Source: Dicyema japonicum (lineage: Eukaryota > Animalia > Dicyemida). Taken from it: a stretch of DNA of 64,000 nt. The stretch lies in contig RDEW01000018.1 in NCBI GenBank assembly GCA_011109175.1, positions 887,345 through 951,344 of the forward strand, read 5' to 3'. Below the pieces are notes generated by a model. It saw only the letters and a list, made by a program, of their open reading frames with translations. It made no database searches and was not told the origin of the DNA. The position numbers and the translations under genes were made by a program. Shown here in pieces: positions 1 to 64,000 of the stretch; the stretch's first letter is position 1; the number at the start of each line of letters is the position of its first letter.

Positions 1-107
1 ATCAGAAAGTTTGAGATTTCAATGGACTGCTATATATAATAAACAAACATGATGTATCTAGCATTTCAATAATTCTGAGAGTAGTATATCAATATCTGAG
101 ATCGATT

Positions 108-470
108 GTGAAGACGAATCTATTATTTAAGCACTTCACGAGAGCCATATTAATTATAGCCCCCCGCATGTGCAGCAAAAGAAACAAGGTTAGATGTCAT
201 CCTTTTCCATGCTCCCTTGTTCCTAGCCAATTTTTAATGTTGTCCAGGTCGTCGGCATTTTTTAGATTTTTTTTAATATTGACCAGGTCTTTTTGTAAAA
301 CTATTTTGGCAGTGTTGTTCTAGGTCTTCCACAATTGCGGCCTTCTTGACTAACATAGTATGTTTCCATAGATATGTTCGGTGGTGATGTTAATTCCATC
401 CTCAGCACGTGTTGAAGAGCTTCCATCAGGATCCCAGTACTTCTAAGCTTTAAGGTGATATGTCTTCTAA
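108..470 (-). mobile_element. 3' end fragment of RTE-like LINE
   Basis: Near-identical to 58097-58420 (HVLRMELTSPPNISMETYYVSQEG...GRPRTTLP plus the same 3' UTR). Confidence 0.85.
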
Positions 471-589
471 GATGATAGTCTATCATTTATTTCTTTATTG
501 TTAAAATTTTAGAAGTAATTTATTTTTTTATTTAATTTTAAGTAATAGCCGATTTTATTAGATACAGTACCCCTCATTAATTCGAATAA

Positions 590-790
590 ACCTGTGTGGA
601 TACCTTCTCCACTTCACTCCATCTGAGATCTGCTCAGAACCCTGGATCTGCAGTCAACGCAGCAGAATTGGCAAAGATCCAGAAGTACTCGGCCGTTGGA
701 GACCGACTCATACCAGTGCCCATAGAACGTCGGAAACGAAGGATCCCTCACTGCGGAATTTCTGAAAGAAATAAGAGGGAAGCTAGCTAG
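590..790 (+). mobile_element. CRE-like RLE retrotransposon fragment
   Basis: VDTFS...AAELAKIQKYSAVGDRLIPVPIE resembles the RLE region of the CRE-like copies at 1646 and 19029. Confidence 0.6.
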
Positions 791-826
791 CCAATTTCCG
801 TTTGAATTGCTAGATGATATCCACCT

Positions 827-1300
827 CTAAGATATATAATCTCTCCAATTGTCCTTGTATCCAAAGTCTCTTGTACGTCCGAAAACTTTTTTCGAGCCAA
901 ATTCTATGCAAAGTTCTTCAAGTGTAGAATTTCGGAATTCTTTTCCATTATCAATATGTAATAAGACTGGTGGTCCAATTACACAGAATATTCCCGTTAA
1001 TATATTCGATATTTCAGATGCAGATTTTGCAGGTTCCACGACACCAATTTTTGGAAAAATAATCTATCAGTACAAGAATCCTTTGTAAAATGAAATTATT
1101 AGACCAGAGTAATTCTCGTGAATATCTCCTTAAGTTAACAAGATATCAGTCACGTGTGGGATATGCTATTATTGTCGTTATTGAGGGTTTAGTAGTTATC
1201 AAACGGAGAGACTACACTAATTAAAACAGTTAAACCTGACAGAAAGTACATTTGAATACGACACTATATACCTCATTTCTGGTGATCACGTAAATTTTGT
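827..1300 (-). mobile_element. degenerate rve integrase (KRBA2/SCAND3/Ginger-type)
   Basis: LTGIFCVIGPPVLLHIDNGKEFRNSTLEELC contains the DNGxEF integrase core; upstream CTFCQ zinc-finger remnant with stops. Confidence 0.7.
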
Positions 1301-1619
1301 TTTTTTAGCAAACTATAGACCACTCGGGACATTCGGCTGTTTTTTGAAGAATTAGATATATTTATAACTACAAAATAACCAAACAATATACTTCATATCC
1401 ACCTCTATATTATCCTATAAAATGCAGGATATTTCGTTCGTATCCAAAGTGAATTAACACTCAAGAATAATAGAAATTTTACTAAACTTTAAGTTTAAAT
1501 CGTACTAAGCCATTTTTTCAGATGCATCTCATATTTTTTGTTATAAAAATTACCGGCAGGCATAAATCAACGTGAAATAATAATTTATTTTTTAAATTAA
1601 TTATTTAAATATATAATTT

Positions 1620-2580
1620 ATATATAAACAATAAAATATTATTTATTAACTATGAGGGAGAGCGGCTGCTGACATTACGGAGTAAGCGTTTCCGCGAACA
1701 ACTGCGATCCAAATTCGTTGCCTCAGCCAGACCGCTTCCCGCACGTCTTTCTTGCGGTGGGCCAATTTCCTCACGATTTCCTTCAGGAAAGAGGCTGTAA
1801 TACTTCCGGCCGCACCAGACATCTCGATTGCCACCGGTACAAAACTGTAGCGGTCCGCAATTTCGCCATATTTTTTAATCTTGATTTTTTCGGTCTGATC
1901 GGCTGCCGATCCAGCAGACTTCGCCGAGCTGAGTATCATCGAGTTCGAGAAAATCCACAACAGTGCAGTCCCATATAGCGATTTTCCATCTGTGAACGGA
2001 AAGATAGTAAACCCATCCGGTCTTTTCTTGTCTCCGCGGTCCAATTCCACAAGTTCCACTACTGCCGGGAAGCCTCTAGCTTCAAGAGCACATGACAATG
2101 TGTTCATAGCAGCATGGCGGGTGCTCTGCCTGCACTCCTTTTGCACGAGAGCGGATGCAGCCGGTTGCCATCGACGATCCCTCCACAACTACATTGATAT
2201 TCGAAGCAAACATCAACTCCCAGGCGTTATGCGATCCAATTCGAATACAGTCATTGTCCAAAAGGGTCCCCAGGGAGGAACATGGGAGTGCATCCAGCCA
2301 CGCTTCGCTCCCATGATTGGCGGCGGACACGAGGCATGCAAGACGATGCTGGTTGGCCTCAGACTTTAGCACGTCGAAAATATTCTTGGAGTAAATCTCG
2401 TCCCAGTCACGTTGCCTCGAAGAATATCCAAACCAGTTTCACACAATTTGCGACGAGCTTCGTCGAAGACTTTTTCCAAGAAAGTCCGGTTGGAAAACGT
2501 AGGATATCTTGGACCAAAAGGCTTCCACTTGAGAACGATGACACATATGCTGGAAAGATTTATATATTCGTTATAATTAT
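1620..2580 (-). mobile_element. 5'-truncated CRE-like non-LTR retrotransposon (RLE domain)
   Basis: RHAAMN...GDKKRPDG...KYGEIADRYSFVPVAIE...WLRQRIWIAVVRGNA; paralogous to 18760-19750 with the same tail ctccc(t)catagttaataaataa. Confidence 0.85.
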
Positions 2581-2859
2581 TTAAGTATTTAATCGGACAT
2601 TTTTTCATTTTTACATCATACGGATTTACTGTGTTGAGGTGATGATGTGTCTCTTTCACAAATGTCGTTTTCACGTTTGATATCTAGCCTGTTCTCTCTT
2701 GGCAACCTAAAAGTTAGATGACTCAATCCTATTTATAAAAACTTCAGCTGGGAAGAGACCTGGAACGATATAAACAATCCATATGTTGCCTACAGAAGAC
2801 TAAAATAACAGACAACGGAACATAGCGAGTTAGAAATTAGTGTCTGATTACCCTCCCAA

Positions 2860-3140
2860 CAACCTGTTGTCACTATGGACTTGGATATGCAATTCAACTT
2901 GCAATGTACGATCGTATTCTACAAATTAAATGGGGAACCAACCCCAATTCCGTGGTGACAATCATAGACATATACGTGCCGAATGGAATCCGAGCCTCTG
3001 CAAACCCGGAAGAACTCGATGAATTTTACTCTGCGCTCTCAGTCAGTTCATCATCTTATGCTTTACTGCCGGGGACTTGAACGCTAAAGCAGGATTGGCT
3101 AGACCGATAAAAACATGTATTGGATCTCCTGGAACTACTC
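2860..3140 (+). mobile_element. degenerate RTE-like apurinic endonuclease fragment
   Basis: YGLGYAI, DRILQIK, PEELDEFYSAL and AGDLNAK motifs match the RTE element at 60600-60900. Confidence 0.6.
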
Positions 3141-3311
3141 CGATTAAATTATTTGTTTTTGCAAGAAGGCCCATAGGATTCGATTTCTTCATATGATTAG
3201 AAACAAACATGTACAACACCACAACAATAATAAATTTCTAATTAAATTGAACACACTTGTCATAGATTAGAAAAATATTTTTCCAATAACCTTCCCAACA
3301 ACTTATCAGTT

Positions 3312-5050
3312 TTAGACACTTTGATAATTTTATTAAACTTTATGGGAAAATTATAGAACACGTCGGAAAACCATGTTAATTTTGTGAATTTAATTAAATT
3401 AGTTTTAATTTTATTTACTAATAAAATTTATTATTATTTAAGACGACTGTAATTTCTTGTTTCATCTTGAACTTCTCATTCTACACTTTGACGACACAGA
3501 AAAATTGACAAGACGAAGTAATGGATCGTGGATCTCTGTATTAAATAATAATTATTAAGAACTGGAATGAATGTCAATTTTCTGGCGTATACTCTGATTC
3601 TCAAATATATGAATTAAGAGTTCATTACATTAAATTTCAACATGATGTCAATTTTTCAGTTATGGGAATGAATTTACACAATGTGCATTAAATATTAATT
3701 ATTCATAGTTACTGTCAGAATCATGAGTTTAAAATCTGTAAACAAACAAACATTCCCATCTAGCATTTACGACTTGCTGTATATATTTTTATAGTATAGA
3801 CTTTTGCAAGAATGTAATTCCCTCACATTCATAACAATCGATTTTGCAAAAAAATTTATCATTTCTCGAATCTGTGTATATTTTTTTGTAATTTATGTAG
3901 TATTTTCCTCAAAGAATAAAGTTATTCAAATTTTTAGAATTGGTTCTAATTTTGTTGAATTGCATAAGTATTGTTAATAATGTAGTGTTATCGTGTGCAG
4001 GAATCCATTTGATAATCCAGAGGCGTATGACATCATATTTAGTATAGACATATGGCACAACCTCGTCATTCAATACATATTGAAAACAATGACTTGCAGA
4101 TGTTCGAAAGTAATACATTTACGGTAGGCAACACGCGATAGAAGAAACACGTAATTAGTAGTGAATTTCAGACTGCAGAGCCATTAGGGACAGGAACAAT
4201 GTACTTGGCATTTGCGTAGTTTAATACAACATTTAAACAACTTGATTGGTTATTTTTCAGGGATATAATTTGGTGTTAATTAATTGATTTCATTATTTAA
4301 ATAATATCCTGATTGGCCAACTGAATCACACAGCTACTCTCTTGCCTCGGAAAGCATAATTTCATTTCAAAAATCGATGAAGGAATTAATCGAATGATGG
4401 GTGATAAAAAACGGACAGTTTTCCTCAGATTTAAGGAGAATGATGTGAGCATTATCACAATTCATATAGGGACTTTAATCCCAAGCTTTGCTCACACATG
4501 CTTACTGTCAAAAGGAAGATTAATATATTCAAACAGTTGAAAACGATGATGGGACTATTGAGTCTATAGGAACATCTTCATTTCACCGCGATTACTACAA
4601 TATAATCCAAAATGGAACCATCTTAAACACAAAAGTTCATACAACTCCTTGTGGAAGATTCAGATAGGATCAAAAGATCAAAACACACACAAGGAAGTTT
4701 ATCTTCCCTACCCATAAAGATCACAGTAAAACGAAACACTTGGGACTCCAGGCGTTATTGGTTTTAACGAGGATATTAACGATTTATTACTTCGTCTTGG
4801 CAATTTTTCTGTGTTGTCAGAACGTAAAATGAGAAGTTCAAAATGATAAAAGTGAACAGCTATAAGATTAAACATCAAAATAATGAATTTACATGTAACC
4901 ACAAAAAATTAGCAGTCGTCTTAAATAATATTAATTTTATTAAAAAATAAAATTAAAAAATAATTTAATTAAATTCACACAATTAACATGGTTTTCCGAC
5001 GAGTTCAATAATTTATCATAAAGTTAAATAAATTTGTCAAAGTGTCTAAT
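3312..5050. repeat. long imperfect inverted repeat pair (3312-3545 vs 4765-5050)
   Basis: About 145 bp of AT-rich sequence (tagacactttg...cgtcggaaaaccatgttaat...ttaagacgactg) plus about 85 bp of coding-like sequence recur on the opposite strand. Confidence 0.75.
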
Positions 5051-5499
5051 AACTTTGCCATAATGTCTAATAACTTTGTCAAAATGTTTAAAAATTTTGT
5101 CAACAAAATCAATATTTCTCGAATAATGAATTAAAAATCAATTTGCGCAAAAATCAATTTTTACATGAATTCTGAAGATAGGCTATAACTTTGCTAGTCG
5201 AGGACAGTTTAAGTATGATACGGGTTCTACTTTCAATAACAGAATTGAAAGTTTGGGTTGACTCTGAGCGCTTTCGCAAAATTAATATGTACATTGCACT
5301 TTAGAAGGTAACTCACTCAGTTGAACAATACTCAAACATGTGTCGATAACGTAATTGCTTTCGACAGAAAACAACTAATGACTCACTAGGAACACACTTC
5401 CAAATGGTTACAAAAAACCAAACTTATACAAAGCTTGCAAATAGGGATAAAATGCTTACTAAGCTCCGAATGGGATTATTTCGGCATTTAAAAAGAACC

Positions 5500-6295
5500 T
5501 TTTAGAGGGAAGTCACGAACAACTTTGACATCAATAATGAACATCTATCTAAAATATTCTAATAGACGCAGAGGTCTAAACAACCTCCGAAAAATCGCAA
5601 TATCGATAAGAATGTGGTTGTGTCCAACAGTCTCATAGGTAATATGGCCCGCTATTTTATCGAACTCCGGATAGAAAACTTCGGATCTATCTACGCTGAT
5701 GTCAAATACCTCAACGAGATTATACTCCAAGCTTGCATAAGATTCATTCTGATGTGTCGTCCTCAACGTCATTCACACACGAGCTCTAATAAAACAAAAA
5801 ATAATCTGAAGAACTTCTAATGACAATCTGTGGAAGTAACTGAAAGGATGTCAAAACCGAATAAAGAAATCACGCGGAACATAACAAAACACAACAAAGA
5901 ACGTTGGGAATCCGTGCTCAGAAAAGCTAGGAATAATACTTCCTCCTCTGTATTATGGAAATCGATCAGGAGGCTCAAGAAATGCTCTCCACATTTAAAT
6001 GGACATGGAGAGGCATGTCTAAATCAATAACATTGTGAAGTCTATGTTCCATGAAAGCCAAAAAGGGATTCAAAAATTACTAAACAGTTGACCTCTGGAA
6101 TGTCTTAATCTTCAATAGCTCTGGAGTCTTTAAGAATCGAGGAACGTGTCGTTGCGACTACGAGGATTCAGTTATACTTCCGATACGCACTTACATGGTT
6201 CGAAGAAAAAACATCCTGTCGAGCTGAAGTCTCTCTTGGAGCGTGTCGGGATCACGTGACTAGTTAATTTGGTGTTACCATGGTCTTTTAAATTT
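5500..6295 (+). mobile_element. degenerate I-group/Jockey-like LINE with internal deletions
   Basis: KHNKERWESVL...LWKSIRRLKK linker region and the family 3' tail gatcacgtgac...ttaccatggtc at 6250-6290. Confidence 0.55.
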
Positions 6296-6619
6296 TTTTT
6301 CATTATTTTATGACAGTCTGTCTCCCACATGTTAGTGATGTTGGGAAACTAACAAGAAGGCAACTAAAAGGTTATGACTGCTGTTAGAAAATATCGTAGT
6401 GAATTTTCCCAACATATGTGTGACACTTTTGTAACTACAAAAAATGTAGAATCTTTTGTCTATGTGTCACTGTAAAAATATCTGATTTTCTTATTCCACC
6501 TACTAACTCTTGAATCAATAAGGTCACTAAAGCTTTGTCGAATCTGATTTTCCCTAATAAAAATTTTTCATTCATTCATTTTCTGGGTATTTTCCTTCAC
6601 TACGACTACCAAAAAAATA

Positions 6620-7550
6620 TAGAAAAAATTTACTTTTTTTTTAAATTTGTAAAGCCAGTCCAATTTGCATTTTTGTAATCATAGAAATGAATAGGATTCG
6701 GTACAAAACGTAGCTCGCAGTTCAGCCTCATTATCATTGAATGGTCGTCACTCCGTAGGTAATAACGGACCGTCCAATTAATGATCGGGGAAGACGAGGC
6801 GAGCAGATTGATAAGTCCGGAGATGTCACCATGTCCATCGTGTTGCATGGTGTCCTAGTGTTCTTTTTCGGATTGTTGATGACTTTTAAGTTTTGCATTT
6901 TGGATAATATCAGGATTCCTCTGTTATCAGCGGCCTGAGAGCGGAGCACAGAGGTCTCCACATAGTTCTCCATTTTGTCCAAGGTCGATAGGTAAAAACA
7001 GAAATTTTTCTTGAAGGAACTCGGAGGAGGAACATAAATATTTGCAATTTCAATTTTTCCAAGGAAGTTACAACAGAAATTATAATTAGCTCCGTGTTCG
7101 AGCCTTCTATTAGGATCTTGTAAGGAGAAGGGTTCTCAAGGTTTTTTATTCCTTTTCTTAAAAGAATCAGTAGACCCCCTCTTTGGCCAGATGGACGTCG
7201 GATCTTATTGTGTTGTGTCCATTAAAAAGAGGAGTAGGAATGTATTTTGAAAATCTTCGTTTCCTGGAGAAGGCAGATATCTACTCTGTTCCTCTCCAAG
7301 GTATTGAAAGTTCGCCAATCTTTCCTCTGATCCCGTTTATGTCTACGCTCTGGATTGTTAACTTCTTTGGGCATGGGTTTTGTTCCACGTCTCCTGAGGT
7401 CAACAGTCTCAATCTATAAAATATTCCAAAATTGAAAGAACACCCTTCAGTGTGAAGTCCTCTGGTTGGTAAGGAGCAAAAGGTTCTTTTTATATATAGT
7501 TTATGATTAAATCCGAAGCCACCTGATATAGTGAACCTCATGACGCACAC
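6620..7550 (-). mobile_element. 5' part of APE-type LINE (ingi/Vingi-like) with 2A-like leader
   Basis: Short leader, then RLLTSGDVEQNPCP directly followed by the APE start LTIQSVDINGIRGKIGEL; later SDH and YDYKNANW APE C-terminal motifs. Confidence 0.7.
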
Positions 7551-7659
7551 TAATAATGAATATTATGGTGTTTTTAATTAAAATAAAATTTTATTTTATT
7601 CCACATTCAAATAATTGATTTCCTAAACGTCTTAATAAAATACTAGGGGAAAATCTCTC

Positions 7660-8260
7660 ATAAAAACCATATTCAAAAGATCCAGTCAAGAGCAACAAAA
7701 TTACTGGAAAAATATACAGATAAAGAAATTGCCCCCAGAGCACTCGAGTCTATCATAGAGGCAACTTGAAGTAATTTCAGAAGAGGAGGGGAAAAAGATC
7801 CCGTCCGTATAGAAATTATGTGGGATCACGGTCGGAAGGGACCAATTAACTTATTTCACTGAAAAGGAGGTAATTCATCTCTAAGCCAAACAAAAGTAAC
7901 ACATTCACATGGTCCAGACGGAATTTCCATCCTACTGAAAACCTAGGCAATGAGGGAATCGGTACCCTAACCAAAATATATAAATGGTCGATTAACTATA
8001 GCTTAATCCAACGAAGTGGAAACTTGAAGTCATCCGCCCAGGATTGAAGCCCGGAAAAACGAAAGAAGACTTAGCTTCTTTCAGTCATATTTCCCCCTTT
8101 TGCTCTATGTCAAAAATTCTGGAAAAGCTCAAAAATCACTGGTTTCAATAAAGATCGGTCAACAACAGGCTTCCTCAGCTCGCTTACTAACTTTATTCGC
8201 TCTGGATTTCTGTGCAAGCCAAGACACCAGAAAACCGTGCTATGTTCGTCATCTTTTGAC
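7660..8260 (+). mobile_element. degenerate LINE reverse transcriptase fragment
   Basis: HGPDGIS...KPGKTKEDLASFSHIS...SKILEKL (RT domains 0-2) with frameshifts. Confidence 0.6.
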
Positions 8261-8959
8261 TTATCTAAATTAGTTAAATGTTTATTCGATGAGATGACGA
8301 CTACTTGGAAATTTATAGAAAACAAATTTTCGTTAGGAATCATCTATGACTACAATTTAAATAAATCTAATTTCACTTTATATTATGGTGAATCAGATGA
8401 TCTTTCTCTTGTATATTAATTTTTAATGGTGCTTAACATTTTTACTTGATTATATTTTTGAGATATTCATAAATCTTGATAATTGGCTATTTTCCTTATC
8501 GTACTATTGTTTTCAAGGTAATATAGTCCGACCTCTATTTGGGACGCACCTCCGGGGTGGGGCACCTCTATTATTGGGGAAAACTCCGTTTTGGGGCGCT
8601 CTATACATTTTCTACCAAAAGTATGACAAATTGAAATTTATTTCCAAAGACCACAGTTAAAGATAAAAACAAGAAATAATGTGATCCCGGCGAATTTCAA
8701 TAGAGCTCTTAGCTTGGCCCGGTGGTCTTGCTCTTCTGGTATCGTTAAGTTTAGCCTCCTTTTCTTCTTATAAGGTCTTCCAAGGGTGTAGGTGTAGAAT
8801 TTAGATCGCCTTTGATCCAGTTTTCTATCACGGAAAAGGCTGTTTTTTGGGTTGCCACAATTCTCTGGGCATTCGTCCGAGAAATTGAGGTATATTAATT
8901 GAACACTTTATTATGGAGCATTAATTTTTTATTATAAAAAATTAATTGTATGATTTTAT

Positions 8960-9720
8960 TAAACCGATTTAAAAAAATAAATATTTTAAAAGTCACGTTT
9001 CATTTCAAATTTTTTGCATTGATTTTTCATCCCGGCTTTAAAAAATTAATGAAAAATGATTTTCAAAAAAATCTTAATGTTATTGGATAACGCTGCCTGC
9101 CACAAAACATCAACGTTTAGTAATATTAACTTGTATTTTTGCCAAAAAATACTACATTTCCTCAACCATTGGATGCTCGATTCATTATAAATTTCAAAGA
9201 TAGTTATTTAAACTGTCTAATCGATTTCTTTTGTTTTCAATACGATCAGAATTTGTTTATCGAATCTCTATCCAAATTAAATTTTCGGCAACTGGTAACT
9301 ATAATCTCATATGCATGGACTATCTGCTGAAATTATTTCTAACTGCTGGCAAAAAAATTTTTCTACAATCTCTCTTACTTAAATTGCATAAATGAATCAT
9401 CCGAAAAATATTTAATAATGTTATTGATGAATTTGAAATTGAAGAAGATCTCGATGAGAATATAGACTGTGAACCATCAATGTCAAAAACTTTAATTTTG
9501 ATGAAAAACCTAGAGGCAAACATTATTGACTCCAGACTATCTTCATAATTTTTATGAATTCAGAAAAAAAGTGAGATAGGAATAAAAAATGAATATGGAG
9601 AGAAAATTACTGATTACATAAAAAATAATGTCCTTTTTGTTTATTTATCGAGCTATATGGCAAACCTCTATTTTGGGGAATCCTCTAATTGGGGCATTAC
9701 GTGGCCCATTTTAAATATAT
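8960..9720 (+). mobile_element. 3' half of pogo/Tigger DDE_1 transposase (degenerate)
   Basis: LLDNAACH, PKNTT.PQPLD..II.NFK..Y and acidic C-terminal EFEIEEDLDE; short ctcta(t)tt(t)gggg repeats at 8530-8600 and 9665-9695. Confidence 0.7.
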
Positions 9721-10463
9721 TTTTTTTAAATTCCCAAATTATTCAAAAATAGTTCAGGAACAATTTTGGGCCAATTTAAGAGACTTTATGGACTATTTGC
9801 TGAAAAATGGTAATTGCTTTTAATTATGGTAACAATAAGGATAAGTACTGCTTACTTGAATATTATGAATTAACACAATTTTATATTTCGAAAATTACTT
9901 AGATATGTCAAATCTTCCATATTTGTTGATAATAAAGATTTCACTCCAAGACTACCAAAATTCTACAGAATTTTTCCGGGTCAGTGACGGGACTAACTAT
10001 CTTACGTAATTAAGAGACTGCGCTTGATCCTACAAGCATACAGAGTGCAAATGATTCATAACTGCTAAATTTTTTCATAAAAATCTTATATGATACAAAT
10101 TTAAAACTTCTACTAATGTGTGTGGTTCAGTTAGAGTTCTGAGGAGATACAAATTATATAAGAACTTATGTATGTTGAAAATGTCAAAGTCTCATGTTTG
10201 AATGAAACTAATTATTCAATAATATAAAAATTACAAAAATAGGTCTAATTTGCAAAATAGATCTGAATTGAAAAAAATTTATTGCAAGCATTAAATGAGC
10301 AATCAGTTTCTCTTCCAACTAAATACGCTGAGCTTATGAAATTAGAAGCAATGAGTACGCGGTTTTGTCAAATTTTTTAGAATTATGTTCATTGGAGATC
10401 AGGGAATATAAACTGGTTGTATATCTAAATAACTAATCGTAGAACCAAGGAATGATCTTCACT

Positions 10464-10663
10464 TCTTTTTTTTCTTTTTCTTGTGTGAGTGTCCTTTCTA
10501 GACAATCCAGTTCCGCAGTGAGTATTCACTAATGACGGCGTCACTCGTCAAACCATTTCTGCATCGTAGATGCGTGGAACCTTCCACCAGGTGAACAGCA
10601 GCGAGATTCGAACACGTAGCCTAAGCCACTTAAGCCCGACACCTAACCACTAAGCCACCTGGT
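10464..10663 (-). mobile_element. tRNA-derived SINE
   Basis: A box TGGCTTAGTGG (10647-10657), B box GTTCGAATC (10605-10613), body shared with 16460-16640, A-rich tail. Confidence 0.75.
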
Positions 10664-10685
10664 TGTATATCTCAGCTCAAAAATA

Positions 10686-11106
10686 GGGTTCACGGTTAAT
10701 TCTTCTAAACAATTCGTCTAATTAACAATTCATCTAATATCAATTCGTCTAATTAACAAATCGTATAAATCGTCATGTTTGTCTAATACTTTGAAGACAC
10801 TTGGATAGGTTTAAATTTTATATATTTAAAACATAGGCCAGTTATCAATAATATTCGTCGTCCACCTCATTTTTCACTAAAAATGTGGAATGTGTATAAC
10901 TATATTCTTGCAGAAGACAAATAATTCCGTAGAAGGTAGGAATGATTCTATATTAATATTTTTAAAGGTTGGCATAGATCCTTTCAAACACAAGTTAGAT
11001 CGCACCACCCTAATATATGGAAATTTATCGAGTGTCTGAAAAAAGAACAAAATTTGAATGAATCATTATTCGAATGAATCATTTTAGATGAATTTTCTGG
11101 TTACCC
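10686..11106. mobile_element. MITE-like element with imperfect TIRs and subterminal aattc(g/a)tc repeats
   Basis: Left end gggttcacggttaattcttctaaa vs reverse complement of right end gggtaaccagaaaattcatctaaa; tandem aattcgtctaa motifs at 10700-10760. Confidence 0.5.
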
Positions 11107-11149
11107 AAAAATTGGTAGTAAACTAAGTAACGTATTCATTCTGAGTGAG

Positions 11150-11400
11150 ACTCTATTGCTGGGTATTCTGCTGAAGTTGGATCTGATCCAGAAATATCGG
11201 GTCCGACCTCAGGACATGTCCAAAGAGTCTCCAACGAGAGCTTGGATTTCTTTTAACTCCTTTGCTAGTTCTGTATGTATCGTCCGACCCATTCTGGCAA
11301 TCTCCCGCGTGACGAGTTACTGGCTTGCTGATTCGTTTATTATATTCTCTGTGTGATTCCACGAAATTTCTACTGTTAGGTCCTTCAGATGAGAGCAGAT
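11150..11400 (-). mobile_element. RTE-like LINE C-terminal fragment
   Basis: SRWRLFGHVLR motif, same as in the RTE element at 58380. Confidence 0.55.
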
Positions 11401-11999
11401 GTATTTTAAGTATAATTTTAGTATGGCATACATTATTTTAAAATTAGCTAACTAAATCACTGTTTATTTATTTTATTATTAATATAATTATTTCTTGTTG
11501 TGATGAACCTGTTTGTTTCAATTAATCAGAATGGGACATTACCCACAGACCCACATGCTATTGAGCCGGATGGACAAAACAATGATAACGCAGTCGAAGT
11601 GGCCCAAGAGGTGTTCGGGGTACAAGAAATTGGTGCCAGACTACCTTATCTAATTTCTCAACTGGAGAGTCGGTCAAATATAATATCTTTCCAGTCGATT
11701 ATCGACCAGATGGATAAAAAAGACAAAGTTTAGTGGGTTTCGGAAAATTGGAAATATGTTCAAAAACGAAATATCATATTAAAAAGATGCTATATATGAG
11801 TTTTGTTACCAAGTTCGTGATGTTAAACCCTCGCGATGGTCGTAAACATACACAGAAATTAAAGTATCAACTTCTTAGAAAGGAGGTTGTAATTGCTATT
11901 AACGCTGCAATCAATAATAATATAATCATTTCCACAAACAATATTGTTTTCTTTTCAGCCGCTATATAAAGAAAAAAACAAAGGCAAATACAAGAGCAG

Positions 12000-14335
12000 C
12001 AATGCATAGTAACTCTCCCACCTTCCGGGAACTTCAATGGTTAAATCCTTCACGAAAGAAGACAAGAGGCCGTGCATGACTGAAGAATCTAAATCCACAA
12101 ACGGAATGCCTATAAGGATATCCAACCCAGAACCAGATCCCATGACGAAGAAAGCTGAACCCACTAGTGAAATGAGAACGACCGACACCTTTATTACATA
12201 CTCTACTGTGCAGATCTTAGTCTACTCTGCTATGAGCGAGATTAAGATCGCTAACGTATTGCACCTGTACGACAAATCACGATATATGAGGATGAGCCAG
12301 AGAGGATCGGGAACCTTCCGGCTCGGATTCTACAGCAACTCTGACAAGATGGCCTTTATAGAAGCCGTGAACGATACTTGCCCCTTTGGACCGGACAGTC
12401 ATCGGTTCTGAATACTAACCACGAAGTCATCGGAGATTATAATAAAGAACCTGAAATGAGGACAGCGACCCTCTGAACTACCTCCAAGAGATGGCTCCAA
12501 CCACTAGTAAAGTTTCTCGAATATTAAGAAGAGGGCAGACGTTGCCAATGGCCAAGGCGTCAGTAGGGAACAAATCAGATGCCACATCGATAATCCGCTG
12601 CGTCTTTTCTATTTGAAAAAACGTGACCACTTGCGAATGGATGCGAAGAAGACCGTTGATCTGTTATCGCTGACGCAAATCGGGTAAGGAGAAATGTTTC
12701 CGATGTGCAGGGGAACTCGATATCTCCAAATGCAAAGTAGATCCAAGATCAAAAACAAATTGTGTCAACTATAGATCTCCTAAGCATGAGGCCAGATAGG
12801 GAGGGTCCACTGTGATATTAGAAACTAAAAGAACTGAGCAAAATCCTTAGTGTGGATTTAAGAAAGGTATGAAGATAGTTTCTGTGAATGCCCGATCCCT
12901 GAGGAAGAGGCATCATGATCTAACATTACTTTTGCCGGCCAGCAAGATTGACGCTCTGGTAGTCAACGAAACAAAAGAAAAATACCAACACTACTAAAAT
13001 GGGAGGATTCAACTCTATAGAAATACTCTGGGCGGAAGGCGCTGCAGCTGGTACGGGAACCACCCCTTTATACCGTGATGACTTTCAAGCACAGAACCCG
13101 AATATCATCTCGGCCACACAATGCGAATTCGTGTCCATTGAGATACGTTACTGTGGCTCGTGGATAAGTATCGGATTCTATATTCAAAAAGTATCACAAA
13201 CTGTTTTTCACAGATAATAGATTTTTTTGAAAAAAATGAAATGTCAATTTCAGTGGGCGACCTAAACGGCAAGAACGTAAGTTAGGAATATTATAAAAAT
13301 AATGGGGATGGACGAAGACTAAAAATTTTGGCTGATACTGCTGGGTTCAAGATCATGATATCGGATGAGCCCAACAATTTCTCTCACCATGGAGGAGAAA
13401 TGCTTGTTGTGTTTCTTATATCACCATCACTTTATACCCATGTGGAGAGACCAGGACTATGTGGGACATAGGCAGTGATCATATACCGCAGGAACTGGTC
13501 CTAGAACTATCTCCAGATGTCACTGAAGACGTGTTCATATAATACGACATTTCGCTAATTGACTGAAAACACTACCGGAATTACCTCACAAGGAACCTGC
13601 AACCAAAGGTGGACGCCAAAGATCCCTGGAGAATCTACAAAAGATTAACTGGCTAAAGGAACGAAGAAAGGAAGAAAGTCTTGAACAACCATGATTGGCT
13701 CACGCCCTACAGGAGAAGCCTCGATAATCTTCAAAAGACAATTAGACCAAATCCACGGAGTCAATTCAATTTTGTTGATCCCAGTGAAGTGAGGGAGGCA
13801 TCGCAAGAACTTTGTAACTATTCTCTGAACCACCTCAAGAATGACGAGATAAGAATCACCCTCGAGGATGTCATGGATGCAATCAGAATATGCACAGCAA
13901 ATGCTCCAGGCCATGACCACGTTTGCATGAGTATGTTCAAAGAAGGCCAAGAGGCCTTGCTGCTCGTCAGAAGATCTTCTGCACGCGCAAGTTGGCTGTC
14001 AATACGGAAATCTTCCTCTTCACGAGGATAATCCTACCGAAGCTATTGTATGGGTGGAAACATGGTATCTATCCACTAAGAAGGAAAGGAAATAATCACT
14101 GCTGGAGAAGTTTAGAAGATCTGCCATAAAGTTAGACCTGGGTAGGAGACTACGCGACGTCTTAAGCACCAAAAAAAAACAAGATACTTGTCCCAATGAA
14201 GGAAATAGTGGAAAACAGGATTTGTGGATTCATATGTAAGAACGCATACTAATGATGGAGATGGGGGACGTCAGAAGTGTCCAGGCTGCAAAGGCGTACT
14301 AGATAGAACACTGATACCTAACTTATAATCCGGAT
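12000..14335 (+). mobile_element. Jockey-like LINE (gag-like ORF1 plus APE-RT ORF2), degenerate and internally deleted
   Basis: CFRC knuckle remnant near 12700; MKIVSVNARSL, VGDLNGK, GSDH APE motifs; NAPGHDHV RT start, then a jump to the C-terminal region. Confidence 0.7.
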
Positions 14336-15159
14336 TTGTAATAAAGTTTTTCAGTTTTTTAATATGAGGTTCTCTCACAACTTACCCGAAAGAAGAGCTA
14401 TTGTATCCACCATATGTATCTCAAACTTAAAAAACGAAGGTCCGGAGACTTCAGAAAATCGTTGAATATCCCGTACTGTGCACACGTGGTCCAGTCAAGC
14501 TTTGGGGCATCAGCTATTACCATCCAAAACTGTTATCAGGGAGATACCAGTCTAATCATGACCGCTACTTCACTACTTCCAAAAACTAAGCTGTGAAGTC
14601 CATAAAACTTAAGCTCAGAGAAAATCCGAAAAATCGTCGAGTCTTTTGCCACTATTATTGAACACACGTGGGGTAAAGTATACCAGTCATGCATTGAAGC
14701 TTTTTGCCATTTCATTCCAAAAGTAAGTGATCTCTGTTGCGATCGCTGAGGAAACTCAACGTCGATTATGTCGGCGAAATCATTTTTGATTGATTTTTTT
14801 GTGTTTATAAGATGTAAAGCAAAAGAAGTCTTGATTGATATATACAACTCTATCAACTCTTATGTATTCACAAACAACAAAATGCACTCAATAAATATTC
14901 TGAATGTGATGGACCTTTCTTGTTACTAAATAAGCGGATATCGCAATACCTCATTATGTCCCCACACATAGGCATATTGCTTTAACGCTCCACATTTTTT
15001 GATAATCCCATATATACCTGAAATAGGTTTTATCCAGTTCCCCAAGTTCAAAGTAGACGTATTATTTCTAAATATTATTCTTCTATCCGCCATTTTGGAA
15101 AACCCTCGAGTTGTATGACATATATGTATCGGAGTGGTAATCGACCCCACAGATAAATT

Positions 15160-15745
15160 TTTATTTAACACCCAAGACCACGGTAAAACCAAACTAACCA
15201 TCACGTGATCCCGATGCGTTCCACCAAAATCCTCATCCTTTCCCGGTGCTCCTCCTTCGTACCCACACAAGCTAGTACTGGGAGGCTGACTGTATTTGCA
15301 GAGCCACCTTCCCACATGCCGGAGTTTAGTTTTATGAAAGCCTCCAGAGTAGTCGGTCCGGTTCTGTGTCTCCCACAAGTCCACCGCTCCGTGACTCTGA
15401 AAGCCTTCTTTTGCACGTCCTCGATTTTCTTAGTATTAGTCCATGATAATGAAGGTCTTCACCAAGCACAAGCGTACGGGAAGCATGGTTCAATGTATTG
15501 TTTGTAAATATTCATCAAGACCGGGTGGGTACCGGTCTTCCATATTCCAGATAAACATTTCAATAGATTGATTTTCTTCTCGCACTTCAGAACAATGTTT
15601 GCCACGTGTGGTGACCAACATAAGTGCGTATCCAGTGTCACGCCCAGGATCTTCTGACATTTGCTGAAGGGGATTTCAACGTTGTCCAATTTTAAGGTGA
15701 CAGTCTTCGTCCCCAACCTTTTGTCCGAAGATAAATGCGACTCTT
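15160..15745 (-). mobile_element. 3' end of I-group LINE (ATCACGTGAT-tail family)
   Basis: KILGVTLDTHL.WSPHV...LKCLSGIWKTG; ORF stops within atcacgTGA, then the conserved accgtggtcttgggtgttaaataaa tail. Confidence 0.8.
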
Positions 15746-15789
15746 TAATATAAACACAGAACCATGATGCGAGAGAACTGTAATATTTT

Positions 15790-16370
15790 ATTTATTATTT
15801 AATAATATTAAAAAATACACTAATCACAAATTTTATTAATCCTTTCAAATTTATCAATCACATCATTAATACAAGCATTAAGCCTTTCACCATAATCCTT
15901 ACATCTCTAAACAACTGTTCCATTACACCTTTGTCTGTCCCCCTAAAATCAATAAAATACAAACTGGCTGTATAATTATCATCTCAATAATAATCCAAAT
16001 AACGGTTGAACCCTTCATTCCTCAATTTCTGCTAAGCCTAAATATGCCCACCATAACTCAACCTGACTAGCATAATCATTAGATGACTCTCCAACCGAGA
16101 TAACAATGCATTGGAAAGAGCCTATCATAGTTTTACCACCAAAATCAAGTTCCATTATAACTTTCACACAGAATGGCAAACTTCCTATCGAATGACCCAA
16201 GAATCGCACGATGAATGATGACTGGTCGCTCAAATTCTTGCTTATCACTAAATAATATCACATAAATCTCAATGACCACGATTATTTAATCTTACATTGT
16301 ATACACAAGTTAGAATTGCTCAGGAAGTTAAAAGTCAAGTTTTATGGTACCACGCTAATGAGGTTTTCCT
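15790..16370 (-). pseudogene. TARS1: threonyl-tRNA synthetase C-terminal pseudogene fragment
   Basis: GTIKLDF*LPEQF*LVYT / [23 protein letters not shown] / FQCIVISVGESSNDYASQ match eukaryotic ThrRS motif 3 and the anticodon-binding domain; several stops; intron-like GT-AG interruptions. Confidence 0.8.
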
Positions 16371-16459
16371 GGGGATTCGTGAATAAACATATCAATCTTT
16401 ACTGACACAGCAACATAACATTACATATCATCTTACTGACACAGCAACATTACTTACTA

Positions 16460-16640
16460 AGGGTGAGTAAAGAGTGTCAGGCAAAAGGCCTGATGGCTTC
16501 TAGTTCGAATCTCGCTGCTTTACATTCAGGCTGAGGTCTTACGTATCTACGTTGTTTGGTTTAAAGAGTGACGCCGTCATCAGTGAACATCTCACTTCGG
16601 AACCTGGTCGTCTAAAAAAGGACTCACACTCATCAAAAAG
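16460..16640 (+). mobile_element. tRNA-derived SINE (second copy)
   Basis: gttcgaatctcgctgct B box and gagtgacgccgtcat.agtgaa core shared with 10464-10663. Confidence 0.7.
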
Positions 16641-17029
16641 TTTATCTTCTGTTCCTTTTGTAACCTCTCTGAGTTGACAGCAAATCACCCTTTTTGAATG
16701 TCCCGAGTTTGTAAAATGTTCTTCTACAATGCCAAGACTGTCCGATCTATGGCAGCCACCGGCATTGGCAGCGCCCTACTTAATAGCCAGCGATCTTCTA
16801 CATATTAATGAGACCGGGGTTACTTAACTGACTATTTATATTTTGTGTAACCTCATTTACTTTGATCAATTCACCGGACCATTAGACCAACTACTTTTAC
16901 TTTCCACAATTAAGAGAATGGGTAGTTCACTTTAGACATCCCAGTTTTCTCTTCCTATAATTTACTGTCGCATGCCATCGCGTCCGCCGGTGCCATAATG
17001 TCAAGCCAAAGTCATAAGCTTGTTTAATT

Positions 17030-17200
17030 TATTTATTTAACACCCAAGACCACGGTAAAACCAAAACTAACTATCACGTGATCCAGATGCCCTCCGCCAA
17101 AATCCTCATTCTTTCCCGGTGCTCCTCCCTCGTACCTACACAAGCTCGTACTGGACGGCTGACTGTATTTGCAGGGCCACCTTCCCGCATGCCGGACTTA
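17030..17200 (-). mobile_element. 3' end of I-group LINE (ATCACGTGAT-tail family)
   Basis: Highly similar to 15160-15330. Confidence 0.75.
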
Positions 17201-17204
17201 TCCG

Positions 17205-17690
17205 TACCTCGGTGCTAGTCAAGCACAATAAACCGGACATTGTGGTACACGATAAGGAGTCTGGCCAAGTCCTTATCATAGAGGTTGGCATCACGTCTCA
17301 AGACCGTTTGCAGACTGTGGAGGTGGAGAAAAAAAGGAAGTATGACTTTCTTGCAAACGAGATGGGGCAGAGATGCTTGGTTGCAAGGTCCTCGTATTCC
17401 TATAGTAATGACGTGGGAAGGAATTGCAACAAAGTACCACAAGGGTTATCTGAAGCAGTTGGGGGTAGATAGTTAGCTCCAGGCCTATCTACAGTCCACT
17501 GTGTTAAAGCGGACCCTAGAGAGCCTGACACTGGAGTATAGGAGGCAGAGCCCTGAGATGCCATATGGGCAGAGGGTTCAATTAGACAAAGCGCTCTCGG
17601 AGTTGTTTCAGCAACCAGAATCGAACCTGCCTGAGGAGGCTGGCGAACAGGCAGGCGAGGAAGGTTGTTGATTAATAAAATATATTAACT
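17205..17690 (+). mobile_element. 3' end of R4/Dong-like RLE retrotransposon
   Basis: HNKPDIVVHDK...LIIEVGITSQDRLQTVEVEKKRKYDFLANE (PD..D..EV RLE) and IPIVMTWEGIATKYHK; paralogous to 57660-58096. Confidence 0.85.
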
Positions 17691-17719
17691 TTTTAATTTT
17701 TTTTTTTAATATATTATTT

Positions 17720-18690
17720 TTGGACGACGACGATTATTTGAGGATTGGAATCGGACAAAGGCTGGGACTAGACGTTTGCCAGGAGCACCGATGCCGATGC
17801 GGAAAAACAGTCGATGCGAAGGAATTGCACCCGCTGTCCTGCAGAAGAAGCGCCGGAAGAGGACCACATCATGTTGCTCTGAACGATGTGATCGTTAGAG
17901 CTCTGAAGGCTACAGGCTTCCCAGCACAGCTTGAACCAGTGGGTCTTGATCGAGGAGATGGAAAGAGACCTGACGGGATGGCCCTTTTCCCCTTCACGTC
18001 TGGAAGATCTTTGGTCTGGGACGCAACTTGTGTAGACATGTTTTCAAGCACGAACATTTTCAAATCGGTTCAGACACCTGGAGCAGCTCCTTCGACTGCG
18101 GAGAACCTAAAACTTAAGAAATATTCTTGCCTCGGGGACCGCTACCGATTTACTCCTGTTGCGACCGAATCATTGGGAGCCGTTGGTCCGGTAACCGGTT
18201 ATTTCATCGCGAGGNCATGATGTGATTCGTCAGAGCTCTGAAGGCTTCAGGCTTCCCAGCACAGCTTGAACCAGTGGGTCTTGATCGAGGAGATGGGAAG
18301 AGACCTGACGGGATGACCCTTTTCCCCTTCACGTCTGGAAGATCTTTGGTCTGGGACGCAACTTGCATAGACACGTTCTCAAGCACGAACATTTTTAAAT
18401 CTGTTCAGACACCTGGAGCAGCTGCTTCGACGCGGAAAACCTAAAAATCAAGAAATATTCTTGCCTCGGGATCGCTACCGATTTACTCCTGTTGCGACCG
18501 AATCATCGGGAGCCGTTGGTCCAATGACGGCTGAATTCTTGCAAGAACTCGGAGGATTGCTTGCCAGAAAGAAAAGGGATCAACGAGAAGGGTTATGGCT
18601 AAGACAAAAGATTGGAATAGCCATACTCCGAGGGAACTCGTTCGCAATCCACGCAGCAGGCTTCCTCAACTGACATTTGTTTAATTGTTA
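17720..18690 (+). mobile_element. CRE-like RLE fragments (two overlapping copies joined at an ambiguous base near 18220)
   Basis: CQEHRCRCG...HPLSCRRSAGR..HH...KRPDGMALFP...WDATCVD; the second copy ends WLRQKIGIAILRGN. Confidence 0.8.
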
Positions 18691-18759
18691 AAAAAAATTT
18701 TGTTAATAAAAAAATTAAAAAAAATAAATATAAAATATTTTAGTTTTTTACGCCTCGGA

Positions 18760-19750
18760 GGAACGGGTCTCAGGTCGGCGCTGGAGATCGCCTATCCAGC
18801 ATATGTGTCATCGCTCTCAAGTGGAAGCCTTTTGGTCCAAGAAATCCTACGTATTACAACCGGACTCTCTTGGGAAAAAGTCTTCGACGAAGCTCGTTGC
18901 GAATGGTGTGAAACTGGTTTGGATATGCCGAACGATCCTTAGAGGCAACGTGACTGGGATGATATTTACTCCAAGAATATCTTCGACGTGATAAATCTGA
19001 AGCCAACCAGCATCGTCTTGCATGCCTCGTGTCCGCCGCCAACCATGGGAGCGGAGCGTGGCTGGATGCACTCCCGTCTTCCTCCCTGGGGACCCTATTG
19101 GACGATGACTGTATTCGGATTGGAATCGCACAACGCTTGGGAGCTGATGTTTGCGTCGAACACCAATGTCGCTGTGGAGGGATCGTCGATGCCAAAGGGC
19201 TGCACCCGCTCTCGTGCAAAAGGAGTGCGGGCAGAGCACCCCGTCATGCTGCTATGAACAACATTGTCTTGCGAGCTCTTGAAGCGGCAGGCTTCCCGGC
19301 AGTACTGGAACCTGTGGGATTGGACCGCGGAGATGGGAAAAGACCGGATGGGTTAACTATCTTTCCGTTCACTGAGGGAAAATCGCTCGTATGGGACTGC
19401 ACTGTTGTGGATTCTTTCTCGAACTCGATGATGCTCAGCTCGGCGCAGTCTGCTGGATCGGCAGCCGATCTGGCCGAAAAAATCAAGATTAAAAAATATG
19501 GCGAAATTGGAGACCGCTACCGTTTTGTACCGGTAGCAATCGAGACGTCTGGTGCGGCTGGAAGTATTACAGCCTCTTTCCTAAAGGAAATCGGGGGAAA
19601 ATTGGCCCACCGCAAGAAAGACGTGCGGGAAGCGGTCTGGCTGAGGCAAAGAATTGGTATCGCAGTTATTCGCGGAAACGCTTACTCCGTGATGTCAGCA
19701 GCCGCTCTCCCATAGTTAATAAATAATATTTTATTGTTAATAAATTTTTG
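18760..19750 (+). mobile_element. 5'-truncated CRE-like non-LTR retrotransposon
   Basis: RLGGTGLRS...; ORF 19029-19715 with GAWLDALP, CCHC-type CRCGG..D..GLHPLSC, RPDG..WDCTVVD RLE. Confidence 0.9.
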
Positions 19751-19789
19751 ATATAAAAAAAAAGTTTATATTTTTAAATTATTTTTTAC

Positions 19790-20565
19790 GTGCATTCGAT
19801 ATTTTCTTTTTCAGAATTCCAATGTCTTCTGACTCTTGAATCTGACAATGATGTTCTACTTTCCTATGCGGATGATATTGTGTTGGCTTCGCGAGATCAG
19901 GACATCCAGAAGGCCACAGAGAAAATACAAAATAACCTGGACAGGCATAATGCCTGGATAATGGTAAACCGGCTCGTAGTAAATGCAGAAGTCGTCTACC
20001 TCACTATACCTCTGACAAAAAATTGGGAAGGAAGACAGTCACCTTGAAGTTAAACAAGGTCGGCATTCCTTTCAACAGATGTCAAAGGATCTTGGGTGTG
20101 ACAATTGATATGCATCTCTGTTTGACACGTAGAAAACATTCTATTGAAATGTGAGAAGAAACTGAACGTATTGAATAGTTTATCGGGAATATGGAAGAGT
20201 GGTACTCACTCAGTCTTGATGAACGTGTACAACCAGTACATCGAGCCATGTTTCTCATATGCATGCGCCTCGTGGGTAGCGTCCATATCATGGATAAATA
20301 TGAGGAAATGCAAAAAAGGCTTACAGAGTAACGGAGCGTTGGATTTGTGAAGATCACCGAAGCGGACCTACGCCTCTTGAGGCCCTTATGAGACTGGACT
20401 CCAGATCACGGGATTGTGGCCCTGAAAATTCAGGCAGCTGTCCTATACGTTCATGCGCCGGCACGAAGGAAGAACACCGGGCAAAGATGAGGTCTCTGTT
20501 AGAATGTATCAGGATCACGTGATAATTAGCTTGTTTTACCGTGGTCTTGGGTTAATAAATAAAAT
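19790..20565 (+). mobile_element. 3' part of I-group LINE (ATCACGTGAT-tail family)
   Basis: SYADDIVL RT motif, LNSLSGIWKSGTHSVL, and tail ggatcacgtgat...accgtggtcttgggttaataaata. Confidence 0.8.
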
Positions 20566-20639
20566 GTCTTCCTTGATAGTTCCACAGTCAGACTAATTTA
20601 TACACTCCTAACTGATAATTACTTGAATGTGAGGATCAG

Positions 20640-20830
20640 GGAAACCTGTTCAAGATGATTCAAGACATCAATGGGCACTCCAAGGAGATCCACTATTCCC
20701 TATTTTGGTTGTCACCTAGAGGCAGATCTTCGGGATCTTGAGCCGCTCCTTGTAGGGGAAACGAGCACAATAGCATATGCAGACTACGTGTCTTCATTTC
20801 AAATGATAAAGAAGCATTACTCTTTTATTG
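20640..20830 (+). mobile_element. RTE-like RT fragment
   Basis: QGDPLFPIL...LEADLRDL...IAYAD remnants. Confidence 0.45.
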
Positions 20831-21507
20831 AAAGAAATACCATTTTTTAAGACACTTGCAGGAAAAAATCCATCCAAGAGCCCTATTTTTGCATCCCTCA
20901 ATATCAAAAACTATCTCCTCCATAGAAATCGTTACAGAGAAAGGCCCCTCCACAAGCAAGGATGACTCTCCTTCAAGAAAATCACTTTGGGAATAATCAA
21001 CAGATGATCCAATTCTTTTACCTCTGCAAGTTGTTATCTTAAGGCATCAGGCACTTATTTCGGATTCGAGAACCGTCTCGAGATTTCTCATCCAAGAATT
21101 CATGTTCATCATCTCTTTTCCTTCCTTGGTTTTTGCACACCAAAGGTACTGAGAAGGGTAAGGCTTTATAAGTCCAGAAACTTTCTTTCCCGTACTTTCT
21201 TTCACAAGCCTGTTGTTGAGATCCTCCATGTTAGGTCATATGTCCGTTGCCCACCATAAATTATGTCCGTTATCTCGTTAAGGTCAGCAAGGAGATGCAA
21301 GGAAATTTAATTGGCTATCAATCCATTAAGCACGTCAACTCTAACCAATTTGAACGGGATCTTCAGAGTAGGAACCCTAGCATCCTGTTGTATAGAGTTT
21401 ACCTCCTTGATTTGAAAATTCAAATTTCAAAATATTTCCATAAACAGTAAAGCTCCTCCTAACCGTCAGTTTTTACCGAGAATCCCGAAATCATGAGGCA
21501 AACTCAT

Positions 21508-21774
21508 TTATTTATTAACCCCGGATACACCGAGAAAGAAGTTAAAGTAAAAAACTAGTTAAGTGTATCCAGTTTCCACTTCTACAGAAACAGAGTCCAT
21601 CCGAAATCAACATAAAAGGTAAGACGTCCATTACATGCAGCTGTGGAAACCCCTCCAGTGGAGTGGGGAAGAGAAATGATCCTTTTTCGTGCCGGCCTGG
21701 CACTGGGCGTCACCTAGACAGGTGGATCACATGACGCCACTCTAATAGGAAGAGAGAGGAGGAACAGACAAGCA
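21508..21774 (-). mobile_element. short retroposed element (SINE-like) with 12-bp TSD and structured body
   Basis: Direct repeat aggcaaactcat at 21496-21507 and 21775-21786; taataaataa tail; several hairpins. Confidence 0.65.
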
Positions 21775-22396
21775 AGGCAAACTCATGCTACCAGTTTTCT
21801 TAACCGCCAACTTTTTTAAAGATCAATCAAAATTTATTTTTAATATTTTATTTATTATATTTGAGTTTTTGCAACAAAGAAAATGGACTTACTAATGATG
21901 AACAATGTTGAAAATTATAATGATTTTGTTTTAAGCTCCAATTTACTGGATCCAATGGAAGAAGAGGATTTTTAAATATCTAATTTAGAGAAGACATTAT
22001 TTTATAAAAAATTGAAACAGAAACGGTTGAATTGACAAATAAACGTAATGAATTTAATATGCGCCCAGAAATACTTGATAATTCTTTAAATCTTGAGGGG
22101 AGGTTGAAGAGAAAATGTTGTCGGGCTCTTTAGGTGTTAAAAAAATATTTTAAACATCCTGAATGATTTAAATTGATAGAGGGTTTAAATCAAATTTTTT
22201 AGCGTTGAAAAAAGGCCTTAGTTTATGATAAAATAAATATTACTTTATCACTCCTTGTTTTTACTTTTGTAAACGATAAACAATATTATAATATTTTTAA
22301 ACAAAAACCGTCAAAATTATTTCACGTTACAAATTTACTAAAACAAAAAATAACTAATTCCACAAAATAACCCCCAAATAATAAGCAATAAATTTA

Positions 22397-23747
22397 TTAA
22401 ATCTCAATATTTCTCCTAATAGCATCAATTCTCTTCTGTCTGATCTCATCCAAAGTGAGCTCCCTCTTAGAACACGACGAACTGGCATAACCTCACCCTA
22501 ACCTGTACTCACTCATCCTCACCGCAGCAGTATTCAACAGCACATTCACATCACACAGACTGTTTATTCGACTCACTGTAGCCTTCCTCATATCAGTCTC
22601 CAATATCTTCAGCTCCTCATCACTCAGCAAGGACAACACATCATCAAACACAGGACGATAAGTGAACTGTTGCAGCGGGGACAATCTTACAACACCAATT
22701 TGAGCTCGACACGTGGGACAAGTCTGCTGTTGCCGAAACCACAGTTTAATACATTCAACATGGAACACGTGTCCACACTCCATCTTTCTAGAATTCCCCA
22801 AAACCATCGACTCCCGACAAATAAGGCACATGTCCTGATGGGACAAATCATCGGTCTTCACGTCAAACCGTCTGAAATGATCCGCCAATCAACCTGTCAG
22901 TGAGAATCCTCTCGAACACTGCCGAAATGTACAGACTGCGGAACATGCGAATAACCACCCTGGAATAAGTCTGGGAAAAACTGGGAATAATCGAAGGCTC
23001 GCCTCAGCATGTGGAGGAACAGGAAGGGCTGCTGATAGAGGGACAATACATACGGCATTATTACCACCAGTTTTGCGAGATCTGTGTTAATCTATCACTT
23101 ACTGGTAACAAAGTCAGTGATGACGGTCGCAAAATCAAAGATAAATGAAAATGCCCTTATTGCCAGTCGGAATAGGTCTATCGTCAATAACAAAGTCTCC
23201 AACGTCAGAATAAATGTCTCCGACTTCAGAAAGAGCACAACGTAGAGGTCCACCACCAACAAAATGAGAAACAGGACTGCTGAGTCCACACATTACCAAA
23301 TAATCGTAGTTTGAAAACCCACGGGACTCTCCCCATTCGCTGAAGACTTTCCACTTTGATCTCCAACAGCCAATGTAGCACGTGCAAGGAAATCAGTCCC
23401 CCATAAAGAGCAAATGACCCCTGACTCAGGACTGAGAGGAGAATCCCCAACTCCAAACACAACATGACTGTTTTGTCCCTCAGTGTCTGCAATAAGTAAA
23501 ATACTGACTTGAATCTCATCAGATAAGAGTCTCCCAACGAGGAGGTTGGAGAAGATCTTCATACATTCATACATTAAGATAAGTCCCTGTGCGCTAAGTA
23601 TCTGTGGATTAGTTAAGAGACAACCAGTAGTATAATTTTGGATTTGAATAAGTAGTTCACTGAAGTAAAGAAGTCTCTGTGGACGAAAAAACTGTATAAT
23701 ACGCAGAAAGTGGTTATTATTAAGGATGACACAAGTACCGACGACAT
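22397..23747 (-). CDS. HRD1: ERAD E3 ubiquitin ligase HRD1/synoviolin (7 introns of 20-23 nt)
   Basis: Removing introns 23602-23624, 23487-23508, 23277-23296, 23082-23102, 22981-23002 (GC-AG), 22872-22893 and 22482-22502 gives one ORF with an HRD1-like TM N-terminus and RING-H2 CLICRES...CGHVFHVECIKLWFRQQQTCPTCR. Confidence 0.9.
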
Positions 23748-23829
23748 ACGTAATACACTTTTATTTTTGAGTTTAAATTAATTTTATTAAAAAACAAGAA
23801 AATTTATTAATTTATAATTATTTATCCCC

Positions 23830-25430
23830 GTCGACATAATTTACGAGACATAATTCAACCAAGAATGATGTTGTGGGTCACCTCGCTATGTCAGTTGGAT
23901 GTGTTTAGAAAAAAACCACCTATTTTCCCTGTTGGTTCTAGGAGATCCCGATGGCGTCCTTCGAGCGGGTTTCAATTAGATCCTCCTAGTGTCGGGAGAT
24001 ATTGAGTCTATCAGGATTTACAGACTACTCAGTCCTCCGTTCGGAGCTGGGAAAATCGACCCACTCAGTCTTCAGACATCAGAGGAGGACATGTCGAATA
24101 CATCGTCATAATGAACAACCGCCATCAACACACAAGATATAGGACTCGTCCCGGGGATTCAAACTCGAATCCTGATCTCTCACTATGTTTATCTCTCACA
24201 TCACTGATTAGCTGGAATGTTATATATGACCTACATTCTGCCTAAAACCCGAGCATCATCGACATTGTTCTATCTTCCCTGTATAACGATCAGGTGAACA
24301 AGGAAAAAGCAAAATGGGATGATTTTAAGGCAGAAATGGAAAAATCTTCGAAAGACATATTTATGGATAACTTTACCTCCTCGGATAAGCCGTGGCTTTA
24401 TTCAACTCCGTCATATAGTCAGCTGATAAGGAATTAGTCCTCAAAGAATACATACAAGTTCCTTCGCCTCATTTGCGAAAGGAGACGCTTAAACGACCAA
24501 AACCAGTCATCAACCCCAAACCAACTATTCTCATTGAATAAGAAAATATACACGTTGATTTCACAAGTCAATAATGAGTTTGTCTCTCATCTCAATCCGA
24601 AATTAAACCTCAAAAATTCTGGCGATTCATCAAAGGTGTTCAGGTAGTCAAACTAAGTCTGGGTCCTCTCGTGGTGGGTATTTGATAAAAATACCCGAAC
24701 TAAAGATTTTTATGTCAGGAAAACGTCCTGATGTATGAGATCAGTCACATTCCAATTTCCAAAAATACTAACGGAGTCAATCACTACAGCTAAGAGGGGT
24801 CATATCCAAGTTTCCGTAACTCTAAAGTCATTGATGGCCAATTTATCTTCCACTAGAAACACCTCGGACCTACGGAGGCATTTATAAATTCTCAGACTAC
24901 ATTCTCTTACCTTGATGGTATCGAAATTCCTAAAAAGAATAGCTTTGAATGAGATTTCATTCCACCTCAACCGGTCTTCATCATCTCCCGCCTCTCCACA
25001 TTAACGCAGTTTATAGCCGACGGTTTCAATAATTATATGCCCCCTGAAATAATTATTCTGGCTTCAATCGATATGATGAAAGCTTTTGACACATTCCTCC
25101 TCTCAAGCAAGATCAGGTAATCAAATGTCCTTCTGCGGTAGTCTTGGGTCACAAATTTCCTTCCGGAAGACTTTGTCAAAACAGTTTATACTTCCATGTC
25201 TTGGTTTCATCACCTCCCCAAGTGTGTTGCTCTATCATTTTCTGCTTTGTATTGACTTACGAAAGTGAGTCGTGGTCCATTGCCATTTCCCGCTCTTCTC
25301 CCGAAACTGTTCACAATCCAAGAAGCTGCCAAAAGAGTCATTGGCCGCAATTTTATGTCCTCCCCTCTGGAAGCAGTTTTGATTGGACGACAACCGAAGA
25401 GGGTGAGGACAGCTACTCAGTTTAACAACC
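23830..25430 (+). mobile_element. degenerate APE-RT LINE (ingi/Vingi-like) with remnant 2A-like leader
   Basis: ILLVSGDIES at 23980; GKIDPLS APE start; GFNNYMPPEIIILASIDMMKAFDT RT domain 3. Confidence 0.6.
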
Positions 25431-26340
25431 CTGGTGGATGAAGCAAATGTAAACTTTTCTCGTAGCTCTACGTAGGCATCTTGATAGTTTTGATTATTTT
25501 GATGGTTGAGAAGTATCCTCCGATCTTGCAGGATCTTTCAACAAGCAACTTACTAGGGTTTGGTTCGTGTCTGCTAATAGATGAGAGTATAGCTACAGTT
25601 CCTAAAGCAATTTGATTTTGGTGATCACAAGACGGCACTTTTTGGTCGTTTTTCAATTTCTCGACACACAAGATGCATCTGACAGATTTTTGGAAGCGTC
25701 CGGTTACCTTCAATTGAAGGAAAAATTAGACCACAGAAATTAATGACTAAAATAATAAAGATTTATTTCACCACCCATGTGACTGTTTATAAATCACGTT
25801 TTCCATCAACCCACATGATAATTTAAAGTTTGTAAAATTATTTTTGTATGACGGCAATTTTTGAAAGAAGACTCGATGAAAAAGTAGAAATAAGGACAGC
25901 AATGATATCATAATTAGATATCAGCGGTGGAAGCACATGAACTGTTTTGAGCTCAAGACGTCGTATGGTGTGTTTTATTAAGATGAGAGTCATTGAGTAA
26001 GTAAAATCTTCAGTATATCTAACAATTTACAATTGTTAGACCAGATCTCGCATTATAAGACAATATAACGTTTTTTAAAATTAATGAAAGTTTTTGTTTT
26101 GGTGTTCAAGTAGAGAATATAGAAATCATCAAAATCTATGTCTCCGTAAATAATTGCCTGGTAAATAAATAAGCCACTATATAGAAAAATTAGTTTCAAA
26201 CTAAATTATAGATCGTGGTTCGGACTCTCTCGGAGATCAGTTAGATGTATCTTATTTAAAAAAAGCATTGAACTAACTTAATTTTTAACAAAGTTTAAGT
26301 GCATAAAATTATAAGAAAATTTAACTAAAAATTATAATGT

Positions 26341-27534
26341 TCAATGGTGGTGAGATTTCTTGAGATTTTGATCTTTATGTCCCAAATTTGAATCTTTGTT
26401 GACGGATTCTTTCAAAGGCTTGGTCTCGCACGTGTGGGTAATTGCCTTGACAGGTTTTGAATATCGCTATGATTAAATATAATATTCAAACATAGGCCGA
26501 GTAATCAATTTTTTGAGATTTGATAAACTGAACCAATATATCTTCCCTCTCCAACCTTTCATCTTCCTTGATTACCCGCGTTGTGTAATTGTCTAACGGT
26601 TGAAATCCAACATTATCTTGTTGGCCCTACCAATCTCAACAGGATGGTACCGATATTTCATTGTTAAAAACATTTGAGGTAATCGATCAAATTATGTGGT
26701 AGTTCGCACAGTTTGTCTCCGTTTTGGATCATAAAGTCAACGATATCTATGCAGTCTTTCATATTATTCATTAAATCAAATTCAATCTGAAATTAGGATT
26801 AAATATACAGGAAATAATGTCGGAGTAAAAACTATGGCCAAATTCTTACTATTCATATTGGGGGACCGATGACCGATTTCATGGAGGAAACAAAATAAGT
26901 TGAATATTCCACACTGAATATATCTCGGCATTAAACGAATTAAGATTGAGTAAGCAGTCAGTTTGTTGGCTTCTGTACATTCTAAACATTATTCCTAATA
27001 TCCCACGTGGTGAAATCAGTCGGACGGCTTCAATAAATTCAAGTGGAATTACTGAAGGCTCAAATGTACGAAGGAGTCGTTTTAGTGCACATGCCAACTC
27101 ATGAATGGTAAAGTAGTTCTGCACTTTAAGGAACTCATCTTTTTTCAGCAGCTCAATGATCTTTGTGACTTTATCATTGTTTCCACTCAATCTGAAGATT
27201 CCCTCCATTAAGTAGTCTATGGTACATTACTCATATGACTACCCTTAAATGATTTAATTTTGTCCATTATCTGTTGGACTCTACTAATCAACCTCAATTT
27301 ATCAGAATCTTCTATGCTTATCTTATATCTCTTACCTTTAACCAGCGTTTTTTTCTTGCTAAAATTATGCATCTTTTTCTTTACTGGTACTTTAATTTCC
27401 ATGAATTCGTGAACACACTCAACTTCTATGTACTGAAAGGCATGCATCATCATAACAGTCCTATAGCTTTCAGGGAAATTAATCATCATTGAAATAATGA
27501 ACTCTTCAAGCATCAAACTGTTCACAAATAACAT
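26341..27534 (-). CDS. RhoGAP domain protein (tiny introns; one apparent homopolymer indel near 26670)
   Basis: DYLMEGIFRLSG, HELACALKRLLRTFEPSVIP, NMNSKNLAIVFTPTLFP after removing 22-26 nt GT-AG introns. Confidence 0.8.
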
Positions 27535-28189
27535 TTAATGTAAGCGAACGGAATACTCAATTTAAATATAACCGGTTCCTTTACGAATATTACTTCCTTA
27601 GACTAATTGATTTAATTATTATCATACTAAAATATTATTAATTCAAACAGCTATTAATAGTAGTATTTAACAATAATAGTCATCTCTCATTTACAACACG
27701 TGTGGAAGTTATTCATGTTACACGTCGATAGAACCTCCCCATGTCGATCTGGGGTCATTTACTTAGTTGGGAACTATCTCTTTTTCTTTGTAACCTTGTT
27801 ATCCTGGGGTAATAATAGTGCTCTTTAACCGGATGTCTACATCGGAATCTTCAATAAGACCCTGTCGTTGGGAGGCCACCTAGAAATAAGAAGCTGAGAA
27901 TATCTTCAACAATCACTTGACCACTACCACAAAGTTTCCCATTACTTGAATCCACTAACCAGAGACACACCTGGAGAACACTCAGGAAAATCTAATCTCC
28001 AGCAAAAGAACAAACCTGGACCAAGAGTAAAAAAACTTCGTATCTACGCATGTCATACGGACCCTCGAAGTGAACAAGATAATGGATCAGAGACTTCATG
28101 AGATAACACTTTAGAAATGCTTCCCCGTGGGCCTTCAGACTGGAACGTGCACACCTCCGATGTGGGCATCATCTATATCTTGTTGGAAG

Positions 28190-29400
28190 AGTTGTTCAGG
28201 ATCTCTTTACTTGCCCTGGAACATAAACGTGGATTGTATAACGTCAAGATGGGTCCCAATACTTCGGGAGTGCATTGATTCTTTACCGCTCCCGTGGATC
28301 TCTAAGAAACTAGACAGGCGCGTAGGGGGTTGCTATTCAGCAGTTTCTCAAACATACCTTCACACATGCTTTTACAAAGGTTTTTCTGGGATGGGAAACT
28401 TCCGACTACTCCGCATTGTTGGTCTCTGATGATTCTGTGAGAGGTGAGGATCACATTGACCAACACCTGAATGGAGTTTAGGGAAAAATGGGGGTGTTCT
28501 AAATCTATGGGAGTGTGGATTTCCAGATCGCCGAAGCAGACAAATAGGATGCTTGGTCCATTCTTGATCGTCAAATTTCAGTTTCGTACAACGTTCAATA
28601 GTGGAAGGAAGAGGGAGTGATTAGATTGAACTGTTTTATTCTTAGAACCAAGGTACCTTGTGGTTGTGGTGGACATGTTTCAGTTTTGTGCTAATAGGGA
28701 GTTCCTCAATAGAACATGATGTATACCCGTCCAGCGTCTCAAGATGTGCGAATGTCATTTTATTTGTCCTCCTTTGAGAGTATCTCTAATTTCACGTCTT
28801 AAAGGGTATCCAAGTACCTCCAGTTGGTGTGATGGTCTCCGAGGGCTTTGGAATGATCTATCAAAACGAGAAAAAATCAGATTAAATTCAAAGTGGGGGA
28901 ATCCAAAATTGGTGACCTCACATTTTGAAGTATTAAGACTAAAGTCGAGGCTCTCCTGTTGAAGCATTAGTCTTCTTAGATTCTCTAACACATTGTTTGT
29001 TGGTCACCATAGTTCGTCATCAAAGTATATAGATTAACACCCCGTCACTAAATTGAACAAGAGCTGGTTGCAGTGGATCCCCTTTTGGAGACCCGAGGAC
29101 GAGATAATGAAGTATTTGCTGTGACCCAGGCTTGACGTTTTTGTGTAAGGGCCACGCCCATATTTGTATTTTGAGGGAGAGTCCTCCAAAATTACATCAC
29201 GACGTATGCTGTCGAAGGTGTTTTAACATCAATTTGGGAATCATGGGGAATATTCATGTCTTTGAGCGTAACTGTCAAAACAGAGTGTACTTTTACTTCT
29301 CAACCTTCGAGACTGTCGACCCCTACTTCATTGGCTTAAGAGATCACACAAAAAACCAGACAACTTAAACACCAAAACTTGCTCTCAATAAATTTTAAGG
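28190..29400 (-). CDS. uncharacterised multi-exon gene (boundaries uncertain)
   Basis: Open segments linked by candidate 20-25 nt GT-AG introns (e.g. gtgaccaacaaacaatgtgttag, gtatgtttgagaaactgctgaatag); hydrophobic N-terminus; no family recognised. Confidence 0.35.
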
Positions 29401-29425
29401 TTTAAGACATACAATTTGTTAAAAA

Positions 29426-30421
29426 TCAAATAATCTCAAAATCTCCATTGGCAAATACCCTAATGGATCGCTCAGGAATACACGACAGCTCCCCCAGTGC
29501 TAATTCCTTCTTATAATCAACGACAGTCTCCTCTGCCGAACATTCACTCAAATCAATATAAAAAGGGAGTAACGGGGACTTATGCAACTTCACCCCCACT
29601 GTCTTTATATTATTCCACTCCTGGAATTTTAACGACGATTCTACTAAAGGCTTCAATTATGTTATCAGTCAAGAACTGCTCCCCCAACGAGCTGGTCCCA
29701 ACCATGAAAGAACTAAAAGATGAGGACCAATCTTACCTAGTAGAAGCTCCCCCTCGAATAATACAGCCAATAGTGCACAAAGCTCGACGGACTTCTCTTG
29801 GAAGACTGAACTCTGAGCAATTCAAGGGAATCGGGATCCTGAGTTAACCCACATTTACTTTGCACAAGTCATAAACTTTGACCCCAGAAAATTACGCACG
29901 TGATGCTTTATAGACTTGTCTACCCAAAATACATCAAATGAGGCGCCCAGGTTTCTTTTAGCCTCAAAGGGTATGAACTCTTGTTTGAGCTTCATCATTG
30001 GGAAGATCTGGGGTCAACAATAAAAGAACCTCAATGGATTCTAGGCATTTCATGTTATTGAGTCTTTGTTTGACTGTCTCGACTGTGTGATGTACACCCA
30101 CGCCTTCGTTGAGTCTGAGAGCTATTAATTCGTGTTGTAGCACCTCCTGCTGGTCAACGGAAGGTAACTTGAGGTCTTTGTGGAATAAACAGATTTGCGG
30201 ATTTTCTGGCACAGTTCTGTGAGGAAGTCTGCAATAAATTATGGTTTTGGATGATTTTAGGGATTTCTTGAGTGAAAATTGAACGTATATTTTGGATTCT
30301 GCAGAGGAATTAAAAATGTCCTTATTTTCCTTAGACAATTTTGTATTATATTGTAACAATGCATGAACTGCTTCTTTAACCTACATAAGAGAAATTTTGT
30401 CACCTTATTTGAATTTAACAT
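29426..30421 (-). CDS. RSL1D1: ribosomal L1 domain-containing protein (RSL1D1/Cic1/Utp30-like)
   Basis: VKEAVHALL...RLPHRTVPENPQICLF...LKQEFIPFEAKRNLGASFDVFWVD...WNNIKTVGVK...LLPFY; introns of 20-24 nt; one apparent indel near 29630. Confidence 0.75.
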
Positions 30422-31503
30422 AAAACTGAATCAAAAGCACGTGCAATGTAATCTTTATAAATATAATTTTAAATAATTTAAAAAATATAATATAAATATT
30501 TTAAATAAGCTATTATATAAAATGTCCTTTAATAATAATAATAAAAATGGAAAGTGCCCGTAAGGCCAGTTAGGTAAGTGGCCAATTGGTTGGAAAGTTG
30601 AGGTGGTCCTTGTCATCCTTCTCATGAGATTGGACGAAATGATTCACTCGGAAGACATCGAAAACTTGAATTTTTGAACAAAGTAAGTGTCTGATGCTCA
30701 TAGGATCTGTATTCGAATCTTGTCCAGTTTGAAATTAAAGGAACATTGAGGATCATCTGTCACGAACTTCGTGTATAGGAAATTAGTTGGTATGCTTATA
30801 CTTGTTATGCCAATATCTAGCCACATTCCTGAACTTACCACCATTTGGAGTCTTTCCTATCCGTAAAGACAAGGATCATTTGGATCCCGATTAGACTAAG
30901 TCGGAATATAGAATAATACAACTTCAACAATTTTTTACTAACCAGGAAATGAAGAGGAATACTACCTTGGATTCTTACTTATCCTCCTTTTCATAGTTGG
31001 GGGATAAAATTGGACGAAGCACTTGGAAGAGTTGAGAAGAATAGAAAGTGAAATCAGGGGAGCTATTGGAATCTTCTTGAATTGTGGAAGAGGGTGCATT
31101 TAGGCGGTGGTCGTTCAGGCATACTAAATGGTCCTGTTCAGATAGGATATGAAGTTAAGGGAAGTTCACCAAGCAGGACTCTTGGCCTTAAAATTCCAAC
31201 AAATTAAAAAGTTTTCAATGGTGGAAAGGCTGAATAGTCGGTGAAGGTAGTCCCCTGAGCAACTTTTTGTGGTGGAATGTAGAGATTAAAGATCGTGTGA
31301 GGTTTAAAAAACTACCGGTATCCCACAAGCACAATAATACATATCATCTAGTGTCTTGGAGTACCAATGGTCAAGTCATAAAGGGTCAACATAGTGCAAG
31401 TCCACGTTATAGACAGTAAAAAACAAAATAATCCGTAATTGGCGAAACAAAAAAAATTCAAAAAATCAAAATAAATAGAATTTAAAAATATAAATAAAAA
31501 CTA

Positions 31504-33111
31504 TCAATGTCTGGAAGAGTTGGTGTACCTCATAGCATCGTGCTTATTAAAAATGCAGAGGAATGTAATCAAAGCGGAAATCAGGAAAATAATGTTGAAC
31601 CACCTTTGGTAAAAATCAAATCTAAGGCCTTCCAAAATGGAAGTAATTATGGTCCTATACTCCGGAGGCACAGTGGACCTCATCAGTAACACGGAGGAGA
31701 CACAGTACATCCCCTAACCAATGAGACCATAATCTACCATGATCTCCGCCATCACCAAAAACAATAATGTCAGAAAAGGTCCCTTCGTTTGCCGCCCCTG
31801 TGAACAACCTCTCAAGATTCAACAGAAGACCCCTCACACTGGTCACTGCCAGGATCCCCACTGCCATAAACGACGCCTGTTGAGACCACAGTTTCACCTA
31901 TGCCATAAAATAGCTCACTACGTCAATGTCGATCGAAAGAAAGCCTACCAAGATCGCTATTCCATTAGTAACGGGGTCCGCCCCGCCCACACGATTAAGT
32001 AGAATGCTGACGATCGTCTAAAGGTCACTCAAAATGCCACAATAAAAATCTTCCAGCAGCAGTAACCGAAGAACAACCAACCGACGATGTTGAAATAGAT
32101 CCCCTTGTAGGTTAGTGACTCTAGTATGAGTTTCTAATGGGTGAGAGTGGTGGGTACCCGCTGTCTGGCCAACTCTCGATATTCAAGGTAGTACCAGGTG
32201 AACGAATCCTCTAGCAGTTCAATCTCACGTGCTAGTTTTCCTAGGCTTCAATACAAGATAAACCGATCTCATCGTCCTCTGAGCTGAAATACTTGGAAAA
32301 AACGTGGAAACTCCGACTTTTGAGAAGGTTTTCCTCGTTCCTTAAAAGTATGAGTCTACGCTTAGAGCCACGTGGACCTCCTTTTCTTTCCAATAATCAT
32401 ATTCAGTGTGACCATGACCTGGTTCTTGGCAAACTCAACGTCCCGATCCTCGACTCGGCTAAAATCAAAAGAAGAGGTACCAGAGGAAGTAGAACATGGT
32501 ATTGTAAGGGTAGGTGATGACTCCGACCCCTGACAGAAGGGCAATAACGGCGACTCCAATGATTCCAACTCGACGACCGCCTGCTCGAGAGAGAGGTACC
32601 CTGGGTTGGGGAAAGAAAAATACCTGCCTTGTGGGAAATGAATGGGAACGGATTTCCGATCTTCCAGAAGAGGCAGAATAGGAAGGCCCAAAGAAGGGTG
32701 ATGAGGAACCGACGAAGACTACGATTAGCTGGAATATAAGAGAAGGATACTGAATGGGAGAGACTGCACAAGGGTGTAAGCCATGTGGAGGGGAATAACG
32801 AAAATTATGAAGAAAATCATCATCACGAGGCTGAACTTCCAATGAAAATGGCGGGAACTAGGCTTGGGAATAAGTAATACTCTTGGGAGAGGATATCGAG
32901 GATCTCGAAAATTATTAGTTCAAATAAGGTGCACGAGAAGGCGAAGGTGAGGGAGAAAAGGAGAATCACGCTGAAGTTACGGATTTGGTAGTCACGGAAA
33001 AGTTTTTCGAGGAAGAATATCCACGATCCAAGGAAGAAGATGATCTGTTTTGGTTAAAGAATAGAATACCTGGCTTGCTAAGACAACTATAGAATCTATA
33101 ACGATCGGCAT
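31504..33111 (-). CDS. GPR89: Golgi pH regulator GPR89/GPHR
   Basis: MPIVIDSIVVLASQ/IIFFLGSWIFF...FAFSCTLFELIIFEIL...FWKIGNPFP...RVGIIGV...MYCVSSVLLMR...FYQRWFNIIFLISA; first four introns 25, 23, 22, 23 nt; a single missing G near 32575. Confidence 0.9.
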
Positions 33112-33194
33112 CAGCACATGAACGTAGAATTCTTTTGGATTATTTATATTTTATTATATAAATTAAAAAATTAATATCACTATATTTTATTTCA

Positions 33195-33960
33195 AATATT
33201 ATTATTTCAAATTGATCCATAGATGGAATGCTCTGGCATCCAACCTAGTCAGCCGGCTCTCTGGACATCGCCTGGATTGTTTCCAAAATTCGAGGGAGGC
33301 GGTTGATGGATCTTGGCTTGGGGTTTACCCATGTCAAGAAGTTGGTGGATTGTTGGATGATGACTCACTTCGTACAGCTGTATGTCTACACCTCGGATTG
33401 CCTGTTTGCACCAAATCGAAGTGCAAATGTGGCTGTCTATCGGACGAACTGGGTCTCCACCTCCTCTCATGCCGGAGCGGAATTGGCAGATCTTCTCGAC
33501 ATTCGGCAATGAACGGCATCATTAAGAAAGCATTAGAATCGGCTGGATTCCGTTGCCGGATCGAACCGACTGGTCTATTTGACAACGGAAGACGCCCTGA
33601 CGGCATGACCTCCTTTCCTTTTGAGCGAGGGCGAAACCTTGTATGGGATGTGACCTGTGTCTGCTCTTTCGCCCCAAGCAAAAAAATTATTCACCGGGCA
33701 GACCTTCTTCTCAAGCAGAGGAAGTAAAAAATGCTAAATACTCTGATATCAGCGACAGGTACATTTTCGCACCTGTCGCGATTGAAACTTCGGGGAACTT
33801 TGGCCCTTCCTGAACCATTTGGGAAAACTACTAACTGACAAAACTGGTGATCTTCGTGAGACGAGATGGCTCAAGGAGAGGCTCTCGTTGGCTGTTGTCC
33901 GTGGGAATAGCTTGTGCATCTCCCAACAGCTGAATTAAAATTAACTATTCTTTTTCCATT
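33195..33960 (+). mobile_element. 5'-truncated CRE-like retrotransposon (third subfamily)
   Basis: CKCGCLSDELGLHLLSC...RHSAMN...RRPDGMT..WDVTCV...WLKERLSLAVVRGN. Confidence 0.85.
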
Positions 33961-34009
33961 TAAAATTTTGTAAAAAAAAAAAAATCGTTTAAGTGTTTTT
34001 ATTTTTAAT

Positions 34010-34240
34010 AAAACCGGGGAGGAGCATCGGGCCAAGATGAGGTCCCTGCTAGAGCGTGCTGGGATCACGTGATTAGTTAGTTTGTGTGACCGTGGTCTGG
34101 TGTTATTATTATTATTATTAACTGGAAATTTTACTGTGTCGGCTCTCGGGAGGAGCACCGAAAAGGATGAGGCGGCTGCTTAAAGAGGCAACCCACAATC
34201 TCATTTATTTAGTCGGTGATTCTTGGTTTTAAATAAATAA
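34010..34240 (+). mobile_element. two short 3' ends of the ATCACGTGAT-tail LINE family
   Basis: gggatcacgtgattag...accgtggtctggtgttattatt, followed by a more diverged second copy. Confidence 0.55.
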
Positions 34241-34949
34241 CTGGAAATAAGTGTCGGAAAATATCCAGATTGTTCCGGGTTTGCTTCTAGCTGCTGTCCA
34301 TTCCGACTGAAGGTTTCCTGCATATACGACGTTTCTTGGCTTTACAAATGACCCCCGTCTTCAGTGATACCCACTAGTGACAGGATTGTCTTCAGGGACT
34401 CACACGCAACAATAAGAAAAAAATAAATTGAGAAAAATCTATATTTTGGCTTCAGGTATTTCATATCTCGTTTGGCCATAAATAAATAAGCTTTATCGAT
34501 TTACTGTAATTAACAGAGGAATTAACATTTTTAATCAATGTGTGCTTGCACTGCATTTTCAATGTTATCTTTATTTAAAATGGTTCGCCAACAACAAAAT
34601 TTAATTAATTTTTAATTTTAAAAACCTTAAGACCACTAAGAAAGAAATGATAACTCACTAATTAGGTGATCCCATCCTCCAAAATCTCCCGAATTTTCCT
34701 TGAATGTTCCTTCAGCGACCAAACTGACCTCAGGAAGTTCCTTCTTTGTGTCTGCAGAGGAACTCTATCGGAGTACACTTCTTTATGGTCGATCTGAATT
34801 CCTCTTCATGTGCCGCCTTTCTAACCCTGGTCATTTCTCAACGAGGTCGCTTCTGAAAAGAAACTGGGGATGGATCTACTATGATCCAGCTAAACCTCCA
34901 CCTAACCCTAAGCTAAGGAGAAGGAAATAATGCTCGATAATCTGTTTTA

Positions 34950-36830
34950 TCTTATATTATAGGTTCGATAACACTGCCTACCTTAATTTGGACCCTGCTG
35001 TTCTCAGCTACAGATTCCATCTTATGAGTCCGCAACTGTCTGGTGTGGCGAACACCATACTAGTGCATAGTAGAAGATGAAGACTCATGACTACCACGTT
35101 ATGCCTCCATACTTAGCATGCAAAAAAGATCTGATAGTGGCTAGGTGGGTTGCCCGTGTTTTCTCGGTCGTTATTATGGCGTGCTTCCTAGCACAAACAC
35201 TTCTCCCAGCTATCAGTGTGTCGTGCAATCGCATAAGGATCTGCTCACTTAGTTGGACTAATCCACAAGGCTAAATTTATCACGGGGTAAATATAGTCTT
35301 TCCTTGGATGCCAGCACATGGAAATTCAGTAATTTGTTTCTTCGTCTCAGGCATTATAAGGGACTTTGGAGTTTCGGTAACACCAAGATACTTATCCTTC
35401 GTGTTCCTCTAGGACTCTTACTAACTCGCTACATACTTGCGTGTTAGACGCAGACTTTGAATAATTCAAATCTAGTCCTATACTCTCAAAGAATTCACTG
35501 GCACAGACCACCATGGAGTAGAGCTCCTCGGCTGTTCTAGTATACATCTTCAGGTCATCGATAAAAAAGAAGGTGATTTGTACTGAAACAAACACCCTCA
35601 CAATCAACTGATATTTGCCAAACTGGGTCATTGGGGCGGTGACTCATTAGAAGAGAATTGGATTGGCCTCGACAAAGCTCATGACCTCATCAACCATCAA
35701 TTTGGTCATCAGCTTATACTGGGTTGGCATGAGGATATCGATCGATAATCTGCAGCAGACTGAGGGTTGTCCAGCTTTAGGATCAAATTGTTTCGGTGCA
35801 GGCCCAATCAGGAATTGTTTCTTGGTTAGTGATGTTTTCTGTAATACGCGACACATAGACTCGTGCAATGAAATGCATCTTCTGATAAATTATACACTTT
35901 ATCTACCCCGGTCGTTTCCCAATCGGAAAGACGTCTCACTATCGCCTCAAATTTCTTGCAAAATCGAAAATTCTGCAAGATTCCGCCAAGAAAGGAGCGG
36001 TGCTGTACGGGAAATTCCACGCATTACCGAGTCCTGTTGGAAACATGCACTATGGCCATTTTCGTGTAGGTGACGGTATAACAATCTGAGATTAAACTCA
36101 AGCAGATTATTTTTCCTCTTCTTCACTTACACCGACTTTCATGAGCATAGAGTTTCCTCTTATACACCATTATTGTCCTCCCCAATTTTTTAAGGTCGCA
36201 TTTGGGAATACGGAGTTTACTAAGTAACCCTTATACTATAGGCGGTGCTCTTCCTTTAACCCCTCTCGCCACACTTGTACTTGTACGTCGACTCCTAGTA
36301 GGTGATCTGTGCTGAATACATTACTAGGGAGATGTTACCCAGTGACTTTATTGGATTAGCTTCCATCGCATAAGCCACAGCCTTTTTAATACAGGTTAAC
36401 ACTACTCAGATAACTATACTACGAGGGATCTTGCGAGTAAATCTTTGGTCCCTAGGGAAAATCTGCCGTTGCAGCGAGATTCAGCGCAAAGCTTGAGCTG
36501 CAACGTATCACAGCTCTGATACTATTGCTTTCTTTGACAGTTGTGATCATCTGGTCCCCGCCCCCTTTAGAGCAGAACTGCTCGTCTGACCCTCTTTGTC
36601 TACAGCAATGTTCTTGAGTTCACTCAGATATAGCAGTACTGAATCTGCCACTGCAGAGCTCCGCCAAATATGGCCAGCCATTCAAGAGCATCCAGGATAG
36701 CATGCTACTTGGTATAGTTATATATTATACTAAAGATAGCTCTTGCCCATAGCGAGATCGATGTTCTGGAAGTGCTACCAGTATAAACGAATAAGATGTT
36801 CGAGAAAGCGAAGACTATAAGTAGAAAGTT
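34950..36830 (-). mobile_element. degenerate R4/Dong-like RLE retrotransposon (5' head to partial RT, internally deleted)
   Basis: ISLVMYSAQITY, LLEFNLRLLYRHL, YKLMTKLM, FFIDDLKMY, YKYLGV, KERLYLPRDK motifs in the order expected for this clade. Confidence 0.75.
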
Positions 36831-36866
36831 TTTTCAATTTTTTGAAAAAAATAAACATCATAAAAA

Positions 36867-36942
36867 TGGTCCCCGACCGGATTCGAACCGGCAACATAGT
36901 GACTTTGAAACCACTGCTCTAAAAATTGGAGCTACGAGGACC
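36867..36942 (-). tRNA. tRNA-like gene copy 1 (atypical anticodon arm, isotype undetermined)
   Basis: Cloverleaf: acceptor GGTCCTCG/CGGGGACC, D stem GCTC/GAGC, T arm GCCGG-TTCGAAT-CCGGT, then A plus a T-run; one D-loop difference from copies 2-8. Confidence 0.6.
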
Positions 36943-37051
36943 ATTTCTATTGTTCTATATTCCTATTAGCCTCTGCATCTCAATATCCTTGGTATGATCT
37001 CCCTTTTTCCAATCCTGGATCCTCAATTAACGAAACAGTAGTACAATAATC

Positions 37052-37960
37052 ATGCAACGAAATGTACAATCAATAAAACTTTATTCGAGTTGCATGCATC
37101 GTTGTGATTGTAGTGGTCGAAATACAAGACTCACTATCGAACAAAAAATGCAAATATTGCGTTATAATGACGACAACAACATATTATAATGCAAAGAATT
37201 GCTGATAAAATTCCTTTTTTAAAACTGAAAAATTGCAGAAAGACTGTTAACTTATCTAAATATGTCGCGAGTCAAATTTGAAACAATTCAAAACTAAAAA
37301 CTCTTCAACAAAAACAGTCAAAAATTTAAAAGTTTCCGCAACTGATGAAAAGCTCGTTAAGTGAATGGATTTGATAGATTCAAAAGGTTTACTTAATGTT
37401 TTTAAATTTTAAAGTGCATTATTGCCATGTAAAACAGAATTCTTTGTTAAGCTCTTTCTCTAGACTATTTCAAAAAATCATGGATTATAATCCATATTTA
37501 AGAAAATGGATTAATTTTAGATTAGGAAATTACACGGACAAATGTGTACACACAATAATGTCGACATTGAAAGGTTTTTCAAAGAATTTAAAGAGGTTTC
37601 AAAATCATATACCTGCATCAGATTTATTACCTGGATAAAACTGGTCTTTTTACAAGCTTTTTCCATCAAGAAGTAGTATTCGCAAGACTCCATTTGGAGG
37701 ATAAAAGAAATTAAAAGATAGAGTATCTGTGAAGTCATTCACAAATATTTTTGGAAATCATAAAATAATGGCGTTTATTCATTGGAAAATCAAAATGTAA
37801 AATGTTTCAGAAAATATGATCATCGGTATTCTGTTTCATCTTATAATGCCAAAGATCGTCTACTTTATTTTACGACGTATTATTCTTTAGTCTAGTCTCA
37901 TACCAGGCACAGAGACATCGATTCTGAGTTTCAAAAGTCAATAGGTTTGTTAGATGAAAA
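37052..37960 (+). mobile_element. 5' half of pogo/Tigger transposase in every array subunit (also 39171-40110 and all repeats)
   Basis: RLTIEQKMQILRY (HTH psq), KFPQLDEKLVEW (CENP-B HTH), IYNLD.TG, KDRVSVMLCTNMLGNHKLK (DDE_1 start); many stops and frameshifts. Confidence 0.8.
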
Positions 37961-38985
37961 GGCCTAATAATATTAACACCAGAGACTACGGTTAATCAAA
38001 CTAACTATTCACGTTATATCAGCACGCACTAGCATAGATCTCATCTTGGCCCGATGCTCTTTCCTCGACCCTAAACAACCACGTGTTGGTCGATTGACAT
38101 AAGGCAGCTTATATCAGATGCAGCAAGGGATGGTATTCTATCAAATTAGAGCAAAAGTAAAAGTCTTTAATTATCATTTAATAATCATGAAAATTAGCAG
38201 TCAATATTAAATTAATAATATTCCCAAATTTTAAGCCACATCACCCTTTAATATCAGGTCGATCACCTTTAGGCTTTTTATGCGTTTTTTACGATTTGAA
38301 TTTATTTTGGGTTCTGCTGAATTCTTATCAAAGTCAAGGAAGGAAACTAGTTTAAAACATTCGGTTAATTTTCCGTTGTAGATCTCCTACCATAGTAAGT
38401 AGGAAAACCTCAGGAACTTCCAAACATTTCGATACCTGTTCTAGCTCACTAGTTACACGGTATTGAGTTTCACTTTTTTTAGGAATCTTTAATATCTCAA
38501 TATTCAGAGTGTTAAAATTATCTACGTAATTCTCTACCCTATCAGTCATACTACTATTACTCACATCCGCCATACTACTTATTTGTTATTCAAGTGCTTC
38601 CAGCTCTGTCTGTCTCCATGCATTCATGGCTAAGATCTGCTCCCTCCATTTACGTGGAGGTCTGTTCTAGTACGTCAACTCAACGTAGGTGATCTGTTTT
38701 GGATACATCACATTGGAGATGTGACCAGATGATTTTACTGGCTAGTTTTGCCGGACTGACTATGCCACTGCCTAGCTTCGCCAAGTATAGCCAGCTATTC
38801 AAGAGCATCCAGGATAGCATGCTACTTGGGTATAGTTATATATTGTGCTAAAGATAGCTCTTGCCCAAATCGAGATCGATTTAATGGGAGTGGTACCAGT
38901 ATAAACGAATAAGATGTTCGAGTAAGCGAAGACTATAAGTAGAAAGTTTTTTCTATTTTTTGAAAAAATTTAAACATCAAAAAAA

Positions 38986-39061
38986 TGGTCCCCGACCGGA
39001 TTCGAACCGGCAACATAGTGACTTTGAAACCACTGCTCTAAACATTGGAGCTACGAGGACC
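38986..39061 (-). tRNA. tRNA-like gene copy 2
   Basis: Sequence ggtcctcgtagctccaatgtttagagcagtggtttcaaagtcactatgttgccggttcgaatccggtcggggacca. Confidence 0.6.
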
Positions 39062-42000
39062 ATTTCTATTGTTCTATATTCCTATTAGCCTCTGCATCTC
39101 AATATCCTTGGTATGATCTCCCTTTTTCCAATCCTGGATCCCCAATTAACGAAACAGTAGTACAATAATCATGCAACGAAATGTACAATCAATAAAACTT
39201 TATTCGAGTTGCATGCATCGTTGTGATTGTAGTGGTCGAAATACAAGACTTACTATTGAACAAAAAATGCAAATATTGCGTTATAATGACGGCAACAACA
39301 TATTATAATGCCAAAGAATTGCTGATAAATTTTCCTTTTTCTAAAGTGAACATTTGCCGGAAAACAGTTATCCTTATCTTAATATATCGAGAGTCAATTT
39401 TAAAACAATTCAAATCTAAAAACTTTTCAACAAAAACAGTCAAAAAGTAAAAGTTTCCCCAACTTGATGAAAAGCTTGTTGAGTGGATGGATTTGATGGA
39501 ATCAAAAAGCTTTCTTAAAGTTTTTTTAATTTTAAAGTGCATTAGTGCTATGTAAGGCAGAATATCCATTAAGATAAAATTCTTCGCTAAGAAACGATCT
39601 CTTGACTATTTCAAAAACTCTTATGGAGTTGTATAAAAATTTAAAATAAGAAATTAAATTCGGATTAGGGAATTACATGGACAAATGTGCACACACAAAA
39701 GCGTCGACATTGAAGGGTTTTTCAGATTTTCAAGAGGTTTCAAAATCATATACCTGCGATCAGATTTATAACTGGAAGAAAATGGGATTTTTAAAAGCTT
39801 ATTCCATCCAGAAGTATCTGCAAGAATCCATTCGGAGGATAAAAGAAATTCAAAGATAGAGTATCTGTGATGTTATGCACAAATATGTTAGGAAATCATA
39901 AATTAAAGCTCACTATTCATTGGAAAATCAAAAAAGTGCAAAGTGTTTCAAAAAATATTATTATCGGTGTTCTGTTTCGTATTACAGTGCCAAAGAGCGT
40001 CTACTTAATTTTACAGAGACATATTCTAAAGTCTACTGTCATAAGTGTCTCAGAGATATCGGTTCAGTGTTCTCCACAAATCAAAAGCTCCGTTACACTG
40101 AAAGCCTAATAATTTTAACACCAGAGACCATGGTTACACAAACTAACTTATCACGTGATTCCAGCACGCACAAGCATGGACCTCAATTTGTCACGATGCT
40201 CCTCCCTCGACCCCACACAAGCACGTATCGGTCGATTCACCTATGGTAGTTTACATCAAATGCAGCAAGGGAGGGTTTTCTAGCAATTTAAATCAATAGT
40301 AAAAGTCTTTAATTATCATTTAATTATCATGAAAATTAGCAGTCAATATTAAATTAATAAAAACATTCAAATCCTAAGCCACATCACCCTTTAATAATCA
40401 GGTCGATGCACTTTAGGCATACTTATGCGTTTTTACGTGTTGACTTTATTTTAGGTTCTGCTGAAATCCTATCCAAGACAAGGAAATCAAGCTCGTTTAA
40501 AACATTCGGTTGATTTTCCGTTTAGATCCTAACCATAGTAGACTCGAAAACCTCAGGAACTTCCACAACTTTCGATGCCTGTACTGGCTCATTTGTACAA
40601 CGGTATTGATTTTCACATTTTTCTTAGGAATCTTTAATTTATCCAAATTCAGACCATCAAAATTATCCACGTCATCCTCAGGTTTGCCAATTTCACTAAA
40701 TGGGTAAATAATCAAATAAATAGTTTATTCGGCTGAGTTAGTAGAATTTTGTCATCTTCAATCGGAATAGAAACTTGGGAGCAATTTTTCTCAATTCCAA
40801 CGTTCAGTCTTTTACCCCATTTGTTTACTAATCCACTTGTCTAAAACGTGTCTAAATAGCAGGAATCAGCTACCCATAGGAATCGGTATTTTCGTTTGAA
40901 CTTGATTAATCAGTGAATTCAACTCAGATCAGATATAGGTTCATAACATGCAGTTACTTCCTCCTATTTGAACAAATCACGTCAAAAACAATTTCCAAAC
41001 GGCTTCCAAGAAACAGCTCAATGGAAACATAATCGAAGGGAAGTAGATACTTCCTCCTCTTACTTCTAGTAACATAGAGGACAGGAAAGCGTCCATACTT
41101 CTTATCACTTCAACCACCAGACGGTCATAGTAAATACCTGCTTCAATAATGTGGTAATCCACTGTATGAACAGTGTGCACAAACCTAGTCACTATTTAAT
41201 GTCAGAGAAATTCACGAATCACATAAAGAAGTAGAAATAAATGGCACGCAGGAGAAAAAAACTGGGAGACTACAAGAGTTGGCGTTCTTCTAAATGACCA
41301 CCTGTAGGTTTTAATAGTTCTTATGAATGGGATCTGTCTCCTATGAAAATAACTTAGATTGAAAAATTAGTACAGGATTTCACGCAGTGAGAAATTTAGA
41401 GTAAGAACCAAGAAACTCCTGATCAATACGAAAAAATTAATAATTGACAGATTCACTTATCAAAAAAGTCTAATCAATCATCTTGATTTATTACATTCTA
41501 TAGTAAATTTTATTATAAAAGAATTTTTCCAATTTTTTATTAAGCTTTTTAAGAAAATCCTCATTTTTGGGGAAAACCTCAAAATTAGGGAATTTTACTT
41601 TATTTCGGGGTCGGACTTGAACATTTATGTTAAACCGTAGATGAGAAATTATTGACTCGACTATGAATAATGAGATTACTCGAAGACATATGAAATATCA
41701 ACAACCTATCGAATGTCAAGTCCATTTTACAAACAAAAAGTAGCGTGTTAAAATTATATACGTAATTCTCTACCCTATCAGTCATACTACTTCTACCCCA
41801 TCCGCCATACTACTTATTTGTTATTACAGTGCTTCATGCTCTGTCTGTCTCCATGCAATCATGGCAAAGAGCTGCTCCCTCCAATTACGTGGTGGTCTGT
41901 TCTAGTACGTCAACTCAACGTAGGTGATCTGTTCTGGATACATCACATTATAGATGTGACCAGATAATTTTACTGGCAGTTTTGCTGGACAGATTATGCC

Positions 42001-42218
42001 ACTGCAGAGCTCCTCCAATTATGGCCAGCCATTCAAGAGCATCCAGGATAGCATGCTACTTGGGTATAGTTATATATTGTGCTAAAAATAGCTCTTGCCC
42101 AAAGCGAGATCGATTTAATGGGAGTGGTACCAGTATAAACGAATAAGATGTTCGAGTAAGCGAGAACTATAAGTAGAAAGTTTTTTCTATTTTTTGAAAA
42201 ATTTAAACATCAAAAAAA

Positions 42219-42294
42219 TGGTCCCCGACCGGATTCGAACCGGCAACATAGTGACTTTGAAACCACTGCTCTAAACATTGGAGCTACGAGGACC
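42219..42294 (-). tRNA. tRNA-like gene copy 3
   Basis: Identical to copy 2. Confidence 0.6.
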
Positions 42295-44322
42295 ATTTCT
42301 ATTGTTCTATTTTCCTATTAGCCTCTGCATCTCAATATCCTTGGTATGATCTCCCTTTTTCCAATCCTGGATCCCCAATTAACGAAACAGTAGTACAATA
42401 ATCATGCAACGAAATGTACAATCAATAAAACTTTATTCAAGTTGCATGCATCGTTGTGATTATAGTGGTCGAAATACAAGACTCACTATCGAACAAAAAA
42501 TGCAAATATTGCGTTATAATGACGACAACAACATATTATAATGCAAAGAATTGCTGATAAATTTTCTTTTTTCAAAACCGAAAATTTGCAGAAAGACTGT
42601 TAACTTATCTTAATATGTCGCGAGTCAAATTTGAAACAATTCAAAACTAAAAACTCTTCAACAAAAACGTCAAAAATTAAAAAGTTTCCGCAACATGATG
42701 AAAAGCTTGTCAAGTGAATGGATTTGATAGATTCAAAAGGTTTACTTAATGTTTTTAAATTTTAAAGTGCATTATTGCCATGTAAAACAGAATTCTTTGT
42801 TAAGCTCTTTCTCTAGACTATTTCAAAAAATCATGGATCATAATCCATATTTAAGAAAATGGATTAATTTTAGATTAGGAAATTACACGGACAAATGTGT
42901 AAACACAATAATGTCGACATTGAAAGGTTTTTCAAAAAATTTAAAGAGGTTTCAAAATCATATACCTGCATCAGATTTATTACCTGGATAAAACTGGGCT
43001 TTTTACAAGCTTTTTCCATCAAGAAGTAGTATTCGCAAGACTCCATTTGGAGGATAAAAGAAATTCAAAGATAGAGTATCTGTGAAGTCATTCACAAATA
43101 TTTGTGGAAATCATAAAATAATGGCGTTTATTCATTGGAAAATCAAAATGTAAATGTTTCAGAAAATATGATCATCGGTATTCTGTTTCGTCTTATAATG
43201 CCAAAGATCGTCTACTTTATTTTACGACGTATTATTCTTTAGTCTAGTCTCATACCAGGCACAGAGACATCGATTCTGAGTTTCAAAAGTCAATAGGTTT
43301 GTTAGATGAAAAGGCCTAATAATATTAACACCAGAGACTACGGTTAATCAAACTAACTATTCACGTTATATCAGCACGCACTAGCATAGATCTCATCTTG
43401 GCCCGATGCTCTTTCCTCAACCCTAAACAACCACGTGTTGGTCGATTGACATAAGGCAGCTTATATCAGATGCAGCAAGGGATGGTATTCTATCAAATTA
43501 GAGCAAAAGTAAAAGTCTTTAATTATCATTTAATAATCATGAAAATTAGCAGTCAATATTCCCAAATTTTAAGCCACATCACCCTTTAATATCAGTTCGA
43601 TCACCTTTAGGCTTTTTATGCGTTTTTTACCATTTGAATTTATTTTGGGTTCTGCTGAATTCTTATCAAAGTCAAGGAAGGAAACTAGTTTAAAACATTC
43701 GGTTAATTTTCCGTTGTAGATCTCCTACCATAGTAAGTAGGAAAACCTCAGGAACTTCCAAACATTTCGATACCTGTTCTAGCTCACTAGTTACACGGTA
43801 TTGAGTTTCACTTTTTTTAGGAATCTTTAATATCTCAATATTCAGAGTGTTAAAATTATCTACGTAATTCTCTACCCTATCAGTCATACTACTATTACCC
43901 CATCCGCCATACTACTTATTTGTTATTCCAGTGCTTCCAGCTCTGTCTGTCTCCATGCATTCATGGCTAAGATCTGCTCCCTCCATTTACGTGGAGGTCT
44001 GTTCTAGTACGTCAACTCAACGTAGGTGATCTGTTTTGGATACATCACATTGGAGATGTGACCAGATGATTTTACTGGCTAGTTTTGCCGGACTGACTAT
44101 GCCACTGCCTAGCTTCGCCAAGTATAGCCAGCTATTCAAGAGCATCCAGGATAGCATGCTACTTGGGTATAGTTATATATTGTGCTAAAGATAGCTCTTG
44201 CCCAAAGCGAGATCGATTTTCTGGGAGAGGTACCAGTATAAACGAATAAGATGTTCGAGTAAGCGAAGACTATAAGAAGAAAGTTTTTTCTATTTTTTGA
44301 AAAAATTTAAACATCAAAAAAA

Positions 44323-44398
44323 TGGTCCCCGACCGGATTCGAACCGGCAACATAGTGACTTTGAAACCACTGCTCTAAACATTGGAGCTACGAGGACC
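44323..44398 (-). tRNA. tRNA-like gene copy 4
   Basis: Identical to copy 2. Confidence 0.6.
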
Positions 44399-47300
44399 AT
44401 TTCTATTGTTCTATATTCCTATTAGCCTCTGCATCTCAATATCCTTGGTATGATCTCCCTTTTTCCAATCCTGGATCCCCAATTAACGAAACAGTAGTAC
44501 AATAATCATGCAACGAAATGTACAATCAATAAAACTTTATTCGAGTTGCATGCATCGTTGTGATTGTAGTGGTCGAAATACAAGACTCACTATCGAACAA
44601 AAAATGCAAATATTGCGTTATAATGACGACAACAACATATTATAATGCCAAAGAATTGCTGATAAATTTTCCTTTTTCTAAAGTGAACATTTGCCTGAAA
44701 ACAGTTAACCTTATCTTAATATATCGAGAGTCAATTTTAAAACAATTCAAATCTAAAAACTTTTCAACAAAAACAGTCAAAAAGTAAAAGTTTCCCCAAC
44801 TTGATGAAAAGCTTGTTGAGTGGATGGATTTGATGGAATCAAAAAGCTTTCTTAAAGTTTTTTTAATTTTAAAGTGCATTAGTGCTATGTAAGGCAGAAT
44901 ATCCATTAAGATAAAATTCTTCGCTAAGAAACGATCTCTTGACTATTTCAAAAACTCTTATGGAGTTGTATAAAAATTTAAAATAAGAAATTAAATTCGG
45001 ATTAGGAAATTACATGGACAAATGTGCACACACAAAAGCGTCGACATTGAAGGGTTTTTCAGATTTTCAAGAGGTTTCAAAATCATATACCTGCGATCAG
45101 ATTTATAACTGGAAGAAAATGGGATTTTTAAAAGCTTATTCCATCCAGAAGTATCTGCAAGAATCCATTCGGAGGATAAAAGAAATTCAAAGATAGAGTA
45201 TCTGTGATGTTATGCACAAATATGTTAGGAAATCATAAATTAAAGCTCACTATTCATTGGAAAATCAAAAAAGTGCAAAGTGTTTCAAAAAATATTATTA
45301 TCGGTGTTCTGTTTCGTATTACAGTGCCAAAGAGCGTCTACTTAATTTTACAGAGACATATTCTAAAGTCTACTGTCATAAGTGTCTCAGAGATATCGGT
45401 TCAGTGTTCTCCACAAATCAAAAGCTCCGTTACACTGAAAGCCTAATAATTTTAACACCAGAGACCATGGTTACACAAACTAACTTATCACGTGATTCCA
45501 GCACGCACAAGCATGGACCTCAATTTGTCACGATGCTCCTCCCTCGACCCCACACAAGCACGTATCGGTCGATTCACCTATGGTAGTTTACATCAAATGC
45601 AGCAAGGGAGGGTTTTCTAGCAATTTAAATCAATAGTAAAAGTCTTTAATTATCATTTAATTATCATGAAAATTAGCAGTCAATATTAAATTAATAAAAA
45701 CATTCAAATCCTAAGCCACATCACCCTTTAATAATCAGGTCGATGCACTTTAGGCATACTTATGCGTTTTTACGTGTTGACTTTATTTTAGGTTCTGCTG
45801 AAATCCTATCCAAGACAAGGAAATCAAGCTCGTTTAAAACATTCGGTTGATTTTCCGGTTAGATCCTAACCATAGTAGACTCGAAAACCTCAGGAACTTC
45901 CACAACTTTCGATGCCTGTACTGGCTCATTTGTACAACGGTATTGATTTTCACATTTTTCTTAGGAATCTTTAATTTATCCAAATTCAGACCATCAAAAT
46001 TATCCACGTCATCCTCAGGTTTGCCAATTTCACTAAATGGGTAAATAATCAAATAAATAGTTTATTCGGCTGAGTTGGTAGAATTTTGTTATCTTCAATC
46101 GGAATAGAAACTTGGGAGCAAATTTGCTCAATTCCAACGTTCAGTCTTTTACCCCATTTGTTTACTAATCCACTTGTCTAAATCGAGTCTAAATAGCAGG
46201 AATCAGCTACCCATAGGAATCGGTATTTTCGTTTGAACTTGATTAATCAGTGAATTCAACTCAGATCAGATATAGGTTCATAACATGCAGTGACTTCCTC
46301 CTCTTTGAACAAATCACGTCAAAAACAATTTCCAAACGGCTTCCAAGAAACAGCTCAATGGAAACATAATCGAAAGGAGGAAGGGAAGTAGATGCTTCCT
46401 CCTTTACTTTTAGTAACATAGAGGACAGGAAAGCGTCCATACTTGCTTATCACTTCAACCACCAGACGGTCATAGTAAATACCTGCTTCAATAATGTGGT
46501 AATCCACTGTATGAACAGTGTGCACAAACTGAGTCACTATTTAATGTCAGAGAAATTCACGAATCACATAAAGAAGTAGAAATAAATGGCACGCAGGAGA
46601 AAAAAAATGGGAGACTACAGGAGTTGGCGTTCTTCTAAATGACCACCTGTAGGTTTTAATAGTTCTTATGAATGGGATCTGTCTCCTATGAAAATAACTT
46701 AGATTGAGAAATTAGTACAGGATTTCACGCAGTGTGAAATTTAGAGTAAGAACCAAGAAACTCCTGATCAATACGAAAAAATTAATAATTGACAGATTCA
46801 CTTATCAAAAAAGTCTAATCAATCATCTTGATTTATTACATTCTATAGTAACTTTTATTATAAAAGAATTTTTCCAATTTTTTATTAAGCTTTTTAAGAA
46901 AATTTGCATTTTTCGGGAAAACCTCAAAATTAGGGAATTTTCCTTTATATCGGGGTCGGACTTGAACATTTATGTTGAACCGTAGACGAGAAATTATTGA
47001 CTCGACTATGAATGATGAGGTTACTCGAAGACATATGAAATATCAACAACCTATCGAATGTCAAGTCCATTTTACAAACAAAAAGTAGCGTGTTAAAATT
47101 ATATACGTAATTCTCTACCCTATCAGTCATACTACTTTTACCCCATCCGCCATACTACTTATTTGTTATTACAGTGCTTCATGCTCTGTCTGTCTCCATG
47201 CAATCATGGCAAAGAGCTGCTCCCTCCATTACGTGGTGGTCTGTTCTAGTACGTCAACTCAACGTAGGTGATCTGTTCTGGATACATCACATTATAGATG

Positions 47301-47562
47301 TGACCAGATAATTTTACTGGCAGTTTTGCTGGACAGATTATGCCACTGCAGAGCTCCGCCAATTATGGCCAGCCATTCAAGAGCATCCAGGATAGCATGC
47401 TACTTGGGTATAGTTATATATTGTGCTAAAGATAGCTCTTGCCCAAAGCGAGATCGATTTAATGGGAGTGGTACCAGTATAAACGAATAAGATGTTCGAG
47501 TAAACGAGAACTATAAGTAGAAAGTTTTTTCTATTTTTTGAAAAATTTAAACATCAAAAAAA

Positions 47563-47638
47563 TGGTCCCCGACCGGATTCGAACCGGCAACATAGTGACT
47601 TTGAAACCACTGCTCTAAACATTGGAGCTACGAGGACC
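47563..47638 (-). tRNA. tRNA-like gene copy 5
   Basis: Identical to copy 2. Confidence 0.6.
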
Positions 47639-49670
47639 ATTTCTATTGTTCTATTTTTCCTATTAGCCTCTGCATCTCAATATCCTTGGTATGATCTCCC
47701 TTTTTCCAATCCTGGATCCCCAATTAACGAAACAGTAGTACAATAATCATGCAACGAAATGTACAATCAATAAAACTTTATTCAAGTTGCATGCATCGTT
47801 GTGATTATAGTGGTCGAAATACAAGACTCACTTTCGAACAAAAAATGCAAATATTGCGTTATAATGACGACAACAACATATTATAATGCAAAGAATTGCT
47901 GATAAATTTTCTTTTTTAAAACTGAAAAATTGCAGAAAGACTGTTAACTTATCTAAATATGTCGCGAGTCAAATTTGAAACAATTCAAAACTAAAAACTC
48001 TTCAACAAAAACAGTCAAAAATTAAAAGTTTCCGTAACTGATGAAAAGCTCGTTAAGTGAATGAATTTGATAGATTCAAAAGGTTTACTTAATGTTTTTA
48101 AATTTTAAAGTGCATTATTGCCATGTAAAACAGAATTCTTTGTTAAGCTCTTTCTCTAGACTATTTCAAAAAATCATGGATCATAATCCATATTTAAGAA
48201 AATGGATTAATTTTAGATTAGGAAATTACACGGACAAATGTGTACACACAATAATGTCGACATTGAAAGGTTTTTCAAAAAATTTAAAGAGGTTTCAAAA
48301 TCATATACCTGCATCAGATTTATTACCTGGATAAAACTGGGCTTTTTACAAGCTTTTTCCATCAAGAAGTAGTATTCGCAAGACTCCATTTGGAGGATAA
48401 AAGAAATTCAAAGATAGAGTATCTGTGAAGTCATTCACAAATATTTTGGAAATCATAAAATAATGGCGTTTATTCATTGGAAAATCAAAATATAAGATGT
48501 TTCAAAAAATATGATCATCGGTATTCTGTTTCGTCTTATAATGCCAAAGATCGTCTACTTTATTTTACGACGTATTATTCTTTAGTCTAGTCTCATACCA
48601 GGCACAGAGACATCGATTCTGAGTTTCAAAAGTCAATAGCTTTGTTAGATGAAAAGGCCTAATAATATTAACACCAGAGACTACGGTTAATCAAACTAAC
48701 TATTCACGTTATATCAGCACGCACTAGCATAGATCTCATCTTGGCCCGATGCTCTTTCCTCGACCCTAAACAACCACGTGTTGGTCGATTGACATAAGGC
48801 AGCTTATATCAGATGCAGCAAGGGATGGTATTCTATCAAATTAGAGCAAAAGTAAAAGTCTTTAATTATCATTTAATAATCATGAAAATTAGCAGTCAAT
48901 ATTAAATTCCCAAATTTTAAGCCACATCACCCTTTAATATCAGGTCGATCACCTTTAGGCTTTTTATGCGTTTTTTACGATTTGAATTTATTTTGGGTTC
49001 TGCTGAATTCTTATCAAAGTAAAGGAAGGAAACTAGTTTAAAACATTCGGTTAATTTTCCGTTGTAGATCTCCTACCATAGTAAGTAGGAAAACCTCAGG
49101 AACTTCCAAACATTTCGATACCTGTTCTAGCTCACTAGTTACACGGTATTGAGTTTCACTTTTTTTAGGAATCTTTAATATCTCAATATTCAGAGTGTTA
49201 AAATTATCTACGTAATTCTCTACCCTATCAGTCATACTACTATTACTCCATCCGCCATACTACTTATTTGTTATTCCAGTGCTTCCAGCTCTGTCTGTCT
49301 CCATGCATTCATGGCTAAGATCTGCTCCCTCCATTTACGTGGAGGTATGTTCTAGTACGTCAACTCAACGTAGGTGATCTGTTTTGGATACATCACATTG
49401 GAGATGTGACCAGATGATTTTACTGGCTAGTTTTGCCGGACTGACTATGCCACTGCCTAGCTTCGCCAAGTATAGCCAGCTATTCAAGAGCATCCAGGAT
49501 AGCATGCTACTTGGGTATAGTTATATATTGTACTAAAGATAGCTCTTGCCCAAATCGAGATCGATTTTCTGGGAGTGGTACCAGTATAAACGAATAAGAT
49601 GTTCGAGTAAGCGAAGACTATAAGTAGAAAGTTTTTTCTATTTTTTGAAAAAATTTAAACATCAAAAAAA

Positions 49671-49746
49671 TGGTCCCCGACCGGATTCGAACCGGCAACA
49701 TAGTGACTTTGAAACCACTGCTCTAAACATTGGAGCTACGAGGACC
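49671..49746 (-). tRNA. tRNA-like gene copy 6
   Basis: Identical to copy 2. Confidence 0.6.
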
Positions 49747-52700
49747 ATTTCTATTGTTCTATATTCCTATTAGCCTCTGCATCTCAATATCCTTGGTATG
49801 ATCTCCCTTTTTCCAATCCTGGATCCCCAATTAACGAAACAGTAGTACAATAATCATGCAACGAAATGTACAATCAATAAAACTTTATTCGAGTTGCATG
49901 CATCGTTGTGATTGTAGTGGTCGAAATACAAGACTTACTATTGGACAAAAAATGAAAATATTGCGTTATAATGACGGCAACAACATATTATAATGCCAAA
50001 GAATTGCCGATAAATTTTTCTTTTTCTAAAGTGAACATTTGCCGAAAACAGTTAACCTTATCTTAATATATCGCGAGTCAATTTTAAAACAATTCAAATC
50101 TAAAAACTTTTCAACAAAAACAGTCAAAAAGTAAAAGTTTCCCCAACTTGATGAAAAGCTTGTTGAGTGGATGGATTTGATGGAATCAAAAAGCTTTCTT
50201 AAAGTTTTTTTAATTTTAAAGTGCATTAGTGCTATGTAAGGCAGAATATCCATTAAGATAAAATTCTTCGCTAAGAAACGATCTCTTGACTATTTCAAAA
50301 ACTCTTATGGAGTTGTATAAAAATTTAAAATAAGAAATTAAATTCGGATTAGGAATTACATGGACAAATGTGCACACACAAAAAGCGTCGACATTGAAGG
50401 GTTTTTCAGATTTTCAAGAGGTTTCAAAATCATATACCTGCGATCAGATTTATAACTGGAAAAAATGGGATTTTTAAAAGCTTATTCCATCCAGAAGTAT
50501 CTGCAAGAATCCATTCGGAGGATAAAAGAAATTCAAAGATAGAGTATCTGTGATGTTATGCACAAATATGTTAGGAAATCATAAATTAAAGCTCACTATT
50601 CATTTGAAAATCAAAAAAGTGCAAAGTGTTTCAAAAAATATTATTATCGGTCTTCTGTTTCGTATTACAGTGCCAAAGAGCGTCTACTTAATTTTACAGA
50701 AACATATTCTAAAGTCTACTGTCATAAGTGTCTCAGAGATATCGGTTCAGTGTTCTCCACAAATCAAAAGCTCCGTTACACTGAAAGCCTAATAATTTTA
50801 ACACCAGAGACCATGGTTACACAAACTAACTTATCACGTGATTCCAGCACGCACAAGCATGGACCTCAATTTGTCACGATGCTCCTCCCTCGACCCCACA
50901 CAAGCACGTATCGGTCGATTCACCTATGGTAGTTTACATCAAATGCAGCAAGGGAGGGTTTTCTAGCAATTTAAATCAATAGTAAAAGTCTTTAATTATC
51001 ATTTAATTATCATGAAAATTAGCAGTCAATATTAAATTAATAAAAACATTCAAATCCTAAGCCACATCACCCTTTAATAATCAGGTCGATGCACTTTAGG
51101 CATACTTATGCGTTTTTACGTGTTGACTTTATTTTAGGTTCTGCTGAAATCCTATCCAAGACAAAAAAATCAAGCTCGTTTAAAACATTCGGTTGATTTT
51201 CCGGTTAGATCCTAACCATAGTAGACTCGAAAACCTCAGGAACTTTTACAACTTTCGATGCCTGTACTGGCTCATTTGTACAACGGTATTGATTTTCACA
51301 TTTTTCTTAGGAATCTTTAATTTATCCAAATTCAGACCATCAAAATTATCCACGTCATCCTCAGGTTTGCCAATTTCACTAAATGGGTAAATAATCAAAT
51401 AAATAGTTTATTCGGCTGAGTTGGTAGAATTTTGTTATCTTCAATCGGAATAGAAACTTGGGAGCAAATTTGCTCAATTCCAATGTTCAGTCTTTTACCC
51501 CATTTGTTTACTAATCCACTTGTCTAAAACGAGTCTAAATAGCAGGAATCAGCTACCCATAGGAATCGGTATTTTCGTTTGAACTTGATTAATCAGTGAA
51601 TTCAACTCAGATCAGATATAGGTTCATAACATGCAGTTACTTCCTCCTATTTGAACAAATCACGTCAAAAACAATTTCCAAACGGCTTCCAAGAAACAGC
51701 TCAATGGAAACATAATCGAAGGGAAGTAGATACTTCCTCCTCTTACTTCTAGTAACATAGAGGACAGGAAAGCGTCCATACTTGCTTATCATTTCAACCA
51801 CCAGACGGTCATAGTAAATACCTGCTTCAATAATGTGGTAATCCACTGTATGAACAGTGTGCACAAACCTAGTCACTATTTAATGTCAGAGAAATTCACG
51901 AATCACATAAAGAAGTAGAAATAAATGGCACGCAGGAGAAAAAAACTGGGAGACTACAGGAGTTGGCGTTCTTCTAAATGACCACCTGTAGGTTTTAATA
52001 GTTCTTATGAATGGGATCTGTCTCCTATGAAAATAACTTAGATTGAGAAATTAGTACAGGATTTCACGCAGTGAGAAATTTAGAGTAAGAACCAAGAAAC
52101 TCCTGATCACTAAGAAAAAATTAATAATTGAGAGATTCACTTATCAAAAAAGTCTAATCAATCATCTTGATTTATTACATTCTATAGTAACTTTTATTAT
52201 AAAAGAATTTTTCCAATTTTTTATTAAGCTTTTTAAGAAAATTTGCATTTTTCGGGAAAACCTCAAAATTAGGGAATTTTCCTTTATATCGGGGTCGGAC
52301 TTGAACATTTATGTTAAACCGTAGATGAGAAATTATTGACTCGACTATGAATGATGAGGTTACTCGAAGACATATGAAATATCAACAACCTATCGAATGT
52401 CAAGTCCATTTTACAAACAAAAAGTAGCGTGTTAAAATTATATACGTAATTCTCTACCCTATCAGTCATACTACTTTTACCCCATCCGCCATACTACTTA
52501 TTTGTTATTCCAGTGCGTCATGCTCTGTCTGTATCCATGCAATCATGGCAAAGAGCTGCTCCCTCCATTTACGTGGTGGTCTGTTCTAGTACGTCAACTC
52601 AACGTAGGTGATCTGTTCTGGATACATCACATTATAGATGTGACCAGATAATTTTACTGGCAGTTTTGCTGGACAGATTATGCCACTGCAGAGCTCCGCC

Positions 52701-52902
52701 AATTATGGCCAGCCATTCAAGAGCATCCAGGATAGCATGCTACTTGGGTATAGTTATATATTGTGCTAAAGATAGCTCTTGCCCAAAGCGAGATCGATTT
52801 TCTGGGAGTGGTACTAGTATAAACGAATAAGATGTTCGAGTAAGCGAGAACTATAAGTAGAAAGTTTTTTCTATTTTTTGAAAAATTTAAACATCAAAAA
52901 AA

Positions 52903-52978
52903 TGGTCCCCGACCGGATTCGAACCGGCAACATAGTGACTTTGAAACCACTGCTCTAAACATTGGAGCTACGAGGACC
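52903..52978 (-). tRNA. tRNA-like gene copy 7
   Basis: Identical to copy 2. Confidence 0.6.
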
Positions 52979-55015
52979 ATTTCTATTGTTCTATTTTCCT
53001 ATTAGCCTCTGCATCTCAATATCCTTGGTATGATCTCCCTTTTTCCAATCCTGGATCCCCAATTAACGAAACAGTAGTACAATAATCATGCAACGAAATG
53101 TACAATCAATAAAACTTTATTCGAGTTGCATGCATCGTTGTGATTATAGTGGTCGAAATACAAGACTCACTATCGAACAAAAAATGCAAATATTGCGTTA
53201 TAATGCCGACAACAACATATTATAATGCAAAGAATTGCTGATAAATTTTCTTTTTTAAAACTGAAAATTTGCAGAAAGACTGTTAACTTATCTTAATATG
53301 TCGCGAGTCAAATTTGAAACAATTCAAAACTAAAAACTCTTCAACAAAAACGTCAAAAATTAAAAAGTTTCCGCAACTGATGAAAAGCTTGTCAAGTGAA
53401 TGGATTTGATAGATTCAAAAGGTTTACTTAATGTTTTTAAATTTTAAAGTGCATTATTGCCATGTAAAACAGAATTCTTTGTTAAGCTCTTTCTCTAGAC
53501 TATTTCAAAAAATCATGGATCATAATCCATATTTAAGAAAATGGATTAATTTTAGATTAGGAAATTACACGGACAAATGTGTACACAATAATGTCGACAT
53601 TGAAAGGTTTTTCAAAAATTTAAAGAGGTTTCAAAATCATATACCTGCATCAGATTTATTACCTGGATAAAACTGGGCTTTTTACAAGCTTTTTCCATCA
53701 AGAAGTAGTATTCGCAAGACTCCATTTGGAGGATAAAAGAAATTCAAAGATAGAGTATCTGTGAAGTCATTCACAAATATTTGTGGAAATCATAAAATAA
53801 TGGCGTTTATTCATTGGAAAATCAAAATGTAAGATGTTTCAAAAATATGATCATCGGTATTCTGTTTCGTCTTATAATGCCAAAGATCGTCTACTTTATT
53901 TTACGACGTATTATTCTTTAGTCTAGTCTCATACCAGGCACAGAGACATCGATTCTGAGTTTCAAAAGTCAATAGCTTTGTTAGATGAAAAGGCCTAATA
54001 ATATTAACACCAGAGACTACGGTTAATCAAACTAACTATTCACGTTATATCAGCACGCACTAGCATAGATCTCATCTTGGCCCGATGCTCTTTCCTCGAC
54101 CCTAAACAACCACGTGTTGGTCGATTGACATAAGGCAGCTTATATCAGATGCAGCAAGGGATGGTATTCTATCAAATTAGAGCAAAAGTAAAAGTCTTTA
54201 ATTATCATTTAATAATCATGAAAATTAGCAGTCAATATTAAATTAATAATATTCCCAAATTTTAAGCCACATCACCCTTTAATATCAGGTCGATCACCTT
54301 TAGGCTTTTTATGCGTTTTTTACGATTTGAATTTATTTTGGGTTCTGCTGAATTCTTATCAAAGTAAAGGAAGGAAACTAGTTTAAAACATTCGGTTAAT
54401 TTTCCGTTGTAGATCTCCTACCATAGTAAGTAGGAAAACCTCAGGAACTTCCAAACATTTCGATACCTGTTCTAGCTCACTAGTTACACGGTATTGAGTT
54501 TCACTTTTTTTAGGAATCTTTAATATCTCAATATTCAGAGTGTTAAAATTATCTACGTAATTCTCTACCCTATCAGTCATACTACTATTACCCCATCCGC
54601 CATACTACTTATTTGTTATTCCAGTGCTTCCAGCTCTGTCTGTCTCCATGCATTCATGGCTAAGATCTGCTCCCTCCATTTACGTGGAGGTCTGTTCTAG
54701 TACGTCAACTCAACGTAGGTGATCTGTTTTGGATACATCACATTGGAGATGTGACCAGATGATTTTACTGGCTAGTTTTGCCGGACTGACTATGCCACTG
54801 CCTAGCTTCGCCAAGTATAGCCAGCTATTCAAGAGCATCCAGGATAGCATGCTACTTGGGTATAGTTATATATTGTGCTAAAGATAGCTCTTGCCCAAAT
54901 CGAGATCGATTTAATGGGAGTGGTACCAGTATAAACGAATAAGATGTTCGAGTAAGCGAAGACTATAAGTAGAAAGTTTTTTCTATTTTTTGAAAAAATT
55001 TAAACATCAAAAAAA

Positions 55016-55091
55016 TGGTCCCCGACCGGATTCGAACCGGCAACATAGTGACTTTGAAACCACTGCTCTAAACATTGGAGCTACGAGGACC
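55016..55091 (-). tRNA. tRNA-like gene copy 8
   Basis: Identical to copy 2. Confidence 0.6.
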
Positions 55092-55749
55092 ATTTCTATT
55101 GTTCTATATTCCTATTAGCCTCTGCATCTCAATATCCTTGGTATGATCTCCCTTTTTCCAATCCTGGATCCCCAATTAACGAAACAGTAGTACAATAATC
55201 ATGCAACGAAATGTACAATCAATAAAACTTTATTCGAGTTGCATGCATCGTTGTGATTGTAGTGGTCGAAATACAAGACTCACTATCGAAAAAAAATGCA
55301 AATATTGCGTTATAATGACGACAACAACATATTATAATGCCAAAGAATTGCTGATAAATTTTCATTTTTCTAAAGTGAACATTTGCCGAAAACAGTTAAC
55401 CTTATCTTAATATATCGCGAGTCAATTTTAAAACAATTCAAATCTAAAAACTTTTCAACAAAAACAGTCAAAAAGTAAAAGTTTCCCCAACTTGATAAAA
55501 AGCTTGTTGAGTGGATGGATTTGATGGAATCAAAAAGCTTTCTTAAAGTTTTTTTAATTTTAAAGTGCATTAGTGCTATGTAAGGCAGAATATCCATTAA
55601 GATAAAATTCTTCGCTAAGAAACGATCTCTTGACTATTTCAAAAACTCTTATGGAGTTGTATAAAAATTTAAAATAAGAAATTAAACGGGCAACATAATA
55701 GTACGTCATACCACTGCTAACAAATAAAAAAACGAATATTAGCAAAAAA

Positions 55750-56110
55750 TTTTTTTCAGAATCCGTGAATCATATTAATATATGAAAGATCGTGAGAATA
55801 AAAATATAGATCACAGTCACAACAAAACTTATAAACCACACAGATATACAAACCTGTGTAGGCACTCGACAAAGTAAGAAATATCAAATAATTAGAAGCC
55901 TTCTTCACATGCATCCACATAGACAAAAATGAGTTTTTGTGAGACAAAAAAATTTACATGTTGATCAAAGCCTATTCCTTTGCCTCCTGACAAATTCGCA
56001 CAGTTCCAAATCGATTCACGGTAAAAATCCCACTGCTTCTAGAAAGCCGTTGACCTCATTAGCCACCAATTTAGTCATTATTGCCACAACGCTCTCGGAT
56101 ATGCCAGGAA
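55750..56110 (-). mobile_element. R4/Dong-like RT fragment (domains 2-3), degenerate
   Basis: IMTKLVANEVNGFLEA and SMWMHVKKASNYL (cf. WIDVKKAFD). Confidence 0.5.
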
Positions 56111-56569
56111 TAGTAATATTAGATCTGGTAACGTAAGTGAACCTTCTATTTATCCATTCACATAAATAACAAAATTTAAAATATTTTATAAATAATAATT
56201 AGGAAATAATTATTATAAAAAAATTACTTGGAGCCTTTAAATTTAGATTTTTAAACGTCGACAAAAAAGTTTTAAACAATTCTTTGAAAAACACTTTAAA
56301 GTATATTTTAAATTTTATAATACTCCATAATGCATATTTGGATGATCTTGGAATGCTGATTATAATTTACTCAATTGAAATAATTTTATTTTACTTTTGA
56401 ATCAAATTCTATATTATTTTAATCTGATTTGTGTATTGAGGTTAATCAACGTGATATTTACATTGTGATTTTTTAAGATTTAAGTTAAGGTATATAAGAA
56501 ATTATACACTTTAAGACTGACTCAAAAAACATTAGTCTATTTTATATATTATAATATATATAGTTTTTG

Positions 56570-56845
56570 CCAGAAGGAAAATGGATGTTCTTGAAGTGCT
56601 ACCAGCATTTACAAATAAGATGCTCGAGAAAGCGAAGACTATAAATAGAAAGTTTTTTTTTATTTCTTTAAAAAACTTTATACATTAAAAATACAATTAA
56701 TAGTCCTCAATCTGATTTGAACCGGACAATTATAGCGTTAACCACTGCTCTAATCATTGTAGGTAGGAGGACCATTTCTTTTGTTCAATAAGTCTTTGAT
56801 TATCATTTAATATCACAAAATAGCAGTTAATAAATTAATAATAAT
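56570..56845 (-). pseudogene. degenerate copy of the tRNA-like gene plus R4-like 5' head
   Basis: 56701-56775 retains ttagagcagtggt and ggttcaaatc; flanked by the same R4-head and AT-island sequences as the array. Confidence 0.6.
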
Positions 56846-56929
56846 CACATATCTTAAGTGAAAATTTTAGAGAGAAAAAATGACGTACCTCTTAGTGGAT
56901 TTATTCGAAACAATTAGCTTGTTGCAGTT

Positions 56930-58096
56930 GAATCCTCGATGCTGGAAGCCAATAAGGAGAGATTATATTTACCCCGTGATAAATTTGGCCTTTGACTGTG
57001 TGGATTAGTCAAACTAAGTGAGCATATCCTTATGCGATTTTACTACACCCTGATAGCTGGGAGAAGTGTTTCTGCTAGGAAGCACGCCATAATAACGACG
57101 AGAAAACACGGGCAACCCACCTAGCCAATATCAGATTTTTTTTATGCTAATTATGGTGTTGATGGTGGTGGGCTAGTAAATTTGAAGGCGTTGGTCGAAT
57201 TACAATATAATAGTTTGATGGAAAAAATCAATTTAAAAAGCCTTCATAAGGTCATCTTCATACCATCGGACAACCCACATGATGACTTTAAGTCGTCGAC
57301 AACATGGTTAAAATACGTGACAGCTCACCTAGATCGGAGGTGTTGTACACGTATGTGCAATACATGCCCCCATGGTAAATTAAGGAGCATGTCGGTTGAT
57401 CATTTAGCCACTTGGTGTATTCTCTGCACGTCTATGTGTGGAGGAATAACTTGGTAGTAATGAGTCATCATCTTTTACTATGCATTAGGTATGGTATTCG
57501 CCATACCAGACAGTTGCGGACTCATAAGATGGAATCTGTAGCAGAGAACAGCAGGGTCCAAATTAAAGTGGCAGTATTATCGAACCTATAATATAAAATA
57601 AACCAGATCATCGAGCATTCTTTACTTCTCTTTAGCATAGGGTTAGGTGGAGGCTTAACTTGTATCATAGTAGATAAGGAGTCTGGCCAAGTCCTTATCA
57701 TAGAGGTAGGCATCACGTCTCAAGACCGTTTGCAGACTGTGGAGGTGGAGAAAAAAATAAGTATGACTTTCTTGTAAACGAGATCGGGCAGATGTTTGGT
57801 TGCAAAGGTCCTCGTTATTCCTATAGTAATGACATGGGAAGGAATGCAACAAAGTACCACAAGGGTTATCTGAAGCAGTTGGAGGTAGATAGGAAGCTCC
57901 AGGAGTATCCACAGTCTACTGTGGTAAAGGGACCCTAGAGAGCCTGACACTGGAGTATAAGAGGCAGAGCCCTGAGATGCCATATGGGCAGATGGTTCAA
58001 TTGGACAAGGCGCTCTCGGAGTTGTTTCAGTAACCAGAATCGAACCTGCCTGAAGAGGCTGGGGAACAGGCAGTCGAGGAAGGTTGTTGATTATTA
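56930..58096 (+). mobile_element. 3' half of R4/Dong-like RLE retrotransposon
   Basis: ERLYLPRDKFG, VDHLAT (CCHC region), LIIEVGITSQDRLQTVEVEKK; same 3' tail as 17600-17690. Confidence 0.8.
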
Positions 58097-61000
58097 TTTA
58101 TTTAAGCACTTCACGAGAGCCTTATTAATTATAGCCCCGCATGTGCAGCAAAAGAAACAAGGTTAGATGTCATCCTTTTCCATGCTCTCCTGTTCATAGC
58201 CAAGGCTCTCATGCTGTCCAGGTCGTCGGCATTTTTAGATTTTTTTGATCTTGACCAGGTCTTTTTGTAAGACTATTGGCAGTGTTGTTCTTGGTCTTCC
58301 ACGATAGCGGCCTTCTTGACTAACATAGTATGTTTCCATAGATATGTTCGGTGGGGATGTTAATTCCATCCTCAGCACGTGTACGAAGAGCCTCCATCGG
58401 GATTCCAGTACTTCTAAGCTGATAGGTATAGTGCTGCATCTCTTATATAAAGCGTTCCTCGATATTCTCGTAGGCCAAGTAGTTCCTGTTATTTTTCTCA
58501 GCTGACCTCTGTGGAACGAGTCTAGTTTTTCCATATCCGCTGATGAGGTCGCCCAAGTTCCAGCGTTATATAAAAGTACGGGTTTTATGAATGAGTCGTA
58601 TAATAGGATTCTCATTTTCGTGTCGATGCCTTTTTGATTGAGCCATAAATTCTTCAGTTTATATAACGCAGCATTGGCTAGAGTTTTCCTACGTAAAATA
58701 TCTTCGCTATCTCCCAAAAGTGAACCGAGTTTCTTTACTTGTCGCCACTTCTCTTCTAGGACGTTACTCATCCTTCTTATCTCTGTGAGTTCTGTTTTCT
58801 CTGTTCACAGTAAGAAACCATTTCCCTAGTACATCTGGTGCTTTTTCTAATAGGTTTTCCAGGACCTCTTTGTCTTCAGAAATTAGGTCTACATCGTCCG
58901 CGTAGATTACTTCTTCCGTCTTTCCTTGGTATGACGGTCTAAGTTCCCTCATAGCGGCTTCCAAATAAATTGTGAATAGTAGAGGAGAAAGAGAGTCTCC
59001 TTGTGGAGTGCCCGTATTTGTTTCAAATTTTCTTGAATAGGTTTTTCCGACTCTCACAAGGAGCTCAGTGTTAGAAAGTAGAATTCGGATCATCCTTAGA
59101 CTCGATTCATCAAGAAATCCGCTCAGTACCCCCATTAATTTGTTCCTGTTAACCGTATCAAAAGCTCTTGATAGGTCAATTCCCAGAATATTGGTGGCGT
59201 TACGGTATCTTTGATATGTTGCACACCTCCATCTGTGACTCCAGACCGCATCAGCTGTGGATCTCCCTTCTCGAAAACCACTTTGACTATCTGGTAGGTA
59301 TTTGTAAGCAGATCCTTTTATTCGTTCAAGCACAATGTTTGCCAAGACTTTGCGTAATGAATTTAGTAGTATGATGGGTCGCAAATTTTCGAGCGGTCCT
59401 CTGTTTTTGTTGTTTTTTGTATGGGGATTAGTAGTCCCGTACCCAGAGGTAGAGTTGAGTTAGTTGAAAACATTTCATTTAGTAGTGTAGCGATTTTTTC
59501 AAAAAGGAGGTCAGGGCCGTATTTCAGTAGTTCTGGGTTTATCGCATCTGGTCCGGGGCTTCTGTTATTCTTGAGTTTTCGGCAGGCCGTTTTGATTTCC
59601 TCGGCCGTGATTGGTATCTTAAGGGGTCTTGGCCTTCCATCAAATGGGTGGATTTCTATGGTTTTGATGTTGAAAAGCTTCTCAAAGTGAGCCGCGATGG
59701 CTTCAGTTTGTTCTTTGGTGTTCAGTATCAGCTTACCGTTCTCGTCTTTTATGGTTAGTCGACTTCGGTTTGTTCGCCGCAGCAAACGGGCAGCGACGTA
59801 CACCTGTGCGTTGTCTTTCACTTTGTTTACTTCTTCTATACAGGAGCTATTTCTTCTATGAAAAGCTTCTTGTTCAGACCCTTTATTTTTCTTCTGACAC
59901 GTTGTCTTTCGCCTTGAAGGGCTTTTATCGCATTAGTGTCAGTGGCATTTGATTTTCTCATATTTATTTCTTTTAGACTTTTCGCAAGCTCAGGAACATC
60001 TGGATGAATAGCCTTCAGGTGCATTTTACTATTCTCCCTTTTGCCAAGACATGCTTCAGCAGCTTCGTTGATGGTGTCCTTTGTGCGTTTCCAGGCGTCT
60101 TCTAGCGTGGTATCCACCAATACGTCCTGCAAATTAGTCTGAATGTATTGTTGATATCTCTCAGTAGTCTCCGGTTGAGAAATCAGCCTTTCAGTCGCGT
60201 AGTCGCCTCTGATTTTCTCAAATTCGTGATTTTTTGCATTCTGTATTTAATGGCATGTTTTTTCAGGGTGAAGGTCGCAATAACCATCTTGTGGTCGCTG
60301 ACAGTCGTCGAGCCTTCATATGAACGTGCGTTTACTAGAAGGTGTTTGTCTTTAGCCCGGCATATGACATAATCGATTTGGTTGTATATTGGGACCAGCT
60401 TTCCTTCTGAGTTCCTTCGCTTCCCCATCCACGTAGTTTTGTGGCAGGCAGGATGCGTAAATGCAGTATTGCATAGGAAAAGGTTGTTTGCCATACAAAA
60501 GTGACCAAGTATTGTCCCGGGTAAATTTCTTATTCCACGTCCATGTTCTCCCAAGAAAACATCATCCGGGTTATTCTTCATCCCGACTTTTGCATTCAAA
60601 TCCCAGCAATGAGTATTAGTGATGACGACTCATATTCGTTGTACGTCCGTAACAGTGCTGAATAGAAGTCGTCTAGTTCTGTCGGATCTTTCGCTACTCT
60701 CCCGCAGTGTGGCGCATAAACATTTACAATTGTCAGAAAGCTCTTCGAAGGTGGTAAGTCGTTTAGCCGGATTTGTATAACACAGATCCTGTCATTCACA
60801 CTCCATATACGGTGGACTGCACTTGTCAACTTTGAGTGGATGGCAAATCCAAGTCCATAATGTTTTGAGTCGCTTGGCTGACATATAATTCGATATTCGC
60901 CAAAGTTTTCATCAAGGCTACAAGTAACTTTCGTCTCTTGTAGGCACCCAATAGATACGTCGTATCTCTCCAGGTCATCACAGAGAATCTTCCTCGACCA

Positions 61001-61196
61001 TGTCGTAGATAAGCCTCTAGCATTGAACGTAAGGACTTTTAGACGAGATGCATCGCTTTTGTATCCATTGCCTTTTAGACATTTTTCTCAATTGCGATCC
61101 AATCAAGAAACGAAGCACGTCACCACCTCACCAAAAAAATCGAACCTGCCTGAAGAGGCTGGGGAACAGGCAGTCGAGGAAAGTTGTTGATTATTA
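58038..61196 (+). repeat. 59-bp target-site duplication (58038-58096 and 61138-61196)
   Basis: aatcgaacctgcctgaagaggctggggaacaggcagtcgaggaa(g/a)gttgttgattatta flanks the RTE element with one mismatch. Confidence 0.9.
58097..61137 (-). mobile_element. near full-length RTE-clade LINE (single APE-RT ORF)
   Basis: LKVLTFNARG, CLQET, GDLNAKVG, QIDY, SDH (APE); QSGFREGRST, IDLSRAFDTV, QGDSLSP, YADD (RT); RWRLFVHVLR; (TAAA) tail; breaks checked are single-base indels. Confidence 0.92.
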
Positions 61197-61239
61197 AATA
61201 TATTAACTTTTTTATTGTTTGTTAAATAAAGTGGGATCT

Positions 61240-62900
61240 ATATTTTTGGTTCTGCTGAAATCTTATCCAAGTCAAGGAAGGCAAACTCGTTTTAAAACAC
61301 TGTGTTGATTTTACGTAGTAGATCCCCTACCATAGTCAGCAGGAAAACCTCAGGAATTTCCACACCCTTCGATACCTGTACTGACTCACTTGGCACGATT
61401 GAGTTTCAGTTTTTCCTTAGGAATCTTAATTTCTCAACATTCAGATTATAAAATTATCCACATAATCCTCTACCCTATCTGCCATATTACTTTTACCCCA
61501 TCTGCCATAATAGTTATTTGTTCCTTCAGTGATTCCAGCTCCGTCTGTTTCCAATCAATCTTGGCAAAGATCTGCTCTTTCCATTTATGTGGTGGTCTGT
61601 GCTACTACGTTAACTCAACATAGGTGATCTGTTCTGAATACATCACATGGGAGATGTGACCCAGTGACCTTACTTGCTTGTATAGCAGGACTGAATCTGC
61701 CACTGCAGAGCTCCGCCAAGTATAGGCCAGCCATTCAAGAGCATCCAGGATAGAATGCTACTTTGGTATAGTTATATATTATACTAAAGATAGCTTTTGT
61801 TCAAAGCGAGATCGATGTTCTGGAAGTGGTACAAGTATAAACGAATAGATGTTCAAGAATACAAAAACTATAAGTAGAAAGTTTTTTCTATTTCTTTGAA
61901 AAATTTAAACATTAAAAAAATGGCCCTCGACCGGATTCGAACCGGCAACATAATAGTACCTCATACCACTGCTCTAAACATTGGAGCTACGAGGACCATT
62001 TATATAATTCTATATTCCTATTAGCTTCTGCATATCAATATCCTTTGTATGATCTCCCTTTTTCCAATCCTGGATCCTCAATTAACGAAACAGTAGTACA
62101 ATAATCATGCCACGAAATGTACATTCAATAAAACTTTATTCGAGTTGCATGCCTCGTTGTGATTGTAGTGGTCGATATACAAGACTCACTATCGAACAAA
62201 AAATTCAAATATTCCGTTATAAGGAAGATAACAACATATTATAATGCCAAAGAATTGCCATAAATTTTCCTTTTTTTAAACATAAAATTTGCAGAAAGAC
62301 AGTTAACTTATCTTACTGTTTCGCGAGTCAATTTTGAAACAATTCAAAACTAAAAACTCTTTTAACAAAAACAGTCAAAAAGTTAAAGTTTCTGCACCAT
62401 GATGAAAAGCTTGTTGAGTGAATGGATTTGATAGATTCAAAAGGTATTCTTAATGTTTTTAAATTTTAAAGTGTATTGTTGTACGATGTAAGGCAGAATC
62501 TCCAGTAAAAACAGAATTCTTCGCTAAGAAATTTTTCTCGACTATTCAAAAACTCTTGAGGATTTTTATCCAAATTTATGAAAAGGGATTAACATCGGAT
62601 GAGGAAATTACATGGAGAAATGTGCACACACAAAAAGTGTCGACATTGAAGGGTTTTTCAAAGAATTTCAAGAGGTTTTAAAATCATATACCTGGTGTCA
62701 GATTTATAACCTGGATTAAACTGAGAATTTTACAAGTTTATTCTATCCAGAATATCTCCCAACTCCATTCAAAAGATAATAAAATTCAAAGATAGAGTAT
62801 CTGTGATGTTATTCTCAAATATGTTTGGAAATCATAAATTAAAGCCCTTTATTAATTGGAAAATCAAAAATGCCTAGTGTTTCAAATAATATTATAATCG
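61240..62900. repeat. diverged solo copy of the array subunit (R4-like head, tRNA-like gene, Tigger 5' half from 62107)
   Basis: Collinear with 38310-39960 and clearly more diverged than copies inside the array. Confidence 0.85.
61921..61997 (-). tRNA. tRNA-like gene, variant copy 9 (7-nt loop ATGAGGT)
   Basis: Acceptor GGTCCTCG/CGAGGGCC (two changes, both still pairing); anticodon stem GTGGT/ACTAT; same D and T arms. Confidence 0.55.
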
Positions 62901-63248
62901 GTAGTCTGCTTCTGGAAACTAGGGGACCTAGCGATCCTCTAAAATGACCACTGTAGATTTGAACATTGACATTACCAATCTCCAAAAGTTTTATGTTAAA
63001 AATACGAAAGGTAAGCTCTTTGGAAAAGGGGGAGCCCATTAAAATTAGGTGTTCCTCATCAGCAATTTTTATTCGAACAAAAGTGTTTTAAGAGAACCGT
63101 CCTTTGTGTGTATGATATTCAAATTAATCGGATTTTAAAAGCAATATAGTTAAAATTTTAATCTATATTTTAAACCAACTCAAAATATTAAGAAAAATCA
63201 AACTACTATTATTTCAAACGGGCAACGAGTAAATTAACATTACCCAAT

Positions 63249-63443
63249 TTAAACATTGGAATATTTTCCATCTGTTTTATTATATTTCTTTGACGTTTTT
63301 TTATAAAAAAACAAAGTAACTCCAATAATCGTAAGTACTACAGCAGTGATGGCAACTCCCATAATTTTATAATTTTGTGAAAGACTATTAGTAGTCTCTC
63401 TTGTAGCTTCTTCACTTACAAAACACCCATAATCTAAAATCAC
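63249..63443 (-). CDS. C-terminus of a putative type I membrane protein (possibly pseudogene)
   Basis: IMGVAITAVVLTIIGVTLFFYKK transmembrane helix plus basic stop-transfer tail; the upstream frame has stops. Confidence 0.3.
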   Translation of the reverse strand: MILDYGCFVSEEATRETTNSLSQNYKIMGVAITAVVLTIIGVTLFFYKKTSKKYNKTDGKYSNV

Positions 63444-64000
63444 CGTAATTCAAACCTCTTCCAATTTAACAAAAAGTCAATCATTTCGAAAAATTTGATT
63501 GTAGATAAAACCAATTTCTGAAATATAATATTTATTTTGTGTCGAATTAAATTAAGTGATGGGGGAAGTAATATGAAAAGGTAGGGCATGCCAACCGACT
63601 TCTACCCCGACAGTCTCCACCAAAAATCACAGGGTCATCTCTGAAGATATGTGGCAGATTCTTTAGTTCGATTTATGAAACCTTGAATAAGATTTTCGAA
63701 AGTTCCGGCAGCTTTGCAATTTTTTATCAAATCATAAGGAAATAGGAACGAGGATTTTCGATAGTTCCAGTAGCCTTGCCATTTTTATCAAATCATGGAA
63801 GAGACCTTATTATTGTCAATTTATTACTTTGTATTACCTAATTTATGTTGAATTGTCTGTCTTGTTTTCTTTGTCTCATTAATGGTTTATGTAAATTAGA
63901 GAGTCTGTCTTCCATGCATTTAAGCTTAATTTCACATTCACTATTTGATGACGTTAGTTTGGCTGTCTTTTAGTAAATATTTATTAATTGCTCTCTCCTT

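Follow-up and report, generated by a model that had tools for sequence, protein, structure and literature searches.

A tandemly amplified gene of the dicyemid Dicyema japonicum, apparently derived from a tRNA, probably yields a tRNA-like RNA that is expressed and matured and takes no part in decoding. The gene studied here lies on the minus strand at 38986..39061 of the window, by which we mean the whole stretch of 64,000 nucleotides that was analyzed (contig RDEW01000018.1). It belongs to a family with 15 members genome-wide: eight genes in one tandem array (array 1), three in a second (array 2), two decayed duplicates, and two dispersed retrocopies, L001 and L002. A DNA search retrieved 13 of these copies, and a covariance model built from them added 2 more, both decayed. 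The searches covered the D. japonicum assembly of 67,542,437 bases in 377 pieces. The published description of this assembly gives 67.5 Mb, 377 scaffolds, and 36.7% GC, and the genome paper mentions neither tRNAs nor transposable elements (PMC6736024).

Anatomy of the gene and its canonical relatives

The target gene is a 76-nt cloverleaf with A as the discriminator. Its acceptor stem has 8 bp (GGUCCUCG/CGGGGACC), including one U.G pair, and is followed by the unpaired A, directly after which a run of seven T residues (T7; 38979..38985, minus strand) forms a Pol III-type terminator. Two linker bases lead into a 4-bp D stem, whose 9-nt loop contains no GG; G18G19 are absent, as is position 26 between the D stem and the anticodon stem. 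The anticodon arm pairs AGUGG with UCACU (5 bp) and closes an 8-nt loop, UUUCAAAG. The variable region has 5 nt, and the T arm consists of 5 bp (GCCGG/CCGGU) and the canonical T loop UUCGAAU, with a perfect B box. The MFE structure was identical to the centroid structure (-27.8 kcal/mol, z = -3.6), and 0 of 200 shuffled sequences were as stable. The original prediction, made from the letters alone, had described this arrangement well: its 8-bp acceptor, perfect B box and T arm, oligo-T terminator, GG-less D loop, and AGTGG/TCACT arm around an 8-nt loop containing UCA all reappear in the sequence and its folds, and its comparison of the 8+5 stack with bacterial tRNA-Sec, minus the long variable arm, was correct.

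The Rfam tRNA model RF00005 gave the target gene 38.5 bits, which is above the gathering score of 29 and below every full-length canonical tRNA match of the genome (61 matches at 49.5 to 77 bits, 58 of them scoring at least 59; a 62nd match was partial). ARAGORN labeled it "tRNA-??? (tcaa)", with a 4-base anticodon. The tRNA set of the genome is normal: all 58 canonical tRNAs examined combine a 7-bp acceptor with a GG-containing D loop and an anticodon loop of 7 nt, and most of them have a T-run within a few bases 3' of the gene. The target gene departs from them in acceptor length, anticodon loop length, G18G19, and score range, and it shares with them the arrangement of the T-run and an A/T-rich upstream flank. 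The 8-bp acceptor is present in all gene copies of the family. An 8/5 acceptor domain that stands without the other features of tRNA-Sec is an unusual design for a nuclear gene of a eukaryote.

Several known RNAs share part of this design. The extra G-1:C73 pair of tRNA-His shifts 5' processing by one nucleotide. In bacteria and organelles, this encoded pair sits atop a 7-bp acceptor to give 8 bp, as seen here. In the present family, however, an unpaired A follows the eighth pair, before the CC(A) that appears to be added, there is no GUG anticodon, and the gene is an animal nuclear gene. A 13-bp acceptor domain is otherwise a feature of tRNA-Sec, with a 9/4 arrangement in the eukaryotic type, and an 8-bp stem weakens EF-Tu binding (PMC7609411). 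The target gene resembles tRNA-Sec (8/5 in bacteria, 9/4 in eukaryotes and archaea) in its 13-bp acceptor/T stack (8+5) and in the UCA of the array-1 loop, whereas tRNA-Sec has a long variable arm, a 6-bp D stem with a 4-nt loop, and a 7-nt anticodon loop in place of the 5-nt variable region, the 4-bp D stem with a 9-nt loop, and the 8-nt anticodon loop found here.

The genome encodes a canonical tRNA-Sec elsewhere (L080:1501-1587; G000:C223:342051-342136), which scored 75.7 bits with RF01852 and was called SeC, with anticodon tca, by ARAGORN. Of the selenocysteine system, at least the tRNA is retained in this reduced genome of a parasite. In the genome search with RF01852, the matches were this true tRNA-Sec and tRNA-Ser-like genes, and none of the family loci was among them. 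A tRNA-Sec identity of the target gene was rejected on the lack of an RF01852 match, the lack of a long variable arm, and the 4-bp D stem.

When the family model was applied to the canonical tRNAs, tRNA-Asn(GUU) scored best (36 to 48 bits), followed by tRNA-Tyr (31 to 43 bits) and by tRNA-Ile and tRNA-Arg (about 32 bits). Pairwise alignment to the family gave 53 to 55 identities for tRNA-Asn and 49 to 53 for tRNA-Ile. The likeness to tRNA-Ile proposed originally is therefore real but weak, at 51 to 52 identities, and the closest canonical relative, by these comparisons, is tRNA-Asn(GUU). A degenerate copy of the tRNA-Asn(GUU) type was also observed (L090/L103; G000:C46:1002263-1002337). Its T stem is broken, and no T-run lies next to it. 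Its GG-less D-loop variant is identical to that of the family, and the 3' half is also held in common; no flank homology between this copy and the family was found. The copy may be related to the ancestor from which the family arose. Descent from tRNA-Asn is what we infer from about 70% identity and the common D-loop variant, the flanks not being homologous. The tRNA-Asn genes have G as the discriminator, followed by A. Along the proposed path, the discriminator G would have changed to C and paired with a G at position -1, giving the eighth acceptor pair (-1 and 73 as G:C), and the following A would have become the new discriminator. G18G19, position 26, and a defined anticodon would have been lost.

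Among the other tRNA genes, a tRNA-Trp(CCA) is present, and L060 (G000:C223:477300-477371) combines a tRNA-Phe(GAA)-type body with the anticodon GAG (Leu) at 55.5 bits. This locus sits in a tRNA-Phe gene cluster (C223:465-477 kb), with a T-run that starts one base past the gene, and represents a tRNA with a shifted anticodon or else a recent pseudogene.

Tandem arrays and their surroundings

Array 1 is a higher-order tandem repeat at 36711..55660 (no strand assigned), with a unit of about 5.34 kb that carries two tRNA-like genes at spacings of about 2.1 and 3.2 kb. Within the window, it holds seven identical copies and one 1-nt variant. Besides the target gene, the identical copies are found at 42219..42294, 44323..44398, 47563..47638, 49671..49746, 52903..52978, and 55016..55091, all on the minus strand. 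The variant (36867..36942, minus strand) has a single G-to-T substitution in the D loop, scored 35.8 bits with Rfam, and was missed by ARAGORN. The B box, the T7 terminator, and the cloverleaf are intact in all eight copies. Since the two gene types are 97 to 98% identical over their ±200-bp flanks, the 76/76 identity within array 1 is uninformative, being expected from age alone. Judged from these sequences, array 1 is a young tandem amplification.

Array 2 comprises three copies that follow on the same contig after a further 7 to 22 kb. The one nearest to array 1 (61921..61997, minus strand) has the body of the array-1 genes with the anticodon arm replaced (7-nt loop AUGAGGU) and was labeled "tRNA-Leu(gag)" by ARAGORN. 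One decayed member lies at the edge of array 1 (56701..56773, minus strand; z = -1.4), and the second, L093, is on another contig. The flanks of both are 76 to 79% identical to those of the arrays, and both have lost the cloverleaf fold. The array genes give a clean cloverleaf, with z at about -3.5, and neither the retrocopies nor the decayed copies fold as such. L001 and L002 have only the tRNA-like body in common with the arrays. Exact-motif scans of genome and metagenome contig collections, which are narrow scans of collections that exclude the organism's own genome, returned no relatives outside D. japonicum.

Two flanks accompany the genes in the arrays only. The upstream flank of about 125 bp (39062..39186, minus strand) extends to window position ~39187, where dispersed copies of the neighboring sequence stop, and the downstream flank of about 235 bp (38744..38978, minus strand) reaches to query position 236, where dispersed matches begin. 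Past the downstream flank are pieces of other repeats. On the upstream side, the tested part of the sequence (39187..39700, plus strand) is the end part of a dispersed pogo/Tc5-type DNA transposon remnant, and a better-preserved copy of this element (L102:3237-3663) carries HTH_Tnp_Tc5 and DDE_1 domains. In both arrays, every tRNA-like gene has the end of the pogo/Tc5-type family about 125 bp upstream, and this element is repeated in each array unit. Short ORFs in the array repeat unit matched no Pfam family, and very few long ORFs are present in the window. The gene lies between remnants of transposons, and unequal crossing-over probably produced the two tandem arrays from it.

A young LINE is located near array 2 (58235..61139, minus strand), with an RVT_1 domain at 58764-59384. 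Its family has about 945 candidates, mostly 91 to 99% identical, and many copies share the same 5' end. A Pfam search of this LINE and the flanking ORFs found RVT_1 only and no endonuclease domain, so an R4/Dong (RLE) type was left unconfirmed. About 780 bp separate the array-2 gene from the downstream point at which the dispersed LINE copies begin; thus, the LINE is a neighbor, and the gene is not its head. The proposal that the tRNA-like gene is a part or the 5' head of the LINE was rejected on this ground, and the genome search with the family model found no copies at other LINEs.

Two further assignments were discarded. A search of the genome with an 18-nt pattern (up to 2 mismatches) found no primer-binding site complementary to the RNA 3' end plus CCA; the only matches were the two retrocopies themselves and one unrelated motif at six places. 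With no complementary site in the genome, a role as a retroelement primer tRNA was rejected. Membership in a tRNA-derived SINE family was likewise rejected, as the defining dispersed copies with a head, a body, and a tail between target site duplications (TSDs) are missing. The genes have their own T7 terminator, and the 15 copies consist of 13 DNA-level duplicates and 2 one-off chimeras with different partners.

Chimeric retrocopies and the ends of the RNA

L001 interrupts the ORF2 region of a LINE copy; its 415-bp block is flanked by an 8-bp TSD and comprises, in order, the tRNA-like body, CC(A), a SINE-like repeat at full length, and a tail of (TTA)n. A single base separates the first 8-mer from the start of the body, whose 3' end reads as the paired CC, the unpaired A, and CCA, followed by the 5' end of the SINE-like repeat. 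The 8-mer is repeated after the (TTA)n tail, with the host LINE resuming behind it. Two other copies of the host LINE, L099 and L100, represent the empty site: the 8-mer occurs once, and the 415-bp block is absent. The SINE-like partner measures about 340 bp (L078:2860-3197, minus strand in L078; others, for example, in L064-L070) and has about 2000 candidate copies at 97 to 99% identity; its head is tRNA-related, an A-rich stretch lies inside, and the tail is (TTA)n. A search with a restricted pattern showed the family RNA as the only tRNA-type sequence joined through CCA to the 5' end of the full-length SINE-like repeat.

In L002, a 9-bp TSD encloses the body with C(C) after the A, fused to a 5'-truncated repeat with an A-rich tail. 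The partner is the last 110 to 130 bases of a second dispersed repeat (L002:277-400; also in L071-L077; about 440 candidates, 81 to 98% identity, A-rich tail), other copies of which continue upstream of the junction. Two details of the insertion sites were also observed. Comparison of L078 near 3276-3290 with L099 and L100 near 1917-1935 showed that the host locus of L001 is without 7 bases upstream of the first 8-mer, and one extra base stands between the TSD and the first G in L001 and likewise in L002.

Both copies lack the T-run, start within one base of the GG, and end after the discriminator A. Both lie in the sense orientation on the 5' side of a tailed transposable-element fragment. 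With TSDs around the whole chimera, sense orientation, and a 3' tail in both, and with an empty site for L001, they were classified as chimeric retrocopies. The same sense architecture of small RNA and LINE is known from U6/LINE-1 chimeras and is ascribed to template switching during target-primed reverse transcription; mammalian tRNA/L1 chimeras are mostly half-length and antisense (PMC13174262). L001 and L002 resemble the U6/LINE-1 chimeras (PMC13174262) in their full-length, sense small RNA at the 5' side, tailed transposable-element part at the 3' side, and TSDs, and they differ in that the small RNA is tRNA-like, is joined via CC(A), and has a SINE-like and another repeat as partners. A LINE reverse transcriptase would have copied the SINE or repeat RNA and then jumped to the 3' end of the tRNA-like RNA, twice and independently.

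The retrocopies suggest that the RNA was matured with its 8-bp stem and was CCA-tailed. For the germ-line RNA, they imply that it began at the first G, that its 3' end was trimmed back to the A, and that C residues were added as by a CCA-adding enzyme. Of the added residues, only the CC of L001 and the C of L002 can be assigned without ambiguity, since the base that follows may in each case derive from the fused partner, and a small chance is left that the added C residues stem from non-templated addition by the reverse transcriptase. Most probably, transcription and maturation of the RNA followed the tRNA pattern, with its 5' end formed at the GG, its U-rich trailer cut after the A, and C or CC(A) added. 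The original prediction had named two observations that would speak against it. The covariance score is indeed pseudogene-like; as to a lack of mature CCA-tailed RNA, the two TSD-flanked retrocopies suggest otherwise.

Both retrocopies carry the 7-nt loop UUAAAAG, and neither of them recorded the array-1 variant. In having a tRNA-like fold that is apparently matured and CCA-tailed with no decoding role, the RNA resembles mascRNA. The latter is cut from a long Pol II transcript, whereas the RNA described here would come from a gene that stands alone, contains its promoter boxes, and ends in a T-run terminator of its own.

Loop history, selection, and competing readings

Four different anticodon loops occur within the family. 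The 8-nt loop is restricted to array 1, L001 and L002 have the 7-nt UUAAAAG, and the array-2 genes have AUGAGGU or AUGACGU, also of 7 nt. In array 2, the anticodon arm prefers to form an 8-bp hairpin with a 3-nt loop (MFE). Between the two arrays, at least 8 of the 13 anticodon-arm positions differ, compared with 8.8% in the flanks (P = 3e-6), and only 2 of the 63 body positions outside the anticodon arm do so. The anticodon arm is, in these alignments, the least conserved part of the family. Since both independent retrocopies combine UUAAAAG with the acceptor state of array 2, the 7-nt loop is taken as the older state of the array-1 lineage. With the loops this variable and a canonical tRNA-Sec elsewhere in the genome, the UCA-containing 8-nt loop is best read as a recent change spread by tandem duplication and not as a conserved decoding device. 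It would have arisen from UUAAAAG and spread with the amplification of array 1.

This loop history is the main argument against UCA or UCAA having a conserved decoding function. A decoding tRNA with an expanded loop, serving as a UGA suppressor or as a quadruplet (+1 frameshift) reader of the UUGA type, could draw on the UCA/UCAA in the middle of the array-1 loop, on eight gene copies with a B box and a terminator, and on retrocopies that point to CCA addition. Four-base reading is possible for engineered and suppressor tRNAs whose anticodon loop has 8 nt. However, suppressors of the sufD type, which share with array 1 the 8-nt loop and, by the ARAGORN call, the 4-base anticodon, differ from canonical, chargeable tRNAs by a single inserted base. 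In array 1, the 8-nt loop sits on a body that is non-canonical throughout, and the loop varies between paralogues. The main identity elements of tRNA-Asn, the GUU anticodon and G73, are gone. A normal tRNA-Sec serves UGA, and the array-2 genes close the arm as a hairpin. In addition, the 8-bp acceptor is reported to weaken binding of the standard elongation factor (PMC7609411). The suppressor or frameshift tRNA contained in the original prediction is thus very improbable, given a loop confined to array 1, a tRNA-Sec elsewhere, a score below all full-length canonical matches, and the missing position 26 and G18G19. The two other proposals made there, an amplified pseudogene and a non-translational tRNA-like RNA, both fit the evidence.

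As the anticodon is not conserved, the RNA is most likely an expressed tRNA relic rather than a new reader of stop codons or frameshifts. That it is non-decoding is what its 13-bp acceptor/T domain, missing elbow contacts, and drifting anticodon arm would imply. The gene was accordingly placed in the class of tRNA pseudogenes or tRNA-like genes, outside the tRNA-Sec and SINE families, in each of which it failed at least one defining test, and probably outside the suppressor tRNAs. Eukaryotic tRNA pseudogenes, look-alikes, and tandem arrays resemble it in their tRNA origin, low scores, TE-rich setting, tandem gain of copies, and decayed members. It differs from them in its intact cloverleaf, B box, and terminator, its regular 8/5 domain, and the genomic signs of maturation and CC(A) addition.

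Selection on the body was rejected as a demonstrated property. Outside the anticodon arm, the body was better conserved between the arrays than the flanks, and the difference was not significant (P = 0.08). Among nine distinct family sequences, 94.7% of the pair cells are standard pairs, and the covariation was not above that of shuffled alignments, in which the observed values were reached in 41 to 168 of 500 trials. The youth of array 1 also counted against such a claim. In the array genes, every acceptor-stem change keeps the pairing (U-A to U.G and C-G to U.G), and L093 has a C-G double change in the acceptor stem. Together with the clean array folds, these pairing-preserving changes are hints of constraint and were not counted as evidence of function.

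These hints are what a functional, non-translational tRNA-like RNA would build on, in which the 8/5 body is kept by selection and the anticodon is not needed. Possible roles include a partner or decoy of the LINE reverse transcriptase, a source of small RNAs, and a chromatin-organizing TFIIIC/Pol III site. The clean cloverleaf of the array genes, which the retrocopies and decayed copies do not have, would agree with such a role, as would the paired state kept through all array acceptor-stem changes and the L093 double change, the 2/63 body differences against 8.8% in the flanks, and the singular CCA fusion to the SINE-like repeat found in the restricted pattern search. However, none of the tests was significant, the identity of the array-1 copies is explained by their youth, and the two DNA-level duplicates decayed at the rate of their flanks. 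Nor did the genome contain a primer-binding site, or public contigs a relative, in the exact-motif scans. A functional role of this kind is therefore rather unlikely. The array copies might instead be silent DNA relics, with only an earlier UUAAAAG master gene expressed and the arrays formed by satellite-like amplification. In both retrocopies, loop and acceptor are indeed in the older state, the lack of GG in the D loop weakens the A box, and the arrays sit in debris of transposable elements, with decayed copies among them. Against this stand the B box, T7 terminator, and cloverleaf that are intact in all eight array-1 copies, the very few changes between the array genes and the source state of the retrocopies, and an upstream flank as A/T-rich as that of canonical tRNA genes. 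We consider silence of the arrays unlikely.

The reading that we favor, and hold to be probable, is a lineage-specific nuclear gene of the Pol III type in a dicyemid, derived from a tRNA, with an RNA that would be expressed, matured, and non-decoding. A bolder proposal is that the 8/5 RNA is a working, dicyemid-specific tRNA-like molecule, either charged as a low-level reader of UGA or four bases or serving as a dedicated partner in LINE/SINE reverse transcription. We give this only a slim chance; if true, this would be the first case in eukaryotes, outside tRNA-Sec, of an RNA with a 13-bp acceptor domain that is known to mature and to be used.

If the favored reading is correct, a 13-bp acceptor domain can arise in an animal nuclear tRNA-derived gene through the G-1:C73 pair alone, and the maturation machinery appears to follow the longer stem. 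A four-base "tcaa" call multiplied by an array would not amount to quadruplet or stop decoding unless the loop is conserved among paralogues. Furthermore, chimeric retrocopies would provide a genomic record of the mature ends of small RNAs in cases where RNA data are lacking.
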